Part shown: positions 1 through 64,000 of the stretch, one piece after another | How positions within the stretch are numbered: position 1 is the first letter of the stretch | Layout: each line of letters starts with the position of its first letter | DNA from: Candidatus Saccharimonadota bacterium | GTDB lineage: Bacteria; Patescibacteriota; Saccharimonadia; Saccharimonadales; SZUA-47 | Assembly (NCBI GenBank): GCA_016700315.1 | Contig: CP065013.1 | Span: 257,449-321,448 of the forward strand | Length of the DNA: 64,000 nucleotides | Reading direction: 5' to 3' | Program-made: the position numbers and the translations under genes | Notes under the pieces: model-generated | What the model saw: only the letters and a program-made list of their open reading frames with translations | The model's database searches: none | Told to the model about the DNA's origin: nothing

Positions 1-113
1 AACTTGCTAGACCCTGGACCATAGTCCGTAGGAGGTACGGAGTAAGCAGTACGGGGTACGAGGTGATAATTGCTCGTCCCTAGACCCTAATCCGTAGTCC
101 CTAGCCCTAATCA

Positions 114-155
114 CTCTAACCTCTAACCTCTAACCTCTAACCTCTAACCTCTAAC
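114..155. repeat. Perfect tandem heptamer array (CTCTAAC)x6, embedded in a longer 7-nt-periodic tract spanning 8-160
   Basis: Read directly. Six contiguous identical 7-nt units. Flanking sequence is also in 7-nt register (CCCTAGA CCCTAAT CCGTAGT CCCTAGC CCTAATC). Confidence 0.95.
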
Positions 156-228
156 CTAATTTTGTCTCTTCTATCAACTATAAACCCCCTCTGGCGCTTT
201 TGCGTCTACCCCTGTAGAATATCTACAA

Positions 229-303
229 GACCCCGTAGTTCAACGGATAGAATAACTCCGTCCTAAGGAGCAGATATTGGTTCGATTCCAGTCGGGGTTA
301 CCA
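229..303 (+). tRNA. tRNA-Arg (anticodon CCU), CCA encoded
   Basis: Cloverleaf folded by hand. Acceptor GACCCCG/CGGGGUU, D arm GUUC-AACGGAUA-GAAU, anticodon loop GU-CCU-AA, T arm AUUGG-UUCGAUU-CCAGU, discriminator A followed by CCA. Confidence 0.85.
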
Positions 304-383
304 AAGCTCTAAATATTTGACAAAAGTCTTGTCCTTTTCGTATTCGAATCAAGACCCAAAAATTTTGGTATTAGGATAATCGA

Positions 384-1484
384 GTGAAATTCCCAAAAAT
401 TATCGAACTTGAAAGGTTACTAAACAACTCAAACGCTAACTTAGATCAGGTTGTTTTGTTAGCGTGTCAGCACCTACTTGCTAGCAATGGCTCAGTCTTT
501 GAGGCATTAAATAAACATGGCTTGCAGTACCCTAATATGTTTATTATCGGCAAATGCTACTCGGCTAACGCTGATGTTTGCGAAGAACTCAAAAAACGAG
601 GGGCAAAAGTTTTAATACCAAAGAAACCAGATATACCACTTTCTTTTGACTACCGAAAGTCTTTGGCAAACGCAGCATCTCGTATGCTTGCAGAAATTAT
701 AAAACATACCTTAGTAGGTAAGAAACTTTCCACATTACTGATAGTCGATGATGGTGGCGAGATCATTACCAAAGCCAACGATATTTTAGATTTTCGGCTC
801 AAAATAGTAGCAGTCGAACAGACTAGAAGCGGGATCGATAGATTACGTTCGTTAATTTGTAGGTTTCCTGTGATTAATGTTGCTGAATCAGAAGAAAAAC
901 TTACAAAAGAAAGCCCCATAATAGCTCAGTCAATATTGGACCACATCAACGCAGCGGCCGTTATACCACCCCTAGAAAAGAGTAACGTTCTTATATTGGG
1001 CGCAGGATCAATCGGTAGCGCTGTATATAATCTAGTGCAAGAAGTCGCAAAAAGTGTGGAATCCTATGACACATTACACACAGGAACGATAAACGATAAG
1101 GAACTAGAAGAAACTCTACCCATAACTAACATAATTATTGGGACTACCGGGGCTAACTGTTTAAATCAACGGATAATAAATAACCTTAAGGAAGGGGCTG
1201 TTTTAATAAGTGCATCCTCTTCAAATACCGAGTTTATTCACGAAAGCTTTTTCGTTAATCCAACTGAAAAAATCTCAAAATTAGGCGGGGTACGTCAAAA
1301 TACAACACTCAGAAATAATTATGGCAATAAAGTAACTTTGATTAATGAAGGTTTTCCCATAAATTTTGATGGCTCTAAAGATCCAATATCTGTGAATAAA
1401 ATTAAACTCACTCGAATACTAATTACTAGAGGGATATTACAAGCCCTCAATGAACAAGCCAATGAAATTCGTACACTAAAATAG
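384..1484 (+). CDS. Divergent S-adenosylhomocysteine-hydrolase-fold NAD-binding protein (function unknown)
   Basis: GTG start. Rossmann motif LGAGSIGS. The motif order IVDDGGE / VEQTRSG / PVINVAESEEK / LGAGSIG / IIGTTGA parallels DDGGD / EETTTG / PAINVNDS / GYGDVGKG / TTTGN of AdoHcy hydrolase, but key residues differ and the protein is shorter. Confidence 0.55.
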   Translation: MKFPKIIELERLLNNSNANLDQVVLLACQHLLASNGSVFEALNKHGLQYPNMFIIGKCYSANADVCEELKKRGAKVLIPKKPDIPLSFDYRKSLANAASRMLAEIIKHTLVGKKLSTLLIVDDGGEIITKANDILDFRLKIVAVEQTRSGIDRLRSLICRFPVINVAESEEKLTKESPIIAQSILDHINAAAVIPPLEKSNVLILGAGSIGSAVYNLVQEVAKSVESYDTLHTGTINDKELEETLPITNIIIGTTGANCLNQRIINNLKEGAVLISASSSNTEFIHESFFVNPTEKISKLGGVRQNTTLRNNYGNKVTLINEGFPINFDGSKDPISVNKIKLTRILITRGILQALNEQANEIRTLK

Positions 1485-1485
1485 G

Positions 1486-1998
1486 CTACTTTTTCTTTTT
1501 TCGGGCTTGAGTATAGACTTCGTAAACCGTTTCATAATCAAACAGTTCACTTTCTGAAAACCAATGATCAATTTCCTGCTCAGCTTCTTTTGGATCACCT
1601 GAAGCATGAATTAGGTTAGGTATACCAATTCCCTCGCCATTGGCGTACTCAAAGCCCATGTGAGCGTAGTCGCCTCTGATAGTACCTGGTACTGCCTCTT
1701 TTGGAGCAGTAGTGCCAACCATTTTGCGTACCAAACTAACTGCATCAACCCCTTCGAGCACGACAGCAATCACAGGACCAAGGTTCATGAAATCTAGCGT
1801 TACATCGAAAGCCTCCTTGCCGCGTCTAGAAACCATTTGGCCGATGTTTTCATAATGATGATAATAATGATCATAATCAGGTTTTACCATCTTGGTACCA
1901 ACAATTTTCAAACCCACTCGCTCAAATCGAGTCAAAATCTCTCCGATAATTCCTCTTTGAACTGCATCTGGCTTTAGTACAATAAGCGTTCGTTCCAT
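1486..1998 (-). CDS. ndk: Nucleoside diphosphate kinase
   Basis: MERTLIVLKPDAVQRGIIGEI N-terminus and NLIHASGD active-site region are typical of NDK. Confidence 0.93.
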   Translation of the reverse strand: MERTLIVLKPDAVQRGIIGEILTRFERVGLKIVGTKMVKPDYDHYYHHYENIGQMVSRRGKEAFDVTLDFMNLGPVIAVVLEGVDAVSLVRKMVGTTAPKEAVPGTIRGDYAHMGFEYANGEGIGIPNLIHASGDPKEAEQEIDHWFSESELFDYETVYEVYTQARKKKK

Positions 1999-2076
1999 CT
2001 TATCCTTTCAATATGTATAACTTTCTTACTCAATTATACCAAAACCCCCGCTAAATCCCCTCATACCCTCATATGT

Positions 2077-2112
2077 ACGACATAAAAACCACGATCGTGG
2101 TTTTTATGTCGT
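2077..2112. repeat. 36-bp perfect palindrome ACGACATAAAAACCACGA|TCGTGGTTTTTATGTCGT (copy 1 of a 5-copy hairpin element), preceded by a C-rich tract and followed by a T run
   Basis: Read directly. The two 18-nt arms are exact reverse complements. Related copies lie at 20564-20599, 20786-20803, 23776-23814 and 24475-24514. Confidence 0.9.
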
Positions 2113-2175
2113 TTTTTTCAATCATAAGTACAGAAGGCATGTACTAGTTGCCGGCTTCCCTGATACTATACACTT

Positions 2176-3102
2176 ATGCTTTTTAGTAAACTAAAAACCG
2201 ACTTTCTGGAATATCTCGAGATTGAGCAGGGACGCTCACAAGCCACAATCAAAAACTACGACTTTTACTTGTCTAGGCTGATTGACTTTGAAGGTGATTT
2301 TGAGATAGAGCTGCTGGACGGCGAAATGGTAAGAAAGTGGCGGCTATGGCTAAACCGACTCGGTACTGCCACCAGTGACGAGCTGCAAAAAAACACTCAG
2401 AATTACCATCTGATAGCTCTAAGGGGATTTCTAAAATTCTGCGCCAAGCGTGACATAAAAGCTTTACCACCAGAGAAGATTGAGCTAGCAAAAGCCAAAC
2501 CAAAGCAGGTGACTTTTCTGAACGAAGAAGAACTGGAAAGACTTTTCAACATCCCAAAGCTAGACACCAAATCGGGCCTTCGTGACCGAGCTATCCTCGA
2601 GCTTCTTTACTCTAGCGGCTTGCGTGTTTCAGAGCTCACTGGGCTCAACCGCGACCACATCAACCTCAAGCGGCGCGAGTTTATGGTACGCGGCAAAGGG
2701 CAAAAGGACCGACCAATATTTATCAGCGAATCAGCCTCGTGGTGGCTTCAGAAGTACCTCGATAAGCGCGACGACAATGCACCTGCTCTTTTTATCCAGT
2801 ACAGCGGTAAATCAAGCAGTACAGACAACAGCGGCAGTTACCGCCGCCTCACTCCGCGCAGTGTCCAGCGCATGGTAAGCAAATCTGCCCTGCTCGCTGG
2901 CATAACAAAACACGTAAGTCCTCATACTCTCAGACATAGCTTTGCGACCGACATTCTAATGAACGGCGGCGACTTGCGTTCTGTCCAGGCCCTACTCGGC
3001 CACAGCAACATCTCTACCACCCAGATCTACACTCACGTCACTGATCCACACCTAAAAGCTGTCCACGACAAGTTCCACAAGGATATTAAGAGTAGCACTT
3101 GA
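2176..3102 (+). CDS. Tyrosine site-specific recombinase, XerC/XerD family
   Basis: C-terminal catalytic region HTLRHSFATDILMNGGDLRSVQALLGHSNISTTQIYTHV (R..HxxR..Y) and an N-terminal SAM-like domain. Confidence 0.9.
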   Translation: MLFSKLKTDFLEYLEIEQGRSQATIKNYDFYLSRLIDFEGDFEIELLDGEMVRKWRLWLNRLGTATSDELQKNTQNYHLIALRGFLKFCAKRDIKALPPEKIELAKAKPKQVTFLNEEELERLFNIPKLDTKSGLRDRAILELLYSSGLRVSELTGLNRDHINLKRREFMVRGKGQKDRPIFISESASWWLQKYLDKRDDNAPALFIQYSGKSSSTDNSGSYRRLTPRSVQRMVSKSALLAGITKHVSPHTLRHSFATDILMNGGDLRSVQALLGHSNISTTQIYTHVTDPHLKAVHDKFHKDIKSST

Positions 3103-3232
3103 TACGGCACCACTGATTACCGATTAGCGATAGAGATCCATACGTACTCCGTGCCCTTTACTGTTTGGCTAAAGACACGAGTCATGAGTTGTGAGTTTTG
3201 TGTTTTTTAGTTTTTGTATTTTTTCAAGTTTG

Positions 3233-3260
3233 TTTAGAATTTAGAGTTTAGGATTTAGAA
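3233..3260. repeat. Heptamer array TTTAGAA TTTAGAG TTTAGGA TTTAGAA within a 7-nt-periodic tract (about 3186-3297)
   Basis: Read directly. A near-identical array occurs inside the mutM coding region at 49454-49481. Confidence 0.9.
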
Positions 3261-3320
3261 TTTTACGCTTACTACCAACTACTTGCTACTATTTGTGGAT
3301 TAATACTTTATATATGACAC

Positions 3321-4340
3321 TTAATTACACCCGTTCTCAACCGTTGTTCCAGTAACGGTGTATAATTTGCAGATTTCATCCTTACTTTGCAGGCTGGCTT
3401 CGGGTTTAAGCGCCTGACTTTCAAAAGGCAAACGAACCTGAACACGCCGCAGTACATCGTTGGCACGACCAGTTGAGTCAACGACTACCTGAGCGTTAGC
3501 AAACGAAACTACATTCGTACCGGACTTACCGGCAACTTCTACGTTTGCCGAACTATATATGGATTTAATACGCGCATAGTAATTCATTGCAGGAAACCCG
3601 TTGACCGTAACCGAACAAGTATAGCCACCACTTTTGTCACAAAAAACCGCTTGGATATTCCCGCGTCGAGAACCACTGGCATCACCTGCTCTAAAGTTAG
3701 TATAGTTTACGGTTGTGACTGAAGCGCTACTATCTCCGCAAGGGTAAAAAAGAAATGTAGCTGTATTTTGATCTAGGAATTCTCGGTTCAGATTACCAGT
3801 TGCAGCATTCGGGAAAGGTATCAAATCAACTTCCAGCATTGCTACTCTGTCATCTCCCCACTGATTGAGAGCTGGAATCCGTCGTACATCGCAATCAGCA
3901 CCAGCGTTAACTCTAGCAGGATTGTTGTCGCTCCACCTAAAGTTCAGCTCTGTCGCCAAAGGATTGGTAAAAACTGGCACTACCCTAGCTCGGTCAGTTT
4001 TGATAAAGCCGTTATTGAACTTTAATTCTGTCGGCGTTGGATCAATCATGAGGCAAGTAAACCTCACTTCCGGTGTAGCAGAATCAATTGTCCCGTTATT
4101 ATATGTACTAACATCGCAATCATTCTTCTCAGCCAATACTCCGCCTCGCATCTTAGCAGCGGCGGCATTCACACCTGACTCAGCTGCGTAAAAAGCCTGC
4201 GTCGACAGCTGGTCATCAAGTGCTTGGCGCTGTTCACGACTAACCAAGCGCGCAAATCCTAACGTAATTAAAGAAAGGATCACCATTATCATGGCAGTAA
4301 CCATGATTGCAACCATTCCCGAGCGATTTTTTGTTGTCAT
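3321..4340 (-). CDS. PilX-like pilus assembly protein / large minor pseudopilin
   Basis: N-terminal hydrophobic helix MVAIMVTAMIMVILSLITLGFARLV followed by QAFYAAESG, as in the PilX N-terminal domain. It is the last gene of the minor-pilin block, and its start overlaps the upstream stop. Confidence 0.6.
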   Translation of the reverse strand: MTTKNRSGMVAIMVTAMIMVILSLITLGFARLVSREQRQALDDQLSTQAFYAAESGVNAAAAKMRGGVLAEKNDCDVSTYNNGTIDSATPEVRFTCLMIDPTPTELKFNNGFIKTDRARVVPVFTNPLATELNFRWSDNNPARVNAGADCDVRRIPALNQWGDDRVAMLEVDLIPFPNAATGNLNREFLDQNTATFLFYPCGDSSASVTTVNYTNFRAGDASGSRRGNIQAVFCDKSGGYTCSVTVNGFPAMNYYARIKSIYSSANVEVAGKSGTNVVSFANAQVVVDSTGRANDVLRRVQVRLPFESQALKPEASLQSKDEICKLYTVTGTTVENGCN

Positions 4341-4999
4341 TACTCGTTCCCCATTCTTCTAATAACTGTTGTAGATATTTCTGAAAAGCCGCAAAATTCT
4401 TTACCAACATCACTTCTGCAAACGGTGCGGCCATTCTCCTCAACCAGTAAATCACTACTACCAAACACCACGGTTACCGATACTCTCCAAATTCTTTGGT
4501 CGCCGCCAACAGGCTCTACGATTAATCTTGAAAGCCTCATATTCTCTGAAAGCAGCGAAGCGCTTGGCGCTGTAACATCTACGCCAAGATTAGCTTTCGG
4601 AGTAGTGCTGCTGCAAGGAGCAGCTAGCTGATCTCGTATAACAGCATTTTTTATCTGTTTGTCTGCCGCATTTACAGATGGGTTAGTAGCAATCTGTCTA
4701 TCAATTGCATAGGTATAGCGTTTTAAGCCAACACACATTATTCCGGATGGGTCAGCGGAAGGATCAACCATTGGCCCGGCCGGGCCAGTCGATGCCATTA
4801 TTGAGTCAGCGCTTAGCTGAATACCTTGACTAATCTCATTAACAATCTGCCTTGTTGCGTTCTGAACTTTTGTTAACGTAACCCCTTTGTAATAACTACG
4901 GCTGATTGACATCAGCGCTGTTAGACACAGTAGTAGCACCAGAGAAAACACCATTGTCGCAACCATCAATTCAATTATTGTGAAACCTCGCCTTTTCAT
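4340..4999 (-). CDS. Minor pilin with prepilin-type N-terminal cleavage/methylation motif
   Basis: MKRRG|FTIIELMVATMVFSLVLL gives Gly-1, Phe+1 and Glu+5. Confidence 0.8.
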   Translation of the reverse strand: MKRRGFTIIELMVATMVFSLVLLLCLTALMSISRSYYKGVTLTKVQNATRQIVNEISQGIQLSADSIMASTGPAGPMVDPSADPSGIMCVGLKRYTYAIDRQIATNPSVNAADKQIKNAVIRDQLAAPCSSTTPKANLGVDVTAPSASLLSENMRLSRLIVEPVGGDQRIWRVSVTVVFGSSDLLVEENGRTVCRSDVGKEFCGFSEISTTVIRRMGNE

Positions 5000-5418
5000 C
5001 TGTCATACCTGTAAACTATCTTGAGTTCATTTGGGTTACCAGCATTTTTGCCTAAGGCCAGCCAGTCAATTTTGACTGTGAAAAAGTCCGAGTTATCAGC
5101 ACCAACACCTTTTGAAACGGCAATATTATAAAAATCTTTTTTGCAAGCAGTATTAGACGAAGGCAAAATCGCCAGATTATCCAAACAAAAATCGGAGGTC
5201 TGTGAATAGAGCGTTGTTTTGGCCGTACTATCTAGCGCCCGGATCTGCTCAATCTGAGATTCGGCGTATTTTAGCGCCTCTGTGCGCTCTTGAGTTGTTC
5301 GACTAACTCCTAGACTCCGACTAACCATTGTGTAGGACGCGCCTAGCACCATTCCAATAATCGCCATGGAAACCAGGACTTCTATTATCGTGTCGCCTGT
5401 TCTGCTGCCTAGCCGCAT
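4996..5418 (-). CDS. Minor pilin (PilV-like), prepilin-type N-terminus
   Basis: SRTG|DTIIEVLVSMAIIGMVLG has Glu+5 and a hydrophobic helix. The gene overlaps its neighbours by 4 and 10 nt. Confidence 0.7.
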   Translation of the reverse strand: MRLGSRTGDTIIEVLVSMAIIGMVLGASYTMVSRSLGVSRTTQERTEALKYAESQIEQIRALDSTAKTTLYSQTSDFCLDNLAILPSSNTACKKDFYNIAVSKGVGADNSDFFTVKIDWLALGKNAGNPNELKIVYRYDR

Positions 5419-6233
5419 AGTCCTCCTTCGGGAAAATCAAGCTCGCTGCGAATGTTAGTTGGATCGCCTCTCTCTCCAATAACAATCCTAGCTAATCGGC
5501 CATCGTAACTAAGGCAGACCGAAACCCCGCCGGCTGGTTGTTCAATTGTGAGTTTATTCAAGCCTTCAATCTCTTGAGCATAATTGTCGACCGACTGGTT
5601 AAAACCAATTGTCGATGCATACAAAACAGTTTGCATCAAACCATTTTTTTGTGATGCAGCCGAGGCATCAAAGCCAGCCGCAACTGCCAACATACCATAC
5701 TCTTTAGATGGACTAGCATTATTGAAAATTTTTGTGACCCTTATACCAAACTTCAGTGGTTTATTTTCGTTAAGGTTTAGCCCAACTCCAGGGGTTGGAT
5801 CATAGGCCAACCTCGGTTTCATATCTATTACAGATGGTAGCGCTGCTTGTGAAAAGGGAGGTTTGACGCCAACCAAAGTACCCAACAAATATTGGCTCGG
5901 TTCAACACCATCAACATTAAACATCAGCACCTTCCCAACGGATGCACAACTATCGCTGCTGCCCTGTTCTTTACTCCCAGCCACAAACGCCACTCTCTCA
6001 AGTGCTCCGCTGCCTGACTTTGTACAGATTATATTGTTTTGCTTAGGGAAGAAACCAGAAGCAACGTCGTTAACAGCATCAGAAAACTGGTTCTCGGTCT
6101 CTCTAACGGCTTGCGAGTACTGCACTTGTTTCTGCCTTCCACCAATTGCAATGACCGCATATATAAACATTACGCTAGATACAGCCAAAAAAATCATGAC
6201 CTCTAGTATCGTGTATCCCCCACGCCTTTTCAT
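5409..6233 (-). CDS. Minor pilin, prepilin-type N-terminus (start moved to internal ATG)
   Basis: MKRRGG|YTILEVMIFLAVSSVMF begins at Met66 of the tracked ORF (ATG at 6231-6233). The upstream 65 codons run through a heptamer-repeat spacer and are unlikely to be coding. Confidence 0.75.
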   Translation of the reverse strand: MKRRGGYTILEVMIFLAVSSVMFIYAVIAIGGRQKQVQYSQAVRETENQFSDAVNDVASGFFPKQNNIICTKSGSGALERVAFVAGSKEQGSSDSCASVGKVLMFNVDGVEPSQYLLGTLVGVKPPFSQAALPSVIDMKPRLAYDPTPGVGLNLNENKPLKFGIRVTKIFNNASPSKEYGMLAVAAGFDASAASQKNGLMQTVLYASTIGFNQSVDNYAQEIEGLNKLTIEQPAGGVSVCLSYDGRLARIVIGERGDPTNIRSELDFPEGGLCG

Positions 6234-6393
6234 CTTGTTTAAAGTATAGCATAAGCGTAAAAAGTCTACATCAGAGAGAATTAGTGTACTAAAAGGCTGT
6301 ACCACATTACTCAGTACAGCGAAACTAGCGGCTTCGTTACCCCGTACCCCGTACCTTGTACAGCACTTACTCGGTAGCTCGCCTAACCAACCC

Positions 6394-7206
6394 CTAGCTC
6401 CCAAAAACCAGCCGGCTATACCAGTCAACCAGCCGGTTACCCGCCAGCTGCACCACGATAGCAGATATTATCAACAGCGGCCCGTAGGGTATTTTTTTAC
6501 TCAAGCCCCATTTCTTATTAATAAGAAGAGGCAGTGACACTAAGGTGCCGATTATCGATGACAAGAAAACCAGTATAAACGCCGCTAGCGGACTACCAAC
6601 CAAAAGTCCGAGACCAAAACCTAGGATACTGTCGCCGTCGCCGATCCAGCGCCCTTTACTAGCCTTATACAGCAACCAGAAAAAGCCACCACATAAAATA
6701 CCGCCCAACAATGCAGAAAAAAGCCCCGTTACACTGAACATATGGCCCGCCCACAACTGTGCCGCAGCCTCTAGACCAGCAAAAATGATAAGCGCCCTCA
6801 TAAACCGCTCTGGTAACAAGCACCACGTCAGATCATACCAAAACAAAGCAGCCAGCAGTGGCAAAATAACTACTAACCACAATCCAAAATGCAACCAGGC
6901 GGCTATTCCTACTAATGGCAGCGGCCAAAACAGATATGAGGCAAGCGCTACCATGCCAAGACCCAGCTCAGCCAAGAATAATCTAGGATCTAACTTATGC
7001 TTACAAAAACGGCAGCGACCACCCAAAGCCAACCAGCTAAGCACTGGCACCATATCTAGAGCTCCCAGTAGCTTATGGCAACGATCACAGCTACTTCTGC
7101 CCCTTACCCAATCTTTACCGGCATGCGTCCGCCAAGCCAAAACAAGGCTAAAGCTGCCCAAAGCAGCCCCAAGCATAAAAACTACAAACCCCTCAATCAT
7201 AAGCAC
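6394..7206 (-). CDS. pilD: Prepilin peptidase (A24 family)
   Basis: Zinc-binding CDRCHKLLGALDMVPVLSWLALGGRCRFCKHKL, a polytopic membrane profile and Asp-containing GDGD motif. Confidence 0.9.
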   Translation of the reverse strand: MLMIEGFVVFMLGAALGSFSLVLAWRTHAGKDWVRGRSSCDRCHKLLGALDMVPVLSWLALGGRCRFCKHKLDPRLFLAELGLGMVALASYLFWPLPLVGIAAWLHFGLWLVVILPLLAALFWYDLTWCLLPERFMRALIIFAGLEAAAQLWAGHMFSVTGLFSALLGGILCGGFFWLLYKASKGRWIGDGDSILGFGLGLLVGSPLAAFILVFLSSIIGTLVSLPLLINKKWGLSKKIPYGPLLIISAIVVQLAGNRLVDWYSRLVFGS

Positions 7207-7248
7207 TATTATACAGGGCTACCACCTCTACCAAAAGAACGGATAAAT

Positions 7249-7740
7249 TTATTTATTGTCTAAGCAAAGCACTGCGCCACCCTCTAGTGGTAGCATTAGA
7301 ACGTAATTCTTTGCTACAGCTCCAACGGCAGTTGAAGCTTCTTTATCGCAAATTCGACCAGTGACGTAGTAGATGGTTCCCACAGTGCTCACCGCATTAT
7401 CAGCCGTCCATGCAGCGGTAACCATATTTGAGCCAGTTGATGGGTCTTTGAGATTGACTCCGCTCAAGTAGCGAGAATGGAAACCACCACCTGTCAAAAT
7501 GCCCGTTGCCGCATTATTATCAGATGATGGGGGATTAGTCTGATTATTGCCAACAAAGGCATCTACCTCAACCTTGATACGGCCTGCTACGTTCTTCCTT
7601 GCAGTATTGCGCTGATTACGCTGCAACTGAGGAATTGCAACCAGAACAATCAGCATAATCAGCCCAGCTATCGCCAGCACGATCAATATCTCAATTATGG
7701 TAAAGGCTTTTTTTTCCTTCAAATCTACCTTTCCCGCCAA
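7249..7740 (-). CDS. Type IV pilin paralogue with Ala at the -1 cleavage position
   Basis: KEKKA|FTIIEILIVLAIAGLIMLIVLVAIPQLQRNQRNTARKN is highly similar at protein and DNA level to the neighbouring pilin. TTG start; an alternative TTG at 7722 has a GGAAAGG Shine-Dalgarno sequence. Confidence 0.85.
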   Translation of the reverse strand: MAGKVDLKEKKAFTIIEILIVLAIAGLIMLIVLVAIPQLQRNQRNTARKNVAGRIKVEVDAFVGNNQTNPPSSDNNAATGILTGGGFHSRYLSGVNLKDPSTGSNMVTAAWTADNAVSTVGTIYYVTGRICDKEASTAVGAVAKNYVLMLPLEGGAVLCLDNK

Positions 7741-7791
7741 GTGCGCTACATTAATCCTATGGAATCACCTAGCTAAAATTACGCTGCTCTT

Positions 7792-8289
7792 TTACTGATT
7801 ATCTAGACACTGGATGGCACCACCCTCAAGCTGTGTCCACATAGCGTATTGTCGTGCGGTTCCACCAGTCACAACAGACTCGCCGTTACAGGTACTTGAA
7901 GTCTGGTAGTTTATTCCACCAATTGCTGGAAGAGCAGCACCTGTAGGAATGCTTCCGGGAGAGGCACTACCGGCACCGGTTGTATACGTCAAGGACATAT
8001 TGGAGCCGCTTGATGGATCTTTCAGATTAACACCACTCAAATAACGTGTCGTTAGAGACGTCAGATCAGCCGCGCTGGCAGGGATATTACCGTTATTGTT
8101 CCCTGTGTATGAGTCAATTTCTGTTTTTATACGTCCTACTATGTTCTTTCTTGCTGTGTTTCTTTGGTTACGCTGCAACTGCGGTATGGCAATTAATACA
8201 ATCAGCATAATCAGACCAGCAATTGCTAGTACGATCATAACTTCGATGATTGTGAAGCCTTTTTTTAGTTGTTGTTTAGTGTGCCCCAT
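7792..8289 (-). CDS. pilA: Type IV major pilin candidate
   Basis: QQLKKG|FTIIEVMIVLAIAGLIMLIVLIAIPQLQRNQRNTARKN has canonical Gly-1/Phe+1/Glu+5. C-terminal Cys pair. Confidence 0.85.
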   Translation of the reverse strand: MGHTKQQLKKGFTIIEVMIVLAIAGLIMLIVLIAIPQLQRNQRNTARKNIVGRIKTEIDSYTGNNNGNIPASAADLTSLTTRYLSGVNLKDPSSGSNMSLTYTTGAGSASPGSIPTGAALPAIGGINYQTSSTCNGESVVTGGTARQYAMWTQLEGGAIQCLDNQ

Positions 8290-8386
8290 TAGATTTCCCC
8301 TTTATCTTAATAAGCTTATGTTAATTTATTGCGCTGTTCTTTGCAAGTATTCTTCAGTTTTACAGGTTGCGCTTACCAACCAAAAA

Positions 8387-9607
8387 CTACCTCAAAGCAC
8401 CACTGCCCACAAGCCCATAAATTGGCAGTAGAATCGCACCCACAATAACCAGCGATACAATTCCTAGAACTATCATCAAAACTGGCTCAATAACGGTCGA
8501 GATCGCTTTGACCTCATTATCAACTTCTTTTTCATAGTAAACAGCCGTGCGATCCAGCATCTGCTCTAAAGATCCGGAATCTTCACCAATTTTTATCATC
8601 TGCGGCACCAAATCCAAAAAGTAAGGGTCGCCACCTATAGACTCCGATAACGACTTGCCGCCTTTAACCTTTTCGGCTGCTTTGACCACTGATTCTTCTA
8701 TCAAAACATTGTCGATCGCCCTAGAAGTAACCTGCATTGTCTGGAGTAACGGCACACCGCTAGCAACAAGAGTAGTGCCGGTTCGAGTGAACCGCGCCAT
8801 GTAAAGCTTCTTAAACAAGCCACTTATCGGCCACATATTTAGCTTGGCTGTATCTATCGCCCGCTTTCCGCCCATAGTTCTGGCCCATCTTGTTGTAAAA
8901 AACGCAGCGATAGCTACTAGAATCAACACTAACCACCAAAATCTAATCGTAAAGTCTGAGATCGCAAGCAGCAACCTAGTCACGAAAGGTAAATTTGTAC
9001 CAGGAAGACCCTTATACAGCTCCTTTACTTGGGGCAACACGGCCACAACCATGAAACCAACCACTCCGCCCATCACCAACAACACAATCACCGGATAAAT
9101 CAGCGCCCCTCGCACTTTACTGGCCAGCTCAGCATCTTTTTCTTGCTGATTAGCTAGCCTCTCCAAAGCTTTGTCGAGTGTACCCGAAGTCTCACCAGCT
9201 GCAACCAGACTAGTATAGACCTGATTAAAAATGCTAGGGTGTTTTTCCAGTGAGACAGATAGCGCCTTACCGCCTTCGACATCGTTAATTACTTGTCCAA
9301 TAACAGCAGACAGTTTCTTGTTCTTAGTCTGAGACATAACTGTTCGTAAGCTCTGTACTAGAGGTAAACCAGCATTGATAAGCGTAGAAAGCTGGCGCGA
9401 AAAGATAACTTTATCTTTGGCTTTCACTCTATTTAAAAGCCGATCAACAATATTCGCATCACCTGCACCTTTTGGCGTCAGCTCTAGTACTGTCAGCCCC
9501 TGGGCCCGCACCATTTTTGTCGCAGAGTTTTCATTTTCAGCCTCAACACTGCCTTTAACTGCCTTGCCGCTAACCGCATCCTTCGCTGTATATCTATAAG
9601 TTACCAC
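8387..9607 (-). CDS. pilC: Type IV pilus platform protein (GspF/PilC family)
   Basis: Two GspF-type repeats, three TM segments, and position between pilT and the pilins. Confidence 0.9.
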   Translation of the reverse strand: MVTYRYTAKDAVSGKAVKGSVEAENENSATKMVRAQGLTVLELTPKGAGDANIVDRLLNRVKAKDKVIFSRQLSTLINAGLPLVQSLRTVMSQTKNKKLSAVIGQVINDVEGGKALSVSLEKHPSIFNQVYTSLVAAGETSGTLDKALERLANQQEKDAELASKVRGALIYPVIVLLVMGGVVGFMVVAVLPQVKELYKGLPGTNLPFVTRLLLAISDFTIRFWWLVLILVAIAAFFTTRWARTMGGKRAIDTAKLNMWPISGLFKKLYMARFTRTGTTLVASGVPLLQTMQVTSRAIDNVLIEESVVKAAEKVKGGKSLSESIGGDPYFLDLVPQMIKIGEDSGSLEQMLDRTAVYYEKEVDNEVKAISTVIEPVLMIVLGIVSLVIVGAILLPIYGLVGSGALR

Positions 9608-9652
9608 CGCTGGCCTCCTATGAAGTTATTTATTAGCAGCCTAACCATCACC

Positions 9653-10720
9653 TTAACCCCGCATCAGGCGGTCTAACTCCTCGATATCTACTGCGAAGTT
9701 CTTGGCCTCATCGTAACTTATTGTGCCTTCATGGATTAACTGAACCAAAGTCTTGTCCATGCTCTGCATACCGTACTCTGCACCTGTTTGAATAACAGCA
9801 TCAAGCTGGTGAGTTTTCCCTTCTCGGATAATGTTTCGCACCGCTGGTGTAGCTACCAAGATTTCGGCTGCAACCGTGCGTCCGCCTCCAATTGTTGGCA
9901 CCAAACGCTGTGAACATATACCCATAAGTATGTTGGAAAGCTGAGCCCTAATCTGTGGCTGCTGGTGTGGCGGAAAAACGTCAATCATACGGTCAATACT
10001 TTGCGCAGCTGAGTTGGTGTGCAGTGTCGCAAAAACCAAGTGACCAGTTTCGGCGATCGTAATTGCGCTTGCGATAGTTTCTAGATCACGCATCTCACCA
10101 ATCAATACTACGTCTGGGTCCTGCCTGAGAGCACTTCTAAGAGCAGTTGAGAAAGAATAAGTATCATAATGAACCTCTCGCTGCACCACTACCGATCGTT
10201 TGCTTCTGTGCGTAAACTCAATTGGATCTTCGATTGTAATAATATGTGTAGCTTTTTCGCTGTTAATTTTATCAACCACGGCCGCTAGGCTAGTCGATTT
10301 ACCTGACCCGGTCGGCCCCGTTACAAGCACCAAACCTCGGGGGTAGTCAGCAAATTTATTCATGATTGCTGGCAAGCCAAGTTGTTCAACAGTCAAAATC
10401 TCGTTGGGTATCAAACGCAGTGCTGCCGCCAAGTTCCCTCGCTCGTGAAAAGCGTTTACTCGAAACCGCCCCAAGTCGCCAAAGGCAAATGAGAAGTCAA
10501 ATTCCTTATCTTTTAGCAGCAATTGCTTCTGGTCTTCGTCCAAAATAGCGAACACCAAAGCCTCAACTGCCTCCTCGTTCAAAACTTCCGCTCCCGCAAC
10601 AGGCTTAAGCGCCCCATCAACCCTTATCATCGGCGGCAAACCGACCTGAAGGTGAAGGTCGCTACCCTTCTTCTTGATGACTTCTTCTAGTAGTATCTCG
10701 ATTCGTGGTTGTCCTTGCAT
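9653..10720 (-). CDS. pilT: Twitching-motility retraction ATPase PilT
   Basis: Walker A GPTGSGKSTSLAAV, Asp box, and the His box / AHLVFATLHTNSAAQSIDRMIDVFP region typical of PilT. Length 355 aa. Confidence 0.92.
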   Translation of the reverse strand: MQGQPRIEILLEEVIKKKGSDLHLQVGLPPMIRVDGALKPVAGAEVLNEEAVEALVFAILDEDQKQLLLKDKEFDFSFAFGDLGRFRVNAFHERGNLAAALRLIPNEILTVEQLGLPAIMNKFADYPRGLVLVTGPTGSGKSTSLAAVVDKINSEKATHIITIEDPIEFTHRSKRSVVVQREVHYDTYSFSTALRSALRQDPDVVLIGEMRDLETIASAITIAETGHLVFATLHTNSAAQSIDRMIDVFPPHQQPQIRAQLSNILMGICSQRLVPTIGGGRTVAAEILVATPAVRNIIREGKTHQLDAVIQTGAEYGMQSMDKTLVQLIHEGTISYDEAKNFAVDIEELDRLMRG

Positions 10721-10808
10721 CAGAATTCCCCCCTGATCTCATACTGTTTGGAACAGCCGTATAGAGCCCTGTGCCCTGAGCCCTGAGATATTCTTACTAA
10801 CCCCACCT

Positions 10809-10836
10809 GTCTCTTGTCTCTTGTCTCTTGTCTCTT
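10809..10836. repeat. Perfect heptamer array (GTCTCTT)x4; a second array GAGCCCT GTGCCCT GAGCCCT GAGATAT lies at 10764-10791
   Basis: Read directly in the pilB-pilT spacer. Confidence 0.95.
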
Positions 10837-10849
10837 CATATCCCCCCTT

Positions 10850-12619
10850 TTATGCGTCCTCAGCCGCTACGCGGTTTACTTCACTGATACTAGTCATGCC
10901 TGCCAGCGCCTTAAGGTACCCATCCTGACGCATAGTAATCATGCCCTCTGCTTGCGCTTGTTTTTGGATATCGGTACTTGTAGCTCGCTCTAGGATAAGG
11001 TGCTGGATAGCTTCACTGATTTCAAAAACTTCGTAAAGTCCCATCCTCCCCTTAAATCCGTTTGGACTGTTTGGTTCGGGCTTACCCTTAAATAAAGTAT
11101 AAGCGGAATCGGTACTCAGGGGCAAGCTCTTATAGCCCAAATCATCGCAGAACTTAGCCAAATCTTCCTTTGTCGGCGGCAATAAACCTTTTAGGGTGTT
11201 TTGTATAACTGTTGTTTCGGTCTCATTTGTCTGGTACTGTTCGCCGCCCGGCACAATCTTTCGGACTAAGCGCTGACCAATAACAGTATGAACTGTGCTG
11301 GCTATCAAAAAAGGCTCGATTCCCATGTCTAGAAGTCGTGGCAAAATTCCAGAAGCTGAGTTTGTATGAAGCGTGCTAAAAACCAAATGGCCTGTTAGCG
11401 CTGCCTGGACAGCCAGCTGAGCCGTTTCTTTATCGCGAATCTCACCAACCATTACTACATCTGGGTCTTGGCGGAGTATCGAACGCAGACCATTCGCAAA
11501 CGTCAAACCAACTTCGGCGTTAACCTGTATCTGGTTAATCCCGCTCATCTTATACTCAACAGGGTCTTCGAGTGTTACGATATTGATCTCTTCGCTCTTA
11601 ATTTCTTGTAGCAGAGCATAAAGAGACGTTGATTTACCCGAACCTGTTGGGCCGCTAGTCAGGATCATGCCATTGGGTCGCTCAAGTCCCTTCCGAATTT
11701 CCCTAAGAGCTCGGCCGTGATAGCCCATTTCTTCCAGCTTCAAGGTAGTACCCGATTTATCCAGAAGCCTAATCACCACTTGTTCTCCCCAGACAACTGG
11801 GCTGATTGCTATACGTAGATCAACAGATTTTCCACCAATATTAACGCTAAAGTTTCCGTCCTGCGGGATTCGATGTTCGTCGATCTTTAGGTTAGATGAT
11901 ATTTTTACTCTCGAGACTAGAGGCGCCTCAATCGATTTTGGTAACTGCATTATCTCGCGCAGCACCCCGTCAACACGGCAACGAATCTTTAAGACTTTTT
12001 CTAGTGGCTCTATATGAATATCGCTTGCTTTATTTTTAATCGCAAATTCCAAGATCGCATTTAAGGCTTTAGTTATCGGCGAGTCATTAACCGTATTTTG
12101 AACATCTTTTTTATCCTGAGTAACTTCATCTATGCCTAGCTGTTCGGCCAAAACACCAGTTACGTCTTGGCTAACGTCTTGGTCGTATTGTTGTAATACC
12201 TGATGAATACCTTCTTCACTGGCAGCATAAACCTTCAGCGGCCGACCAATTTTGTTACTCAAAAAGTCGGTCGCTTGAACATTATCGGGATCAAGCATGC
12301 CAATGATAATGCGATTACCGCTCTCGCCAAGAGGCACGGCCATGTAGCGCTGTGCAAGGTCTTGCGGCACTAACTGCAAAATGTCTGGATCAACTTTAGC
12401 GTTACTAAGATCGACGTAGGGCGTGTTACTGGCCCTGGCAATTAACTTAGTCAGATGTTCATTCGTAATAATCTTTTCAGCAATTAAGAGCCCAAAAAAC
12501 GGCATTTTTCTGTCTTCAGCTAGAGCATGAAGGCTCTGTAGCTTTTCGGCCGTAACTTCACCGCCTTCAACAAGACTTTCTTCTACCCTTTTCTGTATTT
12601 CAGCCGAGATCATACTCAT
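10850..12619 (-). CDS. pilB: Type IV pilus assembly ATPase (GspE/PilB family)
   Basis: N-terminal T2SSE_N-like domain, Walker A GPTGSGKSTSLYALL, and GHLVFSTLHTNSASG. Confidence 0.92.
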   Translation of the reverse strand: MSMISAEIQKRVEESLVEGGEVTAEKLQSLHALAEDRKMPFFGLLIAEKIITNEHLTKLIARASNTPYVDLSNAKVDPDILQLVPQDLAQRYMAVPLGESGNRIIIGMLDPDNVQATDFLSNKIGRPLKVYAASEEGIHQVLQQYDQDVSQDVTGVLAEQLGIDEVTQDKKDVQNTVNDSPITKALNAILEFAIKNKASDIHIEPLEKVLKIRCRVDGVLREIMQLPKSIEAPLVSRVKISSNLKIDEHRIPQDGNFSVNIGGKSVDLRIAISPVVWGEQVVIRLLDKSGTTLKLEEMGYHGRALREIRKGLERPNGMILTSGPTGSGKSTSLYALLQEIKSEEINIVTLEDPVEYKMSGINQIQVNAEVGLTFANGLRSILRQDPDVVMVGEIRDKETAQLAVQAALTGHLVFSTLHTNSASGILPRLLDMGIEPFLIASTVHTVIGQRLVRKIVPGGEQYQTNETETTVIQNTLKGLLPPTKEDLAKFCDDLGYKSLPLSTDSAYTLFKGKPEPNSPNGFKGRMGLYEVFEISEAIQHLILERATSTDIQKQAQAEGMITMRQDGYLKALAGMTSISEVNRVAAEDA

Positions 12620-12660
12620 ATTTTTGGTCTAAGCTCCTATTGGCTTTCCCTAAAGTCGGC

Positions 12661-12912
12661 TTACTGGCTAGCTTGGAAGGGTTTTGTATTATTACTTTCA
12701 CCAATTTTAATTAATTGTGTTGGATTAACTGCCTGATCGTTAAAGATACTACCGCTGACAGGTCGTTTAAACTCAGCGCTAATCACTGGTACAACCTCGA
12801 CTTTTACTTGTTTATCGGCGGGATTTCCGATTAGTAGTTTCGCCAGGAAAAACGCAGCAAAAGCACTTATCAGAGTTACGACTATAATTGTATTTCTATC
12901 CTTAGGCTTCAT
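12661..12912 (-). CDS. Small single-pass membrane protein of the pilus locus (unknown)
   Basis: One N-terminal TM helix (IIVVTLISAFAAFFLAKLLI). Lies between pilO-like and pilB. Confidence 0.5.
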   Translation of the reverse strand: MKPKDRNTIIVVTLISAFAAFFLAKLLIGNPADKQVKVEVVPVISAEFKRPVSGSIFNDQAVNPTQLIKIGESNNTKPFQASQ

Positions 12913-13013
12913 TTATCCCCTCCCCGTAGTACTAGAACTAGCTACTTTGCAACACCCAATCAAATGCCCTGCCTCAAAGGCCGCCAAGTACTGCGTACCG
13001 TGTACTGCGTACA

Positions 13014-13709
13014 TCACTTCACCACCTTAGTAGTTACGTCAAACCTAGCCTCAGGCTGGTAGTAAGTAGTTAGATCTGTATTAAGCGTCATTGAGCTATC
13101 AGAGCCAGAAAGACGCAAATTATTTACATAGAGCGGCCTGATTGATGATTCCAAAGTTTTTATAAATGCTTGGATTTTAGTGTAATCACCTGTTACCGAC
13201 AGGGGAACTTTTAGCTCTACCGGCGTTGCGCTGGCCAGTGCTGGCTGGGCTGCATTGCTTGCCGAGGAGGTAGAATTATCAGTCCCGCCCAACGCCGAAA
13301 TAGTTACTCCGCCTTGGCTCTGTACCAGTTTCTCGATGCTAGTCACAAAAGCCGGAAAATCGTATTGGCTTGGCAGCGCATCCAGCACAATTCTGCTGTT
13401 GTCGCCATCACGGGTAGCGCTACCACTTTTGCTCCCACCAAGGATATTGACATCTTCATTTGCAAACGAACCGTAGGAGCTAACCAAAGTGTCGATATTA
13501 GCCTTGTTAGTTTTCAAAGTTTTCAAGGCAGCTCGCTTTTCATTCATTACTCTTCCGTTAAATAGTGCCTGCCTCACCAGAGAACTGACGCCAAACAAGG
13601 CAAAAATAAGTGAAGCTACAGCTATCGAAGTCATTATTACGATCTTCTGATTAGCCTTATCTATCAAGGAATATTTAATGGAAAACCCTTTTTTTGAATC
13701 TCCGCCCAT
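13014..13709 (-). CDS. PilO-like pilus alignment protein (start moved to internal ATG)
   Basis: ATG at 13707-13709 lies one base after the pilN stop. Single TM then a periplasmic-type domain. Assignment rests on position after pilM-pilN. Confidence 0.55.
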   Translation of the reverse strand: MGGDSKKGFSIKYSLIDKANQKIVIMTSIAVASLIFALFGVSSLVRQALFNGRVMNEKRAALKTLKTNKANIDTLVSSYGSFANEDVNILGGSKSGSATRDGDNSRIVLDALPSQYDFPAFVTSIEKLVQSQGGVTISALGGTDNSTSSASNAAQPALASATPVELKVPLSVTGDYTKIQAFIKTLESSIRPLYVNNLRLSGSDSSMTLNTDLTTYYQPEARFDVTTKVVK

Positions 13710-13710
13710 A

Positions 13711-14376
13711 CTACTGACCCTCACTTTTGTTCTCAAATAACTGAGCCGGTTTCTCTGTCTCCGAACGAGTACTAACAATATCTGGTACCGTCAAAACTGG
13801 CTGTTTTGTAGCATCGCTCAGAACTGGTTCGTATTTTGCGCTGATCGAGAAACTGCTACTAATTCCGCCGCGTGTCAAAGTCGTAGATACCTGGCTAAAA
13901 GCCTTTGTTTCGCTGTTATCGCCGTCACTAACTTTTGCGAACTTCAGAGTATCGCTAAACCTGTTCACCACTTCCAGCGAAGGAGCAGTACCGGTAAAAG
14001 TCACGGTGTGATCAACAGCATTAAGCTCAAAACTAGCAAGCTTGACATCAGCTGGTGTTAGTTTATTTATGTATTCAAAGAACCTTGAAGAGATAGGCTT
14101 TTTGTCATGCAAGCCTGGCAATGCATTGAGTTGATTCTGGATCGTCAAGATCTTATCAAGGTCAGGGGTAGCCTGAATACTACTTTTTACACTTTTTATG
14201 TCGTTAGTCAGGTTGGCAGTCAGCTTATTTTGTCCCAGCACGAACATCAAAGCTAGTAGTGTAGCTCCGGCAGAGCCTAATATAACTAAAGTGCTAATAG
14301 TCATAATTCGGCGCTTCAACTGCCGTGCTTTGACGTACTTCAGCTTTACATCTGGCAGCAAGTTAAATTGAATCAT
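13711..14376 (-). CDS. pilN: PilN (fimbrial assembly) protein
   Basis: MIQFNLLPDVKLKYVK N-terminus (the PilM-binding NLLP motif) followed by one TM helix. Confidence 0.8.
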   Translation of the reverse strand: MIQFNLLPDVKLKYVKARQLKRRIMTISTLVILGSAGATLLALMFVLGQNKLTANLTNDIKSVKSSIQATPDLDKILTIQNQLNALPGLHDKKPISSRFFEYINKLTPADVKLASFELNAVDHTVTFTGTAPSLEVVNRFSDTLKFAKVSDGDNSETKAFSQVSTTLTRGGISSSFSISAKYEPVLSDATKQPVLTVPDIVSTRSETEKPAQLFENKSEGQ

Positions 14377-14427
14377 ACTTGAACTCCTAAGCGTATAGTC
14401 CCTAGTCCATAGTACATAGTCTTTGGC

Positions 14428-14600
14428 ATGAAAAGACTAACAGTTGAGTGCTCAGTGAGTTTTCTTGCTGAGTAGCGCAACGAGGCGTACATTTCGTACG
14501 ACGATCGAGCAACGGAAGCAAAAAACTCGCTGAGTGCCAACAGCAAATCAAAAAGCACAGCTTTGCTGGGGTTTTGGGTTTGTGATGTTAGTCTTTTCAT
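14428..14600. mobile_element. MITE-like insert between pilM and pilN bounded by 15-bp perfect inverted repeats ATGAAAAGACTAACA / TGTTAGTCTTTTCAT
   Basis: IRs read at 14428-14442 and 14586-14600. A second imperfect inner IR pairs GTTGAGTGCTCAGTGAGTTTT with AAAAACTCGCTGAGTGCCAAC. A heptamer array TAGTCCC TAGTCCA TAGTACA TAGTCTT abuts at 14394-14423. Confidence 0.6.
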
Positions 14601-15655
14601 TCGTCCCTCTCTGCTAAGCCAGCCGCAACCGAGAACTGATGCGAAACTGTCATCAATTCGTTTTGTCTCTCTTGTCCAAACAAGATATTGCGCCAGGCGT
14701 TCCCGATCTCAACCGTTACAGCAAACTTGTTGGCAATATTAAGAGGTAATTCCGGTAATGTCGAAGCCGCTCCCGTCACTATAATCCGTTCCAGTTTTGC
14801 ATCGCCATAACGAGCACTAAAGAACTTAATCGACTTCTCGATCTCACTCATCAAAATTTCGACAGAACTAGCAATAGCGTTGTGAATCTGTCCTTCTAGC
14901 TTATCTTTGCTCATTCCAAACTTATAGACGAATTGCTCAGCCTGTTTTTCGTCGATCCCTAGGTTTTGCATAGCCGCTTTTACTATCCCTGTGCTACCAA
15001 TAGGTATCGTACGCATCAGTCTCGGTACTCCGCCCAGCACAACTATAAGATCACTCGAAACATCGCCCATGTCTACCATTAGCGCCGCACCCATGGCTGT
15101 CGGGTCTAACAATGCTCTGCTAATCGCCAAGCTATCTGGCTCAAAAGCAATTACGTTCAGCCCGATCGACTCGAGCATATCCAGGCGCTTCTCTACAAAA
15201 TCATTAGCCACACTCGAAATAAGCACCTCTACCTTGCTGGCCTCTTTGGGCGAATCACCCAGTAGCGCCCAATCAATCTTGCTCTCGCTAAGAGGTGTTG
15301 GGATCAGTGAATCAGCTTGGTATTTAATAGTTTTCGCTAAATCTTCAGGGCTCAATCTGTCGATGTCGACGACCGCCGAAAAAACTTTATTGCTTGGGAT
15401 ACCAACGGCCACGTTGTTAGCACTAATCCCTACTTCGCTAATCAGCTCTCTAACAGCCATTGCCACTTTTTGCTGATCAGCTGCCGCATCGCTTTGGCTA
15501 ATCTTAGAATCTATCGCTTTAGCCCCATATTTAAACAAGGTTCTTTGTGCGCCACCCCGAAGCTGCACAACTCGAATAGAGCTAGTGCCTATATCAAGCC
15601 CAAAGAAATCACTTTGCCCACTCAAGATACCCATATTGCTTATATTGTAAAGCAT
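14597..15655 (-). CDS. pilM: PilM, actin-like pilus assembly ATPase
   Basis: FFGLDIGTSSIRVVQL phosphate-1 motif, actin/FtsA-like fold length, and position upstream of pilN. Confidence 0.88.
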   Translation of the reverse strand: MLYNISNMGILSGQSDFFGLDIGTSSIRVVQLRGGAQRTLFKYGAKAIDSKISQSDAAADQQKVAMAVRELISEVGISANNVAVGIPSNKVFSAVVDIDRLSPEDLAKTIKYQADSLIPTPLSESKIDWALLGDSPKEASKVEVLISSVANDFVEKRLDMLESIGLNVIAFEPDSLAISRALLDPTAMGAALMVDMGDVSSDLIVVLGGVPRLMRTIPIGSTGIVKAAMQNLGIDEKQAEQFVYKFGMSKDKLEGQIHNAIASSVEILMSEIEKSIKFFSARYGDAKLERIIVTGAASTLPELPLNIANKFAVTVEIGNAWRNILFGQERQNELMTVSHQFSVAAGLAERDE

Positions 15656-15683
15656 AAGCTATTTCATGCAAAGCCTGAAATTA

Positions 15684-16162
15684 GCTAGTCCCTAGACCCT
15701 TGTCGGTTGTCCCTAGTTATCAAGCTAGACTTTTAGAAAGCTTAGTCAGCATTTTTTGTATAATCTCTAGTTCTTCAATTATTGCGGCTATTCCAATTTT
15801 ATAAATGTCTTCAACCATTATTAGTTGGGTCTCTAGTTCTGCGGCAGAGCCCGATGCTATTCGCAAGAAATGTTTAAACTCTTTGTCATTCCTCCTCCTA
15901 TAGCCCTCTGCAATATTTGAAGGTATGCTCACGCTCGATCTCTTCATCTGAGAAGATAGTGCAAAGTCTTCTGTCTTTAGCAATTTTCTACATACTAAGT
16001 ACACTTCCTTGACTAGCGATCGTGATCTTTGCCACACTTTAAGATCATTAAAGTTTTTATCCATAAACCAAATATAGATTACAAAGTAGGGATAAACAAA
16101 AGCGCTACGCGCTATCCCGTCATAAACGGCTACGGACTAGGGACTACTAGCTAGGGTCTAGC
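15684..16162. mobile_element. Four-helix-bundle gene cassette bracketed by inverted heptamer arrays
   Basis: Left array GCTAGTCCCTAGACCCTTGTCGGTTGTCCCTAGTTA (15684-15719). Right array GGCTACGGACTAGGGACTACTAGCTAGGGTCTAGCC (16128-16162). They share reverse-complementary TAGTCCCTAG / CTAGACCC words. Confidence 0.65.
15720..16064 (-). CDS. Four-helix-bundle protein (TIGR02436 / '23S rRNA intervening-sequence protein' family)
   Basis: LKVWQRSRSLVKEVY...SQMKRSSVSIPSNIAEGY.R....F..FLRIASGSAAELETQL is the family signature. Confidence 0.88.
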   Translation of the reverse strand: MDKNFNDLKVWQRSRSLVKEVYLVCRKLLKTEDFALSSQMKRSSVSIPSNIAEGYRRRNDKEFKHFLRIASGSAAELETQLIMVEDIYKIGIAAIIEELEIIQKMLTKLSKSLA

Positions 16163-16205
16163 CACCAAGCTTTTAAATCGGATCGACCGATTAAAAGCTT
16201 GGTGG
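16162..16205 (-). terminator. ~20-bp stem-loop whose one arm is the last codons plus stop of the 838-aa gene (3' stabiliser / terminator candidate, no U tract)
   Basis: CCACCAAGCTTTTAAATCGG-ATC-GACCGATTAAAAGCTTGGTGG. The arms are complementary apart from one bulged A. The right arm encodes ...PPSF-stop. Confidence 0.5.
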
Positions 16206-18707
16206 TAAGCTATTCACCGACTCATAATCTCTAAACTGATTCTCTGGATTATTAACTGCCCCAGCTGGACTAGACAGGTAAAATTCAGGTGTTAGACGTA
16301 TCGTCTCACCCGCCGTGGTAATCGAGCCAGCAAAGGTTTCGTTTGGCGTTGACTGGTTCATCGTTCCCGCCAGCCGCCACAAGTTCAGTTTATTAGTGAT
16401 CACCGCCCCGTTTATCTGTAGTCTCTTGTCAAGGCAAGGGTTGGGTGACATCAAGCTGACATCTGTATCTTTGTTGGCGTTACCCCTCGGATCTCCGGCG
16501 TTCAGCGCCTCGGCATAGCAAGTATAAAGCGTACCATTAGCCACCAAAACGCCGTCGAACCGCGCCAGCCTAGGGCTAATATATATATTACCCGTTGCCA
16601 CAATAATTAGCGACGGCATGTTGCCTACGTTTGTCCAACCAGCGTTGTTATAGGCAATTGCCGCGTCGCCGCTTGGTCCAATGTACGCATCACCATCTAC
16701 ATAAATCCTGTACTTACCACTCACTGCGCCACTAGTCGTGAAGTAAGTATCGCCATTATAGCGCTGCACTGTGCTGCTGCCAGCAGGAGCAGTCGACAGC
16801 GAAACCGCGCCGCCAGCAGCACCGCCAGCCGGCATATCTGCCAACCAATCGGCCGTACACATTGGGTAACCAGCACGGCCACCCAGGTCTTCCTCGGCAG
16901 TTATTGTGCTATTAAACGCCGTCGCATAAGAGTTGGCATCTGGGAAGGTGTTGGCTAGCACCCGCCGCTGCGGGAAAGCATTGTCGGCCCCATTCTGCGT
17001 ACTCGTTCTAAAGCCGGTTATGGAGCCTTGCGCCGTCGCAAGTAGCTGCGATCCCGAACCAACCAAAGCAAACGGATCATTAGCTGTCCGATCCAAGTAA
17101 GTTCTTATGCCAGCAAGCTCATTTGTCTGACAAACCCCTCCCTGCTCAAACCCCGACCCCGCAATCAACTCCCCGCTATAAGCCCTAAAATATGGATAAT
17201 TAGACACCGAGAGCTCCAACGCCGGCACAGAACCATTACAATTTACTACTGTTGCTCCATTTCTGACACTTGCCAGCAGCGGATATATGCCCGGAGGCTT
17301 GTTCACCGTTTGCTCCACAATAATATCGTTCGACGATTGCTGAGGCGTCAAGCTATTATTGCCATTCAGCCCATAGGTAGTATTCGTGGTAACTCCCGCA
17401 GCACCAATCGAGATTAGGTCGATGCTCAGTGGCCAATCAGAGGCAGTTATGTTGCTACCGCCAGTTGCTGCCTCGTTCGTTACTTTAGCAATAACTCTCA
17501 CCCTACCACTTGGCTGAACATTTGGCAGTACGCTATTAATGACTTGGTAAGACAATGTACAGCTCGGCGATCCAGTAACCACCGGGCAACTTCTATTGAG
17601 CGACGAGAGTGATTCGTCGAATGGCATCCACACTTGTAACCCGTTTCTGGCCCCTATATCCCAAAATACCCAAGAGTAGCCGTAGCCCGCCCTAACCGTT
17701 ATAGGGTACTGCACAAAATCATCGTTACCACTTGCGACCCCAAAGTCGGACCTACCACTAGGATTTATAGTTCTAACTATTGCTCCACTTGGGTCGTATT
17801 CATATACCAGCATTTTCGGCATACCTCGCGAATTGAGTGTACCAGGCGGGTTCGACCCGACATTGGCATCGGCATCATATACTTTGAGGAATATTGTCGA
17901 ATCGTTCTGAATAGTGCATCCAGGCTTAAACGACAATGAATACTCCAGATCATTATTGGTTGGCAAGTCGGTCTTCAAGGCAAAAGCCCCCAGGCCGGTT
18001 GGACCCAACAGGGCCTTTCGATTATTCTGCCAGTTGTTTTGATTATACTTATCTGGAGCACCGTTGGTAGCGTTTGACATAGGATCCGCATCAGAGCTAA
18101 ATCCTACATATGATTGCCCAGAAAGAGCATGTGCCGTAAGCTTGCAGACAACATCTGTCGTAAGAGGATTAATAATTTGTGCAACTACTTTTGTAGTCTT
18201 ATATACACCGTTAGATAACAAGAAATCACTCGGTTGAAAAGTAACTGTCTGGGTACCGGTACCAATGAATGTCGTATCCCTGACGATACCTACGGCATTA
18301 ACGCTGGTAGTAGCATGAGCACACAACCATACCTTGACTCTTATCTGCTGAGCTACAGTTGGCTGAGTCCCCGAGTAAAGTATGAATGACGCATTTGGAG
18401 TATGTAGCGTCGAGCCGGGCGAGCCGTCACTATTAGCATAATAAGATGAAAGATAAACATAAGAACCATTAACATCGGGCCAGGTCGCAGATGTTGTGCG
18501 CGGCACGTTATTACAGTTGTTCGAGGCATTCTTAGCTAGCCCAGTTCTAGGGAAGTCAACCGCTGGAGTTTTGAAGTTAGCGTTAGCGCTGTTAAAACAG
18601 CTTGGCAGCGCTGCTGCTTTTTCGCTGTTTAGTAGCACTGTACATGTAGCGATTAGCCCCAGCAGCACAGCAAACAGTATTGGCCTAGCAAACCTGAATC
18701 TCATCAT
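16191..18707 (-). CDS. Large secreted protein (838 aa) of unknown function, co-oriented with the pilus locus
   Basis: Signal-peptide-like N-terminus MMRFRFARPILFAVLLGLIATCTVLL. G/S/T/N-rich, with no recognisable catalytic motif. Start overlaps the stop of the TPR-like gene. Confidence 0.75.
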   Translation of the reverse strand: MMRFRFARPILFAVLLGLIATCTVLLNSEKAAALPSCFNSANANFKTPAVDFPRTGLAKNASNNCNNVPRTTSATWPDVNGSYVYLSSYYANSDGSPGSTLHTPNASFILYSGTQPTVAQQIRVKVWLCAHATTSVNAVGIVRDTTFIGTGTQTVTFQPSDFLLSNGVYKTTKVVAQIINPLTTDVVCKLTAHALSGQSYVGFSSDADPMSNATNGAPDKYNQNNWQNNRKALLGPTGLGAFALKTDLPTNNDLEYSLSFKPGCTIQNDSTIFLKVYDADANVGSNPPGTLNSRGMPKMLVYEYDPSGAIVRTINPSGRSDFGVASGNDDFVQYPITVRAGYGYSWVFWDIGARNGLQVWMPFDESLSSLNRSCPVVTGSPSCTLSYQVINSVLPNVQPSGRVRVIAKVTNEAATGGSNITASDWPLSIDLISIGAAGVTTNTTYGLNGNNSLTPQQSSNDIIVEQTVNKPPGIYPLLASVRNGATVVNCNGSVPALELSVSNYPYFRAYSGELIAGSGFEQGGVCQTNELAGIRTYLDRTANDPFALVGSGSQLLATAQGSITGFRTSTQNGADNAFPQRRVLANTFPDANSYATAFNSTITAEEDLGGRAGYPMCTADWLADMPAGGAAGGAVSLSTAPAGSSTVQRYNGDTYFTTSGAVSGKYRIYVDGDAYIGPSGDAAIAYNNAGWTNVGNMPSLIIVATGNIYISPRLARFDGVLVANGTLYTCYAEALNAGDPRGNANKDTDVSLMSPNPCLDKRLQINGAVITNKLNLWRLAGTMNQSTPNETFAGSITTAGETIRLTPEFYLSSPAGAVNNPENQFRDYESVNSLPPSF

Positions 18708-19162
18708 GTTCCCAGTATTCCTGCCTCTCGCTCCAACTTGTCTTGTTCTTCCTTAGTAGGTGGTACCTCTGTCTCATCAAGCAGCGGCGCTAGGTTGTCG
18801 GCCATAGCATTTAGCCTTTCAGACTCCGTGCCAAGCCCTGCACTAGCGTAGTACTTAGCAGCTTCTTCGTAAGATTTTTGAGCGCTTTTTAAGTCGTTAT
18901 CAAATGAGTAACACCGCCCCAATGCTTCGTTAGTTGCAGCCAAATCTTTGGCTGCTGCCCCTTTGTCGGCTTGCTTGAGCTTGGCAAACGATTCACCACT
19001 GCACTTGCCTTCAAACAACTGCTGTTTTAGACCTTGACTCTTGTAGTAGTCAGCCGATCGGTTGCCGCTACTTCGAAACTTTAGGTAAAGCCCCAGACAA
19101 ACAACTGCCGCCAGGCCCACCAAGCCGCCCACCATTAGCTTCTTCCTATTAAGCTTAACCAT
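18704..19162 (-). CDS. Membrane-anchored TPR-like protein
   Basis: N-terminal TM (LMVGGLVGLAAVVCLGLYL) followed by Ala/Tyr-rich helical repeats (ALGRCYSFDNDLKSAQKSYEEAAKYYASAG). Confidence 0.6.
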   Translation of the reverse strand: MVKLNRKKLMVGGLVGLAAVVCLGLYLKFRSSGNRSADYYKSQGLKQQLFEGKCSGESFAKLKQADKGAAAKDLAATNEALGRCYSFDNDLKSAQKSYEEAAKYYASAGLGTESERLNAMADNLAPLLDETEVPPTKEEQDKLEREAGILGT

Positions 19163-19300
19163 TATTATTAATATACATCATAATTGAGCTTATTCACATA
19201 ATTAAGCACTAGCCGACTAGCTATAAAAGCACTAAACGCCCGTGTTTTACCACAAGCGTTTAGTATCTATGTACGAATAGCTTTTTGTTTTTAAGAGTAG

Positions 19301-20173
19301 CTACATCTCTCTAGCATTTATTCTAGAAATCGCCCCAGCCCGCACAGGGTAAAGATTCGCATCGCTGTATGGGTCTACACTGATGTTTGCTTTGAGTCCG
19401 TTTTGGACAGGCGCTGGGTGAGCTTCGTCCCATTTAGCCCTAGCATAGGCATCTAATGCGCCTGCTTGGCTAGAATTTAGTTCATCTTCTATGCCCGTAA
19501 AGCGAAACATCTGGCCGTAGTTGGTGTCTATACCTTCTTTATCAGAAGCAGGTTCAATAAACTTTAGGTCGCAGCGCTTAGCAATCGCTACCGCTTCTGG
19601 GCTGCCATCTACCTTAACCACATCACCTTCTTTGTTTCGGTGGTACATCTTAGTAAACAAACTCTTAGCTAGCTCTGGTTCGCCCTGCTGTCCGGCACAT
19701 AGTTCGGCTACTCTTTCTTCAAAGGTTGGGGCTTGGGTGGTGGTAGTGGTGTTAGCGGAGTTCTTCTTGGTGGATTTAGTTGTGCCGCCAGAGCTATTGC
19801 CATTGTTGCTTCCGCCGCCGTTGCCGCCGTTATTACCACCGCCATTGTTACCACCGCCTTGTGGCTTAGTGGTTGTGGTGCGAGGTTTGGTGGTGGAGGT
19901 GCGAGGGCGGGTGGTGGAGGTGCAGACTAGTATAATACCGCCATACTCATCCGTCGTCTGCACACACCCCTCAACCCGTTTCTCTGGTTGTAGTACTTGT
20001 GGGGCTTCTTGAGCTATTGCTTGAGCAGTCGGCACACCGAGTATTGGCGTTAGCACCATACCGGCTCTCAATAACAAGCCTTTTGGTTTCTTAGATTTGC
20101 TAACTTCAGCCATAGGCATAGCACCCATCTCTGGGGATCGTGATAATTCGTTGCTTCTGTTGCTTGCACTCAT
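19301..20173 (-). CDS. Secreted protein with T/P/R and G/N low-complexity linker, unknown C-terminal domain
   Basis: Hydrophobic N-terminal segment, a TSTTRPRTSTTKPRTTTTKPQGGGNNGGGNNGGNGGGSNNG linker, and a good AAGGAG Shine-Dalgarno sequence upstream of the start. Confidence 0.65.
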   Translation of the reverse strand: MSASNRSNELSRSPEMGAMPMAEVSKSKKPKGLLLRAGMVLTPILGVPTAQAIAQEAPQVLQPEKRVEGCVQTTDEYGGIILVCTSTTRPRTSTTKPRTTTTKPQGGGNNGGGNNGGNGGGSNNGNSSGGTTKSTKKNSANTTTTTQAPTFEERVAELCAGQQGEPELAKSLFTKMYHRNKEGDVVKVDGSPEAVAIAKRCDLKFIEPASDKEGIDTNYGQMFRFTGIEDELNSSQAGALDAYARAKWDEAHPAPVQNGLKANISVDPYSDANLYPVRAGAISRINAREM

Positions 20174-20563
20174 GGCTTTCTGCTCCTTACCTGAGACTTG
20201 GGGGGGTTTCTGCTCAGATGATTAGTTAACTTAACTTTGGTCTATCGGTGCTAGCGGGCATTTTACTGTCCCTTGCTGACTGCTTGTACCGATCTTTTTT
20301 TGGCACGTTTTGAGCGTTCGGGCTCTAAGTTTCACAGTTAGTTTACTTTTTCCAGCAGCCTTGTTTACTTACTAAACAACCAGCTACCGAAATACTGACT
20401 AACCTTAACCTTAAAGCACACCCCAACTATACCACACCCCCACCCCCGTTGTCAATAGCCCGATTCTAGCAATTAGCGGGAACGGTAACCTTTACTTATG
20501 ATCTAATGCGCCCCTCGCCTTCCATTACCTCCCACCCAACACCCCTACAGCCAACCTTCATGT

Positions 20564-20599
20564 ACGACATGTTTGCCACGATCGTGGTTTTTATGTCGT
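20564..20599. repeat. Palindromic hairpin element copy 2 (left arm variant ACGACATGTTTGCCACGA)
   Basis: The right arm is identical to copy 1. The left arm has GTTTG in place of AAAAA, giving a U-U internal loop. Preceded by a C-rich tract. Confidence 0.85.
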
Positions 20600-20785
20600 C
20601 TTTTTATACTCACACCCCTGTAATTCACAAGGTAGACCAGGCTGCTTTCACGACTGTCACTACGACTAAGGCGCAGTCAAAACGCTAACCGTTATGCATT
20701 TATCCACCATTTTGCTTATGTTTTACCCAGACTTATCCATACCCCATCCCCACCCCACCAAACACCACTACACCTCCCTTCACGT

Positions 20786-20803
20786 ACGACATGTTTGCCA
20801 CGA
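20786..20803. repeat. Half-copy of the palindromic element (left arm only), preceded by C4 runs
   Basis: ACGACATGTTTGCCACGA is identical to the left arm of copy 2 and is followed by CCAAGCG instead of the right arm. Confidence 0.75.
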
Positions 20804-20852
20804 CCAAGCGTTTTCTTGTAGGCTTCTTGGCTTTCGTATATTTTTTTGTTCG

Positions 20853-21602
20853 CTATACACGTTTACTACCCTCGACTAAGCCGAGTGAAGACTTTTGACT
20901 CAGGAAGTCAGATGTCTCATTAACCGCACGAGCTAACGCTCTCTCGGGTTCAAGATTATTGATTAAACCACTTACATACTCTGCGAAAAATGTGTCGCCT
21001 GCTCCTATAGTATCTCTTAACCCTTCAACTACATTAGACGGTACGAAATATCTTTGTGAATTGTAAAATAGCTCTACTCCAAATATACCATCTGTGATTA
21101 TTAGCATTTTCTTTTTTTGTTCTTCGACAACAGTTTTTGGTATATAACGCATTTCTTCCCTAGTACCTTTTAAGCAAAATATGCTTTTAGAAACCTCTTC
21201 TGCTGCTAACCAATTTTTTTTCCGGCCAAAAAAATCTCCATCTCTTACATAACCTTGTATATCTAAGAAAACAAGACTGTTATGAAAGTCCACGCTAGAA
21301 AGATCCCACTCATCTGATACTGTCGATACTACCACCCATTTTGCTAGTTTAATGTCTATTGTCTTACGTATCTGTCTAGGTTTTTTTATTACCCGACCTT
21401 TTTCGCCATCTCTAGTGACCAGAATTTCTACCTCCAAACTCTTACAAAGAGCGTCGTCAAACGGCACGAAGTTTTTCGAGAAGACACGTTCTAAGAAATA
21501 TGCTGGACCTCGGTAACTATCTTCCAGTAAATCTCCAGACTCACTAATAACTATGTCCCTACTCCGAGTAGAAATAATATAGACTCTGTCACTCTTATTC
21601 AT
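20853..21602 (-). CDS. PfkB-family carbohydrate/nucleoside kinase-like protein (short)
   Basis: C-terminal IGAGDTFFAEYVSGL is the PfkB signature-2 (GAGD). At 249 aa it is shorter than ribokinases. Confidence 0.65.
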   Translation of the reverse strand: MNKSDRVYIISTRSRDIVISESGDLLEDSYRGPAYFLERVFSKNFVPFDDALCKSLEVEILVTRDGEKGRVIKKPRQIRKTIDIKLAKWVVVSTVSDEWDLSSVDFHNSLVFLDIQGYVRDGDFFGRKKNWLAAEEVSKSIFCLKGTREEMRYIPKTVVEEQKKKMLIITDGIFGVELFYNSQRYFVPSNVVEGLRDTIGAGDTFFAEYVSGLINNLEPERALARAVNETSDFLSQKSSLGLVEGSKRV

Positions 21603-22137
21603 ACTTATTTACATATTCCCGCGCTTTACTAAAAGCTATGCTCACTGCTTGCTCTGGTGACTCTGCTGCTAGTACCATCTGTCTTTGTCTGTTATCCATA
21701 AATTGTCCGGCCAGCTTGTCTGACCATCCACCCATCCCTGAGACCACTACCATAGGTATACCTGCTTGATAGGCAACCGTTAGTTCGTTCAATGTCCCGG
21801 ACCCACCACTGATAGCTATTACTACATCACACGATAAGGCGAGTACAAACTCTCTCCCACCTCCTCTTTCCATACCAGTAGGTATAATTACGTCAGCATC
21901 AGATTGTAATATCTTCTTACCCTTACCATAAGTTATTCCTACCGTCAGACCACCTTTTCTTTTTGCGCCTCGACAAGCGACTGTGGAGAGAGAGTCTGAA
22001 TCTTTCTCCGCACCAAAAACCAGTATTCCGCCTTCCTCAGCGATTAACTCTCCTACTCTTTCTGCAATCAGTTCAACTTCCTTAGTATAATTAAGGTCAG
22101 CCATTGAACCCATGACTCCTATCTGAAGTTTACGCAT
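21595..22137 (-). CDS. TIGR00725 / LOG (SLOG) family Rossmann protein
   Basis: IGVMGS N-terminus and AISGGSGTLNELTVAYQAGIPMVVV (PGGxGTxxE-like motif). Overlaps the PfkB-like gene by 8 nt. Confidence 0.7.
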   Translation of the reverse strand: MRKLQIGVMGSMADLNYTKEVELIAERVGELIAEEGGILVFGAEKDSDSLSTVACRGAKRKGGLTVGITYGKGKKILQSDADVIIPTGMERGGGREFVLALSCDVVIAISGGSGTLNELTVAYQAGIPMVVVSGMGGWSDKLAGQFMDNRQRQMVLAAESPEQAVSIAFSKAREYVNKYE

Positions 22138-22260
22138 AATTATTTACTCCTTTTAGTATAATATTTGCATTAATTAATGGTAGATACTCTACTTTTTTTC
22201 ATAGAGTTTTTGCCTCCCGATTTCTTTGTACTAAACTTTCATTATTCTTTCTCCATACTA

Positions 22261-22287
22261 AAAACACCAGCTCGCGCTGGTGTTTTA
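22261..22287. terminator. Hairpin AAAACACCAGC-TCGC-GCTGGTGTTTT, bidirectional terminator candidate
   Basis: An 11-bp stem flanked by A runs and T runs on both sides, in the 520-bp spacer between the PP2C and LOG-like genes. Confidence 0.5.
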
Positions 22288-22659
22288 TTAAATTTAGTTT
22301 TCTACATCAATACGCGAACTTTGAAACTAGCAACATGGTGATGCAAATGGGACTGATTAAGGGATCTTTTCAAAGCTAGCATACTCGCATGCTAGCTCTT
22401 AGGTACCGATTTGTCAACAACCTGCACCCTTACGAGATCTTTCATAACCCAAGTAAAATAGTTTTTGTATAACCATATCGTATAACTAGCTATTGTGTAG
22501 AAGTTACATACTTTTATCAGTATTCGGCCCTACAAAGGCCAGAGAACATACAACGACAAACACAAGATTCGATAAGAGAGTAGACTCATTAAACGAATCA
22601 ACAGGGAGAAGTCTGACAGCAAAGGTTTCTTGCTTCTACGAATTAGCCACAGTTATTTA

Positions 22660-23394
22660 TTATCCCCCTACCTTAAAAACTATTAAACTTGCGTTATCTT
22701 CCGCACCATTATCGAAAACCAGCTGCATTAATTTTTTTACTATAACTTCAGGTTTTAGGCTACATAATTTAGCTATTTCATCTTTCGAAATTACTGGCGT
22801 TTCGTATTTACACTCAGTAACACCATCTGTCATAAGCAACAGTACGTCTCCACGCTCAAGTTTTATTTGATCAAATTTAGTTGCAGATAATACTGGCATA
22901 CGCGCCCTAAGACCCAAAAATGAGAAAGCTCCGAGCCATGTCTTCTCTACTTGCTGTTCGTGAATTATATGCCCATTTCTAACTAAAAACGCTAAGCTGT
23001 CTCCGTATGAATGTAGAATTAGCCTATCCTGTTTTATTTCAGCTGCCACGTAACTGCTTTCAGATGTCCTATCTTTTTCTTCGTCCATTTCACAATGTCC
23101 AAACTTTTTATAAATCATTGATTGTATTTTTAATGCGAAAGATACGGCTTCTGCCCTATTACTAATAAGCTTGCGGGATGACGCCCACACCCGCATAACC
23201 AAGACTGCCGCTTCTTCGCCCCAATGGCTGTCAGCAACAACAAACTTAAGTGTAGAGCTACCAAACTTAGCAAACCCTATCCTATCTTCATTAACATCTT
23301 TTACCAGCCCTCTTGTTGTGGCCATACAAAAATTGTTAGCATAAAAAGTTTGTATTTTTTGCTTGTTATCCTTGACGGGCAAGACGACTTTCAT
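22660..23394 (-). CDS. PP2C-family Ser/Thr protein phosphatase
   Basis: Motifs VADSHWGEEAA, LLMTDGV and AEDNASLIVFKV match the metal-binding Asp motifs of PP2C/SpoIIE-type phosphatases. Confidence 0.75.
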   Translation of the reverse strand: MKVVLPVKDNKQKIQTFYANNFCMATTRGLVKDVNEDRIGFAKFGSSTLKFVVADSHWGEEAAVLVMRVWASSRKLISNRAEAVSFALKIQSMIYKKFGHCEMDEEKDRTSESSYVAAEIKQDRLILHSYGDSLAFLVRNGHIIHEQQVEKTWLGAFSFLGLRARMPVLSATKFDQIKLERGDVLLLMTDGVTECKYETPVISKDEIAKLCSLKPEVIVKKLMQLVFDNGAEDNASLIVFKVGG

Positions 23395-23543
23395 TTTTTA
23401 GATCTCTGCCGTTTCAATGCTAAGGCCGATTGTTTGTAAGATATTAGAAAAATGGCAGGTTGAAGGCACTTTTCCAAATCAACCGTTGGATAAGGCGCAG
23501 GCCCATCTGAAGAAGGATTTGACTCTAATATGATTGTTTCCAT
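23391..23543 (-). CDS. Candidate 50-aa ORF translationally coupled to the PP2C gene
   Basis: ATG at 23541-23543 is preceded by AGAGGAAAG. Its TGA stop overlaps the PP2C ATG (ATGA). Translated by hand as METIILESNPSSDGPAPYPTVDLEKCLQPAIFLISYKQSALALKRQRSKK. Below the ORF-track size cut-off. Confidence 0.35.
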   Translation of the reverse strand: METIILESNPSSDGPAPYPTVDLEKCLQPAIFLISYKQSALALKRQRSKK

Positions 23544-23775
23544 TGTTTACTTTCCTCTAATTTTATTAAAAATCTCCCCTGAGGGAGACTTCCGTTTTTT
23601 ATTCGTAATAATAATCTAGCGGGCGCCTCCTGAAAGCAAATATGCATAATAATATCCTTCTGAAGGGTTAAGAGTTCTTTTTACCATACCGATCGATTAT
23701 AGTACCAACTTTAAATACCGTCAAACCACCCCTTCCCCCCGCCCTACCAAAAAACCTGACCTCACAAGCAATAGC

Positions 23776-24514
23776 GTCAACATAAAAACCACGACCAAAG
23801 GTTTTTATGTTGACTTATAGGGGTAAGACTACTAACATGCGGGTATTATGGGCAGCGGGAATGCGAGAAAGATTAAGCCGAGCAGGCTCAGACCAAGGAG
23901 CCCTAGCAAGGAGCTTACTTCTAAAATAATTGAGTCCGTCTTGAGAGCTAGCGTTTTAGCTGGTTTTACCGCTTCTGCACTACTGATACCAAACTCTCCT
24001 ATCGCCCTAGAGAAACCAGTTAAATTCTTCCTAGATAAATTGGATCAGAAAGAAAAAGAGCGCCAAATCCGCCGCGTAATTACTGAGATGAAACGGCAAA
24101 AAATCGTCAAAGGAAGCTACGAACATGGTCTTGAGATAACCAATAAAGGACGCGAGCGACTAGCAAAACTAGATTACGACAAACTCGAGATATCTGAACC
24201 ACCTTCTTGGGATAAAAAATGGCGCATAGTACTCTTCGACATTCCTTTTAACAAAGATGAGAAACGTAGAGATTTGTCAGAGAAACTAAAACTAACTGGG
24301 TTTCAGTTACTCCAGCTTAGCGTATGGGTGCATCCGTACCCCTGCCGCGATGAACTAAACAAAATATGTGAGCACTTAGGTGTTGCTAAGTATGTTACCC
24401 TCATAGAAACTGCCCACATTGACCACGAAGAATTACTAAAAAAGCGCTTCAAAAATCTCAAATTACAGTAGTGTGTCAACATAAAAACCTTTGGTCGTGG
24501 TTTTTATGTCGTAC
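23776..24514. mobile_element. Single-gene cassette bounded by 35-bp perfect terminal inverted repeats, each itself a hairpin
   Basis: Left GTCAACATAAAAACC-ACGACCAAA-GGTTTTTATGTTGAC (23776-23814). Right GTCAACATAAAAACC-TTTGGTCGT-GGTTTTTATGTCGTAC (24475-24514). The loops are reverse complements, and 23780-23814 is the exact reverse complement of 24475-24509. Confidence 0.7.
23848..24471 (+). CDS. PaaX-like regulator (winged helix plus Cas2/VapD-fold C-terminal domain)
   Basis: WDKKWRIVLFDIPFNKDEKRRDLSEKLKLTGFQLLQLSVWVHP matches the PaaX C-terminal pattern (W..W.lv.f.ipe..R..R..L...GF..l..svWv.P). A wHTH-like region lies upstream. Confidence 0.65.
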   Translation: MGSGNARKIKPSRLRPRSPSKELTSKIIESVLRASVLAGFTASALLIPNSPIALEKPVKFFLDKLDQKEKERQIRRVITEMKRQKIVKGSYEHGLEITNKGRERLAKLDYDKLEISEPPSWDKKWRIVLFDIPFNKDEKRRDLSEKLKLTGFQLLQLSVWVHPYPCRDELNKICEHLGVAKYVTLIETAHIDHEELLKKRFKNLKLQ

Positions 24515-24588
24515 ATTAGCTGTGTGAGCTAGAAGTACCCAATGGTTCTAGGGATGCTGCTTACGAAATTTATAACTTTGAAGATAGC

Positions 24589-25215
24589 CTACAAAAGTGT
24601 CGACCAGTAGTACCAGAACTTGTACAGAATTAGCCATATTACAGCTGCGTAGGTTACGAAAAGTACCAGTGCATGTTCTCGCCTAACCCAAGCGGCAGCT
24701 CGGGCCAAGCTACCTTTTACGGCTATATGCCCTTCGCTAATGTTATACAGCGTCGTGTAAAAAAACAGCGGGATCATTACCGCCCAGGTTGTCATACACC
24801 ATGGGCACAAAGCGCCAATCACAAAAATACTGTGGTACATCAGGTTGAGAACAAAGACAAGCCCGGCCAGCACGCCGAACTGTAGCGCTACCCAAAACCA
24901 TCGCTGTTTCGGTCGCCCAGTTAGAAGCATCATCACCCCGATGGCTATGAGTCCTGCAAAGGCTGGGATGCCAAAAACTGGATTTGGAATACCAAAAACA
25001 TGCGAGCTAGAAGACTTCATGACCGAACCGCAAGAAATAATCGGGTTAAGATCACACCCCAGCTGAGCGGTCGGGTTTTTAAGTAGATGCACCTCCTCAA
25101 CCATCAGAACTACCGCTGCCAGCAGTGCAACCGCACTAAAAACAATCAGCAAGTAAGGATAAATGCGCTTTAGATCCCAAGCGCTACGGTTCAAAAACTC
25201 ATTGATCCTTTTCAT
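24589..25215 (-). CDS. Vitamin K epoxide reductase (VKOR) family membrane protein
   Basis: Loop Cys pair CDLNPIISC, CPWC redox motif and 4-5 TM helices. Start placed at ATG 25213-25215; the tracked ORF extends to a TTG at 25296. Confidence 0.75.
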   Translation of the reverse strand: MKRINEFLNRSAWDLKRIYPYLLIVFSAVALLAAVVLMVEEVHLLKNPTAQLGCDLNPIISCGSVMKSSSSHVFGIPNPVFGIPAFAGLIAIGVMMLLTGRPKQRWFWVALQFGVLAGLVFVLNLMYHSIFVIGALCPWCMTTWAVMIPLFFYTTLYNISEGHIAVKGSLARAAAWVRREHALVLFVTYAAVIWLILYKFWYYWSTLL

Positions 25216-25311
25216 CGCCTCATTATACCTCACACTTGATACAAACTCTTTATTCGCAGGTGCTGTGACAGCTAAGCCATACAAAAAAGCGCGCAACGTT
25301 AAATTCGCAAA

Positions 25312-25716
25312 TTAGATTTTAGCAACAGGTAGTTCGGGCACTCTGCCAAAATCTGAATCTAGAGAAAGCAATAAACAATCGTACTCGAGTGTCAGAGCCG
25401 CGATCCACATATCGTTGGTATTGATTGGTGTGCCCTGCTGCTTAAGTTTTTTGAATATAGCGGCGAAGAGTTTGGTGGTTTTGTCACTGATCGTAACTGT
25501 ATTAACATTCGGCATGTCTAGAAACTTCTGGAGGAGTGCTTCGTTTTCTTTCGGCCTGTTTCCAAGTGCGAAGCCAGCTCTTAGCTCGCCAACGACAACA
25601 AGCGGCACTAAAACTTGCGAATCTGGCCGAAAATATTCACGCAAGCGGCCATCGCCTCTGTTGAATGCCGAATAAGCACTAGTATCAATCAGCAGTTTCA
25701 CTTTGCTCACTGCCAT
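25312..25716 (-). CDS. vapC: PIN-domain toxin VapC
   Basis: LLIDTSAYSAF N-terminal acidic motif with distal D residues, 134 aa, and a 10-nt overlap with the upstream antitoxin. Confidence 0.85.
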   Translation of the reverse strand: MAVSKVKLLIDTSAYSAFNRGDGRLREYFRPDSQVLVPLVVVGELRAGFALGNRPKENEALLQKFLDMPNVNTVTISDKTTKLFAAIFKKLKQQGTPINTNDMWIAALTLEYDCLLLSLDSDFGRVPELPVAKI

Positions 25717-25958
25717 AACTTTTTATCTATTTTAGACAAATCAGCAATCGCTTCGTCAAATGACCCATCAAGTGTGTTAGCTCCAAAAAGCCAATCGAAC
25801 CCAGTCTCAGCTTGAATCTGCGTAGTTCCGAAAGTTTGCATAGTTAACAAATCTACTACTGTCTGGTTAAAAGATTTTCCAGTTCTTTGAGAGCGCTTTT
25901 TTATAACCATGTCAACCGCTGGTGGTATATTCCTTATAGTGTATTGAATTTTACTCAT
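25707..25958 (-). CDS. vapB: VapB-type antitoxin (RHH/FitA-like)
   Basis: MSKIQYTIRNIPPAVDMVIKKRSQRTGKSFNQTVVDLL is a ribbon-helix-helix type N-terminus. Start moved to ATG 25956-25958. Confidence 0.75.
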   Translation of the reverse strand: MSKIQYTIRNIPPAVDMVIKKRSQRTGKSFNQTVVDLLTMQTFGTTQIQAETGFDWLFGANTLDGSFDEAIADLSKIDKKLWQ

Positions 25959-26026
25959 GTATACATTGTATGCAGTATATACACTTACGTCAATCCGCTG
26001 GATCAATACTGATGACTTACACGGCT

Positions 26027-26082
26027 CTTGATACTTTATCCCTGATACTTGATACTAGTTATTATGAGTTTACAGATTGGGA
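26027..26082 (+). repeat. 56-bp direct repeat, copy A: decayed duplicate of the ychF promoter-proximal region and first 6 codons
   Basis: CTTGATACTTTATCCCTGATACTTGATACTAGTTATTATGAGTTTACAGATTGGGA differs from copy B (28110-28165) at 3 of 56 positions. Confidence 0.92.
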
Positions 26083-26201
26083 CAGATACTGCGCAGCCCA
26101 ATTACCTTTTGTGCTAAGACTAACTATGCTACCGACGGATAGAGGTGATCGTAGCTATTCCAACGAACGTACTGTTAAGACAAATGAAGAGTTACAGACC
26201 T

Positions 26202-28088
26202 CTAGCTCTTAGGCTTACTGCGTAAAGCTTTCGTGATAGTACCGAAATTCTTTGCTAGGTCGTAATCACTCCGCCCAGCAACTATTGCCTCATAAATAGC
26301 GTCATCACCAGCAAGCTTTTTAAGCCTGTTATTGAGCTGTCTCATAATTGTTTTAGGATCTTTGTCATGTACACCATTCTGACTTGCGAAGTGACTAAGC
26401 TCTTGAGCGTCAGCAGGACGCTCTGACGGGTTAAAGAGCGGTAGTGTTTCTGGACGTACTTCACGCTGTCGTGCACGAAATGCACCACTTTGCTCGGAGA
26501 GCTCTATGACTCGTTGCTCACCAACTGCGTCTAGCGCTAAAATCTGTAGTTCGTAATCACTAAAAATTAGATTTTCGGCACTTCTCCAGCCAGGTATAGG
26601 TACTGTCCTTTTACCGTCGTAGTCAGCAATTATTACCTTAACACGATCTTGCTCAAAACCACCGCTTGCTTTGTCTAAAGCAAAAAGTGTAGCTACTTCT
26701 ACAGGATCCAGCTTTCCTCTCAGTTGATAAGCGATACTTAGAATATCCTCTGGCAAATGATAATCTTCAGGCATTTCTGGCAATTGTGCGGCTGCCTTGA
26801 GATATTCAGTTGTAGCGTTTTCACGGACACCTTCACGCCCAGACTTACTGAGCCGGGGATTTACAGAGGTACTTCTGATTAACCTTTGAACGTAGTCGGT
26901 CAGTCCAACAAATGCTTTTGTCTTTACCCTACTCGTTTCGAACAATTGCATAAGCTGTCCGACAGCTCGGACTTCTGTTCGGTCTAAATGTTCAATTGCT
27001 GAACCTGCGTCCTCACCTAGTGCCCACGTTGCATCAATAATGGTAGACACTGACGATCCATCTTTGTCTACAGTTACAAATGTATTCCAAGCGTGTCCAC
27101 TTCCTTCACCGGTGCTCGTACTAAAACCGTCTGCTCGTGAGTCAGCATAACCCGCACCGTCTTTACCTCCGCCGTAAACAGCATAAGTATTATTTAGCAT
27201 ACTTAGTTCGGTTTGTGTTGCCTTGAGAGCTTCAAATACAGCCTTTACGTTTGAGGCTACGTTTCTGCAAACGCCGTTACCCTTCCAATTAGGGTCTTTC
27301 CTGCTAGCTATGCCTTCTCTTAGTAACTCAGAAGTGGTTGACTGGTCAGCTCTTGATAAATCTTTTAAGCCAATGTCCTCGTAGGTGTACCGTGAGACAC
27401 TTTGAACAAACGCAGCACTAAGCTTTACCGCTTGTTCGGGAGTCAAGTGACTTAATGAACGAATCTTTAGACTCTCTACTAACTGTTGACCGCTTTTGTC
27501 GTTTTGGAGGTAGTGAGCAAGGACAGTACGCAACTCCGTTTGCCAGCCTTCTTCCTCTACTGTATTGCGATAGGTGTGGTCGCCATTGCCACAGTCAGTT
27601 AGTGACGCTTCCAAGTAATCAGGCACAGGGTACGTTTCGCGGCTTGGTGCTACTTTAGGATTGTAGTGCTCAAGGGTCGTAAAACTAGCAAATGCTGTGT
27701 CTGTCATCTCAATGTGAGCTAAAGAACGTGTATGAACCGTCTCCAATGTACGCATTCGTTCCAGGCTATCGTGCAACGCTAACTCAACGTCCTTACCAGC
27801 ACCTACTACTTCTTTTTTTGTTCTACCTTCCTGTGAACCTGAGCCAATAATAATTCTGTGCTCACCCTCAGGGGTCCTGCCTATGAACTGTTCATCAGCG
27901 CGATAAAAATGCCCTGCCGATACTACAACACCTGATAAACCAACACGTCCAATAGCAGGTATGGCACCACTTTGTTCGGTTGGTAATTGATCTGGGCTTA
28001 TTAGAGGCTTTTGTTCTAGTACTGCGGTCATAGTTTTTATTTTTGCTTTACTCTCTGTTATCTTATCAAATAACTTGACAAATGTCAA
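26202..28088 (-). CDS. Transglutaminase-like (Cys-His-Asp) domain protein, 628 aa
   Basis: NGVCRNVASNVKAVFEAL (nucleophile Cys), GSGHAWNTFVTV (His) and IIDATW (Asp) occur in the order and spacing of the transglutaminase-core cysteine protease fold. No signal peptide seen. Confidence 0.65.
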   Translation of the reverse strand: MTFVKLFDKITESKAKIKTMTAVLEQKPLISPDQLPTEQSGAIPAIGRVGLSGVVVSAGHFYRADEQFIGRTPEGEHRIIIGSGSQEGRTKKEVVGAGKDVELALHDSLERMRTLETVHTRSLAHIEMTDTAFASFTTLEHYNPKVAPSRETYPVPDYLEASLTDCGNGDHTYRNTVEEEGWQTELRTVLAHYLQNDKSGQQLVESLKIRSLSHLTPEQAVKLSAAFVQSVSRYTYEDIGLKDLSRADQSTTSELLREGIASRKDPNWKGNGVCRNVASNVKAVFEALKATQTELSMLNNTYAVYGGGKDGAGYADSRADGFSTSTGEGSGHAWNTFVTVDKDGSSVSTIIDATWALGEDAGSAIEHLDRTEVRAVGQLMQLFETSRVKTKAFVGLTDYVQRLIRSTSVNPRLSKSGREGVRENATTEYLKAAAQLPEMPEDYHLPEDILSIAYQLRGKLDPVEVATLFALDKASGGFEQDRVKVIIADYDGKRTVPIPGWRSAENLIFSDYELQILALDAVGEQRVIELSEQSGAFRARQREVRPETLPLFNPSERPADAQELSHFASQNGVHDKDPKTIMRQLNNRLKKLAGDDAIYEAIVAGRSDYDLAKNFGTITKALRSKPKS

Positions 28089-28109
28089 TATGCTTATGTA
28101 TTAAACATA

Positions 28110-28165
28110 CTTGATACTTTATCCCTCATACTTGATACTAGTTATTATGAGTTTATCGATTGGGA
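28110..28165 (+). repeat. 56-bp direct repeat, copy B: functional ychF 5' region
   Basis: See copy A. Contains the heptamer array GATACTT TATCCCT CATACTT GATACTA and the ychF ATG at 28147. Confidence 0.92.
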
Positions 28166-29238
28166 TTGTTGGGCTGCCGAATGTCGGCAAGAGCACTCTT
28201 TTTAATGCGCTGACAGATGCGAATGCGCTGGCGGCTAATTACCCTTTTGCCACGATTGAACCAAACACCGGCATTGTACCGGTACCAGACGAGCGCCTAG
28301 GCAAGCTGGCCGATATGTACAAAAGTAAGAAAATTGTGCCCGCCACAGTAACTTTTGTAGATATTGCGGGGCTAGTTGAAGGTGCAAGTAAAGGCGAAGG
28401 CCTGGGCAATCAGTTCTTGAGTCATATACGTGCTTGTGATGCAATCCTACAGGTTGTGAGAGCCTTTGAAAGTGGCGATGTAATCAGAAGCGATAGTTCA
28501 CGAGACCCAGAACACGACATAGATGTAGTCGCTACTGAGTTAGTGCTAGCTGACCTGCAAACAGTCGAAAAACGCCTGCCCCGTATTCAAAAAGAGGCCA
28601 AAGCCAATCTAAAATTAAAACCCATGCTAGATTACATAGAGACGGTACACGGAATACTTGACTCAGGCAAGCCTCTTTTTTCAGAGTCAGGAGTCATGAG
28701 CCATGAGCTAAGAGGTTGGCTCCAAAAAGAACTGCAGCTTATGACTTTAAAGCCGATTCTGTATCTATTTAACATCGATGACGACGCACTAAGTAGCAAC
28801 GAGCTGAAAACTAAGCTTCGTAACATCGTCACACCCGCCCCCGCTCTTTTTGTTAGCGCCAAGCTAGAAGATGAGCTGCGTGGACTAGATGATATCGACA
28901 GGGCTGAAATGCTGGCAAGCTACGGCGCTAGTGAGTCTGGGCTCAACCAAGTTATCCACTCGGCCTATGACCTACTGGGGCTGCAAAGCTACTTAACCGC
29001 TGGCGAGCAAGAAGTCCGCGCCTGGACCATAAAAAAGGGTTGGACGGCACCACAAGCAGCCGGCGTAATACATGGCGACTTCGAAAGAGGCTTCATAGCT
29101 GCACAAATCGTAGACTATAACGACCTAGTTGCGGCCGGCAGCGAGCAAGCAGCCAAGTCGGCTGGCAAGGTTCGCACCGAAGGCAAAACCTACCAGATGC
29201 GTGAGGGCGATGTGGTAGAGTTCAGGTTCAACGTCTAG
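28147..29238 (+). CDS. ychF: Ribosome-binding ATPase YchF (Obg family)
   Basis: MSLSIGIVGLPNVGKSTLFNALT G1 motif, DIAGLVEGASKGEGLGN, and C-terminal GDFERGFIAAQIV. Start moved to the ATG at 28147. Confidence 0.93.
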   Translation: MSLSIGIVGLPNVGKSTLFNALTDANALAANYPFATIEPNTGIVPVPDERLGKLADMYKSKKIVPATVTFVDIAGLVEGASKGEGLGNQFLSHIRACDAILQVVRAFESGDVIRSDSSRDPEHDIDVVATELVLADLQTVEKRLPRIQKEAKANLKLKPMLDYIETVHGILDSGKPLFSESGVMSHELRGWLQKELQLMTLKPILYLFNIDDDALSSNELKTKLRNIVTPAPALFVSAKLEDELRGLDDIDRAEMLASYGASESGLNQVIHSAYDLLGLQSYLTAGEQEVRAWTIKKGWTAPQAAGVIHGDFERGFIAAQIVDYNDLVAAGSEQAAKSAGKVRTEGKTYQMREGDVVEFRFNV

Positions 29239-29336
29239 CCTAAGAAGTGTAAGCTTTGGCATCAACTTTCGCCACATACAACTAAAGTGGTGAGCTTTAA
29301 ATAAACACCTGTTTGTGTAATTGGTACTTTAGTTAC

Positions 29337-29371
29337 ATAACAGGGTCTGACCCTGACATCTGTTATTTTTT
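29337..29371 (+). terminator. Rho-independent terminator candidate after ychF
   Basis: ATAACAGGGTCTGACCCTGACATCTGTTAT (inner stem CAGGG/CCCTG, outer stem ATAACAG/CTGTTAT) followed by TTTTT. Confidence 0.55.
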
Positions 29372-29393
29372 GTTATATGGATTATTTAAGAGT

Positions 29394-30347
29394 TTAGAGG
29401 TTGGCTTTGATTATTTTAGCTAGGTCGCCAATTTTGTATAGACTGCTACCTTCGCTAAAAATCGCTACTGACAATTGAGTGCCGTCGGATAAAGTGATGA
29501 TAGCAACATCGTTATTTGCTGAGCCCAAAAACCCGACTTTATCGGCAACTTCTGCGCCAGCAAAGCCGCGTGGTATTCCCTGCCTATAGACCTGAGACTT
29601 CATATAGCCGATCAACTTTTGTCGGCTAGCTGCCGACAATCGCTCTTCAAAAGAAATTGCATTCAGCAACTTCACCGAATCTTTGGCTGTAAACATAAGA
29701 CCATTTAGTTCAGTATTTTTTAAGCCCAGATCTCTAAAAAGTTTATTGAGTGGATTGTAGCCATACTTACGCGCTATGGCCTGACCACAATCGTTATCTG
29801 AGTTTATAATCATCAGCTTTATACACGTTCCAATACTCTTTCCTGGCAGTGCTTCAGTTTCGGCTTTCCACTTACCGCTATCAATCATTAAAAACGCAGC
29901 GTAGGCAGCGTAGAGTTTATAGACACTTGCGCCAAAAAACTGCTTGTCACCAGATATATCTACCAACGTTTCTTGGTTTTCCTGATTTTGTACAACTACA
30001 CTAAAACTACCGGGCTGTTGGCTTATCCACGCCCGAACAGCGTCTTCTAGCTTGTTGCCGGACTTCACAAAAACAATTGGCTTTATCTCTTTCAAATCTA
30101 ATTTCTCATTATCGGACCTGTTACTCTCTGCCTCTGCATAGGCTAGCGGCTGAACGCTGTTAGAGGCGCTTACAAACAAACTAGCAGCGATACTATTGAC
30201 CATAGTTCCAACAATAATAAGTACACTCAATACTCGAACAAATTGAAACAAACCACGCTTACGCTTGCCCACTCTTCGAGGTTGATCGTAAATATAACTC
30301 TGCCCGGCCAACTTTCGCAGGCCCGACGTAAACGGAATAACGCTCAT
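29394..30347 (-). CDS. Membrane-anchored serine hydrolase, class A beta-lactamase / DD-peptidase-like
   Basis: SVYK (SxxK), SDN and KVG motifs occur in the canonical order. N-terminal TM helix. Confidence 0.7.
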   Translation of the reverse strand: MSVIPFTSGLRKLAGQSYIYDQPRRVGKRKRGLFQFVRVLSVLIIVGTMVNSIAASLFVSASNSVQPLAYAEAESNRSDNEKLDLKEIKPIVFVKSGNKLEDAVRAWISQQPGSFSVVVQNQENQETLVDISGDKQFFGASVYKLYAAYAAFLMIDSGKWKAETEALPGKSIGTCIKLMIINSDNDCGQAIARKYGYNPLNKLFRDLGLKNTELNGLMFTAKDSVKLLNAISFEERLSAASRQKLIGYMKSQVYRQGIPRGFAGAEVADKVGFLGSANNDVAIITLSDGTQLSVAIFSEGSSLYKIGDLAKIIKANL

Positions 30348-30470
30348 TTTAAAGTTTTTGTCTCTTTTTTAACCAAAAAACCCTAACGAACCAAGTAAGA
30401 ATTTTTTAGCTTTTGTTTAATAATTTTTGTTCTTTATTGAACTGAGCATAGTTTAGCTCAAGTCCTTCTA

Positions 30471-31244
30471 TTAACGCAAGCTTTTTAGCATATAAAATCG
30501 CTCGACGTTTCCTTTGCTACCGGCAAGTCCAGAATCAGCTTTGTCAACTATTTTGAACAAATTTTGTACCCAGCTTTCGAAGTCGTGAATAATTTCGCGA
30601 CGAACTTTGCTATTTTTGATTACACCCCTGTTAATTTGCTCCTTGCCTGCTTCAAACTGAGGCTTGAGCATAGCTATGATTAATGTTTTGTTATTAACGA
30701 ATAAAGAGATGTGAGGTAGTATTTTTCGCATCGAAATAAAGCTCACGTCAATCACTACTATGTCTGGTACTTCGGAGAGTACTACTCTTCGTTCCTCGTT
30801 CTTCGTTCCTCGTTCTATTTGGCTACTTTGTAGCCAAATCTCACGAATATCAGTCTTTTCGTGCAGTTCAATTTTGGGATTTCCTAACAGTGTTGGGTGA
30901 AGTTGATCCGTGCCAACATCAACTGCAACAACTTTACTAGCACCATTTTGCAGTGCAAAATCCGTGAAGCCTCCCGTGCTACTGCCCACGTCCAAAACGA
31001 CTTTATTTGTAAAATCTAGCCCTAGCTCTCTCGCTACAGAAGCCAGCTTCTCGCCTGCTCGTGATACGTACTTTCCTGCTGTAGCTGAAACTACAATTTT
31101 GTCACTAGCTGAAACCTCGAAAGCCGGTTTTGTAATAACATTACCGTTAACTCGCACCGTGCCGCGCTTAATCAAATCCTCGGCCCTAGACCGCGACTGA
31201 GTCTTGCCTGACAAAAATAAAACTTGATCAAGCCGCCGCTTCAT
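30471..31244 (-). CDS. tlyA: TlyA-family 16S/23S rRNA (cytidine-2'-O)-methyltransferase
   Basis: N-terminal S4 domain (RLDQVLFLSGKTQSRSRAEDLIKRGTVRVNG) and FtsJ-type SAM motif VLDVGSSTGGFTD. Confidence 0.88.
   Translation of the reverse strand: MKRRLDQVLFLSGKTQSRSRAEDLIKRGTVRVNGNVITKPAFEVSASDKIVVSATAGKYVSRAGEKLASVARELGLDFTNKVVLDVGSSTGGFTDFALQNGASKVVAVDVGTDQLHPTLLGNPKIELHEKTDIREIWLQSSQIERGTKNEERRVVLSEVPDIVVIDVSFISMRKILPHISLFVNNKTLIIAMLKPQFEAGKEQINRGVIKNSKVRREIIHDFESWVQNLFKIVDKADSGLAGSKGNVERFYMLKSLR
30787..30839. repeat. Intragenic module inside tlyA: heptamer array (CTTCGTT CCTCGTT)x2 plus adjacent 9-bp-stem hairpin ATTTGGCTA-CTTTG-TAGCCAAAT
   Basis: Read directly. Translated in frame as WLQSSQIERGTKNEERRVV. 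Confidence 0.9.
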
Positions 31245-31959
31245 TTCCCAACCGTATACCAGCGAACATTATTCGTTCTGCTGGAAGTGTAATTATTTCA
31301 CCAAATGCCATACCCTGATAGTACAAATCGACCACGCTTAGCATTCCTAGTATCGGCCCTAGAGGCAGTTCTTGCTTTTTGTCGCTTACCTCAAACCACT
31401 CCTCGAACTTTGGACCAGTGCCCGGTTTATCATCACCATTGTTAGATTGCTCATCAATTAGTAACTTGTCTAGTAATGAATTGCGGAAACTTTGTGTGAA
31501 GTTTGCCGCAATACCAAAGGCATCAAAAACCCTTTCACCATCTAGTATTGACGCAGCCAACGTAGCACCCAGGTAAGAAATTCCTTCACTGGCCGCATAT
31601 TCGAGCAGACTGTCTACTTGGTGCGTTTCAAAACGTACACAATGCAAGAGTTCGTGAAAGGCATACTGCACACTATCTATTATTTCCAAATCACTACGAG
31701 CAATTTTCCTGCGAGCTATCCTATCTGCTGGATAGTTAAGATCAAATTTTGTTTGATCGTATGATTCCCCGGAAGTAGGCCATGTCCGACTGCACTGATA
31801 AATCGCAGCCCGCTTTGAGGTTCGTGGTTCAACCCCAAGATCTCCAGTTATGTCCTCTGTCAAACCTAAAACCGTCTTAATGATGGGTTGCATATATTTT
31901 CTATGCGACCTTAACCATGTACCACCCCACACAAATTCAATCCCGTTGTAGGGTTTCAT
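31228..31959 (-). CDS. Hypothetical protein with HExxH motif (putative zinc metallopeptidase)
   Basis: AFHELLHCVRFE contains HELLH. No other recognisable motif. Confidence 0.45.
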   Translation of the reverse strand: MKPYNGIEFVWGGTWLRSHRKYMQPIIKTVLGLTEDITGDLGVEPRTSKRAAIYQCSRTWPTSGESYDQTKFDLNYPADRIARRKIARSDLEIIDSVQYAFHELLHCVRFETHQVDSLLEYAASEGISYLGATLAASILDGERVFDAFGIAANFTQSFRNSLLDKLLIDEQSNNGDDKPGTGPKFEEWFEVSDKKQELPLGPILGMLSVVDLYYQGMAFGEIITLPAERIMFAGIRLGNEAAA

Positions 31960-31970
31960 AATTTACCTTT

Positions 31971-32534
31971 CTACTTCTTTCGTTCGCGGTAGGAACCGTC
32001 TTCTGTGCTGACACTTATCGTGTCGCCCACTTTGATAAAAGCTGGCACACGAGTTTCAACACCGGTTTCTAGTGTTGCTGGCTTAGTGAGTGCGCTGCTT
32101 GTGTCACCACGTACGACATCTTCGGTATAAGTTACTTTTAGCCAGACATTTTTGGCAAGCTCGATGCTGACGGCATTGCCGTCGAGCAGCATCACCTTTA
32201 CATTGTCGCCTTCTTTTAGGTAGCCGACTTGATCCTCAACGGATTCTTTGGACAGTTCAAACTGTTCGTAAGTTTCGCCGTCCATAAAATACCATTTAGC
32301 GCCGTCGTTATAAAGATACTGAACATTTTTGTACGCTAGATCTGCTCTGTCTAGTTGTTCGTTGCCTTTAAAAGTTTTTTCTAACACACGACCGTCCAGA
32401 AGACTTTTGATGCGCACATTAACAATGGAACCACCGCGTCCCATGACTTTTTGTGAGTAGTCTAGTACTTGTTGCGGCACGCCTTCGTACATGAAGATAG
32501 TACCTTTTTTTAGTTCTGTAATTGATAATGCCAT
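31971..32534 (-). CDS. efp: Elongation factor P
   Basis: MALSITELKKGTIFMYEGVPQQVLDYSQKVMGRGGSIVNVRIKSLLDG is a typical EF-P KOW-like N-terminus. 187 aa. Confidence 0.93.
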   Translation of the reverse strand: MALSITELKKGTIFMYEGVPQQVLDYSQKVMGRGGSIVNVRIKSLLDGRVLEKTFKGNEQLDRADLAYKNVQYLYNDGAKWYFMDGETYEQFELSKESVEDQVGYLKEGDNVKVMLLDGNAVSIELAKNVWLKVTYTEDVVRGDTSSALTKPATLETGVETRVPAFIKVGDTISVSTEDGSYRERKK

Positions 32535-32546
32535 TTTAAATCCTTT

Positions 32547-32906
32547 TTAGTTGTAATCTGGGTCACTTGCTTTATGTAAAAGCTCAGCTACTTCGTGGGT
32601 TGCTTGGCTTAGATATTGATAACTTGCGTCTTTCATAATTCCTGCTTGATGCAAAACAAGCAAGTTTTCAGTAATCTCGCCCATCTCACGTTCCGCGCCC
32701 TTAAAAGCCAAAACTTGATCTGTTGCGTTGAAGGCCCCACCACTCTCATAAATGAGCTGGCGTATGTTCCCCAGATGATTATGCAAAGCAAAAATCACAT
32801 GATCTGGGAACATGGTGTTTTTCAGGCCTTCAACATTCAGCTCTTGAAAGCCACCAACTTGCGAAAGCAGCCGGTCAATCGCCGCTTTTAGGTTATCAAT
32901 ATCCAT
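32547..32906 (-). CDS. Hypothetical protein (119 aa)
   Basis: ORF with coding-like composition, in an operon position between rpsR and efp. No motif recognised. Confidence 0.5.
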   Translation of the reverse strand: MDIDNLKAAIDRLLSQVGGFQELNVEGLKNTMFPDHVIFALHNHLGNIRQLIYESGGAFNATDQVLAFKGAEREMGEITENLLVLHQAGIMKDASYQYLSQATHEVAELLHKASDPDYN

Positions 32907-32919
32907 AGCTACTATTTAA

Positions 32920-33123
32920 CTAGTTTGCCGAAACAAATGGCAGTAGTGCCAAATGTCGTGCACGCTTAACAGCTGCGCTCAAATGACGCTGCTGACTTTC
33001 GGTCAAGCCTGTCTTTTTACGAGTTTCAATAGCACCGTATTGATTAACATAGCGCTGCAATGTTTTAAAATCTTTGTAATCAAAAAATGCTACGTCTGTT
33101 CTGTGTTTAAAAATTTTCGCCAC
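32920..33123 (-). CDS. rpsR: 30S ribosomal protein S18
   Basis: FFDYKDFKTLQRYVNQYGAIETRKKTGLTESQQRHLSAAVKRARHLALLPF. GTG start with an AGGAGG Shine-Dalgarno sequence. Confidence 0.93.
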   Translation of the reverse strand: MAKIFKHRTDVAFFDYKDFKTLQRYVNQYGAIETRKKTGLTESQQRHLSAAVKRARHLALLPFVSAN

Positions 33124-33169
33124 TGTAAAAATCCTCCTGATTTTTAGATTAATGTTTGATGATTAACGA

Positions 33170-33543
33170 TTAAAGAATCTTTTCACCGTTAACCTTTATG
33201 AGTTTTATTAAAGCCGCTTTTAGTTCTTCTACTTTTGATATTAACTCTGCTTCCAAAACGCTAGAAAGGTAGTTTGTTTTTTTGATATTCCTATCTGAGC
33301 TTCTAGTTCAAATAATGAGCCGAGTGCATGTCGATAAAACTGCTCTTTCTCTCTGGCACTTCTTCTGCCAAAGCCTTCTGCGATATTAGATGGCAAAGAT
33401 ACAGCAGCTCGTCTCATTTGCGAAATCAAGCCAAAAACTTCTTCTTTAGGAAAAGCCGAAGTAACTTGGTAGACACTCAGACAAATAGACTCCGAAATCT
33501 GCCAAACCCTTAAGTCTTTAAAGGACTTTATCGTCGTACTCAT
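33170..33543 (-). pseudogene. Four-helix-bundle protein gene with a -1 frameshift in an A7 run (or homopolymer sequencing error), between ssb and rpsR
   Basis: LRVWQISESI...SQMRRAAVSLPSNIAEGFGRRS...ALGSLFELEAQ is the family signature. After the A7 run (T7 at 33277-33283 on the plus strand) the +1 frame stays open for 37 codons (KTNYLSSVLEAELISKVEELKAALIKLIKVNGEKIL-stop at 33170-33172), restoring a typical ~124-aa length. Confidence 0.6.
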
Positions 33544-33585
33544 TCTTCGTAAATCCTTAATCGTTAATCTTTAATCAACTAAGGC

Positions 33586-34062
33586 CTAGAAAGGTATATC
33601 ATCGAGATTGATTGGCTCGTCGTCTACATCTTCGATCTCGGCTTCTTTTTTCTTGGATGGTTTACCGCTAGGGGCGTCTGAACTTGCAGAGCTACTGCTT
33701 GAGCCATGATCGTTGCTACCGCTACTACCTTGTCCACCGCCAAGGAATGTTACATCTTGTGCCACAACCTCGACTTTACTGCGCTTTTGACCATCTTGCT
33801 CCCAAGAACGGCTTTGCAGCCGGCCGTTTACGAGTGCTGGCCTGCCCTTTGTCAGGTATTGAGCCACACGCTCCCCGAGTGGACCCCAAGCTACGATATC
33901 GATGAAATCTGTAGCTTCCTGCCACTCGCCGTTGCTACTTTTGTAACTGCGGTTCAAAGCTAGGCTAAAGCTACAAACGCTTTGACCGCTAGGCGTGCTC
34001 CTAAGCTCTGGATCACGCGTTAAGTTGCCCATGAGAATGACTTGGTTGAATGACCTTGCCAT
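33586..34062 (-). CDS. ssb: Single-stranded DNA-binding protein
   Basis: OB-fold N-terminus MARSFNQVILMGNLTRDPELR, a G/S-rich linker, and the acidic tip DDIPF. Confidence 0.93.
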   Translation of the reverse strand: MARSFNQVILMGNLTRDPELRSTPSGQSVCSFSLALNRSYKSSNGEWQEATDFIDIVAWGPLGERVAQYLTKGRPALVNGRLQSRSWEQDGQKRSKVEVVAQDVTFLGGGQGSSGSNDHGSSSSSASSDAPSGKPSKKKEAEIEDVDDEPINLDDIPF

Positions 34063-34179
34063 AAAAACCTCCTTGCAGGAACTAAGTCCTAGTTATTTAT
34101 TGTATTTTCAATGTACTCTCTTGCAAGCCATCCGTGCAAGTGTTATTTTTACTACCCTTAGAAAGAGCAACTTTCTGAA

Positions 34180-34497
34180 CTAGCTGTTGCGTACTGACAC
34201 TATCTTCTCTGCCTTGGCATCAAACTTCCATTCAGCACATGTACCTTTACCTATTCTACGGCCACAAATAAGGACTGCGCCAAAAAAAATTCTCTGTTCG
34301 CCTATGGATTCGTATATTAAACCCCTTACTTCGGGAGTAATGCCGCCGATGCGTATTGCCTCAAGTTCATCTGCAATAGAAACCTCAGCAGCAGCTTCAA
34401 GCAGTTTACCTGCAGCTGCTTTGTAGACGTCGTCGCTCCACCCTTCATCCCTGCCGTTTCTGGTGCATCTAGGGCATACTTCAGGTAGACAGTTCAT
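34180..34497 (-). CDS. Hypothetical 105-aa Cys-containing protein inserted between rpsF and ssb
   Basis: ATGA overlap with the rpsF stop. CPRC motif near the N-terminus. No family recognised. Confidence 0.45.
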   Translation of the reverse strand: MNCLPEVCPRCTRNGRDEGWSDDVYKAAAGKLLEAAAEVSIADELEAIRIGGITPEVRGLIYESIGEQRIFFGAVLICGRRIGKGTCAEWKFDAKAEKIVSVRNS

Positions 34498-34880
34498 TAC
34501 TCTTCGTCCTTGTCGTCTTCTTCGTCGTCAGCCGAGGTGCGCTTGGCAGCTTTTTCGGCTTTTTCGGCTTTCAAAGCTTCTGCTTTTGCAATCGCCTTTA
34601 GGTCAGGCTTGGTCAAAAGAAATCTTATAACTTCTTCTGTAATGTTAAGCTGATCGTTAATAGCCTTTACGCCTTCTGCCGGAAGCTCTAGCGTGTAGAA
34701 CACGTAGACGGCATGGTTAACGCCTTTGATAGTGTAAGCCATCTTACGCTTACCCCAGTTATCGGTAGCCTTGATTTCACCCTTAACACTTTTGACTAGT
34801 TTCTCGATTTTGCCGGTAGCTTTGTCGAGATCTGCCTCAAGATCAGGGTGAATTAACACCGCTAATTCGTATTGTGACAT
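34497..34880 (-). CDS. rpsF: 30S ribosomal protein S6 with acidic C-terminal tail
   Basis: MSQYELAVLIHPDLEADLDK...WGKRKMAYTIKGVNHAVYVFYTLE. Confidence 0.92.
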   Translation of the reverse strand: MSQYELAVLIHPDLEADLDKATGKIEKLVKSVKGEIKATDNWGKRKMAYTIKGVNHAVYVFYTLELPAEGVKAINDQLNITEEVIRFLLTKPDLKAIAKAEALKAEKAEKAAKRTSADDEEDDKDEE

Positions 34881-34910
34881 TCGTCACTCCTTTCTTCTGC
34901 GAAGAAACGA

Positions 34911-34988
34911 GTTAGTAGTTAGTAGTTGGTAGTTGGTAGTTAGTAGCCTCATGAGCTACCATCTACCATCTACCTTCTACCTTCTACC
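34911..34988 (-). promoter_or_regulatory. Long imperfect hairpin in the rpsF leader built from two inverted heptamer arrays
   Basis: GTTAGTAGTTAGTAGTTGGTAGTTGGTAGTTAGTAGC (34911-47), a 7-nt loop, then GCTACCATCTACCATCTACCTTCTACCTTCTACC (34955-88). Hand pairing gives runs of 5-7 bp separated by mismatches roughly once per heptamer unit. Confidence 0.6.
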
Positions 34989-35114
34989 GACCTGTAACTT
35001 CTTTCGGTTTCTAGGTTAGGCGCACCAGAGGCCCCAACCAAGAAGTTAATTAATATTAAATATAGTATAAAGTATTATGAATAAAGTATCAAGTGCTAAG
35101 TGCTAACAAATGCG

Positions 35115-37331
35115 TTAGATTTCGCGTTCAAAGTCAGTTAGCGGCTCATCTTCAGGTGAAACCACGGCAGACTCATCGCCGTCAGTAGTTGCCCCGCCAA
35201 AAACATCATCGAGCGAGCTAACCAACACTTCGCGCGGCTTACTGCCATCGGCATGGCCAACAATGCCAGCTTCTTCCATCTCATCGATTAGCCTCGAGGC
35301 ACGACCATAGCCTATACGCAGTCTACGCTGTAGGAGTGAGGTTGATGCCTTACGATTTTCTATGACTACTCGCACGGCATCGCGGAACATATCATCATCA
35401 CTATCACTGTTGCCACCGCCGGCTGGCTCAGGAACTATGCCGCCTTTACCATTAAGAACAACTGGCATACTCACCACTTCGTCATCATACTGAGGTGGTC
35501 GCTGCATACGCAGAAAATCTGTCACTTTGTTGATTTCATCACCCATGATCAAAGCACCCTGAACGCGGATTGGTTTGGGCATGTCAGCTGTTACATAAAG
35601 CATATCACCAGTACCCAAAAGTTTTTCAGCCCCAACTTGGTCGAGTATTATTCTACTTTCAACCTGCCCGGCAACTGTAAAGGCAATGCGAGCCGGTACG
35701 TTAGCTTTAATTAGTCCAGTTATAACATCTACACGCGGACTCTGTGTTGCCAAAACTAAGTGAATACCAGCAGCGCGTGCTTTTTGGGCAATTCGGACAA
35801 TTAAAGCCTCAACTTCACGGCCAGCAAGCATCATGAGATCAGCCATTTCGTCTACAACGATCACGATGTAAGGCATACCAGCTTCGGCCTGCCTATCATT
35901 GTACTCAGCAATTGAGCGCGCGCCGTGCTCTTTAAACTGACGAAGACGCCTCTCCATCTCCGCAACTGCCCACTTGAGAGCGCTAATACACTTCTCGGGC
36001 TCAGTAATTACAGGTGTTAAAAGGTGTGGAATGTCGTTATAGGATGTTAGCTCAACCTGTTTTGGATCGACCAGAATAAGTTTGAGATCAGACGGAGAAT
36101 TACGATACAGCAAACTAACCAGAAGAGTATTAATCATGACCGACTTACCAGAACCAGTCTGACCAGCTATCAAAAGATGAGGCATGCGATCGAGAGAACC
36201 AACAATAGGTACCCCTGCAATATCCTTGCCAACCGCTAAACCGAGCGGCTGTTGGTTACTTTTCCAAGCGTCGCTATCGATTACGCCAGCCAGACGAACT
36301 GTCGCTGGTTTGACGTTTGGCACTTCTATGCCAACAGCTCGCTTGCCAGGAATAGGTGCTTCCATACGAATGCTGCGTGCCGCCAAATCAAGAGCTAGGT
36401 TATCATCAAGCGCAGTAATCTTTGACAGCTTAATACCTTGAGGTGGTTTGAGCGTAAACTGTGTTACACGTGGACCAACATTCACTTCCTCCATTTCTAC
36501 ATCAATACTAAAGTTACTAAGTGTGCTCTTGATAATTTCGGCGTTAGTCTCATAGTCACCAGCGTCGGCCTTGTCCTGCTTTTGATTAAGTAGATTCAAG
36601 CTTGGGAATTGCCAGTTTGGATCGCTTTTCTCTGTTAGAGCTTCGTGGTCTTCTTGCGGGGTTAGTGCAGCAGCGGCATTCTTGACCGGATTTTTTGAAA
36701 CTGAATTTCGCTCAGCTTGGCTATGATGCTCTACAGGCACACCTTCGTTTAATTTGAAGTGAGGCTCGCGTGTTTTTAGCTCATCTAAATCTGTGTCACC
36801 TTCTTGACGACGTAGGCTAAGTAATTTATCGAACAATCCACGGACCGAAACATCAAAAGTCCAACAAAATGCTAGAAACGTTAGGACAAAAAACACAATG
36901 CTCGTAGGTACCTTGTCTAAGAGTGCCAATAGTGCGTTGCCTATAGTTCTACCGACAGCCCCGCCGTAGCCACCCGCCCAAGGCAGTTCAGACGAGTCAC
37001 GGGTAGCAAACCCTGTGTGCAACCATGCGCTGGCAACGATTACAAAACTTGCCATGCTAGCAATGTTTCTGAAAGGTACAACTTTTTCTTCATGTTTGAA
37101 CTTGTGCACCGCCCAGTAAAAACACGCTAAGGGAGCAAAGTAGCCCGCTAGGCCAAAAGCATCGTAAACCCAACCAAAAAGTTTAACCGGCAATGACCCG
37201 CCAGTACCAAAGCCTCCTAGTAGCAGAAGGAGCCCCAAAACTACCAAAAAAACGCCGCGCATAACACGCCAAAACATACTTGGCTCTTTTGGAGCTTGTT
37301 TCTTGCTTGTTCGTTTTTTTCTTTTTGCCAT
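35115..37331 (-). CDS. ftsK: DNA translocase FtsK/SpoIIIE
   Basis: N-terminal TM helices, Walker A GQTGSGKSVMIN, VVDEMADLMM, and the C-terminal gamma winged helix LLQRRLRIGYGRASRLIDEMEEAGIVG. Confidence 0.93.
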   Translation of the reverse strand: MAKRKKRTSKKQAPKEPSMFWRVMRGVFLVVLGLLLLLGGFGTGGSLPVKLFGWVYDAFGLAGYFAPLACFYWAVHKFKHEEKVVPFRNIASMASFVIVASAWLHTGFATRDSSELPWAGGYGGAVGRTIGNALLALLDKVPTSIVFFVLTFLAFCWTFDVSVRGLFDKLLSLRRQEGDTDLDELKTREPHFKLNEGVPVEHHSQAERNSVSKNPVKNAAAALTPQEDHEALTEKSDPNWQFPSLNLLNQKQDKADAGDYETNAEIIKSTLSNFSIDVEMEEVNVGPRVTQFTLKPPQGIKLSKITALDDNLALDLAARSIRMEAPIPGKRAVGIEVPNVKPATVRLAGVIDSDAWKSNQQPLGLAVGKDIAGVPIVGSLDRMPHLLIAGQTGSGKSVMINTLLVSLLYRNSPSDLKLILVDPKQVELTSYNDIPHLLTPVITEPEKCISALKWAVAEMERRLRQFKEHGARSIAEYNDRQAEAGMPYIVIVVDEMADLMMLAGREVEALIVRIAQKARAAGIHLVLATQSPRVDVITGLIKANVPARIAFTVAGQVESRIILDQVGAEKLLGTGDMLYVTADMPKPIRVQGALIMGDEINKVTDFLRMQRPPQYDDEVVSMPVVLNGKGGIVPEPAGGGNSDSDDDMFRDAVRVVIENRKASTSLLQRRLRIGYGRASRLIDEMEEAGIVGHADGSKPREVLVSSLDDVFGGATTDGDESAVVSPEDEPLTDFEREI

Positions 37332-37344
37332 AGTACTTCACTTA

Positions 37345-37425
37345 CGCTTCAGAGGACAACTACGTTTTCCTCTGGTCGCTCCGGGCAAAAAGCGTCGTTT
37401 TTGCTCGGGCTACTCTTTTCCTTTT
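37345..37425 (-). repeat. Two-hairpin intergenic element, copy B (between rnj and ftsK)
   Basis: AGAGGACAAC-TAC-GTTTTCCTCT and GCAAAAA-GCGTCG-TTTTTGC followed by GGCTACTCTTTTCC. Alignable with copy A at 40735-40826. Confidence 0.75.
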
Positions 37426-37518
37426 TTAATACTGTTACAGTATACCGCTTATCTTAAATTTCAGATATACCGAATGTTGTAATAATAACAAAATTCTTAT
37501 GCTTTGTCAACTGATTGA

Positions 37519-39633
37519 TCAGTCTACTCGGGCGTCTTGGCCTAGCAGGCTGGCCCGCATTTTGGCGAAGCGCTCCTGCTGTTCGGCGGCAATTTGTTCA
37601 GGCGTTTTTGGTTCCGGCTTTGACTCGCCTACCGCATTTTCTGCTACTAGTTGCCCTGCACCGACCGTGCCATTTGCGTTCTTGACGCTACTGTTGCCAA
37701 CCACGTTGACTACCGGTATGACGATCGGGCTGCGCTGAGTCTGCTCGTACAGAAAATGTGTAACGTAATCCTTGAGCTCGGCTTTGAAACGATCTAGATC
37801 AACTCTCTTGTAGCGCTGCTGAACCGCCCGGCGAAGTTCTATTCTAAACAAATTCATCAACTCTTCCTGGCCGCGCATGTAGATGAAGCCGCGGCTAATA
37901 ATATCTGGGCTAGTAAGCAGCTGCCCCGTTTTCTTATCAATTGTTAAGATGACCGCTACAAGTCCTTCCTCGCTCAATACTAGGCGATCTTTGACCACCA
38001 CACTGTTTACGATTGCACCTGTTTGATCAACCAAAACTGTACCAACTGGCACTTCTCCGATTACCTCCATCTTGTCTCCGTTGATTGCTACAACTTGACC
38101 ATTTTCGGCATTGAGACAGTTGCTTCTCGGTACACCTAGCTCGACTGCAAGATCAATATGGCTTTTCTTGCTGCGGATTGAACCGTAGATTGGCAAGAAA
38201 AACTTAGGACGAAGCATCTGGATCATCTCGGCGTACTCGTCTCGACTTGCATGACCCGAAACATGTAGCGGTCCAACCTTATCTAACTCATGAGTCATGT
38301 GCTGAAAAACGTGAACACCCATACGCACCATGTTGTCGACCATACCGCCGATAAGTGCGTCGTTTCCGGTCTCTGGGATTGGCGTACTTGAAAGCACAAC
38401 CGTGTCTTGCTCTTTAAGCTTAATATGCTTGTGAGCGCCGCTAGCCATACGCTGCAGCGCCGAATTTGGTTCGCCTTGACTACCCGTACAAACCACTACT
38501 ACTTCGTGATCTTTCATGGTTGGGACGGCACTGATCGGCACGATTGTGCCTTTCTGAATCCTGACAAAACCGTGACGAATCGCCATTTCAAGTGTGCTAA
38601 TTAGACTGCGACCATCAAGTGCGATCTTTTTGTTGTGGTGAATCGCAGCGTTGATGATCATTTGAATACGGTTGATATTGGTAGAAAACATCGACATGAA
38701 ACAGCGTCCTGGCGCATTCTCCATAATGTCGATGAAGCTCTGCTCGATTGTCGATTCGCTAGGGGTGCGGCCCAATCGCTCAGTTGTTGTACTCTCGCTC
38801 ATAAGTAGCAGTACACCTTCGCGGCCAAGCTCGGTTAGCCTTTCCATGTCAGAGCGTTCGTGATCGAGCGGATTTGGGTCAAAACGGAAGTCGCCGGTGT
38901 TTATCACACGTCCAACCGGAGTATCTAGCACTACTACAGTACTGCCTGGAATAGAGTGAGTGATACGCACTAACTCGACAAAAAAGACTCCAACTTTTAG
39001 TTTTTCGTGGGTGTTCTCGTTCATGGGTACTACTTCGAGCTTGAAGCCTTCTGGCATAGGCAGGCCAAAGTTCTCGAAAATTTCCTGCACGCGCCCACAA
39101 GTAAATCGGCTACCATAAACTGGCGCTGGATACTTAGGAATGATGTGCGGCAAAGCCCCAATGTGATCAAGGTGCCCGTGAGTTATAACGTAGCCTTTTA
39201 TCTTGTGCTTGATAGTATCTAGATAGCTTGTATCGCAGATGCCATAGTTGATACCAGGCAGGTCAACCCCAAGGTCGTTACCCGCGTCAATGATAACCGC
39301 ATCGTTTTGGTACTCAACAAGCATCATGTTTTTGGAGCCACCACCGTCCATACCACCCAAGCCGATTACCTTCAGTCTAGGACTGTCATCTATGAAATTT
39401 GCTCGGCGTGGCTGGTTGCCATTTTGGGCCGGTGTGTCGTACAACTTTGCGATTCGGTCAGCATCTTCGTGAGCACGTTTTTGGGCTCTGATAGCTTCGC
39501 CGCGGCTTGCCGCACGAGCCTGAGGCGTCGTCCGAGGTCTAGCCTTAGCAGGCGCGTTCTGCCCCTGTTTTGGTGCTGAGTTTCTCGGGCGATTACCGCC
39601 ACCAGAACGGTTTTGTTTAAAATTGTTATTCAT
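37519..39633 (-). CDS. rnj: Ribonuclease J with basic N-terminal extension and extended C-terminus
   Basis: Metallo-beta-lactamase motif ITHGHLDHIGALP and beta-CASP region. About 90 aa of R/N/Q/G-rich N-terminal low complexity. Confidence 0.88.
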   Translation of the reverse strand: MNNNFKQNRSGGGNRPRNSAPKQGQNAPAKARPRTTPQARAASRGEAIRAQKRAHEDADRIAKLYDTPAQNGNQPRRANFIDDSPRLKVIGLGGMDGGGSKNMMLVEYQNDAVIIDAGNDLGVDLPGINYGICDTSYLDTIKHKIKGYVITHGHLDHIGALPHIIPKYPAPVYGSRFTCGRVQEIFENFGLPMPEGFKLEVVPMNENTHEKLKVGVFFVELVRITHSIPGSTVVVLDTPVGRVINTGDFRFDPNPLDHERSDMERLTELGREGVLLLMSESTTTERLGRTPSESTIEQSFIDIMENAPGRCFMSMFSTNINRIQMIINAAIHHNKKIALDGRSLISTLEMAIRHGFVRIQKGTIVPISAVPTMKDHEVVVVCTGSQGEPNSALQRMASGAHKHIKLKEQDTVVLSSTPIPETGNDALIGGMVDNMVRMGVHVFQHMTHELDKVGPLHVSGHASRDEYAEMIQMLRPKFFLPIYGSIRSKKSHIDLAVELGVPRSNCLNAENGQVVAINGDKMEVIGEVPVGTVLVDQTGAIVNSVVVKDRLVLSEEGLVAVILTIDKKTGQLLTSPDIISRGFIYMRGQEELMNLFRIELRRAVQQRYKRVDLDRFKAELKDYVTHFLYEQTQRSPIVIPVVNVVGNSSVKNANGTVGAGQLVAENAVGESKPEPKTPEQIAAEQQERFAKMRASLLGQDARVD

Positions 39634-39664
39634 TTTTCTTTTCCCTTTCTATTTATTAGAGAAA

Positions 39665-40270
39665 TTATTTAGTTTCATTGTTATTAATTTGCTTCAGAAG
39701 ACTTGGAATTACTGCAAAATCTTCTAAAAGCGTAGCCCTCAAGCCGCCGTTATATAGTGCTGCGGCTGGGTGGTACAAAGGCAAAATAACTAATTTTGAC
39801 TCTGTATGCTCCAGCATAACCTTTATTCTTTTAGCTTGCCCGTGTTCTCGGCTGATAAACAGATCTGGCAGGAAGGCTAAGCCACTGTGTCGGCCTAACG
39901 TAACTATGATTTTAGGCTTGATGATAGCAATTTGCTTTTTCAGGTAAGGCAAAAAAGCTAGTTTTTCTTCTGGGAGTGGGTCTCGATTGTTCGGCGGACG
40001 ATACTTCACAATGTTGGTAATGTAGATGTCTCGCCTTTTCAGCCCGATACTGCTTAACATCTCATCTAGAAACTTGCCCGCTGCTCCGACAAATGGCAAG
40101 CCTTTAATATCTTCGTTTTTACCCGGGGCTTCGCCGACAAACAGCAACTCTGCCTCTGGGTTGCCATCACCAAAAACTAGCTGAGTCGCCTGTTCAGCTA
40201 GCTCTGGCGTCGGATTGTCAGCCAGTATCTTGGCCTGCAGAGCGTCTAATTGTTCCTGGTTACTCATCAC
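39665..40270 (-). CDS. Uracil-DNA glycosylase, family 4
   Basis: [27 protein letters not shown] and the HPAAALY motif. Confidence 0.88.
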
Positions 40271-40469
40271 TTCTTAAATTCTCCATTTTGCAGATAACAT
40301 AAGAGTGAGCTGATCTGCTACTGACTTGGGGATGCCTGCCTGCTCTCTAAGCTGTCTAATCACTCTAACAGCAAACTCAAGCATTCGCCTTTCAAGCAAC
40401 TGATGCCTAGTCTGTTCTCTGTCATCTGCTAAATCTCTGTTTTCTGTCATCTGTTTTCTGTTAAATTGC

Positions 40470-40658
40470 TTACTTTCTACTGACCAAACTGTAAAGATTT
40501 TTTAGCGTAAGGTATGCGAACAAAAAGAACGGTACGTACCAGATTAGGCCGCGGTCAATCGCGATGCTGGCGAACAAGTAGGTTAGTGCAGCATAGACCA
40601 AAACCCTAACTAGTGTTTTCTTGGTATTAGCCTGATTAACTACTTCTACTTTTGCCAT
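40470..40658 (-). CDS. Small two-TM membrane protein (62 aa)
   Basis: GAAGGGG Shine-Dalgarno sequence upstream. Two hydrophobic helices. Confidence 0.5.
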   Translation of the reverse strand: MAKVEVVNQANTKKTLVRVLVYAALTYLFASIAIDRGLIWYVPFFLFAYLTLKNLYSLVSRK

Positions 40659-40686
40659 CTGTACGCCCCTTCTATACTCTATAAAA

Positions 40687-40826
40687 TTACTTTTCTACAG
40701 CTTTCATTGACAATTTGCTGCGGCCTTTGTCGCCTTCGGCTTTTGAGGACAACCTACGGTTTTCCTCAACGCGCAGTGCAAAAAAATGTGATTTTTTGCT
40801 CTGGCTACTCTTTCCCCTTAAATACA
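40687..40826 (-). repeat. 48-bp duplicate of the pnp 3' end (40687-40734) plus ~92-nt two-hairpin element, copy A (40735-40826)
   Basis: TTACTTTTCTACAGCTTTCATTGACAATTTGCTGCGGCCTTTGTCGCC matches pnp 40827-40874 with 3 mismatches in 48. Element hairpins are GAGGACAACC-TAC-GGTTTTCCTC and GCAAAAAAA-TGTGA-TTTTTTGC. Confidence 0.88.
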
Positions 40827-42980
40827 TTACTTCTCTACAGCTTTCATTGACAATTTGCTTCGGCCTTTGTCGTCGATACCGACTAGTTTAACATCTACAA
40901 TGTCGCCAACTTTGACAACATCGCTCGGTTTCTCGACACGCTCGTTTTTCATCTCGCTGACATGTACTAAACCCTCTTGACCCTTCATAAATTCTACGAA
41001 TGCGCCGAAATCTAAGACGCTAACAACACGCGCTCCACGGTAAACTTTGCCAACTTCTGGCTCGGCTGTAAGGCTTTTGATCCACTCAAGCGCTTTTTCG
41101 ATCGCCTCAGTATTAACTGCAGCGACTGTAATCAAACCAGTGTCTTTGATGTCGATCTCAGCGCCTGTTTCTTTGGTGATTGCGTTGATTGTTTCACCAC
41201 CCTTACCAATAACAGCACCGATTTTCTCTGGGTTGATCATAATTTTCTCAATCCTTGGAGCGTGTGGGCTTAGACTAGCCCGAGGTCTGCCTAGGGTGCT
41301 TAACATGTGCCGTAAAATCTCAGCACGGCCTTCCTTGCCCTGCTCTAAAGCTTTTCGCAGAACCTCAACAGGCAAGCCGTGAACTTTCATATCCATCTGC
41401 AGAGCTGTGATACCCTTGTTGGTGCCTGCCGTTTTGAAGTCCATGTCACCTGCGAAATCTTCAGCGTCAGCAATATCACTCATGACGTAGGCATTGTCGC
41501 CGTCCATCATCAGCCCCATCGCAATACCAGACACTGGAGCTTTGAGGGGCACACCTGCATCCATAAGCGCCAGACAGCTGGAACAAGTCGCAGCCATGCT
41601 GGTACTACCGTTTTGGCTCATAATTTCTGTAACCGATCGAATAGCGTACGGAAAGTCTTCTTCGCCTGGTAGAACTGCAGTTAAGGCTCTTTCAGCGAGG
41701 TAGCCATGACCAATTTCACGACGTCCCGGACTACCAAGTCGGCGGACTTCGCCAACAGTGTATCCTGGAGCGTTATAGTGGTGCATATAACGGCGTTCAC
41801 CGTCACTTACTTCCATTGTGTCGACGATTTGGGCGTAGCTAAGCGGTGCGAGCGTTACGATGTTCATACCTTGAGTCACGCCTCGAGTAAACAAGCTCGA
41901 ACCGTGCGCTCTTGGCAAGATACCAACTTCGCTCGACAGCTGCCTAATCTCAGTTAGCTTACGGCCGTCAGGGCGAGTTTGGCTTTTTACAATACCATCA
42001 CGTACGTCTTTGTGAAGCGCCATAGTAAAGGCTTCATCGTATTCATCCCGCAGATCAGCGTAGTTCTCGCCGACTTTTTCAGCCATTTGCCCGTGAAAAT
42101 CCCAGCGAAGCTCGTTGATCATTTCGTTGCGTTCAGGGTAAGGACGGTGGAGTTTTTCGCCCAGCTTTCCTTCTACCCATGCATCAACTGCGCCCTGGAT
42201 CTCGTCATTTGGCTTGACTAGCTCGTACTCCAGCGGCTCTACACCAACTTTGGCGACTAGTTCTTTTTGAATCTTAAAGGCTGGAGCCATTTCGTTTAGA
42301 GCCCACTGCATGGCCTCTAAGACTTTTTCTTCGCTGACTTCATTAGCGCCCGCTTCTACCATCATAATGCCGCCTTCGCGGGCCGCAACTACTAGATCCA
42401 GCTCGCTAGCTTTCATCTCTGCATAGCTCATAAATGCCTTGAACTGGCCACTGTCATCTAGGCCGACTCGAAGTCCGGCAACTGGGCCGTCGAACGGTGC
42501 ACCTGTGAGCATAAATGCTGTACTCATGGCGATCATTGCCACCATGTCTGGCCTAAAGCTTGGGTCGCTGCTCAAAACACTAGCGACACCTTGTACTTCT
42601 TGTCGGTAGCCCTTGGGCCAAAGAGGTCGGATTGGTCGATCAATCAGCCGTCCGATCAAAATCGCCTCTTCACTTGGGCGACCTTCGCGCTTAATAAAGC
42701 GACTACCGCTGATTTTGCCTGTAGCGTAAAATTTTTCTTCGTAGTCGATGCTTAGCGGGAAATAGTCCATGCCGCTGATAGGTCGATTGCCAACCATGGC
42801 GGTCCCTAGCACAACCGTGTCGCCGTAGCTTACGAGAACACTTGAGGTACTCCTAAAACCAACGCGGTTGATTTCTAACTTTAGCTCTCGGCCGCAAAGC
42901 TCGGTGCTAACACTTATTATTTCTTTACCCTGGGGATTTATTGTCATTTTTTCCTTTTCCTTTTCGAAGTTTGGGCGCAA
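40827..42980 (-). CDS. pnp: Polyribonucleotide nucleotidyltransferase (PNPase)
   Basis: Two RNase PH domains plus KH and S1 domains (GKVYRGARVVSVLDFGAFVEF). The true start may be Met12 (42947). Confidence 0.94.
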   Translation of the reverse strand: MRPNFEKEKEKMTINPQGKEIISVSTELCGRELKLEINRVGFRSTSSVLVSYGDTVVLGTAMVGNRPISGMDYFPLSIDYEEKFYATGKISGSRFIKREGRPSEEAILIGRLIDRPIRPLWPKGYRQEVQGVASVLSSDPSFRPDMVAMIAMSTAFMLTGAPFDGPVAGLRVGLDDSGQFKAFMSYAEMKASELDLVVAAREGGIMMVEAGANEVSEEKVLEAMQWALNEMAPAFKIQKELVAKVGVEPLEYELVKPNDEIQGAVDAWVEGKLGEKLHRPYPERNEMINELRWDFHGQMAEKVGENYADLRDEYDEAFTMALHKDVRDGIVKSQTRPDGRKLTEIRQLSSEVGILPRAHGSSLFTRGVTQGMNIVTLAPLSYAQIVDTMEVSDGERRYMHHYNAPGYTVGEVRRLGSPGRREIGHGYLAERALTAVLPGEEDFPYAIRSVTEIMSQNGSTSMAATCSSCLALMDAGVPLKAPVSGIAMGLMMDGDNAYVMSDIADAEDFAGDMDFKTAGTNKGITALQMDMKVHGLPVEVLRKALEQGKEGRAEILRHMLSTLGRPRASLSPHAPRIEKIMINPEKIGAVIGKGGETINAITKETGAEIDIKDTGLITVAAVNTEAIEKALEWIKSLTAEPEVGKVYRGARVVSVLDFGAFVEFMKGQEGLVHVSEMKNERVEKPSDVVKVGDIVDVKLVGIDDKGRSKLSMKAVEK

Positions 42981-43103
42981 AGTTCAGCTATACGACGAAA
43001 TGCTATGAGCCGTATATCTATTTCTTTGCAACCAAAATTCTGATGGTTAGTTTATGCATTCCATTGTCCGCTTTATTTATTAGCGAACTAGCAAAGCACA
43101 AAT

Positions 43104-43370
43104 TTAGCGGCGTAGGCCGAGCTTCTTAATAAGGCTTAGGTATTTTGCACTGTCACGATCAGCAATGTATTTGAGCAGTTTTTTGCGCTGTCCAACCATT
43201 TGGAGTAGACCGCGTCGGGCTGCAAAATCTTTTTTGTTGATCTTCATGTGGTCAGTCAGTTCGTTGATACGAGCTGTCAGCAAACCAACTTGAGTAGAAG
43301 CCGAACCAGTATCAGTTTTGCTCACGCCCAAATCAGCCACAATTGCCTGTTTTTTCTCTAGAGTCATCAT
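43104..43370 (-). CDS. rpsO: 30S ribosomal protein S15
   Basis: TGSASTQVGLLTARINELTDHMKINKKDFAARRGLLQMVGQRKKLLKYI. Confidence 0.93.
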   Translation of the reverse strand: MMTLEKKQAIVADLGVSKTDTGSASTQVGLLTARINELTDHMKINKKDFAARRGLLQMVGQRKKLLKYIADRDSAKYLSLIKKLGLRR

Positions 43371-43428
43371 ATATTAGTTACTACTGTAGCACATCTGTTA
43401 GTCAGATGCAACTTTGAATCTAGCTTTT

Positions 43429-43638
43429 CTAGTCAATGAGAGCCCTGGTCGCCATACCACCAACGACTAAAACACTACGCCCTTCACCCAGTTTTCGCAA
43501 ACCATTATCACCAGTTAAAGCCAACATGTCTTTATCAACTACGCCATTCCAGCCAGTTATGGGTTGGCCTAGCTCGTCTGCTGTAGGCTCTTTAAGTTCC
43601 GACAACTCACCATAAAAACTACCTTCAATTTCCGTCAT
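43429..43638 (-). CDS. Hypothetical protein (69 aa)
   Basis: ORF in operon position between truB and rpsO. No motif recognised. Confidence 0.4.
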   Translation of the reverse strand: MTEIEGSFYGELSELKEPTADELGQPITGWNGVVDKDMLALTGDNGLRKLGEGRSVLVVGGMATRALID

Positions 43639-43675
43639 TTCTGCTCCTTATTTCGAATCAATACTACAACAGCGC

Positions 43676-44383
43676 CTAGATATCTTCAATAGTTTTAGCA
43701 TCTTTTACTTCATAGCCTCCGATTTTCGTACGTCGAAGCTCAAGACAGTAAGCACCCGTACCAAGTTCTTTGCCAATATCTTCCGCAAGGGTACGAATGT
43801 ATGTGCCGCTGGAGACATGGGCACGTACTTTTATTTCTGGCCAGACGTACTCAAGCAGCTCCAGGCTATAAATCGTTACTTGGCGTGGTTTCAGTTCGAC
43901 TTTTTTGCCCGCCCTAGCAAGCTCATAAGCCTTTTTGCCGTTAACCTTGATAGCCGAATACTGCGGCGGCACCTGCGTGATCTCACCAACAAACTTAGCT
44001 AGCGCCTTTTGTACCTCTTCAGTAGATGGTAGATGGTAGTTAGTAGTTGGAGTGGCTTCTCTTCGTTCATCGTTCAGCATCCCTCGTTCTGTGATTTCCC
44101 CTTCCGGATCACCGGTCGTCGAGACAGCCCCAAGTCGAAAAGTCGCCTCATAGACCTTATCTTGCTTCATAAACTCGTCCTGACGCTTCGTGGCACTGCC
44201 AATCAGGATTATCAGCAGCCCCGTAGCAAAAGGATCGAGCGTGCCACTGTGGCCTACTTTTAGTTTCTGTTTACCGTTTACTGAGGACTGAGGACTATTT
44301 TTTCGTAAATCAGAGCGGATTTTGGCCACCACATCAAAACTAGTCCACCCCGATGGTTTATCTATCAGAATTACTTGATCCAT
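43676..44383 (-). CDS. truB: tRNA pseudouridine(55) synthase
   Basis: KVGHSGTLDPFATGLLIILIG catalytic Asp motif, and QVPPQYSAIKVNGKKAYELAR. Confidence 0.92.
   Translation of the reverse strand: MDQVILIDKPSGWTSFDVVAKIRSDLRKNSPQSSVNGKQKLKVGHSGTLDPFATGLLIILIGSATKRQDEFMKQDKVYEATFRLGAVSTTGDPEGEITERGMLNDERREATPTTNYHLPSTEEVQKALAKFVGEITQVPPQYSAIKVNGKKAYELARAGKKVELKPRQVTIYSLELLEYVWPEIKVRAHVSSGTYIRTLAEDIGKELGTGAYCLELRRTKIGGYEVKDAKTIEDI
44022..44088. repeat. Intragenic heptamer arrays inside truB: GTAGATG GTAGATG GTAGTTA GTAGTTG (44022-49) and CTTCGTT CATCGTT CAGCATC CCTCGTT (44061-88)
   Basis: Read directly. Translated in frame as ERGMLNDERREATPTTNYHLPST. The E. coli TruB sequence as I recall it is about 14 residues shorter here. 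Confidence 0.85.
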
Positions 44384-45026
44384 CCAAAAACTCCTGCTGA
44401 ATCAATTCCCCAATTTCCGTACGGTATTCGCCTAAGGCATTACGACACACTAAAGTTGCCATGGTTGATATATCTTCAACGCAAAATTCAGCAACTCTGC
44501 TACTTTCGATACTACGAGTGTCTGTAACACCGGCCAGTACAAAACTGACTCTAAAGAGATTACGTCTAGTGTAAACGCCCGTACCCCCTACCTCACTGAC
44601 TACGCCAGGTTGGTTGGGTACGGGTGGCAGTAGCGCTTCTAGGCCTTCGTTGACTATGTCAAAAGTCGGAAAAGCTTCGCCTTTTACGACTCTTGATCGC
44701 CAGCTGTAATGTCGGCTACCTTTCGAAGCTTGCTCGCCTTTTTCAGCGATAATCTCCGAGCCGCTATTAATAATTATCTCTTTGACTTTATCATCAGTAA
44801 CCCCAGCCCGTCTTAAATAGCCAGCTATGCAAGCAATTAGGGTCGTATCGCTACCGTAAGACATGTTGAATAGTTTTAATCTAGGATCATCATGCTCAGG
44901 CCTCTGTTTTATATCGCCGCTCCAAGCGGCGATAAGGATGTCACCGTGACCAAAATACCCATATTCAATATTTCTATCAACTCCAAAATTTGTAGGGGGC
45001 AACTGCCTCCTTAACCTCTCATACAT
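44358..45026 (-). CDS. Hypothetical protein (222 aa)
   Basis: Coding-like ORF that overlaps the truB start by 26 nt. No motif recognised. Confidence 0.55.
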   Translation of the reverse strand: MYERLRRQLPPTNFGVDRNIEYGYFGHGDILIAAWSGDIKQRPEHDDPRLKLFNMSYGSDTTLIACIAGYLRRAGVTDDKVKEIIINSGSEIIAEKGEQASKGSRHYSWRSRVVKGEAFPTFDIVNEGLEALLPPVPNQPGVVSEVGGTGVYTRRNLFRVSFVLAGVTDTRSIESSRVAEFCVEDISTMATLVCRNALGEYRTEIGELIQQEFLDGSSNSDR

Positions 45027-45330
45027 ATTACCCGTATTCTGACAAATACTTTAGCCGCAATCAACCATAAAGTATTGCAAAACTAAAAAGCGTCGCAAAT
45101 CAAAGCCACTTCAATGGCGCAACTAAAGTTCTCTGCAGCCACGGATTCCTAAACTCAAGCCCAAAATCCACTCCCCTAAGCCAGATAATCCAGCAAATAT
45201 TCCACAAAAATTCACACAATACAGCCCTCAAATCAACAGATACAAAATTCAAAATTCACATTTCCCTCCCCTGTATAAGGACGGACCTTATACAGAGGAG
45301 CGGGGAGCGATTTGGTTGGTTTCAGTGGTA

Positions 45331-47097
45331 CTATTTCGCTTCGGCCTGGCCGCTTGGGTCAAAGAACTGGGGCGTCATCACTATTGGCGGCGGAACTTCT
45401 GGAGGTGAGTTTGGATCTTTTACCTCTGGTTTTGGTGCTTCAGGCTGTGCTGCTTCTGCACCAGAATTTAGGTTTTCCAACGCAGGTATTGCGTTAAGCG
45501 CTTCGATTGGCTTCATCGTTGGCTCGGCTAGTGCTTTTGCGGTTTCGGCTTCTTGCTTGATAGTAGCTCGAGCAGCCTCCTGGTCAACTTTCGGCGCGGT
45601 CATAGCGTGAGCACTGCCAATTAACTTCTCAATGTCGGCCAAGGTATCGCTAGAATTAGGTTGCGCTTTAACTGGAGCAGGAACAGATACAGAAGGTGCT
45701 ACAGCTTCAGCCTGCGAAGGTGCGGGTGGAATAGCCACTTCTTCTACTACTGTTGGCTGGGCTGCAGGCTCACTCGGCAAACTTTCTGGTTGCATAATTG
45801 GCTCAACCGGTTCCGGCAGCTGTGTCTCTCCGACCCCTTCTCCATCTTCAGCTAGAGGCCGCAGGGTTTTACCGCGCGTCATAATTGGTCCTGGCTTAGG
45901 CGGTAAATTAAAGCTCATTGCATCAGTTGACGGTTCGTTCACAACTCGCTCTGGCTCTGTGTTAGCTGTAAGTTGGCCTGTATTTTTAGGTTGCTGTTCA
46001 ATTCTCTCTCGAGTAACTTGTTCATTGGTTGGCTGCTCTGCCTCCTGAACCTCACCTGCCACTTGTGTTTCTTCGATCACGACTGGTTCTTGAGCCTCCA
46101 CAACTGGCTCGTCCTCTGCAACAGGTAACTCTTGTTCGTAAACTTCTTGCTTTTCTACTGGCACATCAAAGGCTGGTTCGCTACTGTTTACTTCTTCATT
46201 GAACTCTGAAGATTTATCATGAGCAATAGACATGCTGCCATCGTCGTTTACTACTATATCGTCTTGCTCGCCGATTTCCTCTGCTGGCTCCGTCCCGTTA
46301 AAATCTGCTTCGGGCAGCACCGCTTCTTCAAATTGAGCAGCTGGTGGTTCTGGTTTTTCCAGCTCATCAGCCACCAGCTGTTGATTAGCTCCTGCCGCCA
46401 TGAGCTGGGCGGCCAACTGCATAACTCTCGGACTAGTGTTTTGATTTCGGAAGCGGTCTGTTTGTGCCACCAAGCCCGTCAAAAGCGAAGTTGCAATCTG
46501 ATCGTCAAGACCGTCTGGATCAAGCTGAGCACAGATACGTGCTGCCATTTCTGAGAGTCCAGACGCACGATCATCATGCAAGTTGATAGAACCGATATCC
46601 GTTGCCACATCACCAACCGACACACCTATCACTGTTGCATCGTGTAATATTCGGCCGTGAGCCAGTATAGCTTCATCAAGATCTTCTCTCGTCATGACAC
46701 CAAGAGCCACAACAGCCTCCACGTTGAAATCGCCCTGACTAAAATCAAAATCATTGGCTGCGAGACTAGTTCGGTAAGGCGTTATGAATATCTTAACGAC
46801 ATCTCCTTCTACCTTGTAACGGAGTTTGTCAGCCTTGGCCTTATCAAGTGAAATAATAAAATCACGAAGTGAATCTGTATTGCCTTCTATGGTCTCTTCA
46901 GGATTCAAGAAATCAAGTACTGGTGGGATTTGACCGCTAAAGACCGCTGCTCCATGCTTATTAAGCTTATTAATAAACAGGGTCATACCAATACAGGCCG
47001 CTAATTGGTCTAACGACGGGTTCCGGCTAACCGTAATCATAATAGTATTTGCCTGTTTAAGGCGTTCAACTATCTGTTGGAGTACTTGTGGATCCAT
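45331..47097 (-). CDS. Protein with a DHH/NrnA-like N-terminal half (catalytic motifs not evident) and a ~330-aa E/P/Q/A-rich tail
   Basis: The N-terminal ~250 aa follow the DHH-family layout (IMITVSRNPSLDQLAACIGMTLFINKL..., ...VVALGV...) but lack DHH residues. The remainder is low complexity. Confidence 0.35.
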   Translation of the reverse strand: MDPQVLQQIVERLKQANTIMITVSRNPSLDQLAACIGMTLFINKLNKHGAAVFSGQIPPVLDFLNPEETIEGNTDSLRDFIISLDKAKADKLRYKVEGDVVKIFITPYRTSLAANDFDFSQGDFNVEAVVALGVMTREDLDEAILAHGRILHDATVIGVSVGDVATDIGSINLHDDRASGLSEMAARICAQLDPDGLDDQIATSLLTGLVAQTDRFRNQNTSPRVMQLAAQLMAAGANQQLVADELEKPEPPAAQFEEAVLPEADFNGTEPAEEIGEQDDIVVNDDGSMSIAHDKSSEFNEEVNSSEPAFDVPVEKQEVYEQELPVAEDEPVVEAQEPVVIEETQVAGEVQEAEQPTNEQVTRERIEQQPKNTGQLTANTEPERVVNEPSTDAMSFNLPPKPGPIMTRGKTLRPLAEDGEGVGETQLPEPVEPIMQPESLPSEPAAQPTVVEEVAIPPAPSQAEAVAPSVSVPAPVKAQPNSSDTLADIEKLIGSAHAMTAPKVDQEAARATIKQEAETAKALAEPTMKPIEALNAIPALENLNSGAEAAQPEAPKPEVKDPNSPPEVPPPIVMTPQFFDPSGQAEAK

Positions 47098-47180
47098 TTT
47101 ATTTGTTTTTTATTTTTTGCTGATACAAGCTCACAATACCATATGAAAATGCTTATGACAATATAATAGTATTGGATCGA

Positions 47181-47210
47181 TTGTTGTATTTTTGTATGTT
47201 CAGTTATAAT
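47181..47210 (+). promoter_or_regulatory. Candidate sigma70-type promoter of rpsT
   Basis: TTGTTG (47181-86), an 18-nt spacer, then TATAAT (47205-10). AAAGGAGA Shine-Dalgarno sequence before the ATG at 47249. Confidence 0.4.
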
Positions 47211-47248
47211 GTATTTAAGAAAGCGAAAAATTAAAGGAGAAACAGTAA

Positions 47249-47632
47249 ATGCCAATTATCAAATCAGCCAAGAAGCGCGTCAAAGTTGCCCGTAAAGCTA
47301 CTGTCAGAAACGCTAAAACCAAGAAAAGCGTACGAGGTGCACTAAAGGCTTTTGCCAGCGCAGTGTCTGGCAAAAAAGCCGTTTCATCTAGCCGCAGCAA
47401 GGCCCAAAGTGCCATCGACAAGGCAGTCAAAAAAGGTGTAATGAGCAAAAAGCGTGCAGCACGTAAAAAAAGCCAGCTGAGCAAATCCGCCAAAGCTAGC
47501 GGTGCCAAAGTTGAGAAGCGCTCTGCCCCAAAGAAAACTCAGCTCAAAAAAGCTAGCGTCAAGAAAGCCGCTCCAAAGAAATCTACAGCCAAAAAACCAG
47601 CTGCCAAAAAAGTTTCTGCAAAGAAAAAATAG
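47249..47632 (+). CDS. rpsT: 30S ribosomal protein S20 with Lys/Ala-rich C-terminal extension
   Basis: MPIIKSAKKRVKVARKATVRNAKTKKSVRGALKAF followed by a ~45-aa KKAAPKK-type tail. Confidence 0.9.
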   Translation: MPIIKSAKKRVKVARKATVRNAKTKKSVRGALKAFASAVSGKKAVSSSRSKAQSAIDKAVKKGVMSKKRAARKKSQLSKSAKASGAKVEKRSAPKKTQLKKASVKKAAPKKSTAKKPAAKKVSAKKK

Positions 47633-47676
47633 TTTCTAGCAGAATAAATAAAAAGCCGCTCAAACATGGGCAGCTT

Positions 47677-48591
47677 TTAGAAGCCAACGATTAGGGTTCT
47701 TAGTGCCTCATCAATGTCATAACTAGATGTTTTAGCGCGGTATTCAATATCTACAAGATCGGCAGCAACCGCTTTTATATCTTTAAGTGTCATGTTTCTA
47801 CTCAAACTTAGTGCCTTCTCAGCTGAATAAGGGCTTAGTCGGGCTTTGCGCGCCAGATTACTTGCCGAACTTTCGCCGCTAGTTTTGGCAAGAGCAATTT
47901 GATGAAGTTGCCAGCCTATCATACTCAAAATCGCAAAAGGTTCAACCTTTTGCGCACGCTGCTGCTCATAAAGCTCCAGGGCCTTCTTGTGCTGGCCCGA
48001 AAAAGCCGCACTCAAAAGATCAAAAATGCTGCTCTCAGGCGTTGGGTCAGTCAAAAGATGAATTGACTCCCGGTTAATATCAGTCGAATAAGTCGCCAGC
48101 TTGTCTATCTCTTGCGCTAGCAAGCTCTGATCACCACCAACCCTTTCAATCAAATATTGCGCATCGGCAGGACTCAGGCTGGCTTTGCGCTCACGGGCTT
48201 CTTCTACACACCAGCTCGCTATGTTGGCACTTTGTGCGGCCCCATGCTCGCGGAACTCAGGCCGTTTTTTCAAAGTCTTATAGTAAACCGAACGTTTGTC
48301 CAACTTACCTTCGACCAGCAAAAGGTCATTACCACCTTCTGCAGCATGTAGAACCTGCTCAACGTTATCTGCTATTTCTTTGTTTTCGCTTCCGCGGCGC
48401 AATACTACTAGTTTCTTGCTAGCCAAAAACGGCAAGCTATTGAGAGCTCCTATCACATCATTGACAGTGGTATCTTCCCCCTCGAAACGTTCTAGTGAAA
48501 GGTCACCAAACTTTTCCAAAAACCTAGCACAAACCTTGTCGGCCGCTTGTTTGATTGCCCAACCATTCTCCCCGCAAAGTATAGTAACCAT
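47677..48591 (-). CDS. holA: DNA polymerase III delta subunit
   Basis: Length and the N-terminal pattern (...LPFLASKKLVVLR...) fit HolA. C-terminal helical domain. Confidence 0.72.
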   Translation of the reverse strand: MVTILCGENGWAIKQAADKVCARFLEKFGDLSLERFEGEDTTVNDVIGALNSLPFLASKKLVVLRRGSENKEIADNVEQVLHAAEGGNDLLLVEGKLDKRSVYYKTLKKRPEFREHGAAQSANIASWCVEEARERKASLSPADAQYLIERVGGDQSLLAQEIDKLATYSTDINRESIHLLTDPTPESSIFDLLSAAFSGQHKKALELYEQQRAQKVEPFAILSMIGWQLHQIALAKTSGESSASNLARKARLSPYSAEKALSLSRNMTLKDIKAVAADLVDIEYRAKTSSYDIDEALRTLIVGF

Positions 48592-48628
48592 ACATATAGG
48601 TTATAGCTAAAACGCAGCACATAAAAGT

Positions 48629-48770
48629 GCTAGAGCTTCTCCTGGCAGCTCGGGCACAGATGTGTGCCTCGCCCAGCAGGGTTTGTTCTAGGAGGGGCAC
48701 ACCCCTCCGCTTCAAAACTGAAGTAAATTCAGTTTTTCGCCCTCCCCCTAAAGGCAGTGCTTACAGCTCT
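48629..48770 (-). repeat. ~50-bp duplicate of the mutM 3' end (48629-48678) plus ~92-nt two-hairpin element, copy C (48679-48770)
   Basis: CTGGCAGCTCGGGCACAGATGTGTGCCTCGCCCAGCA is identical in both copies (second copy at 48781-48817). The duplicate keeps frame and stop (…GRGTHLCPSCQEKL-stop versus …CQQL-stop). Hairpins are GGAGGGG-CACA-CCCCTCC and AAAACTGAA-GTAAA-TTCAGTTTT. Confidence 0.88.
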
Positions 48771-48771
48771 G

Positions 48772-49743
48772 CTAGAGTTGCTGGCAGCTCGGGCACAGAT
48801 GTGTGCCTCGCCCAGCAACTCTTGTTTTAATGATGGTGGTTTGGCAGCGTGGGCACGGGGCACCTTCTTTGCGGAAGACTCTAGCGAAATCTATGTAACT
48901 TCCCCGCTTGCCTTCAGCGTTGACATAGTTACGGTCGGTGCTGCCGCCTTTTTCGATCGACAACTTGAGTACATAAATAATTTCAGAGTGCAGCTTAGTC
49001 AGTCTGGCATTTGAGAGATCCCGGACCAAGCTTGCCGGATGAATACTAGACCCCCAAAGCGATTCGTCAGCGTAGATATTGCCCACTCCTGCCAGAACTG
49101 TTTGATCCAAAAGCGCCGCCTTAATGCTGCTATTTTTGCGCTTTTGCAGTCTTTTGATTAAGACTTTGGGCATAAAATCTTCTTCTAGCGGTTCAGGCCC
49201 AACCTTTTTCATAAAATCAATTTCGGCGACAGCAATCGTCGGCATTAACCTTACCCAGCCAAACTTACGCTGGTCATTGAAGTATAGGTGCTCGCTATCC
49301 CCAAGAAAGAAATCTACCCTTGTCGATTTATCGGGCAGGTTACCTACTAGCGAATTGTTTGGATGCCCAGCCCCAAACCGAGTCTCTGTCTCGGAAAATT
49401 CTAAATCATGAGGACCATATCCTAAATTTTTTTCTTTTTTGTTTTTATTATTTTTTAGAATTTCGGATTTAGATTTTAGGGTTTTTCTTTGTCCGACAAA
49501 GACTAGTTGCCCTGTCATTTTAAGATGAATAACAAAAGTGTAGCCAGTCGACAAATCGATCATCAAAACTTTAGCTCGGCGACGCACATCAATAATTTTG
49601 GCGCCGATTGCAAACTTACTTACCTCTGTTTCTGGGTTTGGGAAGCTTTTTGCCCAGTCGTGAGTAATTTTTGTGATCGACTTACCAACAATCAAACTAA
49701 CTAGTCCGAGTCGGACGGTTTCAACTTCAGGCAGCTCTGGCAT
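48772..49743 (-). CDS. mutM: Formamidopyrimidine-DNA glycosylase
   Basis: MPELPEVETVRLGL N-terminus, H2TH region, and C-terminal zinc finger CPRCQTTIIKTRVAGRGTHLCPSCQ. Confidence 0.9.
   Translation of the reverse strand: MPELPEVETVRLGLVSLIVGKSITKITHDWAKSFPNPETEVSKFAIGAKIIDVRRRAKVLMIDLSTGYTFVIHLKMTGQLVFVGQRKTLKSKSEILKNNKNKKEKNLGYGPHDLEFSETETRFGAGHPNNSLVGNLPDKSTRVDFFLGDSEHLYFNDQRKFGWVRLMPTIAVAEIDFMKKVGPEPLEEDFMPKVLIKRLQKRKNSSIKAALLDQTVLAGVGNIYADESLWGSSIHPASLVRDLSNARLTKLHSEIIYVLKLSIEKGGSTDRNYVNAEGKRGSYIDFARVFRKEGAPCPRCQTTIIKTRVAGRGTHLCPSCQQL
49454..49481. repeat. Intragenic heptamer array in mutM: TTTAGAA TTTCGGA TTTAGAT TTTAGGG
   Basis: Read directly. Same unit family as the intergenic array at 3233-3260. 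Translated as KTLKSKSEILK. Confidence 0.88.
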
Positions 49744-49755
49744 AAAGACATTGTA

Positions 49756-50727
49756 TCAAGCCGCCAAAGCCAGACGCCCCAAATCAACCGCAAAAGGCGT
49801 ATACTTCTTCATTTCGAATTGTTTTTTGGGTGCTTCAACCAAGTCTTTAGCAGCACTGACTAGGGCACGCGCAATCGGCTCTGGCTCTTTCATAAATGTA
49901 GTATGAGTGCCAGATAATACCAAAGCCCTAGAATCTTTCAAAGCTTTAGCAGCTCCTTCAATAATATCTTGGTCGTGAAAAATGTGCCCAACCGGAACAT
50001 GAGACCGTCGAAGATCTTGTATCGGCTCGGCGAGACCAACGCTCTTCAAGTACCTCAGTTCTCCTATCATGTAGCCCCACTCGAGTAGTAGCAGCGGGTT
50101 TCTTAAATTTTTTTCGACTAGCTGACATAACTGCTTCCGCTCAAGTGACAAAACGCCCTCAGAAACATGTTTTACTAGTCTGAAAAGACCACTGACAAGA
50201 TCAATACCCTCATAGTCCATTGCGTCATATACACCTGGTGCGTTTATAGTGACTACACCGTAAGGTAAGCCACTTTTACGGCTTTCACGCTGCTTATCAC
50301 GACGATCTAGGGCAACATCAATTGCTGTTACACCTCCTTGAGATTGACCTCCATACAGCACAGCACTTGGCCTTAATGTGCGTTCGGTCTCTTCCGCACC
50401 CTTGTTAAAAGCTTTTAGCCTTAAGTACCTGGAATAGCTTGTATCCTCAGCTACGAAGGCAGCTTTAAATGCTTTTCTAAGGTCATACGGTCTAACTGTG
50501 CCAACTGTTGCTACCGAAACTTCGCCACTTCCTATATCAATCATGGCTTCTGTAATCTCTCCTAGTGAGTGAGAGCCATCATCGCCCAGCCCACCCTTCA
50601 GCACTATCAACGGTGAGTCTTCAGGGTCTTTGGCCGGGAAGAAGTTTAGATGAAAACCACAACGCCCAAAGTTTGGGTCGCGTCTTTCGTTCCATCTACC
50701 GGGTTTGAATTCTGGGCTACTTAACAT
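49756..50727 (-). CDS. Alpha/beta-hydrolase-fold protein
   Basis: Nucleophile elbow GQSQG (GxSxG) in LYGGQSQGGVTAIDVAL. Size is typical of the fold. Confidence 0.55.
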   Translation of the reverse strand: MLSSPEFKPGRWNERRDPNFGRCGFHLNFFPAKDPEDSPLIVLKGGLGDDGSHSLGEITEAMIDIGSGEVSVATVGTVRPYDLRKAFKAAFVAEDTSYSRYLRLKAFNKGAEETERTLRPSAVLYGGQSQGGVTAIDVALDRRDKQRESRKSGLPYGVVTINAPGVYDAMDYEGIDLVSGLFRLVKHVSEGVLSLERKQLCQLVEKNLRNPLLLLEWGYMIGELRYLKSVGLAEPIQDLRRSHVPVGHIFHDQDIIEGAAKALKDSRALVLSGTHTTFMKEPEPIARALVSAAKDLVEAPKKQFEMKKYTPFAVDLGRLALAA

Positions 50728-50814
50728 GTTTTTCTCTTTATTAGTGCCTATCTGGATAATACTCCTAGTTTTTGATTATGGCCATATCTAGATAAACAAG
50801 AATATAATAGCTAT

Positions 50815-51054
50815 ATGGACTCAGTAAGCAACATAATCGGCAGACGAGTGCCAGATGAAAAACAGTTTTTAGAAGATATTAAGCGCTATATCGGCGAGCA
50901 TTACGATTCATATTGCAGCGTCTCGGTTTCCCAGAGAAATTACGTCTTAGCCGTAGCCAGTGCCAGTCTGGCCAGCACGCTCCAGATGGAACGCATCAAA
51001 ATAGCAAAGGCTTGCGGTCTCGACAAACCTCTACGAATTAGAATCGGCGACTAG
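50815..51054 (+). CDS. Small DUF721/DciA-like protein (tentative)
   Basis: 79 aa ending ...KPLRIRIGD, as in DUF721 proteins. Weak. Confidence 0.35.
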   Translation: MDSVSNIIGRRVPDEKQFLEDIKRYIGEHYDSYCSVSVSQRNYVLAVASASLASTLQMERIKIAKACGLDKPLRIRIGD

Positions 51055-51615
51055 AAGTTCCTCTAGATCAGATTTAAATTTATCAAAGCCCGTAAACAAG
51101 ATAGCGCTGAGCCCAGCTTCAACGGCAGCAGCACAATATTCGTCACGATCATCTGTAAAAATAGCTTCGTTAGGCATGATAGCAAGTTTTTTTAGTGTAT
51201 GCTCATAGATTTCCGCATCTGGTTTACCGACTCCAATGGCACCGCTCTCAACCACCACGTCAAAATACTGAGCAAGTTCTTCTGCGGAAAACCTTCGACT
51301 AATTCCACCTTCCGAAACATTACTCAAAATCGCTGTTTTATACCGCTTTTTCAACTCCAAGATGTAAGCAAAAAGTCTTGTGTCACGACCTTCATGGCTT
51401 GCGACCAACTGAGTCCACTCTTCTGCGCTAATTCCTAAGACTTGCGCGTGTTGTTCGCGCGCTTCTTTGGCTGTCAAAAGCCCCAAGTTTGCAGCATTCA
51501 TTATATCGCGTAAATCTTGTCGCTGCCGACCGCTAACGCTCAGAGTGCCAACCGCCGCATCCATTGAGTCGTTCAAAAGCACACCAAAACAGTCAAAAAT
51601 AATTGCCTTGATCAT
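51031..51615 (-). CDS. HAD-superfamily hydrolase
   Basis: MIKAIIFDCFGVLL motif I, and TDD late motif. Confidence 0.78.
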   Translation of the reverse strand: MIKAIIFDCFGVLLNDSMDAAVGTLSVSGRQRQDLRDIMNAANLGLLTAKEAREQHAQVLGISAEEWTQLVASHEGRDTRLFAYILELKKRYKTAILSNVSEGGISRRFSAEELAQYFDVVVESGAIGVGKPDAEIYEHTLKKLAIMPNEAIFTDDRDEYCAAAVEAGLSAILFTGFDKFKSDLEELLVADSNS

Positions 51616-51665
51616 CTACAACTAGTTTACAGTCTCAATAATATTTAGGCCAGACGTGGCTGTCT

Positions 51666-52268
51666 CTACAACAGGCCGAAATCGCCAAAAAACTTAGCGT
51701 ATTCCGGTATTTGTTCGTTGAATAATAGCCTAACTGCGCCTGATGCCTTTGAATTACCACTATTGCCGCAGCTAGTAGCCCAGGTTCGCACCAGAGGCAT
51801 GTCAGACTCATCTAAAATTGAATAAATATAACGTCGGCCCATTGGGCAAAAGCCTCTTTCGTCTTCAGTAACTCCACTTGTTTTACTGTCAAAGTTCAAC
51901 TTACCGATAGACCGCATAAATACTTCGTAGGCTTGTTGGCTGTTGGCAGATGATTGTTCTTTTGTAACGACACCATCGTAACCGCGAATAAGCTGTACCC
52001 TACGCTCACTTGGCGTAATAGTGATTTTGTATGATTTGAAATCTTCATTTCCCTTAACTGGTCCTTGGACTTCCAGCTGTGCCCCATTGCCGTTAGTAAT
52101 GAATTTTTCATAATTATCAGATGCAGTAATGGTCGTTATACCGGCAACTTTTGATCCTGAAGGCCTAAAGACTCTCTTGCCGATTGCAAAAACACCCCAA
52201 ACACTTAGTATCAACAGTACTCCCAAAAATACAGTAAAGCCGATCGTTAGTCCCAATTTCCTAACCAT
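51666..52268 (-). CDS. Membrane-anchored hypothetical protein (start moved to Met54)
   Basis: MVRKLGLTIGFTVFLGVLLILSVWGVFAIG signal-anchor. The longer tracked ORF would overlap the divergent ABC gene. Confidence 0.5.
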   Translation of the reverse strand: MVRKLGLTIGFTVFLGVLLILSVWGVFAIGKRVFRPSGSKVAGITTITASDNYEKFITNGNGAQLEVQGPVKGNEDFKSYKITITPSERRVQLIRGYDGVVTKEQSSANSQQAYEVFMRSIGKLNFDSKTSGVTEDERGFCPMGRRYIYSILDESDMPLVRTWATSCGNSGNSKASGAVRLLFNEQIPEYAKFFGDFGLL

Positions 52269-52348
52269 AATGGTCGTATTATATAACAGTTTTATCTCTA
52301 TTGCAATAGCTCCGTAAAGCACGAATTCATTTATAATAAGCATAAGCG

Positions 52349-54655
52349 ATGAGTGGGGATGATATTGGTATGAAACAGAAGTTGCTAGAAGCCATAGATA
52401 TGGCTGTGGCAAGTGGCGTTCCGACATCTATGCTTGGTGACGTGCTTACCAGCCAGGGTTGGCCTGCCGAGATTGTTAATGAGACTGTCGAACAATGGCT
52501 GCAAACCCACCATGAGGAGTCGCAGCGTTCTGGCTTTAGGGTTTGGCTAGAAAAATATCACAAAAAAGCAAGACCAGCAGTAGTTGTAGTAGTTTTGATA
52601 GGTATGGTTCAGGCAGGCATTGCCCTGCTCAAACCTTGGCCAACCAAAATCCTAGCCGACTCAGCCTTCGGTGATATCCCAGCTTGGGGCCCGCTTGAGC
52701 CATACACTCACACTCCAACTCTTATACTTATCACCGCACTAATGAGTATCGCTCTTTTTGTCTTGGGAGCTGCCTTTGATTTTTTCAGCGACTTTATTCT
52801 GCTTAAAATTGGTTTTTGGCTGAACCGCTCTATCAAGCAAGAGTCTTTACGTCACATTTTGCATTTACCGCTTTTTCATCAGGAGCGTTTAGCAAAGGGC
52901 GACTATGTTTATCGTCAAAACGTCGTTACCAACAGCCTTTCGGATCTGGTTCTAGGCACTACTTCGGCCATAATCGGTTCTATCATCATGATCATTGGTG
53001 TGTTGGCCATCATGATAAGTTTTAATCCTAAACTGACACTAGTATCGGTTGTCTTAATGCCGCTTTTGTACCTAACTATGCGTATTTTTGGCCCCAAGTT
53101 GGGCTTTTATAACCAACAGCTTACGGAGGTAGCCAGCGATACAGCAGCCAGCATAAACGAGTCAGTAGACAACGCCGAAACGGTTCAGGCCTTCACACTT
53201 GAGGATAAGCAAATAAACAAAATCGACCGTCTTTGGATGAGAAGCTACTACCTAACTAAAAAAACAATGATGTGGGGCAACTTACTCCAGGACGCCAATT
53301 CCTTTCTGGTGATTATCGCAACATCGATTGTGATGTATTTTGGAGGCACGGCTGCGCTCAACGGCCAGCTGACTTTTGGTGAGCTACTCATTTTCATGAC
53401 TTACATGGGCTACTTACTGGGGCCAATAGAAGGCTTGGTACAGGAAATCACCAGTCGCAACCAAAAACTAATCGACGTAGGCCGTGTTTACGAAGTTATA
53501 AGCGATCACCAAGGCATAGAAGACCTTAGGCGAGATGCCCACGTACCTCCAAATATCAAAGGAGTTATAGACTTCAGAGATGTATCTTACACATACGGTA
53601 GTCAGACCATTTTCAACAATCTCAACTTGCATATCAAAGAAGGCGAGAAAGTCGGCGTCATCGGTCCTTCGGGTTCTGGGAAAAGCACTATTCTAAAACT
53701 AATGCCCCTTTTCATTGAGCCAAATCAGGGCAAAATTTTTATTGACGGTATCGACACGCAATCAGTCTCGCTGCATGAACTAAGGCAAAAAATCGCCTGG
53801 GTAAGTCAAAGTCCTCAGCTTTTCACAGGTACGATACTAGACAACCTCTACGACGGAGACGCATACCATGAAATATCAGACGAGAGAGTTAAAGATGCGA
53901 TAATTGTTAGTAACGTGGCCGAGTTTGCTGTACGCCTGCCACTGGGTATTAACTCGCCAGCTGGTGAAAATGGCTCTTCGCTGTCCGGCGGTCAGCGTCA
54001 ACGTGTCGCTATAGCTAGAGCTTTAATCAAAGACGCCCCCATTGTGTGCCTCGACGAGCCAACAGCCGCTCTGGACGCCAAAAGTGAAAACTATATCCGA
54101 GACTCGCTTATGCAAATGGTGCAAGGCAAAACCGTACTTATGGTAACCCACCGCAAGGCTCTGCTCGCCCTGATGGACACAATTTACGTTCTTGATAGCG
54201 GCACGCTTACCAATGTGAATGAACTTGGCGGCCTTGATTACTACCTAAGTGTTTTGGAAGGTCTAGACCAAAAGAATGTTGAAGCTGAGATACAAGACGA
54301 ACAGGCTTATATAGACCCAGCTATCCTGGACAAATTTTTGGCTCTGCAGGCAGCCGAACAACGTAATGATGTAATCGAACAGCCAGAGCAACTTGCCGAA
54401 GCACCGCAAATAATAGAATACGTTGGCCAGCCTACGGCTGATCAAGCAGTCATTTCTGGCGAAACTGAACAGCATTATGTTGCCCAACAGCAGACAAACG
54501 AACCCCAGCAAGCTGAATATGTTGAGTCGCAAAACATGATAAACAACGAACAGCGTTCATACCAGCAAGCTTTGCCCCAGCAAGAACAGGTTATAGAAAA
54601 CCAACAACCTCCTGAGCCGGAAGAGAGTCAGGAGATTGAGGTTAAGTTACACTAA
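52349..54655 (+). CDS. ABC exporter, fused permease/ATPase (MsbA-like) with N-terminal soluble extension and Q-rich C-terminal tail
   Basis: Six-TM region, Walker A GPSGSGKST, signature LSGGQRQR and Walker B VCLDEPT. About 120 aa of Q/E-rich tail. The start may be the ATG at 52370. Confidence 0.88.
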   Translation: MSGDDIGMKQKLLEAIDMAVASGVPTSMLGDVLTSQGWPAEIVNETVEQWLQTHHEESQRSGFRVWLEKYHKKARPAVVVVVLIGMVQAGIALLKPWPTKILADSAFGDIPAWGPLEPYTHTPTLILITALMSIALFVLGAAFDFFSDFILLKIGFWLNRSIKQESLRHILHLPLFHQERLAKGDYVYRQNVVTNSLSDLVLGTTSAIIGSIIMIIGVLAIMISFNPKLTLVSVVLMPLLYLTMRIFGPKLGFYNQQLTEVASDTAASINESVDNAETVQAFTLEDKQINKIDRLWMRSYYLTKKTMMWGNLLQDANSFLVIIATSIVMYFGGTAALNGQLTFGELLIFMTYMGYLLGPIEGLVQEITSRNQKLIDVGRVYEVISDHQGIEDLRRDAHVPPNIKGVIDFRDVSYTYGSQTIFNNLNLHIKEGEKVGVIGPSGSGKSTILKLMPLFIEPNQGKIFIDGIDTQSVSLHELRQKIAWVSQSPQLFTGTILDNLYDGDAYHEISDERVKDAIIVSNVAEFAVRLPLGINSPAGENGSSLSGGQRQRVAIARALIKDAPIVCLDEPTAALDAKSENYIRDSLMQMVQGKTVLMVTHRKALLALMDTIYVLDSGTLTNVNELGGLDYYLSVLEGLDQKNVEAEIQDEQAYIDPAILDKFLALQAAEQRNDVIEQPEQLAEAPQIIEYVGQPTADQAVISGETEQHYVAQQQTNEPQQAEYVESQNMINNEQRSYQQALPQQEQVIENQQPPEPEESQEIEVKLH

Positions 54656-54664
54656 AGCTTTTTT

Positions 54665-55039
54665 CTAAATTGCTCTGGGAGTATTAACCCCAGGCCGATA
54701 GGTTTTTGGCGGTGGGTACACAACGGACTTGGGCTTGTATACCTCATCATAGCCATTGGAGTTTCCTCTACTATAACCACCGGTTGCTACAGGTGGCTTA
54801 CTAGGCTTTTTGGTAGACAATGACGGTTTTTTCATCAAAGTACTTCTCGCCCAATCATTATCTTCTCGGTCAGCTTTAGCCTGAACTGAGGCAGCTGCTT
54901 GTCGCTTGAGCATTGAGTCGAAATTTTGCTTGGCTTTGGTCTGCTGGCCTCTTTGGGCAAGCGAAGCGTCATTTGCAACTTGCATCTTGAAGAATGCCCG
55001 GGGGCTGGGGCCGGTTGCGGCTTTCTTTGTTTGCATCAT
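54665..55039 (-). CDS. Basic low-complexity protein; probably the C-terminal fragment of a split gene
   Basis: The sequence just upstream of its ATG continues a repeat module of the preceding ORF in another frame (see findings). Confidence 0.45.
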   Translation of the reverse strand: MMQTKKAATGPSPRAFFKMQVANDASLAQRGQQTKAKQNFDSMLKRQAAASVQAKADREDNDWARSTLMKKPSLSTKKPSKPPVATGGYSRGNSNGYDEVYKPKSVVYPPPKTYRPGVNTPRAI

Positions 55040-55073
55040 GAAGGAAAGGGTGGGCTTCTCTAAGCCTTCTGGA

Positions 55074-55514
55074 TCAACTGTTCAAACCGCTATCACTGTC
55101 TTGACTATGTTTGCCAGTTCCTACAACATATAAATTCTTTGCGGCCTCATAGCCTGTGGCACCGTGTCTACCAGTTACGGGTGAGGTCGGCTTAATGTCT
55201 GTTGCTCCATTACGAGCTGCTTCGCCACTGAGAGAGCCAGGTTTTGCGACTGGCGCACTATTTCTACCTTTGTTTGGATCATCAACATAGGACATAGTGG
55301 TGGGCTTTTTCCCTAAGCCTTCTGGATCAACTGTTCGGAAAATAGGAGGTTCTCCGGAGCTATCACTGTCTTGACTATGTTTGCCAGTTCCTACAACACT
55401 TCTAGCCTTTTGGGCTGCTAATCTAGCAGTTTGGTTAATTCTCAATACTGTTGGGTCGTCCACTTTGGCTCCTTTGTTTGTTTTGTTACTTTTGTGCTTT
55501 ACTTTGTGTTTCAT
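55074..55514 (-). CDS. Basic low-complexity protein with internal repeat VVGTGKHSQDSDS...TVDPEGL
   Basis: ORF containing two copies of an ~80-100-nt module (55299-55398 and 55049-55128). Confidence 0.5.
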   Translation of the reverse strand: MKHKVKHKSNKTNKGAKVDDPTVLRINQTARLAAQKARSVVGTGKHSQDSDSSGEPPIFRTVDPEGLGKKPTTMSYVDDPNKGRNSAPVAKPGSLSGEAARNGATDIKPTSPVTGRHGATGYEAAKNLYVVGTGKHSQDSDSGLNS

Positions 55515-55519
55515 TTTTA

Positions 55520-56584
55520 TTACCTCACCACATTTCTACGTACTGGGCTAACAGGTAGCGGCGAGTCGTTTTTGCCAAAAATTGCATTTTTAGAATGTTT
55601 GTCGTAGGCGGCAGCCTTAGTGACCCATTGTTCAAAGGCTTTCTTTTTCACTGGGTCCGCGTTGATTTCTTTGAGTTTGTTTTCATTGTTAGTCGCACCT
55701 TTTACCCATGTTTCAAAGGCCTTCTTTTTGGCTGGATCCGCGCTAATTTCTTTGAGTTTTTGTGCTTGCGCAGCTGACAATGTAGAAGATTTGAAGTTCT
55801 TCATGCTTTGGCTTTCAGAGCCGCGCTGAGTCAGCGCCGAATGGTTCTCGACCATCATCTTGTTCCAGGCTTTTTGCTGATCTGGCGTTAACTTGCCATA
55901 GGCATTAGCAAATTTATCTAAGTCATTTCCAGTAATTTTCTTGTCTTTGCCATTAGCGTCTTTAATAATAATTGTTTTATTAGCGCCCGGCGCTCCGGGG
56001 TGTTGGCCCTGTCCAATTGTAGTTGACCCAGATCCGCCACTTTTGTTTGCTTCTATCCATTTATCTCTTTGTTCGGGTGTTAGCTTGTTGAGCGTTGCGG
56101 CAAACTTGGCTACGTCACTTTTGTTCAAAGTCTGACTGTTAACCGTGATTTTGTCGTCTTTGGGAGGTACTTGACCACCGTTTTTGGCCATGGCTTCGAA
56201 GTCTTTCCACCTCTGGCTGGGCTGATTGTGATGAGCCATCGCCCAAGAGCTGTCGGCGGCAATACGACTCATTTTTTGGAAGGCTTCCCACTCTGCATCA
56301 CCCCAGTACTTAGTGTCTTTGTTGAACTGAGCGATCTGCTCTTTACTGTGACCTCCCGGATGCTGACCTGGTGCAAACTTCAGTTCGCGGTTCGGCTGGC
56401 GAAGGTTCCAACTATCTGCCGATTTAAGTCCCGTACCGCTAATGTGCGTGTCACCACTTGGGGCTGGTTTATTGTCCATAGGCTTTGTTAGCTTGAGACC
56501 GCTTTTAGCACTAAGCATAATTGCAGCCGAGCCAGCTGCCGAGTTCATAAATTGATTTGTAGTTGAATTTCGACGTTTTGTCAT
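55520..56584 (-). CDS. K/G/P/N-rich hypothetical protein (354 aa) with helical repeats
   Basis: Repeats KFAATLNKLTPEQRDKWIE / KFANAYGKLTPDQQKAWNK and ADPAKKKAFETWV / ADPVKKKAFEQWV. No signal peptide. Confidence 0.6.
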   Translation of the reverse strand: MTKRRNSTTNQFMNSAAGSAAIMLSAKSGLKLTKPMDNKPAPSGDTHISGTGLKSADSWNLRQPNRELKFAPGQHPGGHSKEQIAQFNKDTKYWGDAEWEAFQKMSRIAADSSWAMAHHNQPSQRWKDFEAMAKNGGQVPPKDDKITVNSQTLNKSDVAKFAATLNKLTPEQRDKWIEANKSGGSGSTTIGQGQHPGAPGANKTIIIKDANGKDKKITGNDLDKFANAYGKLTPDQQKAWNKMMVENHSALTQRGSESQSMKNFKSSTLSAAQAQKLKEISADPAKKKAFETWVKGATNNENKLKEINADPVKKKAFEQWVTKAAAYDKHSKNAIFGKNDSPLPVSPVRRNVVR

Positions 56585-56800
56585 CTTAACTCTCTTTTTT
56601 ATTGTTTTTGTGTTTTAATTTATACCCGAACAATATCATATATAACCATAAGTAACAACGACTTATCCACACCCTGCATGCTATCATTTTTTCTTCCCAA
56701 CCTTTCCAAGGATAGTCCTTGGAAAGAAAAACCACACTTACGCGTTCAAAAGCTTGAGCTGCTTGACCAGTTGTCTCTGCTTGTCTCTGCACTTCCTCGT

Positions 56801-57290
56801 TCAGCGCAATTCTAGCGCCTTATCGATTATGGATAGTGTCTTGGGAACAAGTTTATCTATACCTTTGACGGCCTGTGCAACTTCTTCAATCGTGCCGCAA
56901 ACCACGTCGCAGGTACTAAAAACAAACGGGTCTTTGTAGTTTTGGATTATCTTACCGTCCATTTCTTTTTCACAACCGTTAAACTTACCGCCGTACGGTG
57001 CAAAACCAATCACAGGCTTGCCCAGATACTTTGCTATCAAGATCTCTTGTGAGCCACCCACACTAATATCGTCAGATAAATAGACAATTATGAAATCGGC
57101 TTTGTATATTAATTTGCAGTCTTTTGAAAAAATCCTGAAAATAACTCATAAAACTCTTGAATTCTTTTGTAGGATCAAGATTTTCTAAGAATTCCGCCAA
57201 ATCTGAAATTTCTGCGCAAAAATCATCTCTCCAATGGTCAGTTTCAAAAAATGATTTTTTTGATACCTTACCAGCTATATAAACTTTCAA
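56801..57290 (-). pseudogene. Nucleoside 2-deoxyribosyltransferase-like gene split by a +1 frameshift in a T6 run (or homopolymer error)
   Basis: TTG start at 57288-57290 with an AGGAGG Shine-Dalgarno sequence, then LKVYIAGK... After the run at 57127-57132 the reading continues in the next frame as SKDCKLIYKADFIIVYLSDDISVGGSQEILIAKYLGKPVIGF, the family's core motif. Confidence 0.6.
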
Positions 57291-57411
57291 CGTATTCCTC
57301 CTAAGGTATTGACTTAAGCCTCGCATCCAGCCGTTGTTTTGAGTTTTGTCGGCTCGCAGCATTTTATATTAACCCACTGATCTCTTCAAAATATACCAAA
57401 CTTCCGACACT

Positions 57412-57753
57412 TCACTGTCTTGCAAGATTAACGAGCCTAAACCCAAAAATATGCACTAGCTGGTTTGTTAAGGCTTCTATTCTTTCTACTCTATAAAAGG
57501 CTTTGGGCTCGCCGATACTGTATTGAATCTTTGACCCAAGTTCTTCTTTAATTTTCTTAGCAAAACAGTCCTTCAAGCTTTGGCATTAAACAGTCATTTT
57601 TTTATTCTGCCGCCAGGAAGATCCCCACCACCGAACTTATCTTTTACCATAAGCAATCCCACAACCCTTACGAACTCATGCCTTTACAGCAACAAAATAC
57701 GTGTCTTTGTCTCCATCTGTGGCGATAACTTTATTGCCTGCTATAATTTTCAT
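57412..57753 (-). pseudogene. NUDIX-hydrolase-like pseudogene
   Basis: Hand translation gives MKIIAGNKVIATDGDKDTYFVAVKA, then a frameshift, then HEFVRVVGLLMVKDKFGGGDLPGGRIKK..., then an in-frame TAA, then ...SLKDCFAKKIKEELGSKI. These look like remnants of the NUDIX box (PGG...REUxEExGU). Confidence 0.4.
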
Positions 57754-58374
57754 TTTGTTATCGATGCCATCATTAAACTACGTAAACTCTCACCAGTAAA
57801 GCCCTTGAAATCAAAGTAATAGACAGTGCAACATAAGAAACTTTATTTTCTCCAATATTTTTGGCTTGGCCGTAGGCCCCAGTTATACTAGAGCAAAACT
57901 ATAAGAGATAAGACATCAACCCATCAAATTTTCATTGATCACACCCTATGTTAAGTTTTGCCGTAAATAGTCTGGTTCAAATCCACGAAAAATATTCCAC
58001 GTTGAAAGCAAAATAGGACATAATCGAGACCAGTGGTTAATTAACGCTCGTACCCTAAAATTGCCTTTGGTTATCCAAGCCTATCAACTTACAAATAGCC
58101 GAGCTATTAGAATAAACCTCAATAAAATAATGGAGAAATGGTGGTAACTCATCTTTAAATACCCACCAAACTGCCATGTATCAAAAACATGACAATCAAA
58201 AGATAATAGCCACCCAATGCTAAAAGCCCAAGATAAACATTTTTATCGAAGAGCTGAACTCTTTGCGTAATAGGCCTGTGGTTCTTTTCTAGATCTCGAC
58301 AAGCAAACTCAAAATTATCCATATCCCTTGCCAACTATACCGTAAAATGAAATACCTGTAAAACTCGTGGTTAA

Positions 58375-61083
58375 TCATAGCTCCCCCCATGTTTTACCGG
58401 TGGATATGTCTACACGCAGTTTTACGCCCAGCTCTGGATAAATATTTTCCATAGTCTGCTTCATCATTTTGCCAACCCGCTCAGCATCAGCTTCGGCACA
58501 TTCAACCAAAATACTGTCATGTATCTGCAATATCTGTCTCGGCTCTTCCTCGTTCCTCGTTCCTCGTTCCTCGTTCCAGTGTCTAAATTGGCTTTCTAAT
58601 TTAGACATTGCCATCTTGGTTATATCAGCAGCGCCTCCCTGAATTGGCATATTGATTGCGGCCCGCAAAGCTGCCTCACGTACGACAAAATTGCTGCTCC
58701 GAGCATCCGGCGTTGGGCGGCGACGTCCGAGCGGCGTCTCCACAAAACCTTTGTTTTTGGCTTGGTCACGAAAACGCTCCATCATTGCCTTCAGTTTGGG
58801 GCGCACCTCGAAGTATTTATCGATAAACTTTTTGGAATCGGCGTAGCTCATGCCCGTTCCTTCACTGAGTCCGTGAACACCTTGCCCATACAAAATACCG
58901 AAATTAACAGCTTTGGCCGCGTAGCGCATCTCTTTGCTGACTTCTTCGGGCTTGACACCTTGAACCAAAGCGGCCGTCTCGATATGAATGTCTCGATCAG
59001 AGTTAAACGACTCAATCATTGCTTGATCACCGCTCAGTGCCGCGGCAATGCGAAGCTCAAACTGACTGTAGTCGGCACTCACCAATACATTGCCAGGCTC
59101 GGCGATAAAGCCAGTTCTGATCTCTCGACCAATTTCGGTGCGGATAGGAATGTTCTGCAAGTTGGGATCGTTGCTACTAAGCCGGCCAGTTGCTGCGACC
59201 GTCAGCGCCAGTGTTGTATGTATACGATTGTTCTCATCTACCTGCTCTGGCAGCGTATCTACGTAGGTACTTTTGAGCTTTGTGTACTCACGATATTTCT
59301 CGATATCGTTGATGATCGGGTGAAGGTCTTTTAGTTTAGCGAGTACGTTACTGGCTGTGCTGAAGTGGCCAGCCTTCCCTTTCTTGCTTGCGATTGTAGG
59401 CAAGTTTAGCTTCACAAACAAAATATCACTCAGCTGGCTAGGACTTGAGATATTAAACTCTTGGTCGGCATAGCCATAAATTGTTTGTTCAATGTCACTA
59501 ATTTGATCTGTTAACTTGTCAGATAAAACCTTGAAAAAGCTTGGCTCAATCTTCACCCCAGTACGCTCAATTCGAGCTAAGACTGGTATCACTGGCCAGT
59601 CCACTTGCTCGGCCATTTTGATCAAACTTGTAACCTCGCTCATTTGCTCACCCTGTCGCTCAGCAAGCCCCCGGATCACAGCGCAGATTTCTGGTAGCTT
59701 AATTAGCGCTTCATCATCATCAATATTGTCGAGCTCACCAGCGTAGTTTAGATCCTCGCTCGCAAGCGCCGTAAGCGAAAAATCTCGCCTCAGAGAATTA
59801 ACAATAAATGCGCCAACTTGTGTGTCGTGGCTTACCTGCGGCAAGTTTTCTATCCCAAGCTCGAGTAAAATTTGAAAGATATTCTTTAAATCGTGCCCGG
59901 TAACGGCTTTGCCGTTTAGTAGTTGGTCGATGGTAGATGGTAGATGGGAATTAGCTACTGATTTTCTTAAATCAAAAATATAGCAATTTGTTTTGTCAGA
60001 TAGCGCCAAAACAGTTGGCTCGTGACCGTGCTTACCACTGCTGCGAGCAAAAATTACTACATCCCCTTCAAGCTGCAGCGATGACACTGCGGAGCTCTCC
60101 TGAACGTAGACAGGTGTCGGGGTTTTGAGATCGAGGATTGCCGCACTTATGTTTGACGAAAGGTCATTTGTCGATTCTGCAACTGCTACTTTGGACGAAT
60201 CACTACGCATTCCTTGTGGCAAGTTGCGCAGCAGGCTCCTGAACTCTAGGCGCTTTAGTATGCTTGCCAGCTCATTCGTATCTAGCTTATTTATGTCCAT
60301 TTGTTCAAGGTCCAGCTCGATTGGCGCATCTGCGTAAAGTCGAGCAATTTCTTTACTCATGTAGGCCGAATCTCGCCCCGCTTCAAGCTTTTTCTGTACT
60401 GCGCCCTTGGTGAGAGCAACATTCTCGTAAACACCATCGAGAGTTTTGTATTGTTTAAGTAGTTCAACCGCTGTTTTTTCACCAATGCCAGGAACACCGG
60501 GAATGTTGTCCGACGAATCGCCTTTTAGAGCTTTTAAGTCCAGAAATTGCTCAGGCTCGAGGCCGTATTTATCACGAAATTGTTCTGGCCGATAAAGCTC
60601 GATATTTGTTAGTCCTTTTTTGAGCGCATAGACATGGGTGTTCTCGCTAATGCACTGCAGTGCATCAAGATCACTGGTGATTAGCATTGTCTCTAACCCG
60701 GCGGCATCAGCTTTTTTAGCCAGGCCACACATAATATCGTCTGCCTCGTAATCATCGAGTTCGTATAGCGGCCAATTTAGTGCTCTTAGCAGCTCGTGAA
60801 GAATAGGAATTTGTACATAAAAGTCTGGCGGTGCCGGCTTTCGTCCTGCCTTGTAGTCTGGGTAGACGGCTAGTCGTTTTCGGATATTGGTTTTTGGTTT
60901 ATCCCAAGCTACACAAACATAATCTGGTTTGAGCCGCTTAATCAGCTCCAGCGCCATTGCTGCGAAGCCATAAACTCCCCCTGTTGGCGTCCCGTCGGCG
61001 GTCGAAAGCCCCGGCATCGCGTAATAGCCACGGTAAAAGACTGACTTTCCGTCGATAATCGCAAGTTTTTTTCTACTCTCCAT
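58375..61083 (-). CDS. polA: DNA polymerase I
   Basis: 5'-nuclease domain, DYSQFELRIAA (motif A), KAVNFGILYGQG (motif B) and QIHDSILVE (motif C). Confidence 0.94.
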   Translation of the reverse strand: MESRKKLAIIDGKSVFYRGYYAMPGLSTADGTPTGGVYGFAAMALELIKRLKPDYVCVAWDKPKTNIRKRLAVYPDYKAGRKPAPPDFYVQIPILHELLRALNWPLYELDDYEADDIMCGLAKKADAAGLETMLITSDLDALQCISENTHVYALKKGLTNIELYRPEQFRDKYGLEPEQFLDLKALKGDSSDNIPGVPGIGEKTAVELLKQYKTLDGVYENVALTKGAVQKKLEAGRDSAYMSKEIARLYADAPIELDLEQMDINKLDTNELASILKRLEFRSLLRNLPQGMRSDSSKVAVAESTNDLSSNISAAILDLKTPTPVYVQESSAVSSLQLEGDVVIFARSSGKHGHEPTVLALSDKTNCYIFDLRKSVANSHLPSTIDQLLNGKAVTGHDLKNIFQILLELGIENLPQVSHDTQVGAFIVNSLRRDFSLTALASEDLNYAGELDNIDDDEALIKLPEICAVIRGLAERQGEQMSEVTSLIKMAEQVDWPVIPVLARIERTGVKIEPSFFKVLSDKLTDQISDIEQTIYGYADQEFNISSPSQLSDILFVKLNLPTIASKKGKAGHFSTASNVLAKLKDLHPIINDIEKYREYTKLKSTYVDTLPEQVDENNRIHTTLALTVAATGRLSSNDPNLQNIPIRTEIGREIRTGFIAEPGNVLVSADYSQFELRIAAALSGDQAMIESFNSDRDIHIETAALVQGVKPEEVSKEMRYAAKAVNFGILYGQGVHGLSEGTGMSYADSKKFIDKYFEVRPKLKAMMERFRDQAKNKGFVETPLGRRRPTPDARSSNFVVREAALRAAINMPIQGGAADITKMAMSKLESQFRHWNEERGTRNEEEPRQILQIHDSILVECAEADAERVGKMMKQTMENIYPELGVKLRVDISTGKTWGEL
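58548..58607. repeat. Intragenic module inside polA: perfect (CCTCGTT)x4 plus adjacent 10-bp-stem hairpin TGTCTAAATT-GGCTTTCT-AATTTAGACA
   Basis: Read directly. Translated in frame as KLESQFRHWNEERGTRNEEEPRQ, just upstream of motif C. Confidence 0.92.
59917..59951. repeat. Second intragenic heptamer array in polA: TAGTAGT TGGTCGA TGGTAGA TGGTAGA TGGGAAT
   Basis: Read directly. Same unit family as the truB and rpsF-leader arrays. Translated as ANSHLPSTIDQLL. Confidence 0.85.
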
Positions 61084-61146
61084 TAGGTGTAATTATACTC
61101 TTAAACCCTACCAATTAAACCGCATAATGTTTACAATATCACTTAG

Positions 61147-63216
61147 ATGATCAAAGTCTTTGAACTAGTTGTCAGTAAATCACAGGTGACAAAAGAAGAT
61201 TTTTTTGAATTATATAATACTCTTACAGCTCATCTCGGTACATTCTCGAGCGTTAAATTCCACATTTTAATGCGGGAAAATCACTTTAGGTATTTTGTTG
61301 AAAGCGATAGAGATCTTAGTTCAATATCTGGGAGTGTGCACTTTTGTGTTCTACGAGAAGTCCAAGAAAAAGAAATAGAATTGCCAAAACACGTCTCCAG
61401 AGAGAGGTTCGTAAATTTTGTGACAAGTGGATCACTGACAACGTTAAAAGAAAAAATGTCCTTAAGACGAGGCAAGATGCTTGAACATTTCGTTTGCCAG
61501 GTGACGAGGGTAAATTTTGAGTATGCTCACGTAAAAATGCTGCTCTACTTCAAAAACGCTAAAGGCGATTACTCACTTGCAAAAAAGATAACCAACAAAT
61601 TCCCCGCCCACTTATTCGCAATGGATTTTGAAGTTTCCAATAACTTTATGCGAACCGAGACCCCGAAGTATCTTAATATTGAAAAGGCTCTACATATAAT
61701 TAACTCCGAAAATATGAACGCAATCTTGGAGGTAGACACGTTCCCATATTTTCCTCAGCCATATTACTTAGCACTCCCTACGTACGAATTTGATAAGCAT
61801 TCAATGATTGTTGGAGCTTCGGGAAGTGGCAAATCAAAGTTCATTGAATTGTTTATAGATAGACTAAGTCGAATGCCGAATAGGTTCAATTATCGTGTTG
61901 TAGTTATTGACCCGCATGCCAACTTAGCTGAAGACTTGAAGCATATAGACTCGTCAAAAATCATTGACTTTAAAGCCGAAAACACAGAACTTTTTGCTGG
62001 GGCAGAAGCCGACACAACTGCTGCTACTGAACTAACGTCGACTCTGATGAAGTCACTAATGGGAGATAGTTTTAACCCTAGAGTAGAAAGAGTAATGCGT
62101 TTTACGCTATACGTGTTGTTTACTGCAAAATCTATGTCATTAAGCATGTTGAAGCGTTTTTTGACAGACGTAGAAGTACGACAGCAAGTGCTAGATCATG
62201 TTCAGGGGCACGTTCCGCATAATATCAGCCACTTCTTTGCTACTGACTACAACGAAATCCGCACCGCATTTTATAACGAAGGCATTCTTCCGATTATCGC
62301 AATCGTCGACGAACTCGAGCTACAACCTGCTCTAATGGCCGAGGGAGGGCTTTCAATACAAAGCACCATTAGAGATAGCTTTTTGACCGTTTTTTCGTTA
62401 AACAAGGTTAGCATGGGCGAAAAGGTCGTCAAGACAATTGCGGGCCTACTAATTCAGCAGATATTCCTACTTGCACAGTCCAGAGCCTTTAACGAAAAAG
62501 TCCTACTTTTCATCGACGAAGTGTCGGTAGTTCAGAACCCCGCCCTGTCGGCAATCTTGAGTGAAGCCAGGAAGTTTAACCTTTTTGTAATTCTTACTCA
62601 GCAATACTTTGCTCAAGTCGATAAGAGCCTACGAGATTCAATATTCGCAAACGTATCAAACTACTATTGCTTTAGAGTCGCAGAAGAAGATGCCATCCAA
62701 CTAGTTGGTAATTTACCAATGGAGCTGCCCAATGAAACTCTAGTTGAGGCGAAAGAAAAAGGGATCAAAGAAGAAACAATAAAGATACGACATTTGACAG
62801 ATTTACACCCAAGAGAATGCATAGTCCGTATTGCGAGTAATGGCATGCTACTCCCCTGCTTCAAAGCTAAGACTCTGGATACGCGGCAGCACGTAATAGA
62901 GACCAGCGTTACAAAGGACTATAAACCTCAAATGTATGAAGGGCCAGTAATTTCAATCGACAACTTTTTCGCAAAGGCGGAAGCCGCAATTGAGGGCGCT
63001 AAATTAGATTCGTCTGACTATGCTGGTATCATACGCGACTTAGAGCCTTTTGTCCTGAAAGACAGTAGCAGCTCTTCAAGTCATCTTAGTATACAAAATG
63101 AACCACCTCCAGACAGGAAACCGCCAGACTTACGGCCAAATCCTGCACAGGAGAGGCCTGTCAGTTTGGATGCAATCATGAACGAGCAATCAACAAAAGA
63201 AAATGGAAAGGAGTAA
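61147..63216 (+). CDS. HerA/FtsK-superfamily ATPase (DUF87-like)
   Basis: Walker A VGASGSGKSKF followed by VVVIDPHANLAEDL (the DPHGEY-type motif of HerA/DUF87), Walker B LLFIDEVSVV and ILTQQ. A ~220-aa N-terminal domain and no TM helices. Confidence 0.65.
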   Translation: MIKVFELVVSKSQVTKEDFFELYNTLTAHLGTFSSVKFHILMRENHFRYFVESDRDLSSISGSVHFCVLREVQEKEIELPKHVSRERFVNFVTSGSLTTLKEKMSLRRGKMLEHFVCQVTRVNFEYAHVKMLLYFKNAKGDYSLAKKITNKFPAHLFAMDFEVSNNFMRTETPKYLNIEKALHIINSENMNAILEVDTFPYFPQPYYLALPTYEFDKHSMIVGASGSGKSKFIELFIDRLSRMPNRFNYRVVVIDPHANLAEDLKHIDSSKIIDFKAENTELFAGAEADTTAATELTSTLMKSLMGDSFNPRVERVMRFTLYVLFTAKSMSLSMLKRFLTDVEVRQQVLDHVQGHVPHNISHFFATDYNEIRTAFYNEGILPIIAIVDELELQPALMAEGGLSIQSTIRDSFLTVFSLNKVSMGEKVVKTIAGLLIQQIFLLAQSRAFNEKVLLFIDEVSVVQNPALSAILSEARKFNLFVILTQQYFAQVDKSLRDSIFANVSNYYCFRVAEEDAIQLVGNLPMELPNETLVEAKEKGIKEETIKIRHLTDLHPRECIVRIASNGMLLPCFKAKTLDTRQHVIETSVTKDYKPQMYEGPVISIDNFFAKAEAAIEGAKLDSSDYAGIIRDLEPFVLKDSSSSSSHLSIQNEPPPDRKPPDLRPNPAQERPVSLDAIMNEQSTKENGKE

Positions 63217-63220
63217 AAAG

Positions 63221-63910
63221 ATGAACGACCAAAAAGCACAAGAAATCGCCGACAAAATAATTGGCCAGATATTCGGACTCCAAAATCCATTTACACTAGA
63301 GCAGTTCGCTGCAAAATTCGCATTTGATATTCGTTTAACTGGAGAAGTTTTTGAAACAAAAACAGGTGAGTCAACCTGGGCGCAAAACACAAAGCATAGT
63401 AAATACCTGACGTTTGATAGTCTAAAAAACGAAGAAGAAAAGTTAGAGCCAAAAAAACCAATCAACTCCGTTGAAGATATAATGCGCTATTGGCAAGAAA
63501 CCAATTACACTGCGACTGAAAGAACGCTAAATTCAATCAACATCGCAAAAAGTGATGCAATTTATGGTTCACAAAATATCTACAGATCGATAGATATTCA
63601 CGACTCCAAAAATATTCTTTTTAGCGAAAGTTCGCATGACTCAGAATTTTCCGCTGCCATCCAAAGATCTGGAACCTGCGTATACTCTCTACGTGTTGAC
63701 GATAGTAAAAATATATCCAAGAGTTTTCAGGTTTCTTGGTCCGGGAATATTTCAAATTGCCTCTTCATCAAGGACTCTAATGGTTTATCGGACTGCATGT
63801 TCTGCTCGCAGTTAACTAATCGCCGCTTTTGCATTGCTAATATGCAGTTTACTGAAGAAGAGTACCGAAAATGGGAAAAAATCGTTAAAGAGTGGGTGCT
63901 AGCTAGCTAG
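63221..63910 (+). CDS. Hypothetical protein, partner of the HerA-like ATPase
   Basis: ATG at 63221 lies 7 nt after an AAGGAG Shine-Dalgarno sequence and just after the upstream stop. The C-terminal half has a short periodic S/N/D-rich pattern. No family recognised. Confidence 0.55.
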   Translation: MNDQKAQEIADKIIGQIFGLQNPFTLEQFAAKFAFDIRLTGEVFETKTGESTWAQNTKHSKYLTFDSLKNEEEKLEPKKPINSVEDIMRYWQETNYTATERTLNSINIAKSDAIYGSQNIYRSIDIHDSKNILFSESSHDSEFSAAIQRSGTCVYSLRVDDSKNISKSFQVSWSGNISNCLFIKDSNGLSDCMFCSQLTNRRFCIANMQFTEEEYRKWEKIVKEWVLAS

Positions 63911-64000
63911 TCCTGCTACCAAGCCGCGAGATAAATTCGCGCAAGAACTCTACCTGGGATGCTCGCCATTCGGGCGGAAACGAATCGACAGTTTCTAGAG

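Follow-up and report, generated by a model that had tools for sequence, protein, structure and literature searches.

The window examined here, a stretch of 64 kb, carries on its minus strand rpsO, pnp, one copy of a short two-hairpin element (copy A), ORFs of 62 and 58 amino acids, a gene of the UDG family and rnj; 3′ of rnj follow a promoter-like site, a second copy of the element (copy B) and ftsK, and all of the flanking genes are on the minus strand (Table 1). From this gene order it follows that the element lies 3′ of pnp and of rnj, yet that it also lies 5′ of the next gene in both places.

Copy B is matched at 61 bits (E 9e-14) by R1, a covariance model that we built from 70 members of the family described below, and its 3′ end is 16 nt from the ftsK start codon. 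Its block 1 is a single-stranded purine tract, which is the "tail" of an earlier, sequence-only reading of this DNA seen on the opposite strand, and columns 3-18 of our alignment A3 are nearly invariant there. Hairpin P1 of copy B has the A.C 1x1 mismatch and the bulge that are conserved in the family, and its hairpin P2 shows compensatory differences from copy A, from a related contig (L153) and from the family consensus. The promoter-like site 5′ of copy B is kept in L153 as TTGACA...TAAAAT and is probably the ftsK promoter, from which copy B would be transcribed as part of the leader. Copy A has an identical sequence in the contigs of the same species (L001-L006). Its full insert adds to the core a 5′ linker, GUAUUU, and a 3′ tail, AAGCCGAAGG, with a GCC-GAAG-GC mini-hairpin, and is enclosed by a direct repeat of 47 nt whose two copies are 96% identical.

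Table 1. Genes, element copies and associated features of the rpsO-ftsK region (window coordinates).
Feature	Position	Strand	Remark
rpsO	43104-43370	minus	
pnp	40827-42980	minus	
Direct repeat, upstream copy	40826-40872	minus	true pnp 3′ end including the stop codon
Copy A, full 93-nt insert	40733-40825	minus	inside the direct repeats; bounds set by the flanking repeat
Copy A, core	40741-40820	minus	interval from pnp to the 62-aa ORF; R1 83 bits, E 2e-19
Direct repeat, downstream copy	40686-40732	minus	duplicated, non-functional pnp 3′ end; resembles a target-site duplication
rnj	37519-39633	minus	
Promoter-like TTGACA-17-TATTAT (with TG)	37482-37510	minus	5′ of copy B; 11/12 consensus match
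Copy B, core (block 1 + P1 + P2)	37348-37425	minus	rnj-ftsK spacer, which is the ftsK 5′ leader
Copy B, block 1, single-stranded purine tract AGGAAAAGAGUA	37411-37422	minus	family consensus AGGGAAAAGAGCAG
Copy B, hairpin P1, GCCCGAGCAAAAA-CGACGC-UUUUUGCCCGGAGC	37378-37410	minus	predicted fold
Copy B, hairpin P2, CAGAGGA-A-AAC GUA GUU-G-UCCUCUG	37350-37374	minus	predicted fold; conserved A.G mismatch
ftsK	35115-37331	minus	ATG at 37331

The sequence-only reading had described copies A and B as related two-hairpin elements, and this description stands: the covariance model recognizes copy A at E~1e-19 and copy B at E~1e-13, and both fold as two hairpins far better than shuffled sequences do (z -2.8 to -5.3). 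Both copies have the two hairpins on which it relied: GAGGA(C)AAC(C)-TAC-(G)GTTTTCCTC, in which an internal mismatch is conserved and copy A has one more C-G pair, and GCAAAAA-loop-TTTTTGC, whose loops differ. The shared tail, GGCTACTCTTT(C/T)CC, occurs exactly in the window only at 37408 and 40803. The larger alignment agrees with its suggestion of a structured RNA whose stems are kept by compensatory change while the loops diverge, and the covariance model and scan that it proposed yielded both further copies and covariation, the joint absence of which was to have told against the idea. Its count of three copies has to be corrected, since a search of the 64-kb window with R1 and the filters off returned exactly two; the next matches (E>0.03) are either noise or these copies read on the reverse strand, and the supposed third copy at 19706 is a match to the tail with two mismatches inside a coding ORF, lacking the hairpins and the rest of the element. 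The link that it considered between the element and ribonuclease genes is a coincidence, because other family members sit 5′ of varied genes and the pnp site is empty in L153; pnp and rnj are neighbours atypical of the family.

The evidence for RNA pairing comes from the family alignment, in which 95.6% of the paired cells can pair, compared with 82.2% in shuffled alignments and 32-47% when the register is shifted. There are 186 double-compensated cells against 48.9 in the shuffles, and none of the 500 shuffles reached the observed values. Double changes are found in 12 of the 20 base pairs, with about 30 in each of three apical pairs of P1. The P1 pairs 19-48, 22-44 and 28-40 covary across the family together with their neighbours, the pair at columns 19-48 being CG in 35 members, GC in 21 and AU in 10. 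The near-invariance of P2 is in part an artefact of retrieval, because the pattern used for the metagenomes was anchored on P2; compensatory changes in P2 are seen in the set anchored on block 1 and in the window copies (GAGG/CCUC versus GAGA/UCUC, and the extra C-G pair). The element is accordingly a structured RNA element in the generic sense. As to the strand, G-U pairs outnumber A-C oppositions by about 36:13 when the gene strand is read, and among the matches listed, 28 tRNA-adjacent copies are in sense orientation and none is antisense. The RNA therefore corresponds to the minus strand of the window, which is the gene strand, and not to the plus strand that had been read before. Orientation counts based on naive ORF calls were too noisy to use and were replaced by tRNA adjacency and greedy ORF calls; by the latter, operon-internal copies have both neighbours on the same strand in 11 cases and both on the opposite strand in two.

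Copies A and B belong to a large family of structured elements of Saccharibacteria and other Patescibacteria. The window is itself saccharibacterial DNA: over the 98% of its length that aligns, its PNPase is 100% identical to a protein on a 'Candidatus Saccharibacteria' contig. A block-1 pattern run against a genome collection returned 21 stretches, seven of which contain the whole element, and all seven are Saccharibacteria/Patescibacteria MAGs. A P2-anchored pattern run against metagenomes returned at least 120 stretches, from loci that carry no taxon label. In the Patescibacteria genome and metagenome contigs that were fetched, R1 gives at least 146 matches at E<1e-3, and some loci hold two to five copies within 5-10 kb (four in L039, five in L145). 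A single pattern match in IMG/VR (L152) was not upheld by the covariance model and is therefore taken as a chance match, so that a viral origin was set aside.

The element is about 80 nt long, or up to about 125 nt with its additions, and its consensus on the gene strand is AGGGAAAAGAGCAGCC-[P1]-GGCGCGAU-GAGAAAAACC-GUA-GGUUUGUCUC-AU. It consists of a conserved single-stranded purine block, AGGGAAAAGAG(C/U)AG; the variable hairpin P1, with a compensated stem, a conserved A.C or A.A mismatch and a bulge; and the near-invariant hairpin P2, (AU)GAGA-A-AAACC GUA GGUUU-G-UCUC(AU), with an A.G mismatch. A small GNRA-like hairpin is a common addition at the 3′ side. Some members have an additional hairpin inside P1, others are a minimal form from which P1 is missing, and a G+C-richer variant ("type 2") has a different hairpin followed by UAGGGAAAGGAGAG and a longer P2. 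Some promoter-proximal copies have a further helix, P0, between the purine block and a pyrimidine strand 5′ of it; this helix is enriched, yet it occurs in only about 10-20% of the copies and in neither window copy, and it was rejected as a constant part of the motif.

The genomic contexts of the family were counted on 103 strong copies, among the matches listed, from loci chosen because they carry the element, with heuristic ORF calls. Of these copies about 28-33 end 1-14 nt (median about 5) 5′ of a tRNA gene on the same strand, covering at least 13 isoacceptor types, and many of the tRNA-leader copies lie 20-45 nt 3′ of strong TTGACA/TGnTAnAAT promoters. About 35 of the 103 are placed 11-35 nt 5′ of a start codon and 0-25 nt 3′ of the preceding stop codon. 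The genes 3′ of 20 intercistronic copies include those for S10 (twice), L4 (twice), L2 (twice), L22, S17, L14, L11, EF-Ts (tsf, twice), GroEL, HrcA, SSB and IleRS, among others, and ten of the downstream identities have Pfam support. Around the rRNA genes, copies are found 11-15 nt 5′ of 5S rRNA (L055, L073, L087, L127), 3-11 nt 5′ of the 23S 5′ end (L145, L039), in the tRNA-Ile/tRNA-Ala interval of the spacer and within 23S genes at the sites of intervening sequences (IVS); no copy was seen 5′ of 16S where the full operon is available (L073). Type-2 copies form the final ~50 nt of a group I intron insertion of ~560-590 nt in 23S, where they follow the P9 hairpin and stop 8 nt short of the 3′ splice site. 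The family sits in sense orientation in those parts of the most highly expressed units that are transcribed but do not code, and most copies are directly 5′ of a mature RNA end or of a start codon.

Members of the family behave like inserted sequences. Of the 103 copies, 10 are flanked by direct repeats of 13-47 nt that derive from the local sequence, against only 1 of 509 controls with mismatched flanks, and these repeats usually cover a stop codon or a Shine-Dalgarno sequence and start codon. No terminal inverted repeats were seen at the insert ends that these repeats define, and the linkers that separate repeat from core measure anything from 0 to 22 nt. Copy A is the best case. The comparison is with L153, a relative with a PNPase that is 84% identical and with the same gene order (truB...rpsO-pnp-orf62-UDG-rnj-ftsK). 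It lacks copy A: the pnp stop codon is followed by 14 nt and then by the orf62 start, and the 47-nt repeat is present once. Copy A is a recent, lineage-specific insertion accompanied by a 47-nt duplication of the pnp 3′ end. An orthologue of copy B is present in L153, in the rnj-ftsK spacer (7088-7166, 80.7 bits) and behind the same conserved promoter; in this orthologue the fold is kept while the P1 sequence is entirely different and the changes in P2 are compensatory. A relative at 78% identity (L154) has an ftsK leader with no element. Copy B is an older copy that has been retained in the ftsK leader.

Presence and absence vary in the same way elsewhere in the family. One and the same site in 23S is occupied in L039 and L056 but not in L090 or L073; L090 also has a high-scoring antisense copy inside its 23S gene, as a private insert of 113 nt, and the element is absent 5′ of 5S in L090 and L056. 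In ten pairs of comparable sites the identity is 70-97% for the element (78-97% in all pairs but one) and 27-80% for the upstream flanks of 30-60 nt, and the core is therefore either constrained or homogenized among copies. In L011 a pseudo-tRNA-Gly fragment has been transferred together with the element. A classical transposase is hard to square with the lack of terminal inverted repeats, with linkers that vary and with duplications that are both long and variable; speculatively, these linkers and duplications and the pseudo-tRNA-Gly fragment might fit template-switch or retro-type events better.

The family is apparently undescribed. When the window was searched with Rfam 15 (4227 models) at the gathering threshold only a tRNA was matched, a search of both copies at E<=10 gave only noise (SNORA72, atoC, FTX), and in 30 loci with canonical members there was no match at the elements, with tRNA, rRNA and group I intron matches nearby only. 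The literature that we searched contained no description of the motif. Several known classes were considered by name and rejected. Small self-cleaving ribozymes resemble the family in size (50-100 nt), in having a conserved core with a variable peripheral stem, and in being multi-copy, scattered, orientation-specific and tied to mobile DNA, but neither hammerhead, twister, twister-sister, pistol, hatchet, HDV-like nor glmS models of Rfam match it, even at E<=10. A part of the group I intron itself is not a suitable description of the type-2 element, which in L098 is separate from the intron core (5321-5082) and lies about 190 nt further 3′; the Rfam 15 scan of the window found no intron core near copies A and B. 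A circularly permuted 5S mimic was suggested by a short resemblance (GGGAAAAUAGCAC versus GGGAAAAGAGCAG) and weak enrichment in nhmmer, but a permuted-5S covariance model finds no element on the sense strand. Public assemblies contain a 46-aa ORF through copy A, which terminates at the duplicated pnp stop codon. We do not regard it as a gene: P1 varies in sequence and length yet stays paired, and the ORF owes its existence solely to the lack of stop codons in two of the conserved core's three frames. Mimicry of a Shine-Dalgarno sequence was dismissed, as block 1 of type 1 is a poor partner for the 16S 3′ end, which has the usual sequence (CCUCCUUUCU). An outward promoter inside P2 (TTGAGA-17/18-(T/C)ATAAG) was also dismissed, its spacing to the tRNA +1 being inconsistent and much better promoters lying upstream.

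Among the closest parallels are the intervening sequences of 23S rRNA, inserts in helix 25 or helix 45 that RNase III removes in Salmonella, Leptospira, Campylobacter and other bacteria. Siting of this type is found in family members and not in the window copies: in L039 and L056 the element is inserted in a 23S hairpin, GGAGCC...GGUGACGG, which from the E. coli 23S sequence we take to be helix 25. The ends of the insert, CCUGGAU and AUCCAGG, extend the helix, and L090 and L073 have a short loop at this place. [quoted passage not shown] Like the 23S IVS and these inserts, our family is short (about 80-125 nt), ORF-less and hairpin-forming; like the IVS it is variably present at the same 23S site among relatives, with one site at a helix-25-like hairpin tip, and probably spreads horizontally. 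It differs from the IVS in having a conserved sequence core beyond the stem, and in that most of its copies are outside rRNA genes, in tRNA leaders, rRNA spacers, intercistronic sites and the 3′ ends of introns.

We tentatively propose from its position that the element is a mobile, cis-acting RNA processing module, a prediction to which we give somewhat less than an even chance. As a cis-acting module in precursor transcripts it would act at the RNA level, as the recognition site for an RNA-processing activity that could be either a cellular endonuclease or self-cleavage and that would cut at or close to the element. The conserved unpaired nucleotides and P2 would then provide the recognition surface. 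Cutting would make the insertion harmless, and the downstream RNA may gain a defined 5′ end. Such a recognition module is suggested by the consistent placement just 5′ of start codons, splice sites and the ends of mature RNAs, by confinement to the precursor or untranslated parts of the most highly expressed units, by the IVS-type positions in 23S and by the conserved unpaired nucleotides. On the other side, the high-scoring antisense copy inside the 23S gene of L090 does not agree with a processing module, and CPR bacteria keep RNase P RNA (PMC8172020), so that the 5′ ends of tRNAs need no further activity. The element can be missing from any one site, as would be expected of an accessory function and equally of a selfish insert that is tolerated.

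The main rival, unlikely in our judgment though it deserves serious attention, is a selfish repeat that acts as DNA, of the REP/REPIN, PATE or MITE-like kind, whose RNA would have no function. The imperfect hairpins would be single-stranded DNA recognition sites for a mobilizing enzyme such as an HUH/Y1 transposase, transcription would be incidental, and copies would survive only at harmless sites, namely leaders, spacers, IVS sites and gene junctions restored by a duplication. This explanation would account for an element that is multi-copy and dispensable at each site, for the presence/absence polymorphism with flanking duplications and for the toleration of an antisense copy inside 23S. The mismatched hairpins resemble the ends of IS200/IS605 or REP elements, with GUAG in the P2 loop, and the sense bias could result from selection against the antisense strand, which resembles a terminator. 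REP/BIME/REPIN, RUP, BOX, Correia/NEMIS and ERIC repeats, Rickettsia palindromic elements and PATEs are, as our family is, multi-copy, non-coding and hairpin-forming, with transcribed intergenic siting and presence/absence polymorphism, and they can affect or tolerate mRNA processing. However, movement of the IS200/IS605 or RAYT type produces no target duplication, and the family has duplications that are long and variable (13-47 nt) in place of a fixed short one. A MITE is not supported either: inverted repeats are missing from the insert ends, there are no conserved termini and the linkers range over 0-22 nt. Tolerance alone would not be expected to give 28:0 sense orientation or the tight spacing of 1-14 nt from tRNAs, and old copies are conserved (78-97% in nine of ten site comparisons) while their flanks diverge. 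Also unlike the small repeats, the family is conserved over very broad lineages, strongly prefers sites just 5′ of tRNA and rRNA genes and shows RNA-type covariation with strand-specific G-U pairs; that G-U pairs are tolerated on one strand only argues for pairing in RNA and not in DNA.

Two other RNA-level explanations are less likely than a selfish DNA repeat. The first, which we find improbable, is a transcription-elongation or antitermination element comparable to HK022 put or the rrn boxB-boxA leaders, which would protect stable-RNA and ribosomal-protein transcripts from premature (Rho-dependent) termination. The family shares with these systems the two stem-loops in leaders and spacers of highly expressed operons: it forms a two-hairpin RNA near the start of tRNA transcripts, 20-45 nt 3′ of strong promoters, and has copies in rRNA spacers before 23S and 5S and within ribosomal-protein operons, and its high sequence conservation would suit a site that touches conserved machinery. 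It has no sequence relation to them, however, and directly adjoins the 5′ end of the downstream RNA. Genes for tRNAs are too short to need protection, some copies are a few nucleotides from the end of the unit that would be protected and others are inside 23S or at intron ends, none was seen before 16S in the full operon of L073, and the element is dispensable at individual sites. The second, highly improbable in our view, is an independent trans-acting sRNA or protein sponge, freed from leaders by RNase P or by other cuts, that would act elsewhere and whose amount would report the rate of stable-RNA transcription. The promoter-proximal copies with an RNase P site 1-14 nt further on could give a discrete RNA of ~100 nt, and the element has many copies and a conserved single-stranded purine block. 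Most copies, though, have neither a promoter nor a terminator of their own, and the idea of a dedicated sRNA gene suits poorly those that lie in operons, introns and 23S.

The remaining explanations are effectively excluded. An intrinsic terminator, attenuator or riboswitch on the gene strand is scarcely credible. Termination, an option of the sequence-only reading, is suggested by stable hairpins 3′ of pnp and rnj and by a terminator-like site that a scan flags at 37380-37409, but this site is on the plus (antisense) strand only; on the gene strand P1 precedes CCGGAGCG and P2 precedes GAAGCG or AAAGCC, with no U-tract after either, and genes and tRNAs that must be expressed begin within a few nucleotides. 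For a riboswitch the downstream genes are too diverse for ligand specificity, and no alternative expression platform was seen. Chance likeness between A/T-rich, low-complexity hairpins, which the A/T runs in the P1 stems of both window copies might suggest, is next to impossible given the E-values of 1e-13 to 1e-19, the G+C-rich P1 stems of hundreds of homologues and the covariation controls that were passed.

A more far-reaching possibility, which we consider decidedly unlikely, is that the family represents a new type of RNA-level mobile module of CPR bacteria, either a self-cleaving or nuclease-recruiting processing cassette or a SINE-like retro-element. If the former were true, the element would define the 5′ ends of tRNAs, 5S, 23S and ribosomal-protein messages. 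If the latter were true, it would have spread by RNA-templated events such as template switching at the 5′ ends of abundant RNAs, and this would account for the sense-only orientation, the preference for abundant transcripts and the siting 5′ of mature RNA ends, as well as for linkers of varying length, for duplications that are long and variable and for the pseudo-tRNA fragment of L011.

The genomes of Saccharibacteria and other Patescibacteria are tiny and tightly packed, about 1 Mb with very little non-coding DNA, and a recurrent, conserved structured insert of 80 nt is therefore unexpected in them. The family ties together, by one motif, the unclassified short rRNA insertions of CPR bacteria, tRNA leaders and operon junctions. 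It offers a handle on the processing of stable RNAs and ribosomal-protein messages in Patescibacteria, and a tractable case of the mobility of a small element with unusually long target duplications. A covariance model of the family would improve annotation, in that false small ORFs like the one of 46 aa through copy A would be removed, and would explain the length heterogeneity of 23S and the trouble met in assembling and aligning the rRNA genes of Patescibacteria.

Within single rRNA operons the two-hairpin element can occur repeatedly, with four copies in one of the fetched genome and metagenome loci (L039) and five in another (L145), located both in the spacers and within the 23S rRNA, and in L145 the interval between 16S and 23S is about 9 kb. 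The idea that the element is a circularly permuted mimic of 5S rRNA was considered, and comparison of its consensus with Saccharibacteria 5S rRNAs (L073, L090, L127 and L055) does reveal short likenesses in permuted order (GGGAAAAUAGCAC against GGGAAAAGAGCAG, and GGCGAUGAGGAAAUACC against GCGAUGAGAAAAACC); this likeness carries a weak statistical signal and gained no support from a covariance model of permuted 5S.

Coordinates of the element-associated features and of other repeats.
Feature	Locus	Positions	Strand	Basis or pattern
rRNA operon with multiple element copies	L039	1230-3629		
rRNA operon with multiple element copies	L145	152-10082		
Type 2 within group I intron insertion in 23S rRNA	L098	4841-4889	minus	
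Type 2 within group I intron insertion in 23S rRNA	L126	7460-7508	minus	
46-aa ORF through copy A	L001	2832-2972 (= window 40686-40829)	minus	public gene calls
Synteny break at copy B position	L001	6140-6189 (vs window 37331-37519)		
Palindromic intergenic repeat family	window	2068-2118, 20555-20605, 20777-20814, 24473-24518		ATGTACGACAT..CCACGATCGTGG..ATGTCGT, then T-runs
Low-complexity repeated stretches	window	34907-34946, 44021-44046, 59918-59943		
Low-complexity repeated stretches	window	30782-30816, 44056-44090, 58543-58577		
Low-complexity repeated stretches	window	64-104, 15676-15716		

The ORF called through copy A, beside pnp, is 38 aa long in L003. Its ATG overlaps the pnp stop codon (TAATG), its own stop is the duplicated one of pnp, and the call is most likely spurious, a product of the insertion. 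At the position of copy B, the same-species locus L001 (GCA_041909835.1) carries a convergent AstE/AspA-family gene 8 nt after rnj, which replaces both copy B and ftsK.

The window also holds a second family, unrelated to the two-hairpin element, of three to four palindromic repeats; these may act as terminators or form a further family of small repeats. Odd low-complexity stretches, for example AGTAGTTGGTAGTTGGTAG, CTCGTTCCTCGTTC and GTCCCTAGACCC, which may be coding repeats or spacers, are likewise repeated across it.

Type 2, the G+C-richer variant, forms the final ~50 nt of a group I intron insertion of ~560-590 nt in both L098 and L126, ending 8 nt before the 3′ splice site. It also lies antisense immediately after a tRNA or an ORF in L045, L076, L109 and L117, and at such positions it would resemble a terminator hairpin. 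In L011 (4000-4090, minus strand), a degenerate tRNA-Gly-like fragment, for which ARAGORN made no call, separates the element from a good tRNA-Gly(GCC) gene, and it looks as if this element came along with a piece of a donor tRNA.

Follow-up and report, generated by a model that had tools for sequence, protein, structure and literature searches.

Results

The end of pnp is duplicated around a 92-nt insert

The window analyzed here, a stretch of 64,000 nucleotides from a Candidatus Saccharimonadota genome, contains the following features around the 3' end of its pnp gene:

40827-42980, minus strand: pnp (polynucleotide phosphorylase), 717 codons from a TTG start (ORF list and Pfam)
40826-40874, minus strand: copy 1 of the duplicated segment (T_L), comprising the last 15 pnp codons, TAA and one further nucleotide; functional gene end
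40735-40826, minus strand: E_pnp, the 92-nt insert between the repeat copies; the covariance-model match spans 40736-40821
40771-40805, minus strand: helix 1 of E_pnp, with a conserved outer stem GCCAG/CUG-GC and a variable apical hairpin GCAAAAAA-UCACAU-UUUUUUGC
40743-40769, minus strand: helix 2 of E_pnp, UUGAGGAAAACC-GUA-GGUUGUCCUCAA, from the fold
40687-40827, minus strand: mini-ORF of 46 codons whose ATG overlaps the pnp TAA (TAATG), from translation
40686-40734, minus strand: copy 2 (T_R), which forms a displaced pnp pseudo-end with its own TAA
40470-40658, minus strand: downstream gene of 62 codons, which begins 14 nt past the pnp stop in the relative L083

The pnp product, which public annotations give as 706 aa, contains two RNase_PH domains, a KH domain and an S1 domain (Pfam). 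Since S1 extends to residue 713 of 717, the duplicated segment corresponds to the true pnp gene end. An identical protein (P0003), named PNPase, is encoded on a 988-kb Ca. Saccharibacteria contig. Direct reading and an independent repeat search both detected the repeat at 40826-40872 versus 40686-40732 (47 nt, 96% identity, spacing 140). As the initial annotation had described, 40827-40874 recurs at 40687-40734 with three differences, of which two are synonymous (GAG/GAA and CGA/CGC) and one replaces Asp by Gly (GAC/GGC), and the TAA stop is retained in both copies. Copy 1 was polymorphic at 2/48 sites among eight strains, with synonymous changes only, and copy 2 at 5/48 sites among strains; judging from these substitutions, copy 2 looks as if it evolves neutrally. 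The CGA/CGC variant was found exchanged between the two copies in different strains.

The pnp-end duplication was absent from 80 other Saccharibacteria pnp loci. Empty sites had been proposed as a way to delimit the insertion, and the related genome L083, whose PNPase is 84% identical, does show an unoccupied junction, with the pnp stop followed by 14 nt and the ATG of the next gene.

A near-identical repeat pair at a gene end, with hairpins between the copies, might also represent the template and variable repeats of a diversity-generating retroelement, a simple tandem duplication or an error of assembly, and the window does contain Avd-like 23S_rRNA_IVP genes. However, the repeat differences (G/A, A/C and A/G) are not adenine-specific, reverse transcriptase (RT) genes are absent among the neighboring genes, and the targets are housekeeping genes. 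A tandem duplication of gene end plus spacer was rejected, as the insert is dissimilar to either flank and aligns with the gene sequence upstream and with the stretch beyond copy 2 no better than shuffles do. Finally, the same repeat and insert structure was found in eight independent assemblies (NCBI, ENA, JGI and Logan). We therefore consider these readings hardly credible.

The insert belongs to a dispersed family of structured elements

The initial annotation had described the 92 nt directly past the pnp stop as a discrete two-hairpin element, which our analyses bear out. E_pnp is predicted to fold into two adjacent hairpins at -26 kcal/mol, with z = -3.05 on the gene strand and z = -3.85 on the opposite strand. 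It matched the model of a family of related elements, which we call E, at 87-90 bits (E-value about 1e-22), and model R2, which defines this family, scored it at 87 bits in a full-length alignment that takes in both helices as well as the invariant outer stem GCCAG/CUG-GC.

About 23 copies of E were found in metagenomes and MAGs. A homolog search using the mini-ORF led to copies located after rpsQ and rplF, a metagenome pattern scan gave 11 further loci, and models R1 and R2 score E copies at 32-103 bits. E is about 85-93 nt long and consists, from 5' to 3', of a purine-rich tail AAGGGAAAAGAGCA, helix 1, a linker G and helix 2; in helix 1, the outer stem is invariant and the tip co-varies freely. 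Compensatory changes were seen in 19/23 base pairs (10/12 in helix 1 and 9/11 in helix 2), 96.8% of cells were paired versus 33-48% when partners were slid, and the observed score was reached by 0/500 shuffles. Invariant unpaired bases occur as well. At the pnp locus, a single one of the 92 positions of E_pnp segregates, versus 57/702 third codon positions of pnp (binomial P about 0.004). From these polymorphism counts, E is under purifying selection once inserted, and is thus probably also a cis element in the transcript.

Within ribosomal-protein operons the copies lie after stop codons; others occupy the leaders of ftsK, rpsJ and tRNA genes. Junction occupancy varies between genomes. In L093, E is found at the S17-L14 and S11-S4 junctions and upstream of rpsJ, while the L3-L4, L23-L2, L22-S3, L6-L18 and L36-S13 junctions are empty; these junctions carry E in L096, L102, L101, L094 and L097. 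Three contigs (L090-L092) on which rplF is joined via E to pnp copy 2 were considered as a rearrangement and rejected, since longer contigs of the same species have rplF-E-rplR; these chimeras are most likely assembly joins over 37 nt common to two copies. Altogether, E is a dispersed and structurally conserved element family, present in a patchy subset of Saccharibacteria and almost always at gene boundaries. It is apparently undescribed: the literature that we searched on repeats, MITEs, hairpins and ncRNA in Saccharibacteria or CPR gave nothing relevant. Promoter and terminator scans of the pnp and mutM sites detected no terminator in either insert, and the only terminator-like hairpin at the two sites follows mutM copy 2 (see below).

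The window contains a second copy of E:

37343-37426, minus strand: E copy in the rnj-ftsK spacer, 46-61 bits (61 with R2, full length)

This copy stops 11 nt before the ftsK ATG and has no flanking duplication. L083 and L047 have orthologues of it, likewise upstream of ftsK, whose outer stem shows compensatory changes. Common to the E copies of this genome are GAGUAGCC and, in helix 2, the variant GAGGAAAAC..GUUGUCCUC. A promoter-like TTGACA-17-TATTAT was read by eye upstream at the rnj-ftsK copy.

Such features raise the question of whether E is primarily a cis-acting RNA module of the host rather than a mobile sequence. Possibly, it would act in leaders or between cistrons on the processing, stability or translation of growth-related genes (ribosomal proteins, tRNAs, ftsK). 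New copies would then be rare products of ordinary recombination or duplication, and the duplicated gene ends would be incidental. Strong covariation combined with invariant unpaired bases, the retention of the ftsK-leader orthologue in three species with compensatory changes and the low polymorphism of E_pnp all fit such a role, as do the orientation of the copies (about 18/22 are co-oriented with flanking genes, which answers a check that the initial annotation had proposed) and their position, with ends 2-12 nt ahead of tRNA 5' ends or start codons. Against it stand the variable occupancy of ribosomal-protein junctions among genomes, the finding of only two matches in 1.42 Mb of other Saccharibacteria loci, two high-scoring copies that are antisense to their neighbors (L098 and L104:7834), and the resemblance of within-genome copies to one another. 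One and the same element is, moreover, translated at junctions and untranslated in tRNA leaders, and E has no match in Rfam: release 15 at gathering thresholds returned only a tRNA-Arg over the whole window, and only chance matches to eukaryotic lncRNAs/miRNAs were obtained for the pnp and mutM regions at E-values up to 10. This host-module reading overlaps with the explanation that we prefer; we regard it as possible, although rather doubtful as the primary one.

A mini-ORF runs through E at gene junctions

At the pnp site, the mini-ORF that starts on the pnp stop crosses the element and then reads copy 2 in the native pnp frame until the duplicated TAA; it is annotated as a gene in every strain assembly. 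A mini-ORF of 32-46 codons spans E in 10/10 junction copies, each time with an ATG at, or overlapping, the upstream stop, and it ends 0-5 nt from the next ATG, slightly beyond it or at the duplicated stop. A profile search against 1.84 billion proteins returned 23 similar short ORFs (33-60 aa) together with two long proteins, P0244 and P0264, which lack the motif and were discarded as spurious. We also rejected the peptide as the functional unit. Its invariant stretches are free of synonymous variation, the codons in helix 1 vary by compensatory base pairs instead of conservatively, and one copy in a tRNA leader is out of frame, so that the constraint is on the nucleic-acid structure. In junction copies the variable part of helix 1 measures 19 or 22 nt, in one tRNA-leader copy 21 nt.

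Flanking duplications are taken from each target and vary in length

Copies of E at protein-gene junctions are flanked by a duplicated end of the upstream gene, which is in each case that site's own gene end. The initial annotation had asked whether flanking repeats of 45-55 bp are the rule, and they are not: the duplications measure 47-48 nt at pnp, about 48-60 nt at mutM, 34 nt at rplF, 27 nt at rplC and 8-16 nt at other sites, and there is none at the high-scoring leader, tRNA and antisense copies (L098, L103 and L104). The variable length and the lack of a repeat at leader and tRNA copies indicate that the duplicated segment was taken from the target and not carried by E. They also show that duplication is not obligatory, and it could have been selected afterwards instead of being produced by the insertion. 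Every duplication has its right edge about 0-7 nt away from a stop or start codon. The similar periods at pnp (140) and mutM (139) were considered as a mechanistic ruler of about 140 bp and dismissed as a coincidence, since the values for rplF and rplC are 122 and 116.

Over about 1.8 Mb surveyed, duplicated gene 3' ends were found only around E, and pnp and mutM are the only genuine genes of the window with such an end; a third high-scoring candidate was spurious, an ORF on the strand opposite to a gene with internal repeats. Elsewhere in the window, 56-bp ychF repeats (26027/28110) enclose a 628-codon ORF. Considered as a recombinase, this ORF gave no Pfam, PADLOC or PDB match, and a putative Cys/His/Asp transglutaminase-like motif was noticed in it by eye.

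IS and MITE families generate target duplications of fixed length, 2-14 bp. The 48-bp flanking repeat of pnp, which had been noted as too long for these families, exceeds this range as a genuine target duplication. With high confidence, we conclude that the pnp insert is a member of family E, that it was gained at pnp and that the duplication originates from the target.

Being small, hairpin-forming, multicopy and intergenic, E could still be a conventional MITE or PATE, mobilized by a DDE or HUH (IS200/IS605 or RAYT) transposase, with the long repeats being local tandem duplications unrelated to it, and one strain (L089) has an rve-family gene. Yet terminal inverted repeats are absent, since AAGGGAAAAGAG at the 5' end is not complementary to ..CUCAA at the 3' end; likewise, an alignment of 22 distinct copies begins with AAGGGAAAAGAGCA and finishes with ...GUCUCAA(+tail), which do not form a reverse-complementary pair. 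Free co-variation of the helix tips is unlike ends recognized by a transposase, there is no fixed short duplication, and the gene-end duplications are confined to the surroundings of E. We consider such a transposition very unlikely. With regard to REP/REPIN and IS200/IS605-derived PATEs in particular, the hairpin tips vary with compensation, long flanking duplications occur at four sites, and no Pfam match to Y1/RAYT was found among the window ORFs scanned.

The mutM site shows a related arrangement

The second duplicated gene end of the window lies at mutM:

48770-48829, minus strand: copy 1 of the mutM 3' end, ...AGRGTHLCPSCQQL, with the stop TAG at 48772-48774 and two further nucleotides
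48691-48769, minus strand: insert of about 79-81 nt with two hairpins; the conserved outer stem is absent
48628-48690, minus strand: copy 2 of the mutM 3' end, ...AGRGTHLCPSCQEKL, followed by a stop

In the mutM product, Pfam zf-FPG reaches residue 322/323. The repeat (48781-48829 versus 48642-48690; 49 nt, 90%, spacing 139) grows to about 60/63 nt (48770-48829 versus 48628-48690) when a 3-nt in-frame indel is allowed, and its copies consist of an identical 36-41-nt core with diverged flanks. Of the claim that mutM has the same geometry as pnp, the gene-end duplication and the two-hairpin insert stand, and the size and sequence do not: the insert measures 79-81 nt instead of 92, and its local alignment with the pnp insert is no better than shuffles (p about 0.3). 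It folds with z = -2.6 and -4.0, has the family consensus as its apical sequence GAAUUUACUUC, and matches the family model weakly (13-16 bits, 15.7 with R2; E-value about 0.01-0.07), ranking third with R2 and fifth with R1 among the model matches of the window. From this resemblance, the mutM insert would be, at best, a degenerate or divergent relative of E. MutM homologues have C-terminal tails that are too variable to assign the ancestral mutM copy. In strain L086, the mutM array comprises three cores and two inserts; its middle copy is chimeric, as results from unequal crossover.

The initial annotation had also offered an element that carries a surrogate gene end, and this idea is not supported: the rplF and rplC copies are flanked by the ends of these genes themselves, and the downstream pnp copy looks neutral. 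In a related reading, a site-specific integrative element that brought along a surrogate pnp 3' end would have left a scar here, with the repeats as attL and attR around a 92-nt remnant. Frame and stop are indeed kept in both copies, the identical mutM core with its diverged flanks and the chimeric L086 copy resemble att-site anatomy, and a tyrosine recombinase gene is present at 2176-3099. Nevertheless, the insert family has no gene-end sequence of its own, no common core is shared between the pnp, mutM, rplF and rplC ends, the repeat length varies with none at leader and tRNA copies, and gene conversion or unequal crossover between the mutM copies accounts for their core/edge pattern. Besides, the insert is only 92 nt, the sole recombinase of the window is XerC/D-like and 38 kb away, and IMG/VR viral contigs gave zero matches to two insert-specific and two family patterns. 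We thus view an integrative scar as extremely unlikely. E also differs from an integron attC site, which is a single imperfect hairpin with R''/L''-L'/R' boxes in cassette arrays close to an integron integrase: E has two separate helices, and its neighbors are core housekeeping genes whose synteny is conserved.

Discussion

Considering these observations, we propose that E entered the junction between pnp and the 62-codon gene after the split from the relative with 84% PNPase identity. The source of E_pnp would be another genomic copy; the copies of this genome have lineage-specific bases in common, and one of them is 3.3 kb away. The insertion would have duplicated 47-48 nt of target, ending 1 nt beyond the pnp stop, so that copy 1 preserves pnp and copy 2 preserves the native context of the next gene. 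A duplication that is derived from the target and varies from 0 to about 60 nt between sites is not what a transposase with a fixed stagger would leave, nor what recombination at a conserved att core would; the most likely process would instead be copy-choice (template switching) or the repair of variably staggered breaks. Selection would then retain only those insertions in which the upstream stop and the downstream translation start are kept and E can be read as an open frame, which would let ribosomes move between the neighboring genes. Of the three mechanisms initially offered, template-switch repair or another non-canonical insertion thus stays viable and the analogy with integrative elements falls. 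We give slightly better than even credence to this account as a whole (a dispersed E, insertion with target duplication, copy-choice or staggered breaks, and selection for coupling), and we infer the copy-choice or staggered-break route as such more tentatively, at rather less than even chances.

Several observations do not follow easily from this proposal. No donor copy, intermediate or enzyme was identified for the insertion of E; the window contains no reverse transcriptase or transposase, its only recombinase being XerC/D-like. The longest duplications (pnp and mutM) lie at junctions that already had a spacer and needed no duplication, so that selection alone fails to explain their length, and right edges near stop or start codons are unexpected for a random template switch. 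In addition, purifying selection and the conserved ftsK-leader orthologue are explained at least as well by a host function as by a selfish element.

Variable duplications are a natural product of target-primed or template-jumping synthesis, and E could be a SINE-like retroelement copied by a reverse transcriptase acting in trans; RNA 3' ends at terminating ribosomes could then place insertions beside stop codons. The range of duplication lengths, from 0 to about 60 nt, the conservation of an RNA-like structure, the mostly sense orientation within transcription units and an insertion point always a few nt from a stop or start codon all agree with this. However, reverse transcriptase genes are absent from the window and from all retrieved locus annotations, the copies lack the A-rich or other 3' tail typical of retroposition, antisense copies exist, and the strand is left undecided by the counts of G-U (6 cells) versus A-C (2 cells) pairs. 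We find a SINE-like origin quite improbable. It is unlikely, though a little less so, that E represents a novel type of mobile element in bacteria, one that targets the position directly after stop codons, generates gene-end duplications of up to about 60 bp and installs a coupling mini-ORF; such an element might use an RNA or template-switching route, for which the terminating ribosome or the end of the mRNA would serve as landmark.

E can be compared with several known systems. Like REP/BIME of enterobacteria, ERIC and the Correia elements (NEMIS) of Neisseria, which are hairpin-forming, multicopy sequences of 35-150 nt, E lies just after stops or between operon genes, is carried on mRNA and varies in occupancy between strains. 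Those families have recognizable inverted ends and target duplications that are absent or of 2 bp (TA for Correia), and REP has RAYT as a partner; E, in contrast, is made of two unrelated helices with invariant unpaired bases, has flanking duplications, 8 to about 60 nt long, by which the gene end is restored, and is translated at junctions. Rickettsia palindromic elements (RPEs) are likewise small structured repeats of a reduced genome that are tolerated via an open reading frame. RPEs are in-frame insertions inside genes, become part of the protein and lack long target duplications, whereas E follows the stop codon and forms a mini-ORF of its own linking two genes.

Phage 21/e14 at icd and the islands at tRNA/tmRNA genes also leave a repeat of tens of bp over a gene 3' end, with an intact gene and a pseudo-end downstream. 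Their repeat is attP-borne and constant per integration and they encode an integrase, while the repeat of E comes from each target, varies in length and encloses a 92-nt insert without a gene. LINE/SINE target-primed reverse transcription and FoSTeS/MMBIR, described mainly in eukaryotes, resemble E in producing variable and sometimes long duplications around a copy of a sequence present elsewhere; neither a reverse transcriptase nor a tail nor junction microhomology could be established for E.

Saccharibacteria and other CPR genomes are tiny and tightly packed, so that nearly any insertion should disrupt a gene or an operon. E shows a route to harmless insertion, in which the upstream gene end is duplicated and a small open frame hands on the ribosomes. 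Since variable, long duplications that end at a stop are a misfit for the transposase or integrase mechanisms known so far, these bacteria may gain sequence by a different route. If true, stop-codon-targeted insertion would be a mechanism, and a mode of host accommodation, undescribed for IS, MITE, REP or integrative elements. We know of almost no regulatory RNA in this phylum, and E, as an apparently unrecorded and well-supported structured motif in ribosomal-protein, tRNA and ftsK leaders, offers a target for RNA-level experiments.

A two-hairpin insert and a duplicated gene end were gained at pnp

At the 3' end of pnp, the sequence matches the initial annotation: the final 47-48 nt of the gene recur 140 nt downstream, and a 92-nt insert that folds into two adjacent hairpins (fold z of -3.05 for the gene strand, -3.85 for its complement) lies between the two copies.

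40827..42980, minus strand: pnp (Pfam RNase_PH twice, KH and S1)
40735-40826: insert, 92 nt
40686-40734: second copy of the final 47-48 nt of pnp

The Pfam S1 domain extends to residue 713 of 717, and the gene ends, on the minus strand, with ...GAC GAC AAA GGC CGA AGC AAA TTG TCA ATG AAA GCT GTA GAG AAG TAA. Copy 1 (the functional gene end) and copy 2 (the displaced duplicate) differ at three positions, two of them synonymous and one an Asp to Gly change at the upstream edge. Gene callers annotate a 46-codon ORF here, which starts in a TAATG overlap with the pnp stop, crosses the insert and then reads copy 2 in the pnp frame.

A 988-kb Saccharibacteria contig encodes an identical protein, and PNPases of many Candidatus Saccharibacteria MAGs share ~75% identity with this one. 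The pnp structure was present in 8/8 independent same-species assemblies (NCBI, ENA, JGI and Logan). An empty site was found in the next relative (L083, 84% PNPase identity), where the pnp stop is followed by 14 nt and the ATG of the same 62-codon gene, without insert or duplication, and duplicated gene ends were absent, one marginal case excepted, from 80 other Saccharibacteria pnp loci (3,535 ORFs, 1.46 Mb). Therefore, the empty state is ancestral, and the insert and the duplication at pnp are a derived gain.

Segregating sites at pnp among eight strains
pnp third codon positions: 57/702
pnp first and second codon positions: 11/1404
copy 1: 2/48, both synonymous
element at pnp: 1/92
copy 2: 5/48

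Within the species, the pnp element is conserved, unlike copy 2. At the third-position rate, at most one segregating site in 92 has P ~0.004 (binomial estimate): the element is under purifying selection.

The pnp insert belongs to a structured, dispersed family

A peptide search with the pnp mini-ORF, the short frame running from the upstream stop through the element, returned two related small ORFs, at the rpsQ-rplN junction of another genome (L093) and behind rplF, and both copies, ~85% identical to the pnp insert in nucleotide sequence, carry compensatory changes. The three copies yielded a degenerate pattern that picked up 11 further metagenome loci, and a covariance model, built on a two-helix consensus from an 11-sequence alignment, gave 23 matches (22 distinct sequences) of 32-103 bits. 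In this 23-match set, 96.8% of the cells were paired, against 33-48% when partners were slid by 1-3 columns; compensatory changes occurred at 19/23 base pairs, and the observed structure score was reached by 0/500 shuffles.

On the gene strand, the element consists of AAGGGAAAAGAGCA, an invariant outer stem (GCCAG...CUG-GC) around a hairpin of freely varying sequence whose tip resembles GAAUUYAYUUC, a linker G and UUGAGAAAAACC-loop-GGUUUGUCUCAA; copies from the window's species add a short tail, AAGSCRAAGS. Its helices hold 6 G-U cells versus 2 A-C cells; the element may act as RNA or as single-stranded DNA. No Rfam family matches the element, and no published description was found in the literature searched. 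Run without filters on the window, the full model gave three gene-strand matches.

40736-40821, minus strand (gene strand): pnp element, 87 bits
37343-37426, minus strand: ftsK-leader element in the rnj-ftsK spacer, 61 bits with R2 (a covariance model of the family), ending 11 nt before the ftsK ATG
48683-48751: mutM insert, 15.7 bits, E ~0.014 (E-values of newly built covariance models are rough)

The ftsK-leader copy, which the initial annotation did not list, is preceded by a promoter-like sequence, TTGACA-17-TATTAT. L083 and L047 hold orthologues of it in the same position, and the outer stems show compensatory changes (GCCCG/CGG-GC, GGCCA/UGGCC and GUCCG/CGG-AC). The ftsK-leader copy has no flanking repeat.

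The element was also found at the r-protein junctions L3-L4, L23-L2, L22-S3, S17-L14, L6-L18, L36-S13 and S11-S4, upstream of rpsJ and ftsK, and 2-9 nt from tRNA genes. Occupied sites vary by genome: L093 carries it at S17-L14, S11-S4 and rpsJ, and has an abutting stop-ATG at L3-L4, L23-L2, L22-S3, L6-L18 and L36-S13, where other genomes hold the element. The r-protein operons of the window's species contain one copy in 20 kb, at rplF-rplR (coverage of the source genome being 64 kb plus about 20 kb). Other Saccharibacteria loci gave only 2 matches in 1.42 Mb, and IMG/VR gave none. Two loci, L102 and L094, are from Saccharibacteria by the names of their L2 and L18 clusters, L094 being from the window's species. 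Copies of one genome have private variants in common, namely GAGUAGCC and GAGGAAAAC..GUUGUCCUC in the window's species and A-run helix tips in L093. Such resemblance within a genome, together with the patchy distribution and the turnover of sites, is expected if the element is copied to new sites. About 18/22 copies are co-oriented with both neighbours; those at L098 and L104:7834 are antisense.

In three short Logan/ENA contigs (L090, L091 and L092), rplF with the 5' half of its element runs into the 3' half of the element from pnp, and behind this lie pnp copy 2 and the 62-codon gene. The species' longer contigs read rplF-element-rplR. Most probably the short contigs are chimeras that assembly produced across 37 nt common to the two copies; rare recombination is the alternative.

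The gene-end duplications are target-derived and variable in length

When the two 90-nt flanks of every copy were aligned, clear direct repeats appeared at four protein-gene junctions.

Flanking direct repeats
pnp: 47 nt
mutM: ~48-60 nt
rplF: 34 nt, CGGTAAATCAGGGAAGGATAAATAATGATGTTTG vs CGCTAAAACAGGGAAGGATAAATAATAATGTCTG
rplC: 27 nt

A rule of 45-55 bp repeats, envisaged earlier as a possibility, is thus not supported: the remaining junctions show ambiguous 8-16 nt similarities spanning the Shine-Dalgarno sequence, stop and ATG, some of which could be convergent signals instead of duplications, and flank similarity never rose above background at leader, tRNA and antisense copies. Since every clear repeat is the upstream gene end of its own site, the duplication derives from the target, contrary to the suggestion that the element carries a surrogate gene end. 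The right edge falls at most a few nt from a stop or start codon, the left edge is variable, and periods of 116, 122, 139 and 140 nt indicate no constant ruler. A sensitive scan of each window ORF end against its downstream 450 nt scored high at pnp, mutM and a spurious ORF that lies antisense to a repetitive gene. Across the sequence covered by the analysis, duplicated gene ends of this size were confined to sites of the element.

The initial annotation had also ascribed the same geometry to mutM.

48772..49743: mutM (Pfam Fapy_DNA_glyco, H2TH and zf-FPG, to residue 322 of 323)

Its gene end is indeed duplicated, with a period of 139 nt, but the insert is ~79-81 nt rather than ~92 nt and ordinary alignment shows no relation to the pnp insert. 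Lacking the invariant outer stem and retaining the tip sequence GAAUUUACUUC and the overall layout, it is probably a degenerate relative of the family, of weak membership. The repeats have an identical 36-41-nt core and diverged flanks, and one of their differences is an in-frame 3-nt indel (...CQQL-stop vs ...CQEKL-stop). A same-species contig (L086 4228-4541, ENA ERZ28655916) holds an array of three cores and two inserts, compared with two cores and one insert elsewhere, and its middle copy is chimeric, a pattern that unequal crossover would produce; array copy number varies among strains, unless L086 reflects an assembly effect. At pnp, a CGA/CGC variant lies in copy 1 of one strain and in copy 2 of another, which together with the chimeric array indicates that repeats exchange sequence. 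Such exchange accounts for the identical core and diverged edges at mutM without invoking att sites.

A read-through frame is preserved at junctions

An ATG is at or overlaps the upstream stop in 10/10 junction copies, and from there an open frame of 32-46 codons crosses the element. At pnp this frame closes at the duplicated native stop; at the other junctions it overlaps the ATG of the next gene, ends at most 5 nt from it or, in one copy, runs slightly beyond it. Leaving mutM aside, the three sites with long duplications have periods of 2 mod 3, so that copy 2 is read in the native frame to the native stop. The variable stretch of helix 1 is 19 or 22 nt in junction copies, a 3-nt step, and 21 nt in a tRNA-leader copy. 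A profile of the mini-ORF, run against 1.84 billion cluster representatives, matched 23 distinct short ORFs of this type (33-60 aa); in most of them only 4-12 residues follow the element, which puts the 15-residue pnp tail at the long end. Invariant element stretches lack synonymous variation and helix-1 codon changes are compensating base pairs, so selection acts on nucleic-acid structure. The open frame probably reflects a need for ribosomes to cross the element.

Other repeats and strain differences

A 56-nt direct repeat (26027-26082 and 28110-28165, 95%), comprising the ychF upstream region and first 6 codons (ATG at 28147), brackets a 2,027-bp segment with a 628-codon minus-strand ORF; this ORF has no match in Pfam, PADLOC or PDB and, by eye, a putative Cys/His/Asp transglutaminase-like motif. 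The segment is the third window insertion with a ~50-60 bp flanking duplication, of unrelated content, and no empty site was found, every same-species contig carrying the segment. At ~37492-37521, the window is without a 991-bp rnj-ftsK segment of other strains (L081 15427-16417, L089 5842-7869) that carries an opposite-strand AstE/AspA-like gene; one strain, L089, also has an rve-family integrase gene in this region. A same-species JGI contig, L088, departs from the window from its position 4093 (window 40519, inside the 62-codon gene) into a methyltransferase/glycosyltransferase cluster, being either a strain-specific island or a chimeric contig.

A second, unrelated repeat is a ~40-46 nt palindrome, ATGTACGACAT..CCACGATCGTGG..ATGTCGT, in 3-4 copies (2073-2118, 20560-20605, 20777-20814 and 24473-24518), two of them within a gene-free 680-nt stretch (20173-20853) with more internal repeats. 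Genes for 23S_rRNA_IVP (an Avd-like four-helix bundle) lie at 15720-16064 and 33241-33543, and another occupies the rpsJ-rplC interval in the S10 operon of the window's species, on the opposite strand (L105 1999-2214); heptamer-like repeats adjoin the first (15676-15716) and occur near tRNA-Arg (1-150). Direct repeats of 56-57 nt at 55056-55415 and 55623-55759 (spacings 270 and 81 nt) fall within minus-strand ORFs (55074-55514 and 55520-56584) as internal protein repeats unrelated to the element.

Possible routes of insertion and nature of the element

Tested features are incompatible with a transposase of fixed stagger, recombination at an att core, a surrogate gene end brought in by the element, a DGR and plain tandem duplication. 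Insertion may instead have proceeded by replicative or repair copy-choice, or through variably staggered breaks, which we tentatively favour over an RNA-mediated, SINE-like route. None of the loci retrieved showed an RT, and a potential donor copy lies 3.3 kb away. The SINE-like route remains a rival, and neither explains why the right edge of the duplication is always at the stop codon, or why the longest duplications occur where none is needed. A host cis-function of the element, compatible with either route, has in our view an even chance.

As a small hairpin repeat within operons, the element is like REP/BIME, ERIC and Correia repeats; it resembles Rickettsia RPEs in being tolerated via an open frame, and its outcome is similar to that of icd-restoring prophages, but it fails the defining features of all of these. 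We rate it among small non-autonomous structured repeats, unusual in its gene-end duplications and its coupling mini-ORF.

Follow-up and report, generated by a model that had tools for sequence, protein, structure and literature searches.

Degenerate heptanucleotide arrays in frame within truB of a Saccharimonadales bacterium, probably a tolerated piece of a dispersed repeat system

The truB gene in the DNA analysed here (a stretch of 64,000 nucleotides, hereafter the window) contains an in-frame tract of seven-nucleotide units, and raises the question of how repeats with a unit length indivisible by three come to be translated inside a conserved housekeeping enzyme, and whether they do anything there. 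The answer that we favour, and hold to be reasonably probable, is that the tract is a piece of a dispersed heptamer system of the STRR kind, which settled in a permissive loop of TruB and persists as a tolerated by-product. In our view it has no role in catalysis.

The host gene is a genuine truB. Its product is identical to QQS65205.1 (‘Candidatus Saccharibacteria bacterium’), and PF01509 and PF16198 were found on proteins identical or nearly identical to it. In phmmer it matches the solved TruB structures 1r3f, 1k8w and 1sgv at E values of about 1e-37, and its AF2 model aligns to E. coli TruB (1k8w) with a TM score of 0.80 in Foldseek; both the TruB_N catalytic domain and the TruB fold are present. 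The GH(S/T)GTLDP motif reads VGHSGTLDPFATG in the window protein and is invariant across alignment A1, and its aspartate, D50, is the residue that we take to be the catalytic Asp of TruB. An antisense ORF of 76 aa (44033-44263), with its start inside one of the arrays, overlaps this well-supported gene and was treated as spurious.

The anatomy of the insert is established to the nucleotide (Table 1). The coding strand, read from 44089 to 44021, consists of array 2 (GAACGAG GGATGCT GAACGAT GAACGAA), G-AGAAGCCACTC-, array 1 (CAACTAC TAACTAC CATCTAC CATCTAC) and a final T, i.e., eight units plus 13 nt, drawn from two families that are both degenerate, (GAACGAN)4 and (CWACTAC)4, and in which no more than two adjacent units are identical. 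Array 1 is clear-cut: TRF calls it at period 7 with 4.1 copies and 86% matches, its self-match at lag 7 is 18/21, and its 14-mer has 10 matches in the window versus 0.23 expected. Array 2 is degenerate, with a lag-7 self-match of 13/21, a level seen at about 1% of window positions, and it is not called by TRF at a score of at least 30. We take it as real because its 14-mer matches the TlyA-like and polA arrays at up to two mismatches (seven matches versus 0.45 expected) and because the corresponding site of a related locus, L003, is occupied by an array of this family that is easier to recognise. The spacer, GAGTGGCTTCT, has no copy alongside the other arrays of the window.

Table 1. Coordinates of truB, its insert and the other heptamer arrays discussed in the text (positions in the window; + strand sequence unless stated otherwise).
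Feature	Coordinates	Strand	Basis and content
truB CDS, 235 aa	43676..44383	minus	ORF; TruB_N and TruB_C_2 domains, no PUA domain
In-frame insert, 69 nt	44021..44089	minus	Residues 99-121; encodes ERGMLNDERREATPTTNYHLPST
Array 1, 3′ in gene	44022..44049	minus	GTAGATG GTAGATG GTAGTTA GTAGTTG; encodes PTTNYHLPST
Spacer between arrays, 11 nt	44050..44060	minus	GAGTGGCTTCT; encodes part of REAT
Array 2, 5′ in gene	44061..44088	minus	CTTCGTT CATCGTT CAGCATC CCTCGTT; encodes ERGMLNDERR
Third short heptamer array in truB	44280..44296	minus	TRF; coding strand AGTCCTC x2.4, encodes SPQSSV
polA in-frame array, GTAGATG family	59919..59947	minus	TRF and 14-mer match; encodes SHLPSTIDQLL
polA in-frame array, TTCCTCG x4.6, perfect copies	58546..58577	minus	TRF and 14-mer match; encodes WNEERGTRNEE
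TlyA-like methyltransferase in-frame array	30786..30816	minus	TRF and 14-mer match; encodes IERGTKNEERR
YchF in-frame array	28684..28708	plus	GAGTCAG GAGTCAT GAGCCAT; family of the truB cassette of L002
rpsF leader arrays	34910..34988		AGTTAGT x5.3 and CTACCAT x4.7, inverted, forming a hairpin

Most of what the preliminary description of this DNA had read from the letters of the window stands. It had two distinct heptamer arrays fused in frame in truB at 44022-44088, and both the sequence and the coordinates are exact; its assignment of the units to the families of the rpsF leader and of polA/tlyA is borne out by the 14-mer matches and by an 18-nt exact match between array 1 and position 34956 of the rpsF leader. 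It had placed the insert between the GDPEGEI and EEVQKAL blocks, and residues 99-121 do follow GDPEGEIT and precede EEVQKALAKFVGEITQVPPQYSAIK. Its statement that E. coli TruB is about 14 residues shorter here agrees with the 13-14 residues measured, for M. tuberculosis TruB as well, and its equation of this difference with six heptamers (42 nt) is right as a net gain and wrong as a size, a segment of 69 nt standing over a native loop of 27 nt. Its remarks on stop codons were correct in part. The absence of stops in the sense orientation holds for the translated frame, which is open, but the other two sense frames of the insert do have stops (TAA in the unit TAACTAC, TGA at GATGAAC and GCTGAAC); the presence of stops in the antisense orientation is as claimed for the GTAGATG family, but the antisense of the CTTCGTT family is stop-free.

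The loop that receives the insert joins the strand ending GDPEGEIT to the helix EEVQKALAK. Nine native residues are supplanted there, with a net gain of 14 aa, and the same excess of 14 residues is found relative to the usual Saccharimonadales loop (GEITDVSxxxPSxEEV); relative to the E. coli and M. tuberculosis proteins the window TruB has another 12 additional residues at 26-38, the other variable loop. Structure modelling had been suggested earlier as a means of placing the insert, and in the AF2 model (mean pLDDT 83) it falls in a low-confidence coil loop: a coil of residues 100-120 connects strand 97-99 to helix 121-129, and pLDDT drops below 50 only at residues 103-113 and 34-37, the latter in the other variable loop, where the third short array of the gene is located. 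On this model the insert peptide is predicted to be a disordered, hydrophilic surface loop, and the enzyme core is intact. Across 115 Saccharimonadales homologs, the segment from GDPEG. to F.G.I.Q.PP has 20 residues in 62 and at least 29 in 30, the window having 34, and residue self-identity in the long inserts of these TruBs is highest at lags 7 and 8 (0.142 and 0.103), compared with 0.05-0.08 at other lags. For the sense RNA of 44000-44110 the predicted fold is poorer than those of its shuffles (z = +1.57), no promoter or terminator consensus is present in 43600-44500, and an Rfam scan gave just two sub-threshold matches, both distant from the insert; on these grounds we reject the idea that the insert is an RNA element or has a regulatory role.

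The truB arrays are part of a much wider distribution of period-7 repeats. Among tandem periods of 4 to 15, period 7 alone is enriched: the window has 15 arrays at period 7, 10 at its harmonic 14 and between none and two at any other, and shuffles give about zero; in control loci of other phyla, period 7 is likewise the commonest. Non-coding DNA makes up 14% of the window and accommodates 11 of its 18 arrays (p = 6e-6), and arrays frequently occur as neighbouring pairs with different units. Units containing TAG are over-represented (16/36 versus 6.5 expected), and related units are found between genera (e.g., GTAGATG, CTAGATG, GTAGACG and GCAGATG) in 23 pairs versus 10.2 expected for random 7-mers, these counts not being independent of each other. 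The insert itself is made of head-to-tail 7-nt units whose families have three or four loci each within the 64 kb, the GTAGATG/GTAGTTR family in truB, in the rpsF leader and in polA, and the CTTCGTT/TTCCTCG family in truB, in polA and in the TlyA-like gene. At each of the three loci of the CATCTAC family, units of the CATCTAC type occur together with units of the CAACTAC/TAACTAC type, and the hairpin formed by the rpsF leader arrays has a free energy of -48.2 kcal/mol (z = -7.4).

These loci do not look like copies of a conventional mobile element. Their boundaries and unit numbers are different at each locus, and neither terminal inverted repeats nor target duplications, nor a shared spacer, flank or core, were found among the array loci of the window. 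A MITE/REP-like element is rejected, since the truB segment is without a fold and the loci are without a common spacer or flank, and so are classic transposon footprints, of which the expected product is one duplication and not four to six units. Searched against viral contigs, the 21-mer (GAACGAG)3 gave 14 matches and the 18-mer of array 1 gave five, which by our own estimate is near the chance level.

Arrays of the window are translated in polA, in the TlyA-like gene and in YchF as well. The TTCCTCG array of polA gives 10 residues more than in Taq polymerase, directly ahead of the conserved QVHD block, which is presumably motif C. Of 77 Saccharimonadales fragments that cover this PolA loop, 50 have a loop of 14 residues and about 20 one of 22-41; a periodicity of seven residues is seen in several, NEERRTKNEE in one, and the loop is an insertion hotspot in Saccharimonadales. 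A search with a C-terminal fragment for strain-level PolA relatives gave just fragments, at 73% identity or less. The array of the TlyA-like protein gives 12 residues more than in 3hp7, while that of YchF overwrites its loop and leaves the length nearly unchanged. The peptide HLPST is common to TruB and PolA, and NEERGTR-like peptides are common to PolA, TlyA and TruB, because the heptamers are common, in whatever frame they are read. Three does not divide seven, so that an array with at least three units crosses all three frames, and since it does so within 21 nt, any insertion phase results in the identical peptide with a period of seven residues; at these loci the periodic peptides are NEERGTR-like and HLPSTIY-like.

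Comparison of strains shows that the insert has an allelic alternative. Over 15,041 aligned nt, the window and a sister strain (contig L002) have 98.4% identity and, leaving aside scaffold N-runs, which in L002 lie outside the insert site, the single real indel between the two is the truB insert site. In place of 72 nt of the window, L002 has AAGCGA GAGTCAT GAGCCAA GAGTCAT GAGCCAA (SESHEPRVMSQ), an array that overwrites the loop almost without change in length, its TruB having 222 aa versus 235 aa in the window. Deriving the 5′ array of the window from this one by point mutation is not convincing, with 14/29 positions alike in a manual count. Downstream of the insert the window and L002 are identical for about 300 nt, and they have in common two flanking SNPs that are absent from other long-allele strains. 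Strain-level data came from a protein database and exact look-ups, a TruB scan of public metagenome and genome contig collections having given 58% identity at closest, and comprise about 20 distinct sequences of 235 aa (drawn from NCBI, JGI, ENA and Logan assemblies) and five of 222 aa, all from independent assemblies. Contigs L001, L002, L167 and L189 stem from Danish metagenomes of wastewater and soil. An N-terminal DLRK/NLRR polymorphism is present with both alleles, and the existence of all four combinations implies recombination.

The strains also tell how the insert changes. The preliminary description had looked to strains that differ in length by multiples of 21 nt, which is not the pattern found: the alleles of 235 aa, about 20 of them, are equal in length, and the 222-aa allele is 39 nt shorter and has a different array. 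No length variation was seen within either class, and no single-unit variant of the insert occurs in roughly 30 sequences, shorter entries (93-216 aa; P0089, with an altered C-terminus) being left out. That the insert is of constant length and in frame in about 20 long alleles makes some constraint on it possible, and a core, NDERREAT..TN.H.PST, is kept among them. Its divergence is fast. Seven of its 23 positions vary, versus 14 of 212 elsewhere in the protein (p = 0.0016), about a six-fold difference, and between the window and L166 there are 9 nucleotide differences in the 69 nt of the insert and 3 in the other 639 nt of truB. In L166 and L167 the divergence of the insert exceeds that of third codon positions (p = 2e-4 to 1e-3), which points to something beyond neutral drift. 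Three further strains compared over 20 kb (98.4-98.5% identity) have few indels. In one strain the indel amounts to exactly one 7-nt unit of an intergenic array (35100-35106), which means that unit slippage does occur.

Beyond the strains, arrays recur in this one loop with unlike units. In L003 (P0009), whose identity outside the loops is about 80%, the array is GAACGGC GAGCGAT GAACGAT GAACGAA, of the same family as the 5′ array of the window and without a second array, and L160 (P0010) has AGTCATG AGTCAAG AGTCATA AGTCAAG, of the family of L002. Other loci have AATTTCC x5 (L005), AAATTYG x4 (L007), CTCGATT x3.5 followed by a spacer and CAAGCAT x4 (L164), two octamer arrays and a 14-mer (L163), or GCAGATG/GAAGATG x4 with an 8-mer pair and a 14-mer (L189). 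The end of the L189 loop (GCA ACG CCA TAT ... CAT ATT CCA) matches the 3′ array of the window and its left flank at 26/42 positions in the same codon register (manual count), and on that match the two arrays may be homologous. Array type is incongruent with the TruB tree: GAACGAN is found in the window and P0009, GAGTCAT in P0008 and P0010, and neither of them in P0011, the sister of P0009. Such disagreement needs parallel gain, cassette transfer or old polymorphism, and simple in-place slippage is insufficient to produce it.

The view that the insert is specific to a lineage and lies in a variable loop was correct, as it is missing from E. coli, M. tuberculosis and most Saccharimonadales TruBs. 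The conservation in distant TruBs that the preliminary description would have counted against its own reading was not found, though the array-derived loops of P0009 and P0016 are similar to portions of the insert (NDER in the first, ATPYSNSHIP in the second), and a similar segment, ATPxxNxH[IL]P, is present in a clade about 73% identical outside the loops. Some long inserts of the truB loop are without periodicity (L089, L162 and L165), and many Saccharimonadales loci (L080-L102) have zero heptamer arrays, from which it follows that the array trait is lineage-specific. Lineages rich in arrays are that of the window and those of L005, L007, L160, L163, L164 and L189.

What could explain these observations other than a tolerated piece of a dispersed system? 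An artefact of assembly or sequencing is scarcely credible. Short repeats are prone to mis-assembly and L002 has its runs of N, but the insert recurs in independent assemblies, with point differences in about 20 distinct sequences and an alternative allele in five, across NCBI, JGI, ENA and Logan, so that the earlier concern that it might vanish from the data is answered. Phase variation, in which gain or loss of a single 7-nt unit would switch truB on and off by frame shift, could draw on a unit length indivisible by three and on the one-unit change known from the intergenic array, and we still give it very little credence: in arrays so degenerate, with two identical neighbours at most, slippage should be rare, the site is in the middle of the gene and not close to its 5′ end or promoter, and neither allele class varies in length. 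It is the absence of single-unit variants from the roughly 30 related sequences (shorter entries aside), and of a long perfect tract, that speaks for excluding a switch. An adaptive extension of the loop would give TruB a new disordered or interaction surface, perhaps with a motif common to PolA and TlyA (HLPST, NEERGTR). The constant length in about 20 distinct alleles, the alike peptides in three enzymes and the ATPxxNxH[IL]P-like segment in a clade some 73% identical outside the loops are what one would then expect, but a natural sister allele is without the insert, most Saccharimonadales TruBs have a short loop, the insert is six times more variable than the remaining protein and is modelled as coil of low pLDDT, and the sharing of peptides follows automatically from the sharing of heptamers. 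We therefore regard adaptation as quite improbable.

More has to be said about active copying. Here the arrays would be no products of local slippage. A sequence-specific, templated process would write them into new sites, be it short-patch gene conversion, switching of the template to a donor array or the action of a dedicated enzyme; the truB loop would be hit repeatedly, and strains would switch cassettes. Several observations lean this way: the mixture of unit types common to the CATCTAC-family loci and the 18-nt identity between truB and 34956; the copy that every truB cassette family has elsewhere, GAGTCAT GAGCCAT of ychF resembling the L002 cassette; the flanking SNPs that the window and L002 have in common around different cassettes; the incongruence of array type and phylogeny; the overwriting of the YchF and L002 TruB loops at almost constant length; the related units between genera; and the frequent pairing of unlike neighbouring arrays. 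Taken together, the common unit variants, the length-neutral overwriting, the tree incongruence, the TAG excess and the cross-genus units suggest copying between loci or some sequence-specific process more than slippage at each locus independently. On the other hand, the loci have no terminal inverted repeats, target duplications, common spacer or common core, unit number and boundaries vary from locus to locus, no candidate enzyme was found, and the truB arrays have drifted between strains without re-homogenisation; within 64 kb, moreover, the sharing of families could partly be selection for the few units that are tolerable. A dedicated copy-and-paste process is thus unlikely in our judgement, if worth keeping in mind. 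The same doubt attaches to its boldest form, in which environmental Saccharimonadales would harbour copying ‘mobile microsatellites’ with TAG-rich unit superfamilies that span genera, put periodic peptides into enzyme loops and are swapped as cassettes; if true, these would be an undescribed route of protein-loop diversification (TruB, PolA, TlyA, YchF) with its own machinery.

Under the reading that we prefer, i.e., a tolerated piece of a dispersed system, arrays would arise or land everywhere, and inside genes just those in tolerant surface loops would persist, selection removing versions that have stops or a total length that is not a multiple of three. In TruB, two degenerate arrays of four units with their 11-nt spacer would have overwritten the nine-codon native loop, and the insert would be a survivor of this kind, now eroding by point mutation and segregating against an alternative cassette. 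The arrays themselves probably originated by slipped-strand amplification together with copying between arrays of different loci, and homologous recombination would shuffle the cassette alleles, as we infer from the strain comparison.

How does this compare to what is known of heptamer repeats? Heptameric repeats are over-represented in bacteria and barely studied, Calothrix having three families of tandem heptanucleotides, and period-7 SSRs occur genome-wide, are commoner in non-coding DNA and vary in unit number (PMC4692102). STRR heptanucleotide arrays are reported inside the RNase P RNA gene of heterocyst-forming cyanobacteria (Vioque 1997, as referred to in PMC2858038). The arrays described here are alike in that tandem 7-nt units of several families are scattered across numerous loci in a single genome, chiefly between genes and sometimes inside a conserved gene at a tolerant site. 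STRR units are CCCCAGT and others. The host here, a member of the Saccharimonadales with a genome of about 1 Mb, is not a cyanobacterium, and its units are unlike those of the STRRs; the insert thus works like an STRR yet stands outside the cyanobacterial STRR families. It differs further in that its arrays are in frame, are translated into loop peptides with a period of seven residues and form alternative alleles between strains.

Other systems offer partial parallels. The GGGNATC repeats of Xanthomonas and Nostoc are likewise enriched, dispersed, non-coding-biased period-7 SSRs (PMC4692102), but they are G-rich, form quadruplexes and are rarer on coding strands, whereas the units here are without G-tracts, and in-frame colonisation of enzyme loops is not described in that literature. 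In Borg elements, all repeats internal to ORFs have units divisible by three and create mostly disordered segments, and related proteins bear repeats at corresponding places (PMC9879509). The likeness extends to fast-evolving nucleotide repeats in ORFs that make new protein segments, here predicted to be disordered, while the unit here has 7 nt, or 8 in one relative, and the frame is kept by total length alone, and the proteins affected are cytoplasmic housekeeping enzymes. The heptamer contingency loci of Haemophilus also have units that are indivisible by three and changeable in number by slippage; the insert, however, has no long perfect tract, no single-unit variants and no position at the 5′ end or promoter. 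The searchable literature gave no connection of heptamer or simple-sequence repeats to Saccharibacteria or to CPR bacteria. Natural competence has been reported for Saccharibacteria (PMC10633639).

What follows for the biology of these bacteria is that conserved housekeeping proteins can stably incorporate repeats whose unit length is indivisible by three, as the frame is restored by three units, and that permissive loops, in TruB as in PolA, can be recognised by the arrays that persist in them. For annotation, inserts such as this one are to be read neither as functional domains nor as assembly errors. The two cassette alleles provide a strain marker in communities of the wastewater type, and a genome of about 1 Mb may offer a tractable setting in which to study the excess of period-7 repeats in bacteria and the spread of arrays between loci.

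In one intergenic heptamer array, exactly one 7-nt unit (TTAGCAC, window 35100-35106) is missing in the close strain L168, and unit slippage is thereby directly evidenced. Within the two heptamer arrays of the neighbouring rpsF leader, no indels were found in three close strains; these arrays are mutually inverted and form a long imperfect hairpin (-48.2 kcal/mol, z = -7.4). The close strains differ from the window elsewhere too. At window 37520, the genes for RNase J and FtsK are separated in L166 and L168 by a further gene, AstE_AspA-like (PF24827) and about 956 bp long, which the window lacks, and L168 has a 15-nt deletion (window 47597-47611) inside the 15/45-nt tandem repeats (47528-47627) of a small plus-strand ORF (47249-47632). 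A 139-bp tandem duplication in the sister strain L002 (4421-4673, corresponding to window ~48760-48817) adjoins a run of N and may be a scaffolding artefact.

Heptamer arrays and related repeats (window coordinates unless a relative's locus is named)
Feature	Position	Strand	Remarks
ychF	28111-29238		in-frame heptamer array at 28684-28708
TlyA-like gene	30471-31244		in-frame heptamer array at 30786-30816
rpsF	34497-34880	minus	heptamer arrays upstream, 34890-35010
Heptamer array with TTAGCAC unit	unit at 35100-35106		intergenic, between FtsK gene and rpsF
Third, short truB heptamer array	44280-44296	minus	AGTCCTC x2.4 on the coding strand; TruB residues 30-35
polA (DNA polymerase I)	58375-61083	minus	two in-frame heptamer arrays
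polA array	58546-58577		TTCCTCG x4.6, perfect units, in frame
polA second heptamer array	59919-59947		in frame
Paired arrays, window	3173-3263, 10766-10836, 34910-34988, 44022-44088
Paired arrays, relatives	L160 1-65; L163 1789-1868; L164 2339-2424
truB of homologue P0015	L163 5001-5822		octamer arrays and a 14-mer in TruB loop

Arrays of this kind also lie in frame within several genes. That of perfect TTCCTCG units gives DNA polymerase I 10 residues more than the Taq enzyme, directly N-terminal to the conserved QVHD block (which we take to be motif C), and the same loop is an insertion hotspot in PolA fragments of the Saccharimonadales, with inserts of 7-aa periodicity. The TlyA-like protein, with its array, has 12 residues more than 3hp7. 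In YchF, an array of GAGTCAG GAGTCAT GAGCCAT replaces a loop and leaves the length nearly unaltered; its family is the one filling the truB loop of L002. The AGTCCTC array of truB, shared with L002, encodes the peptide SPQSSV in a second loop of TruB that is likewise variable and modelled with low confidence.

As to composition, TAG or CTA occurs within 16 of the 36 array units counted across the window and loci of its relatives (L003, L005, L006, L007, L081, L160, L163, L164 and L189), against 6.5 expected (p = 2.4e-4, uncorrected, the counts not being independent). Related units (GTAGATG, CTAGATG, GTAGACG, GCAGATG) reappear across genera, again in non-independent counts, and TTTAGAA is common to the window and L005. 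Arrays of different heptamers, moreover, tend to pair up side by side, 8-30 nt apart.

The TruB loop encoded in L163, another of the Saccharimonadales, contains octamer arrays, GAGAGCGG x3.5 and AGTTAGAA x5, together with a 14-mer, so in-frame repeats of this sort are not strictly confined to a period of seven.
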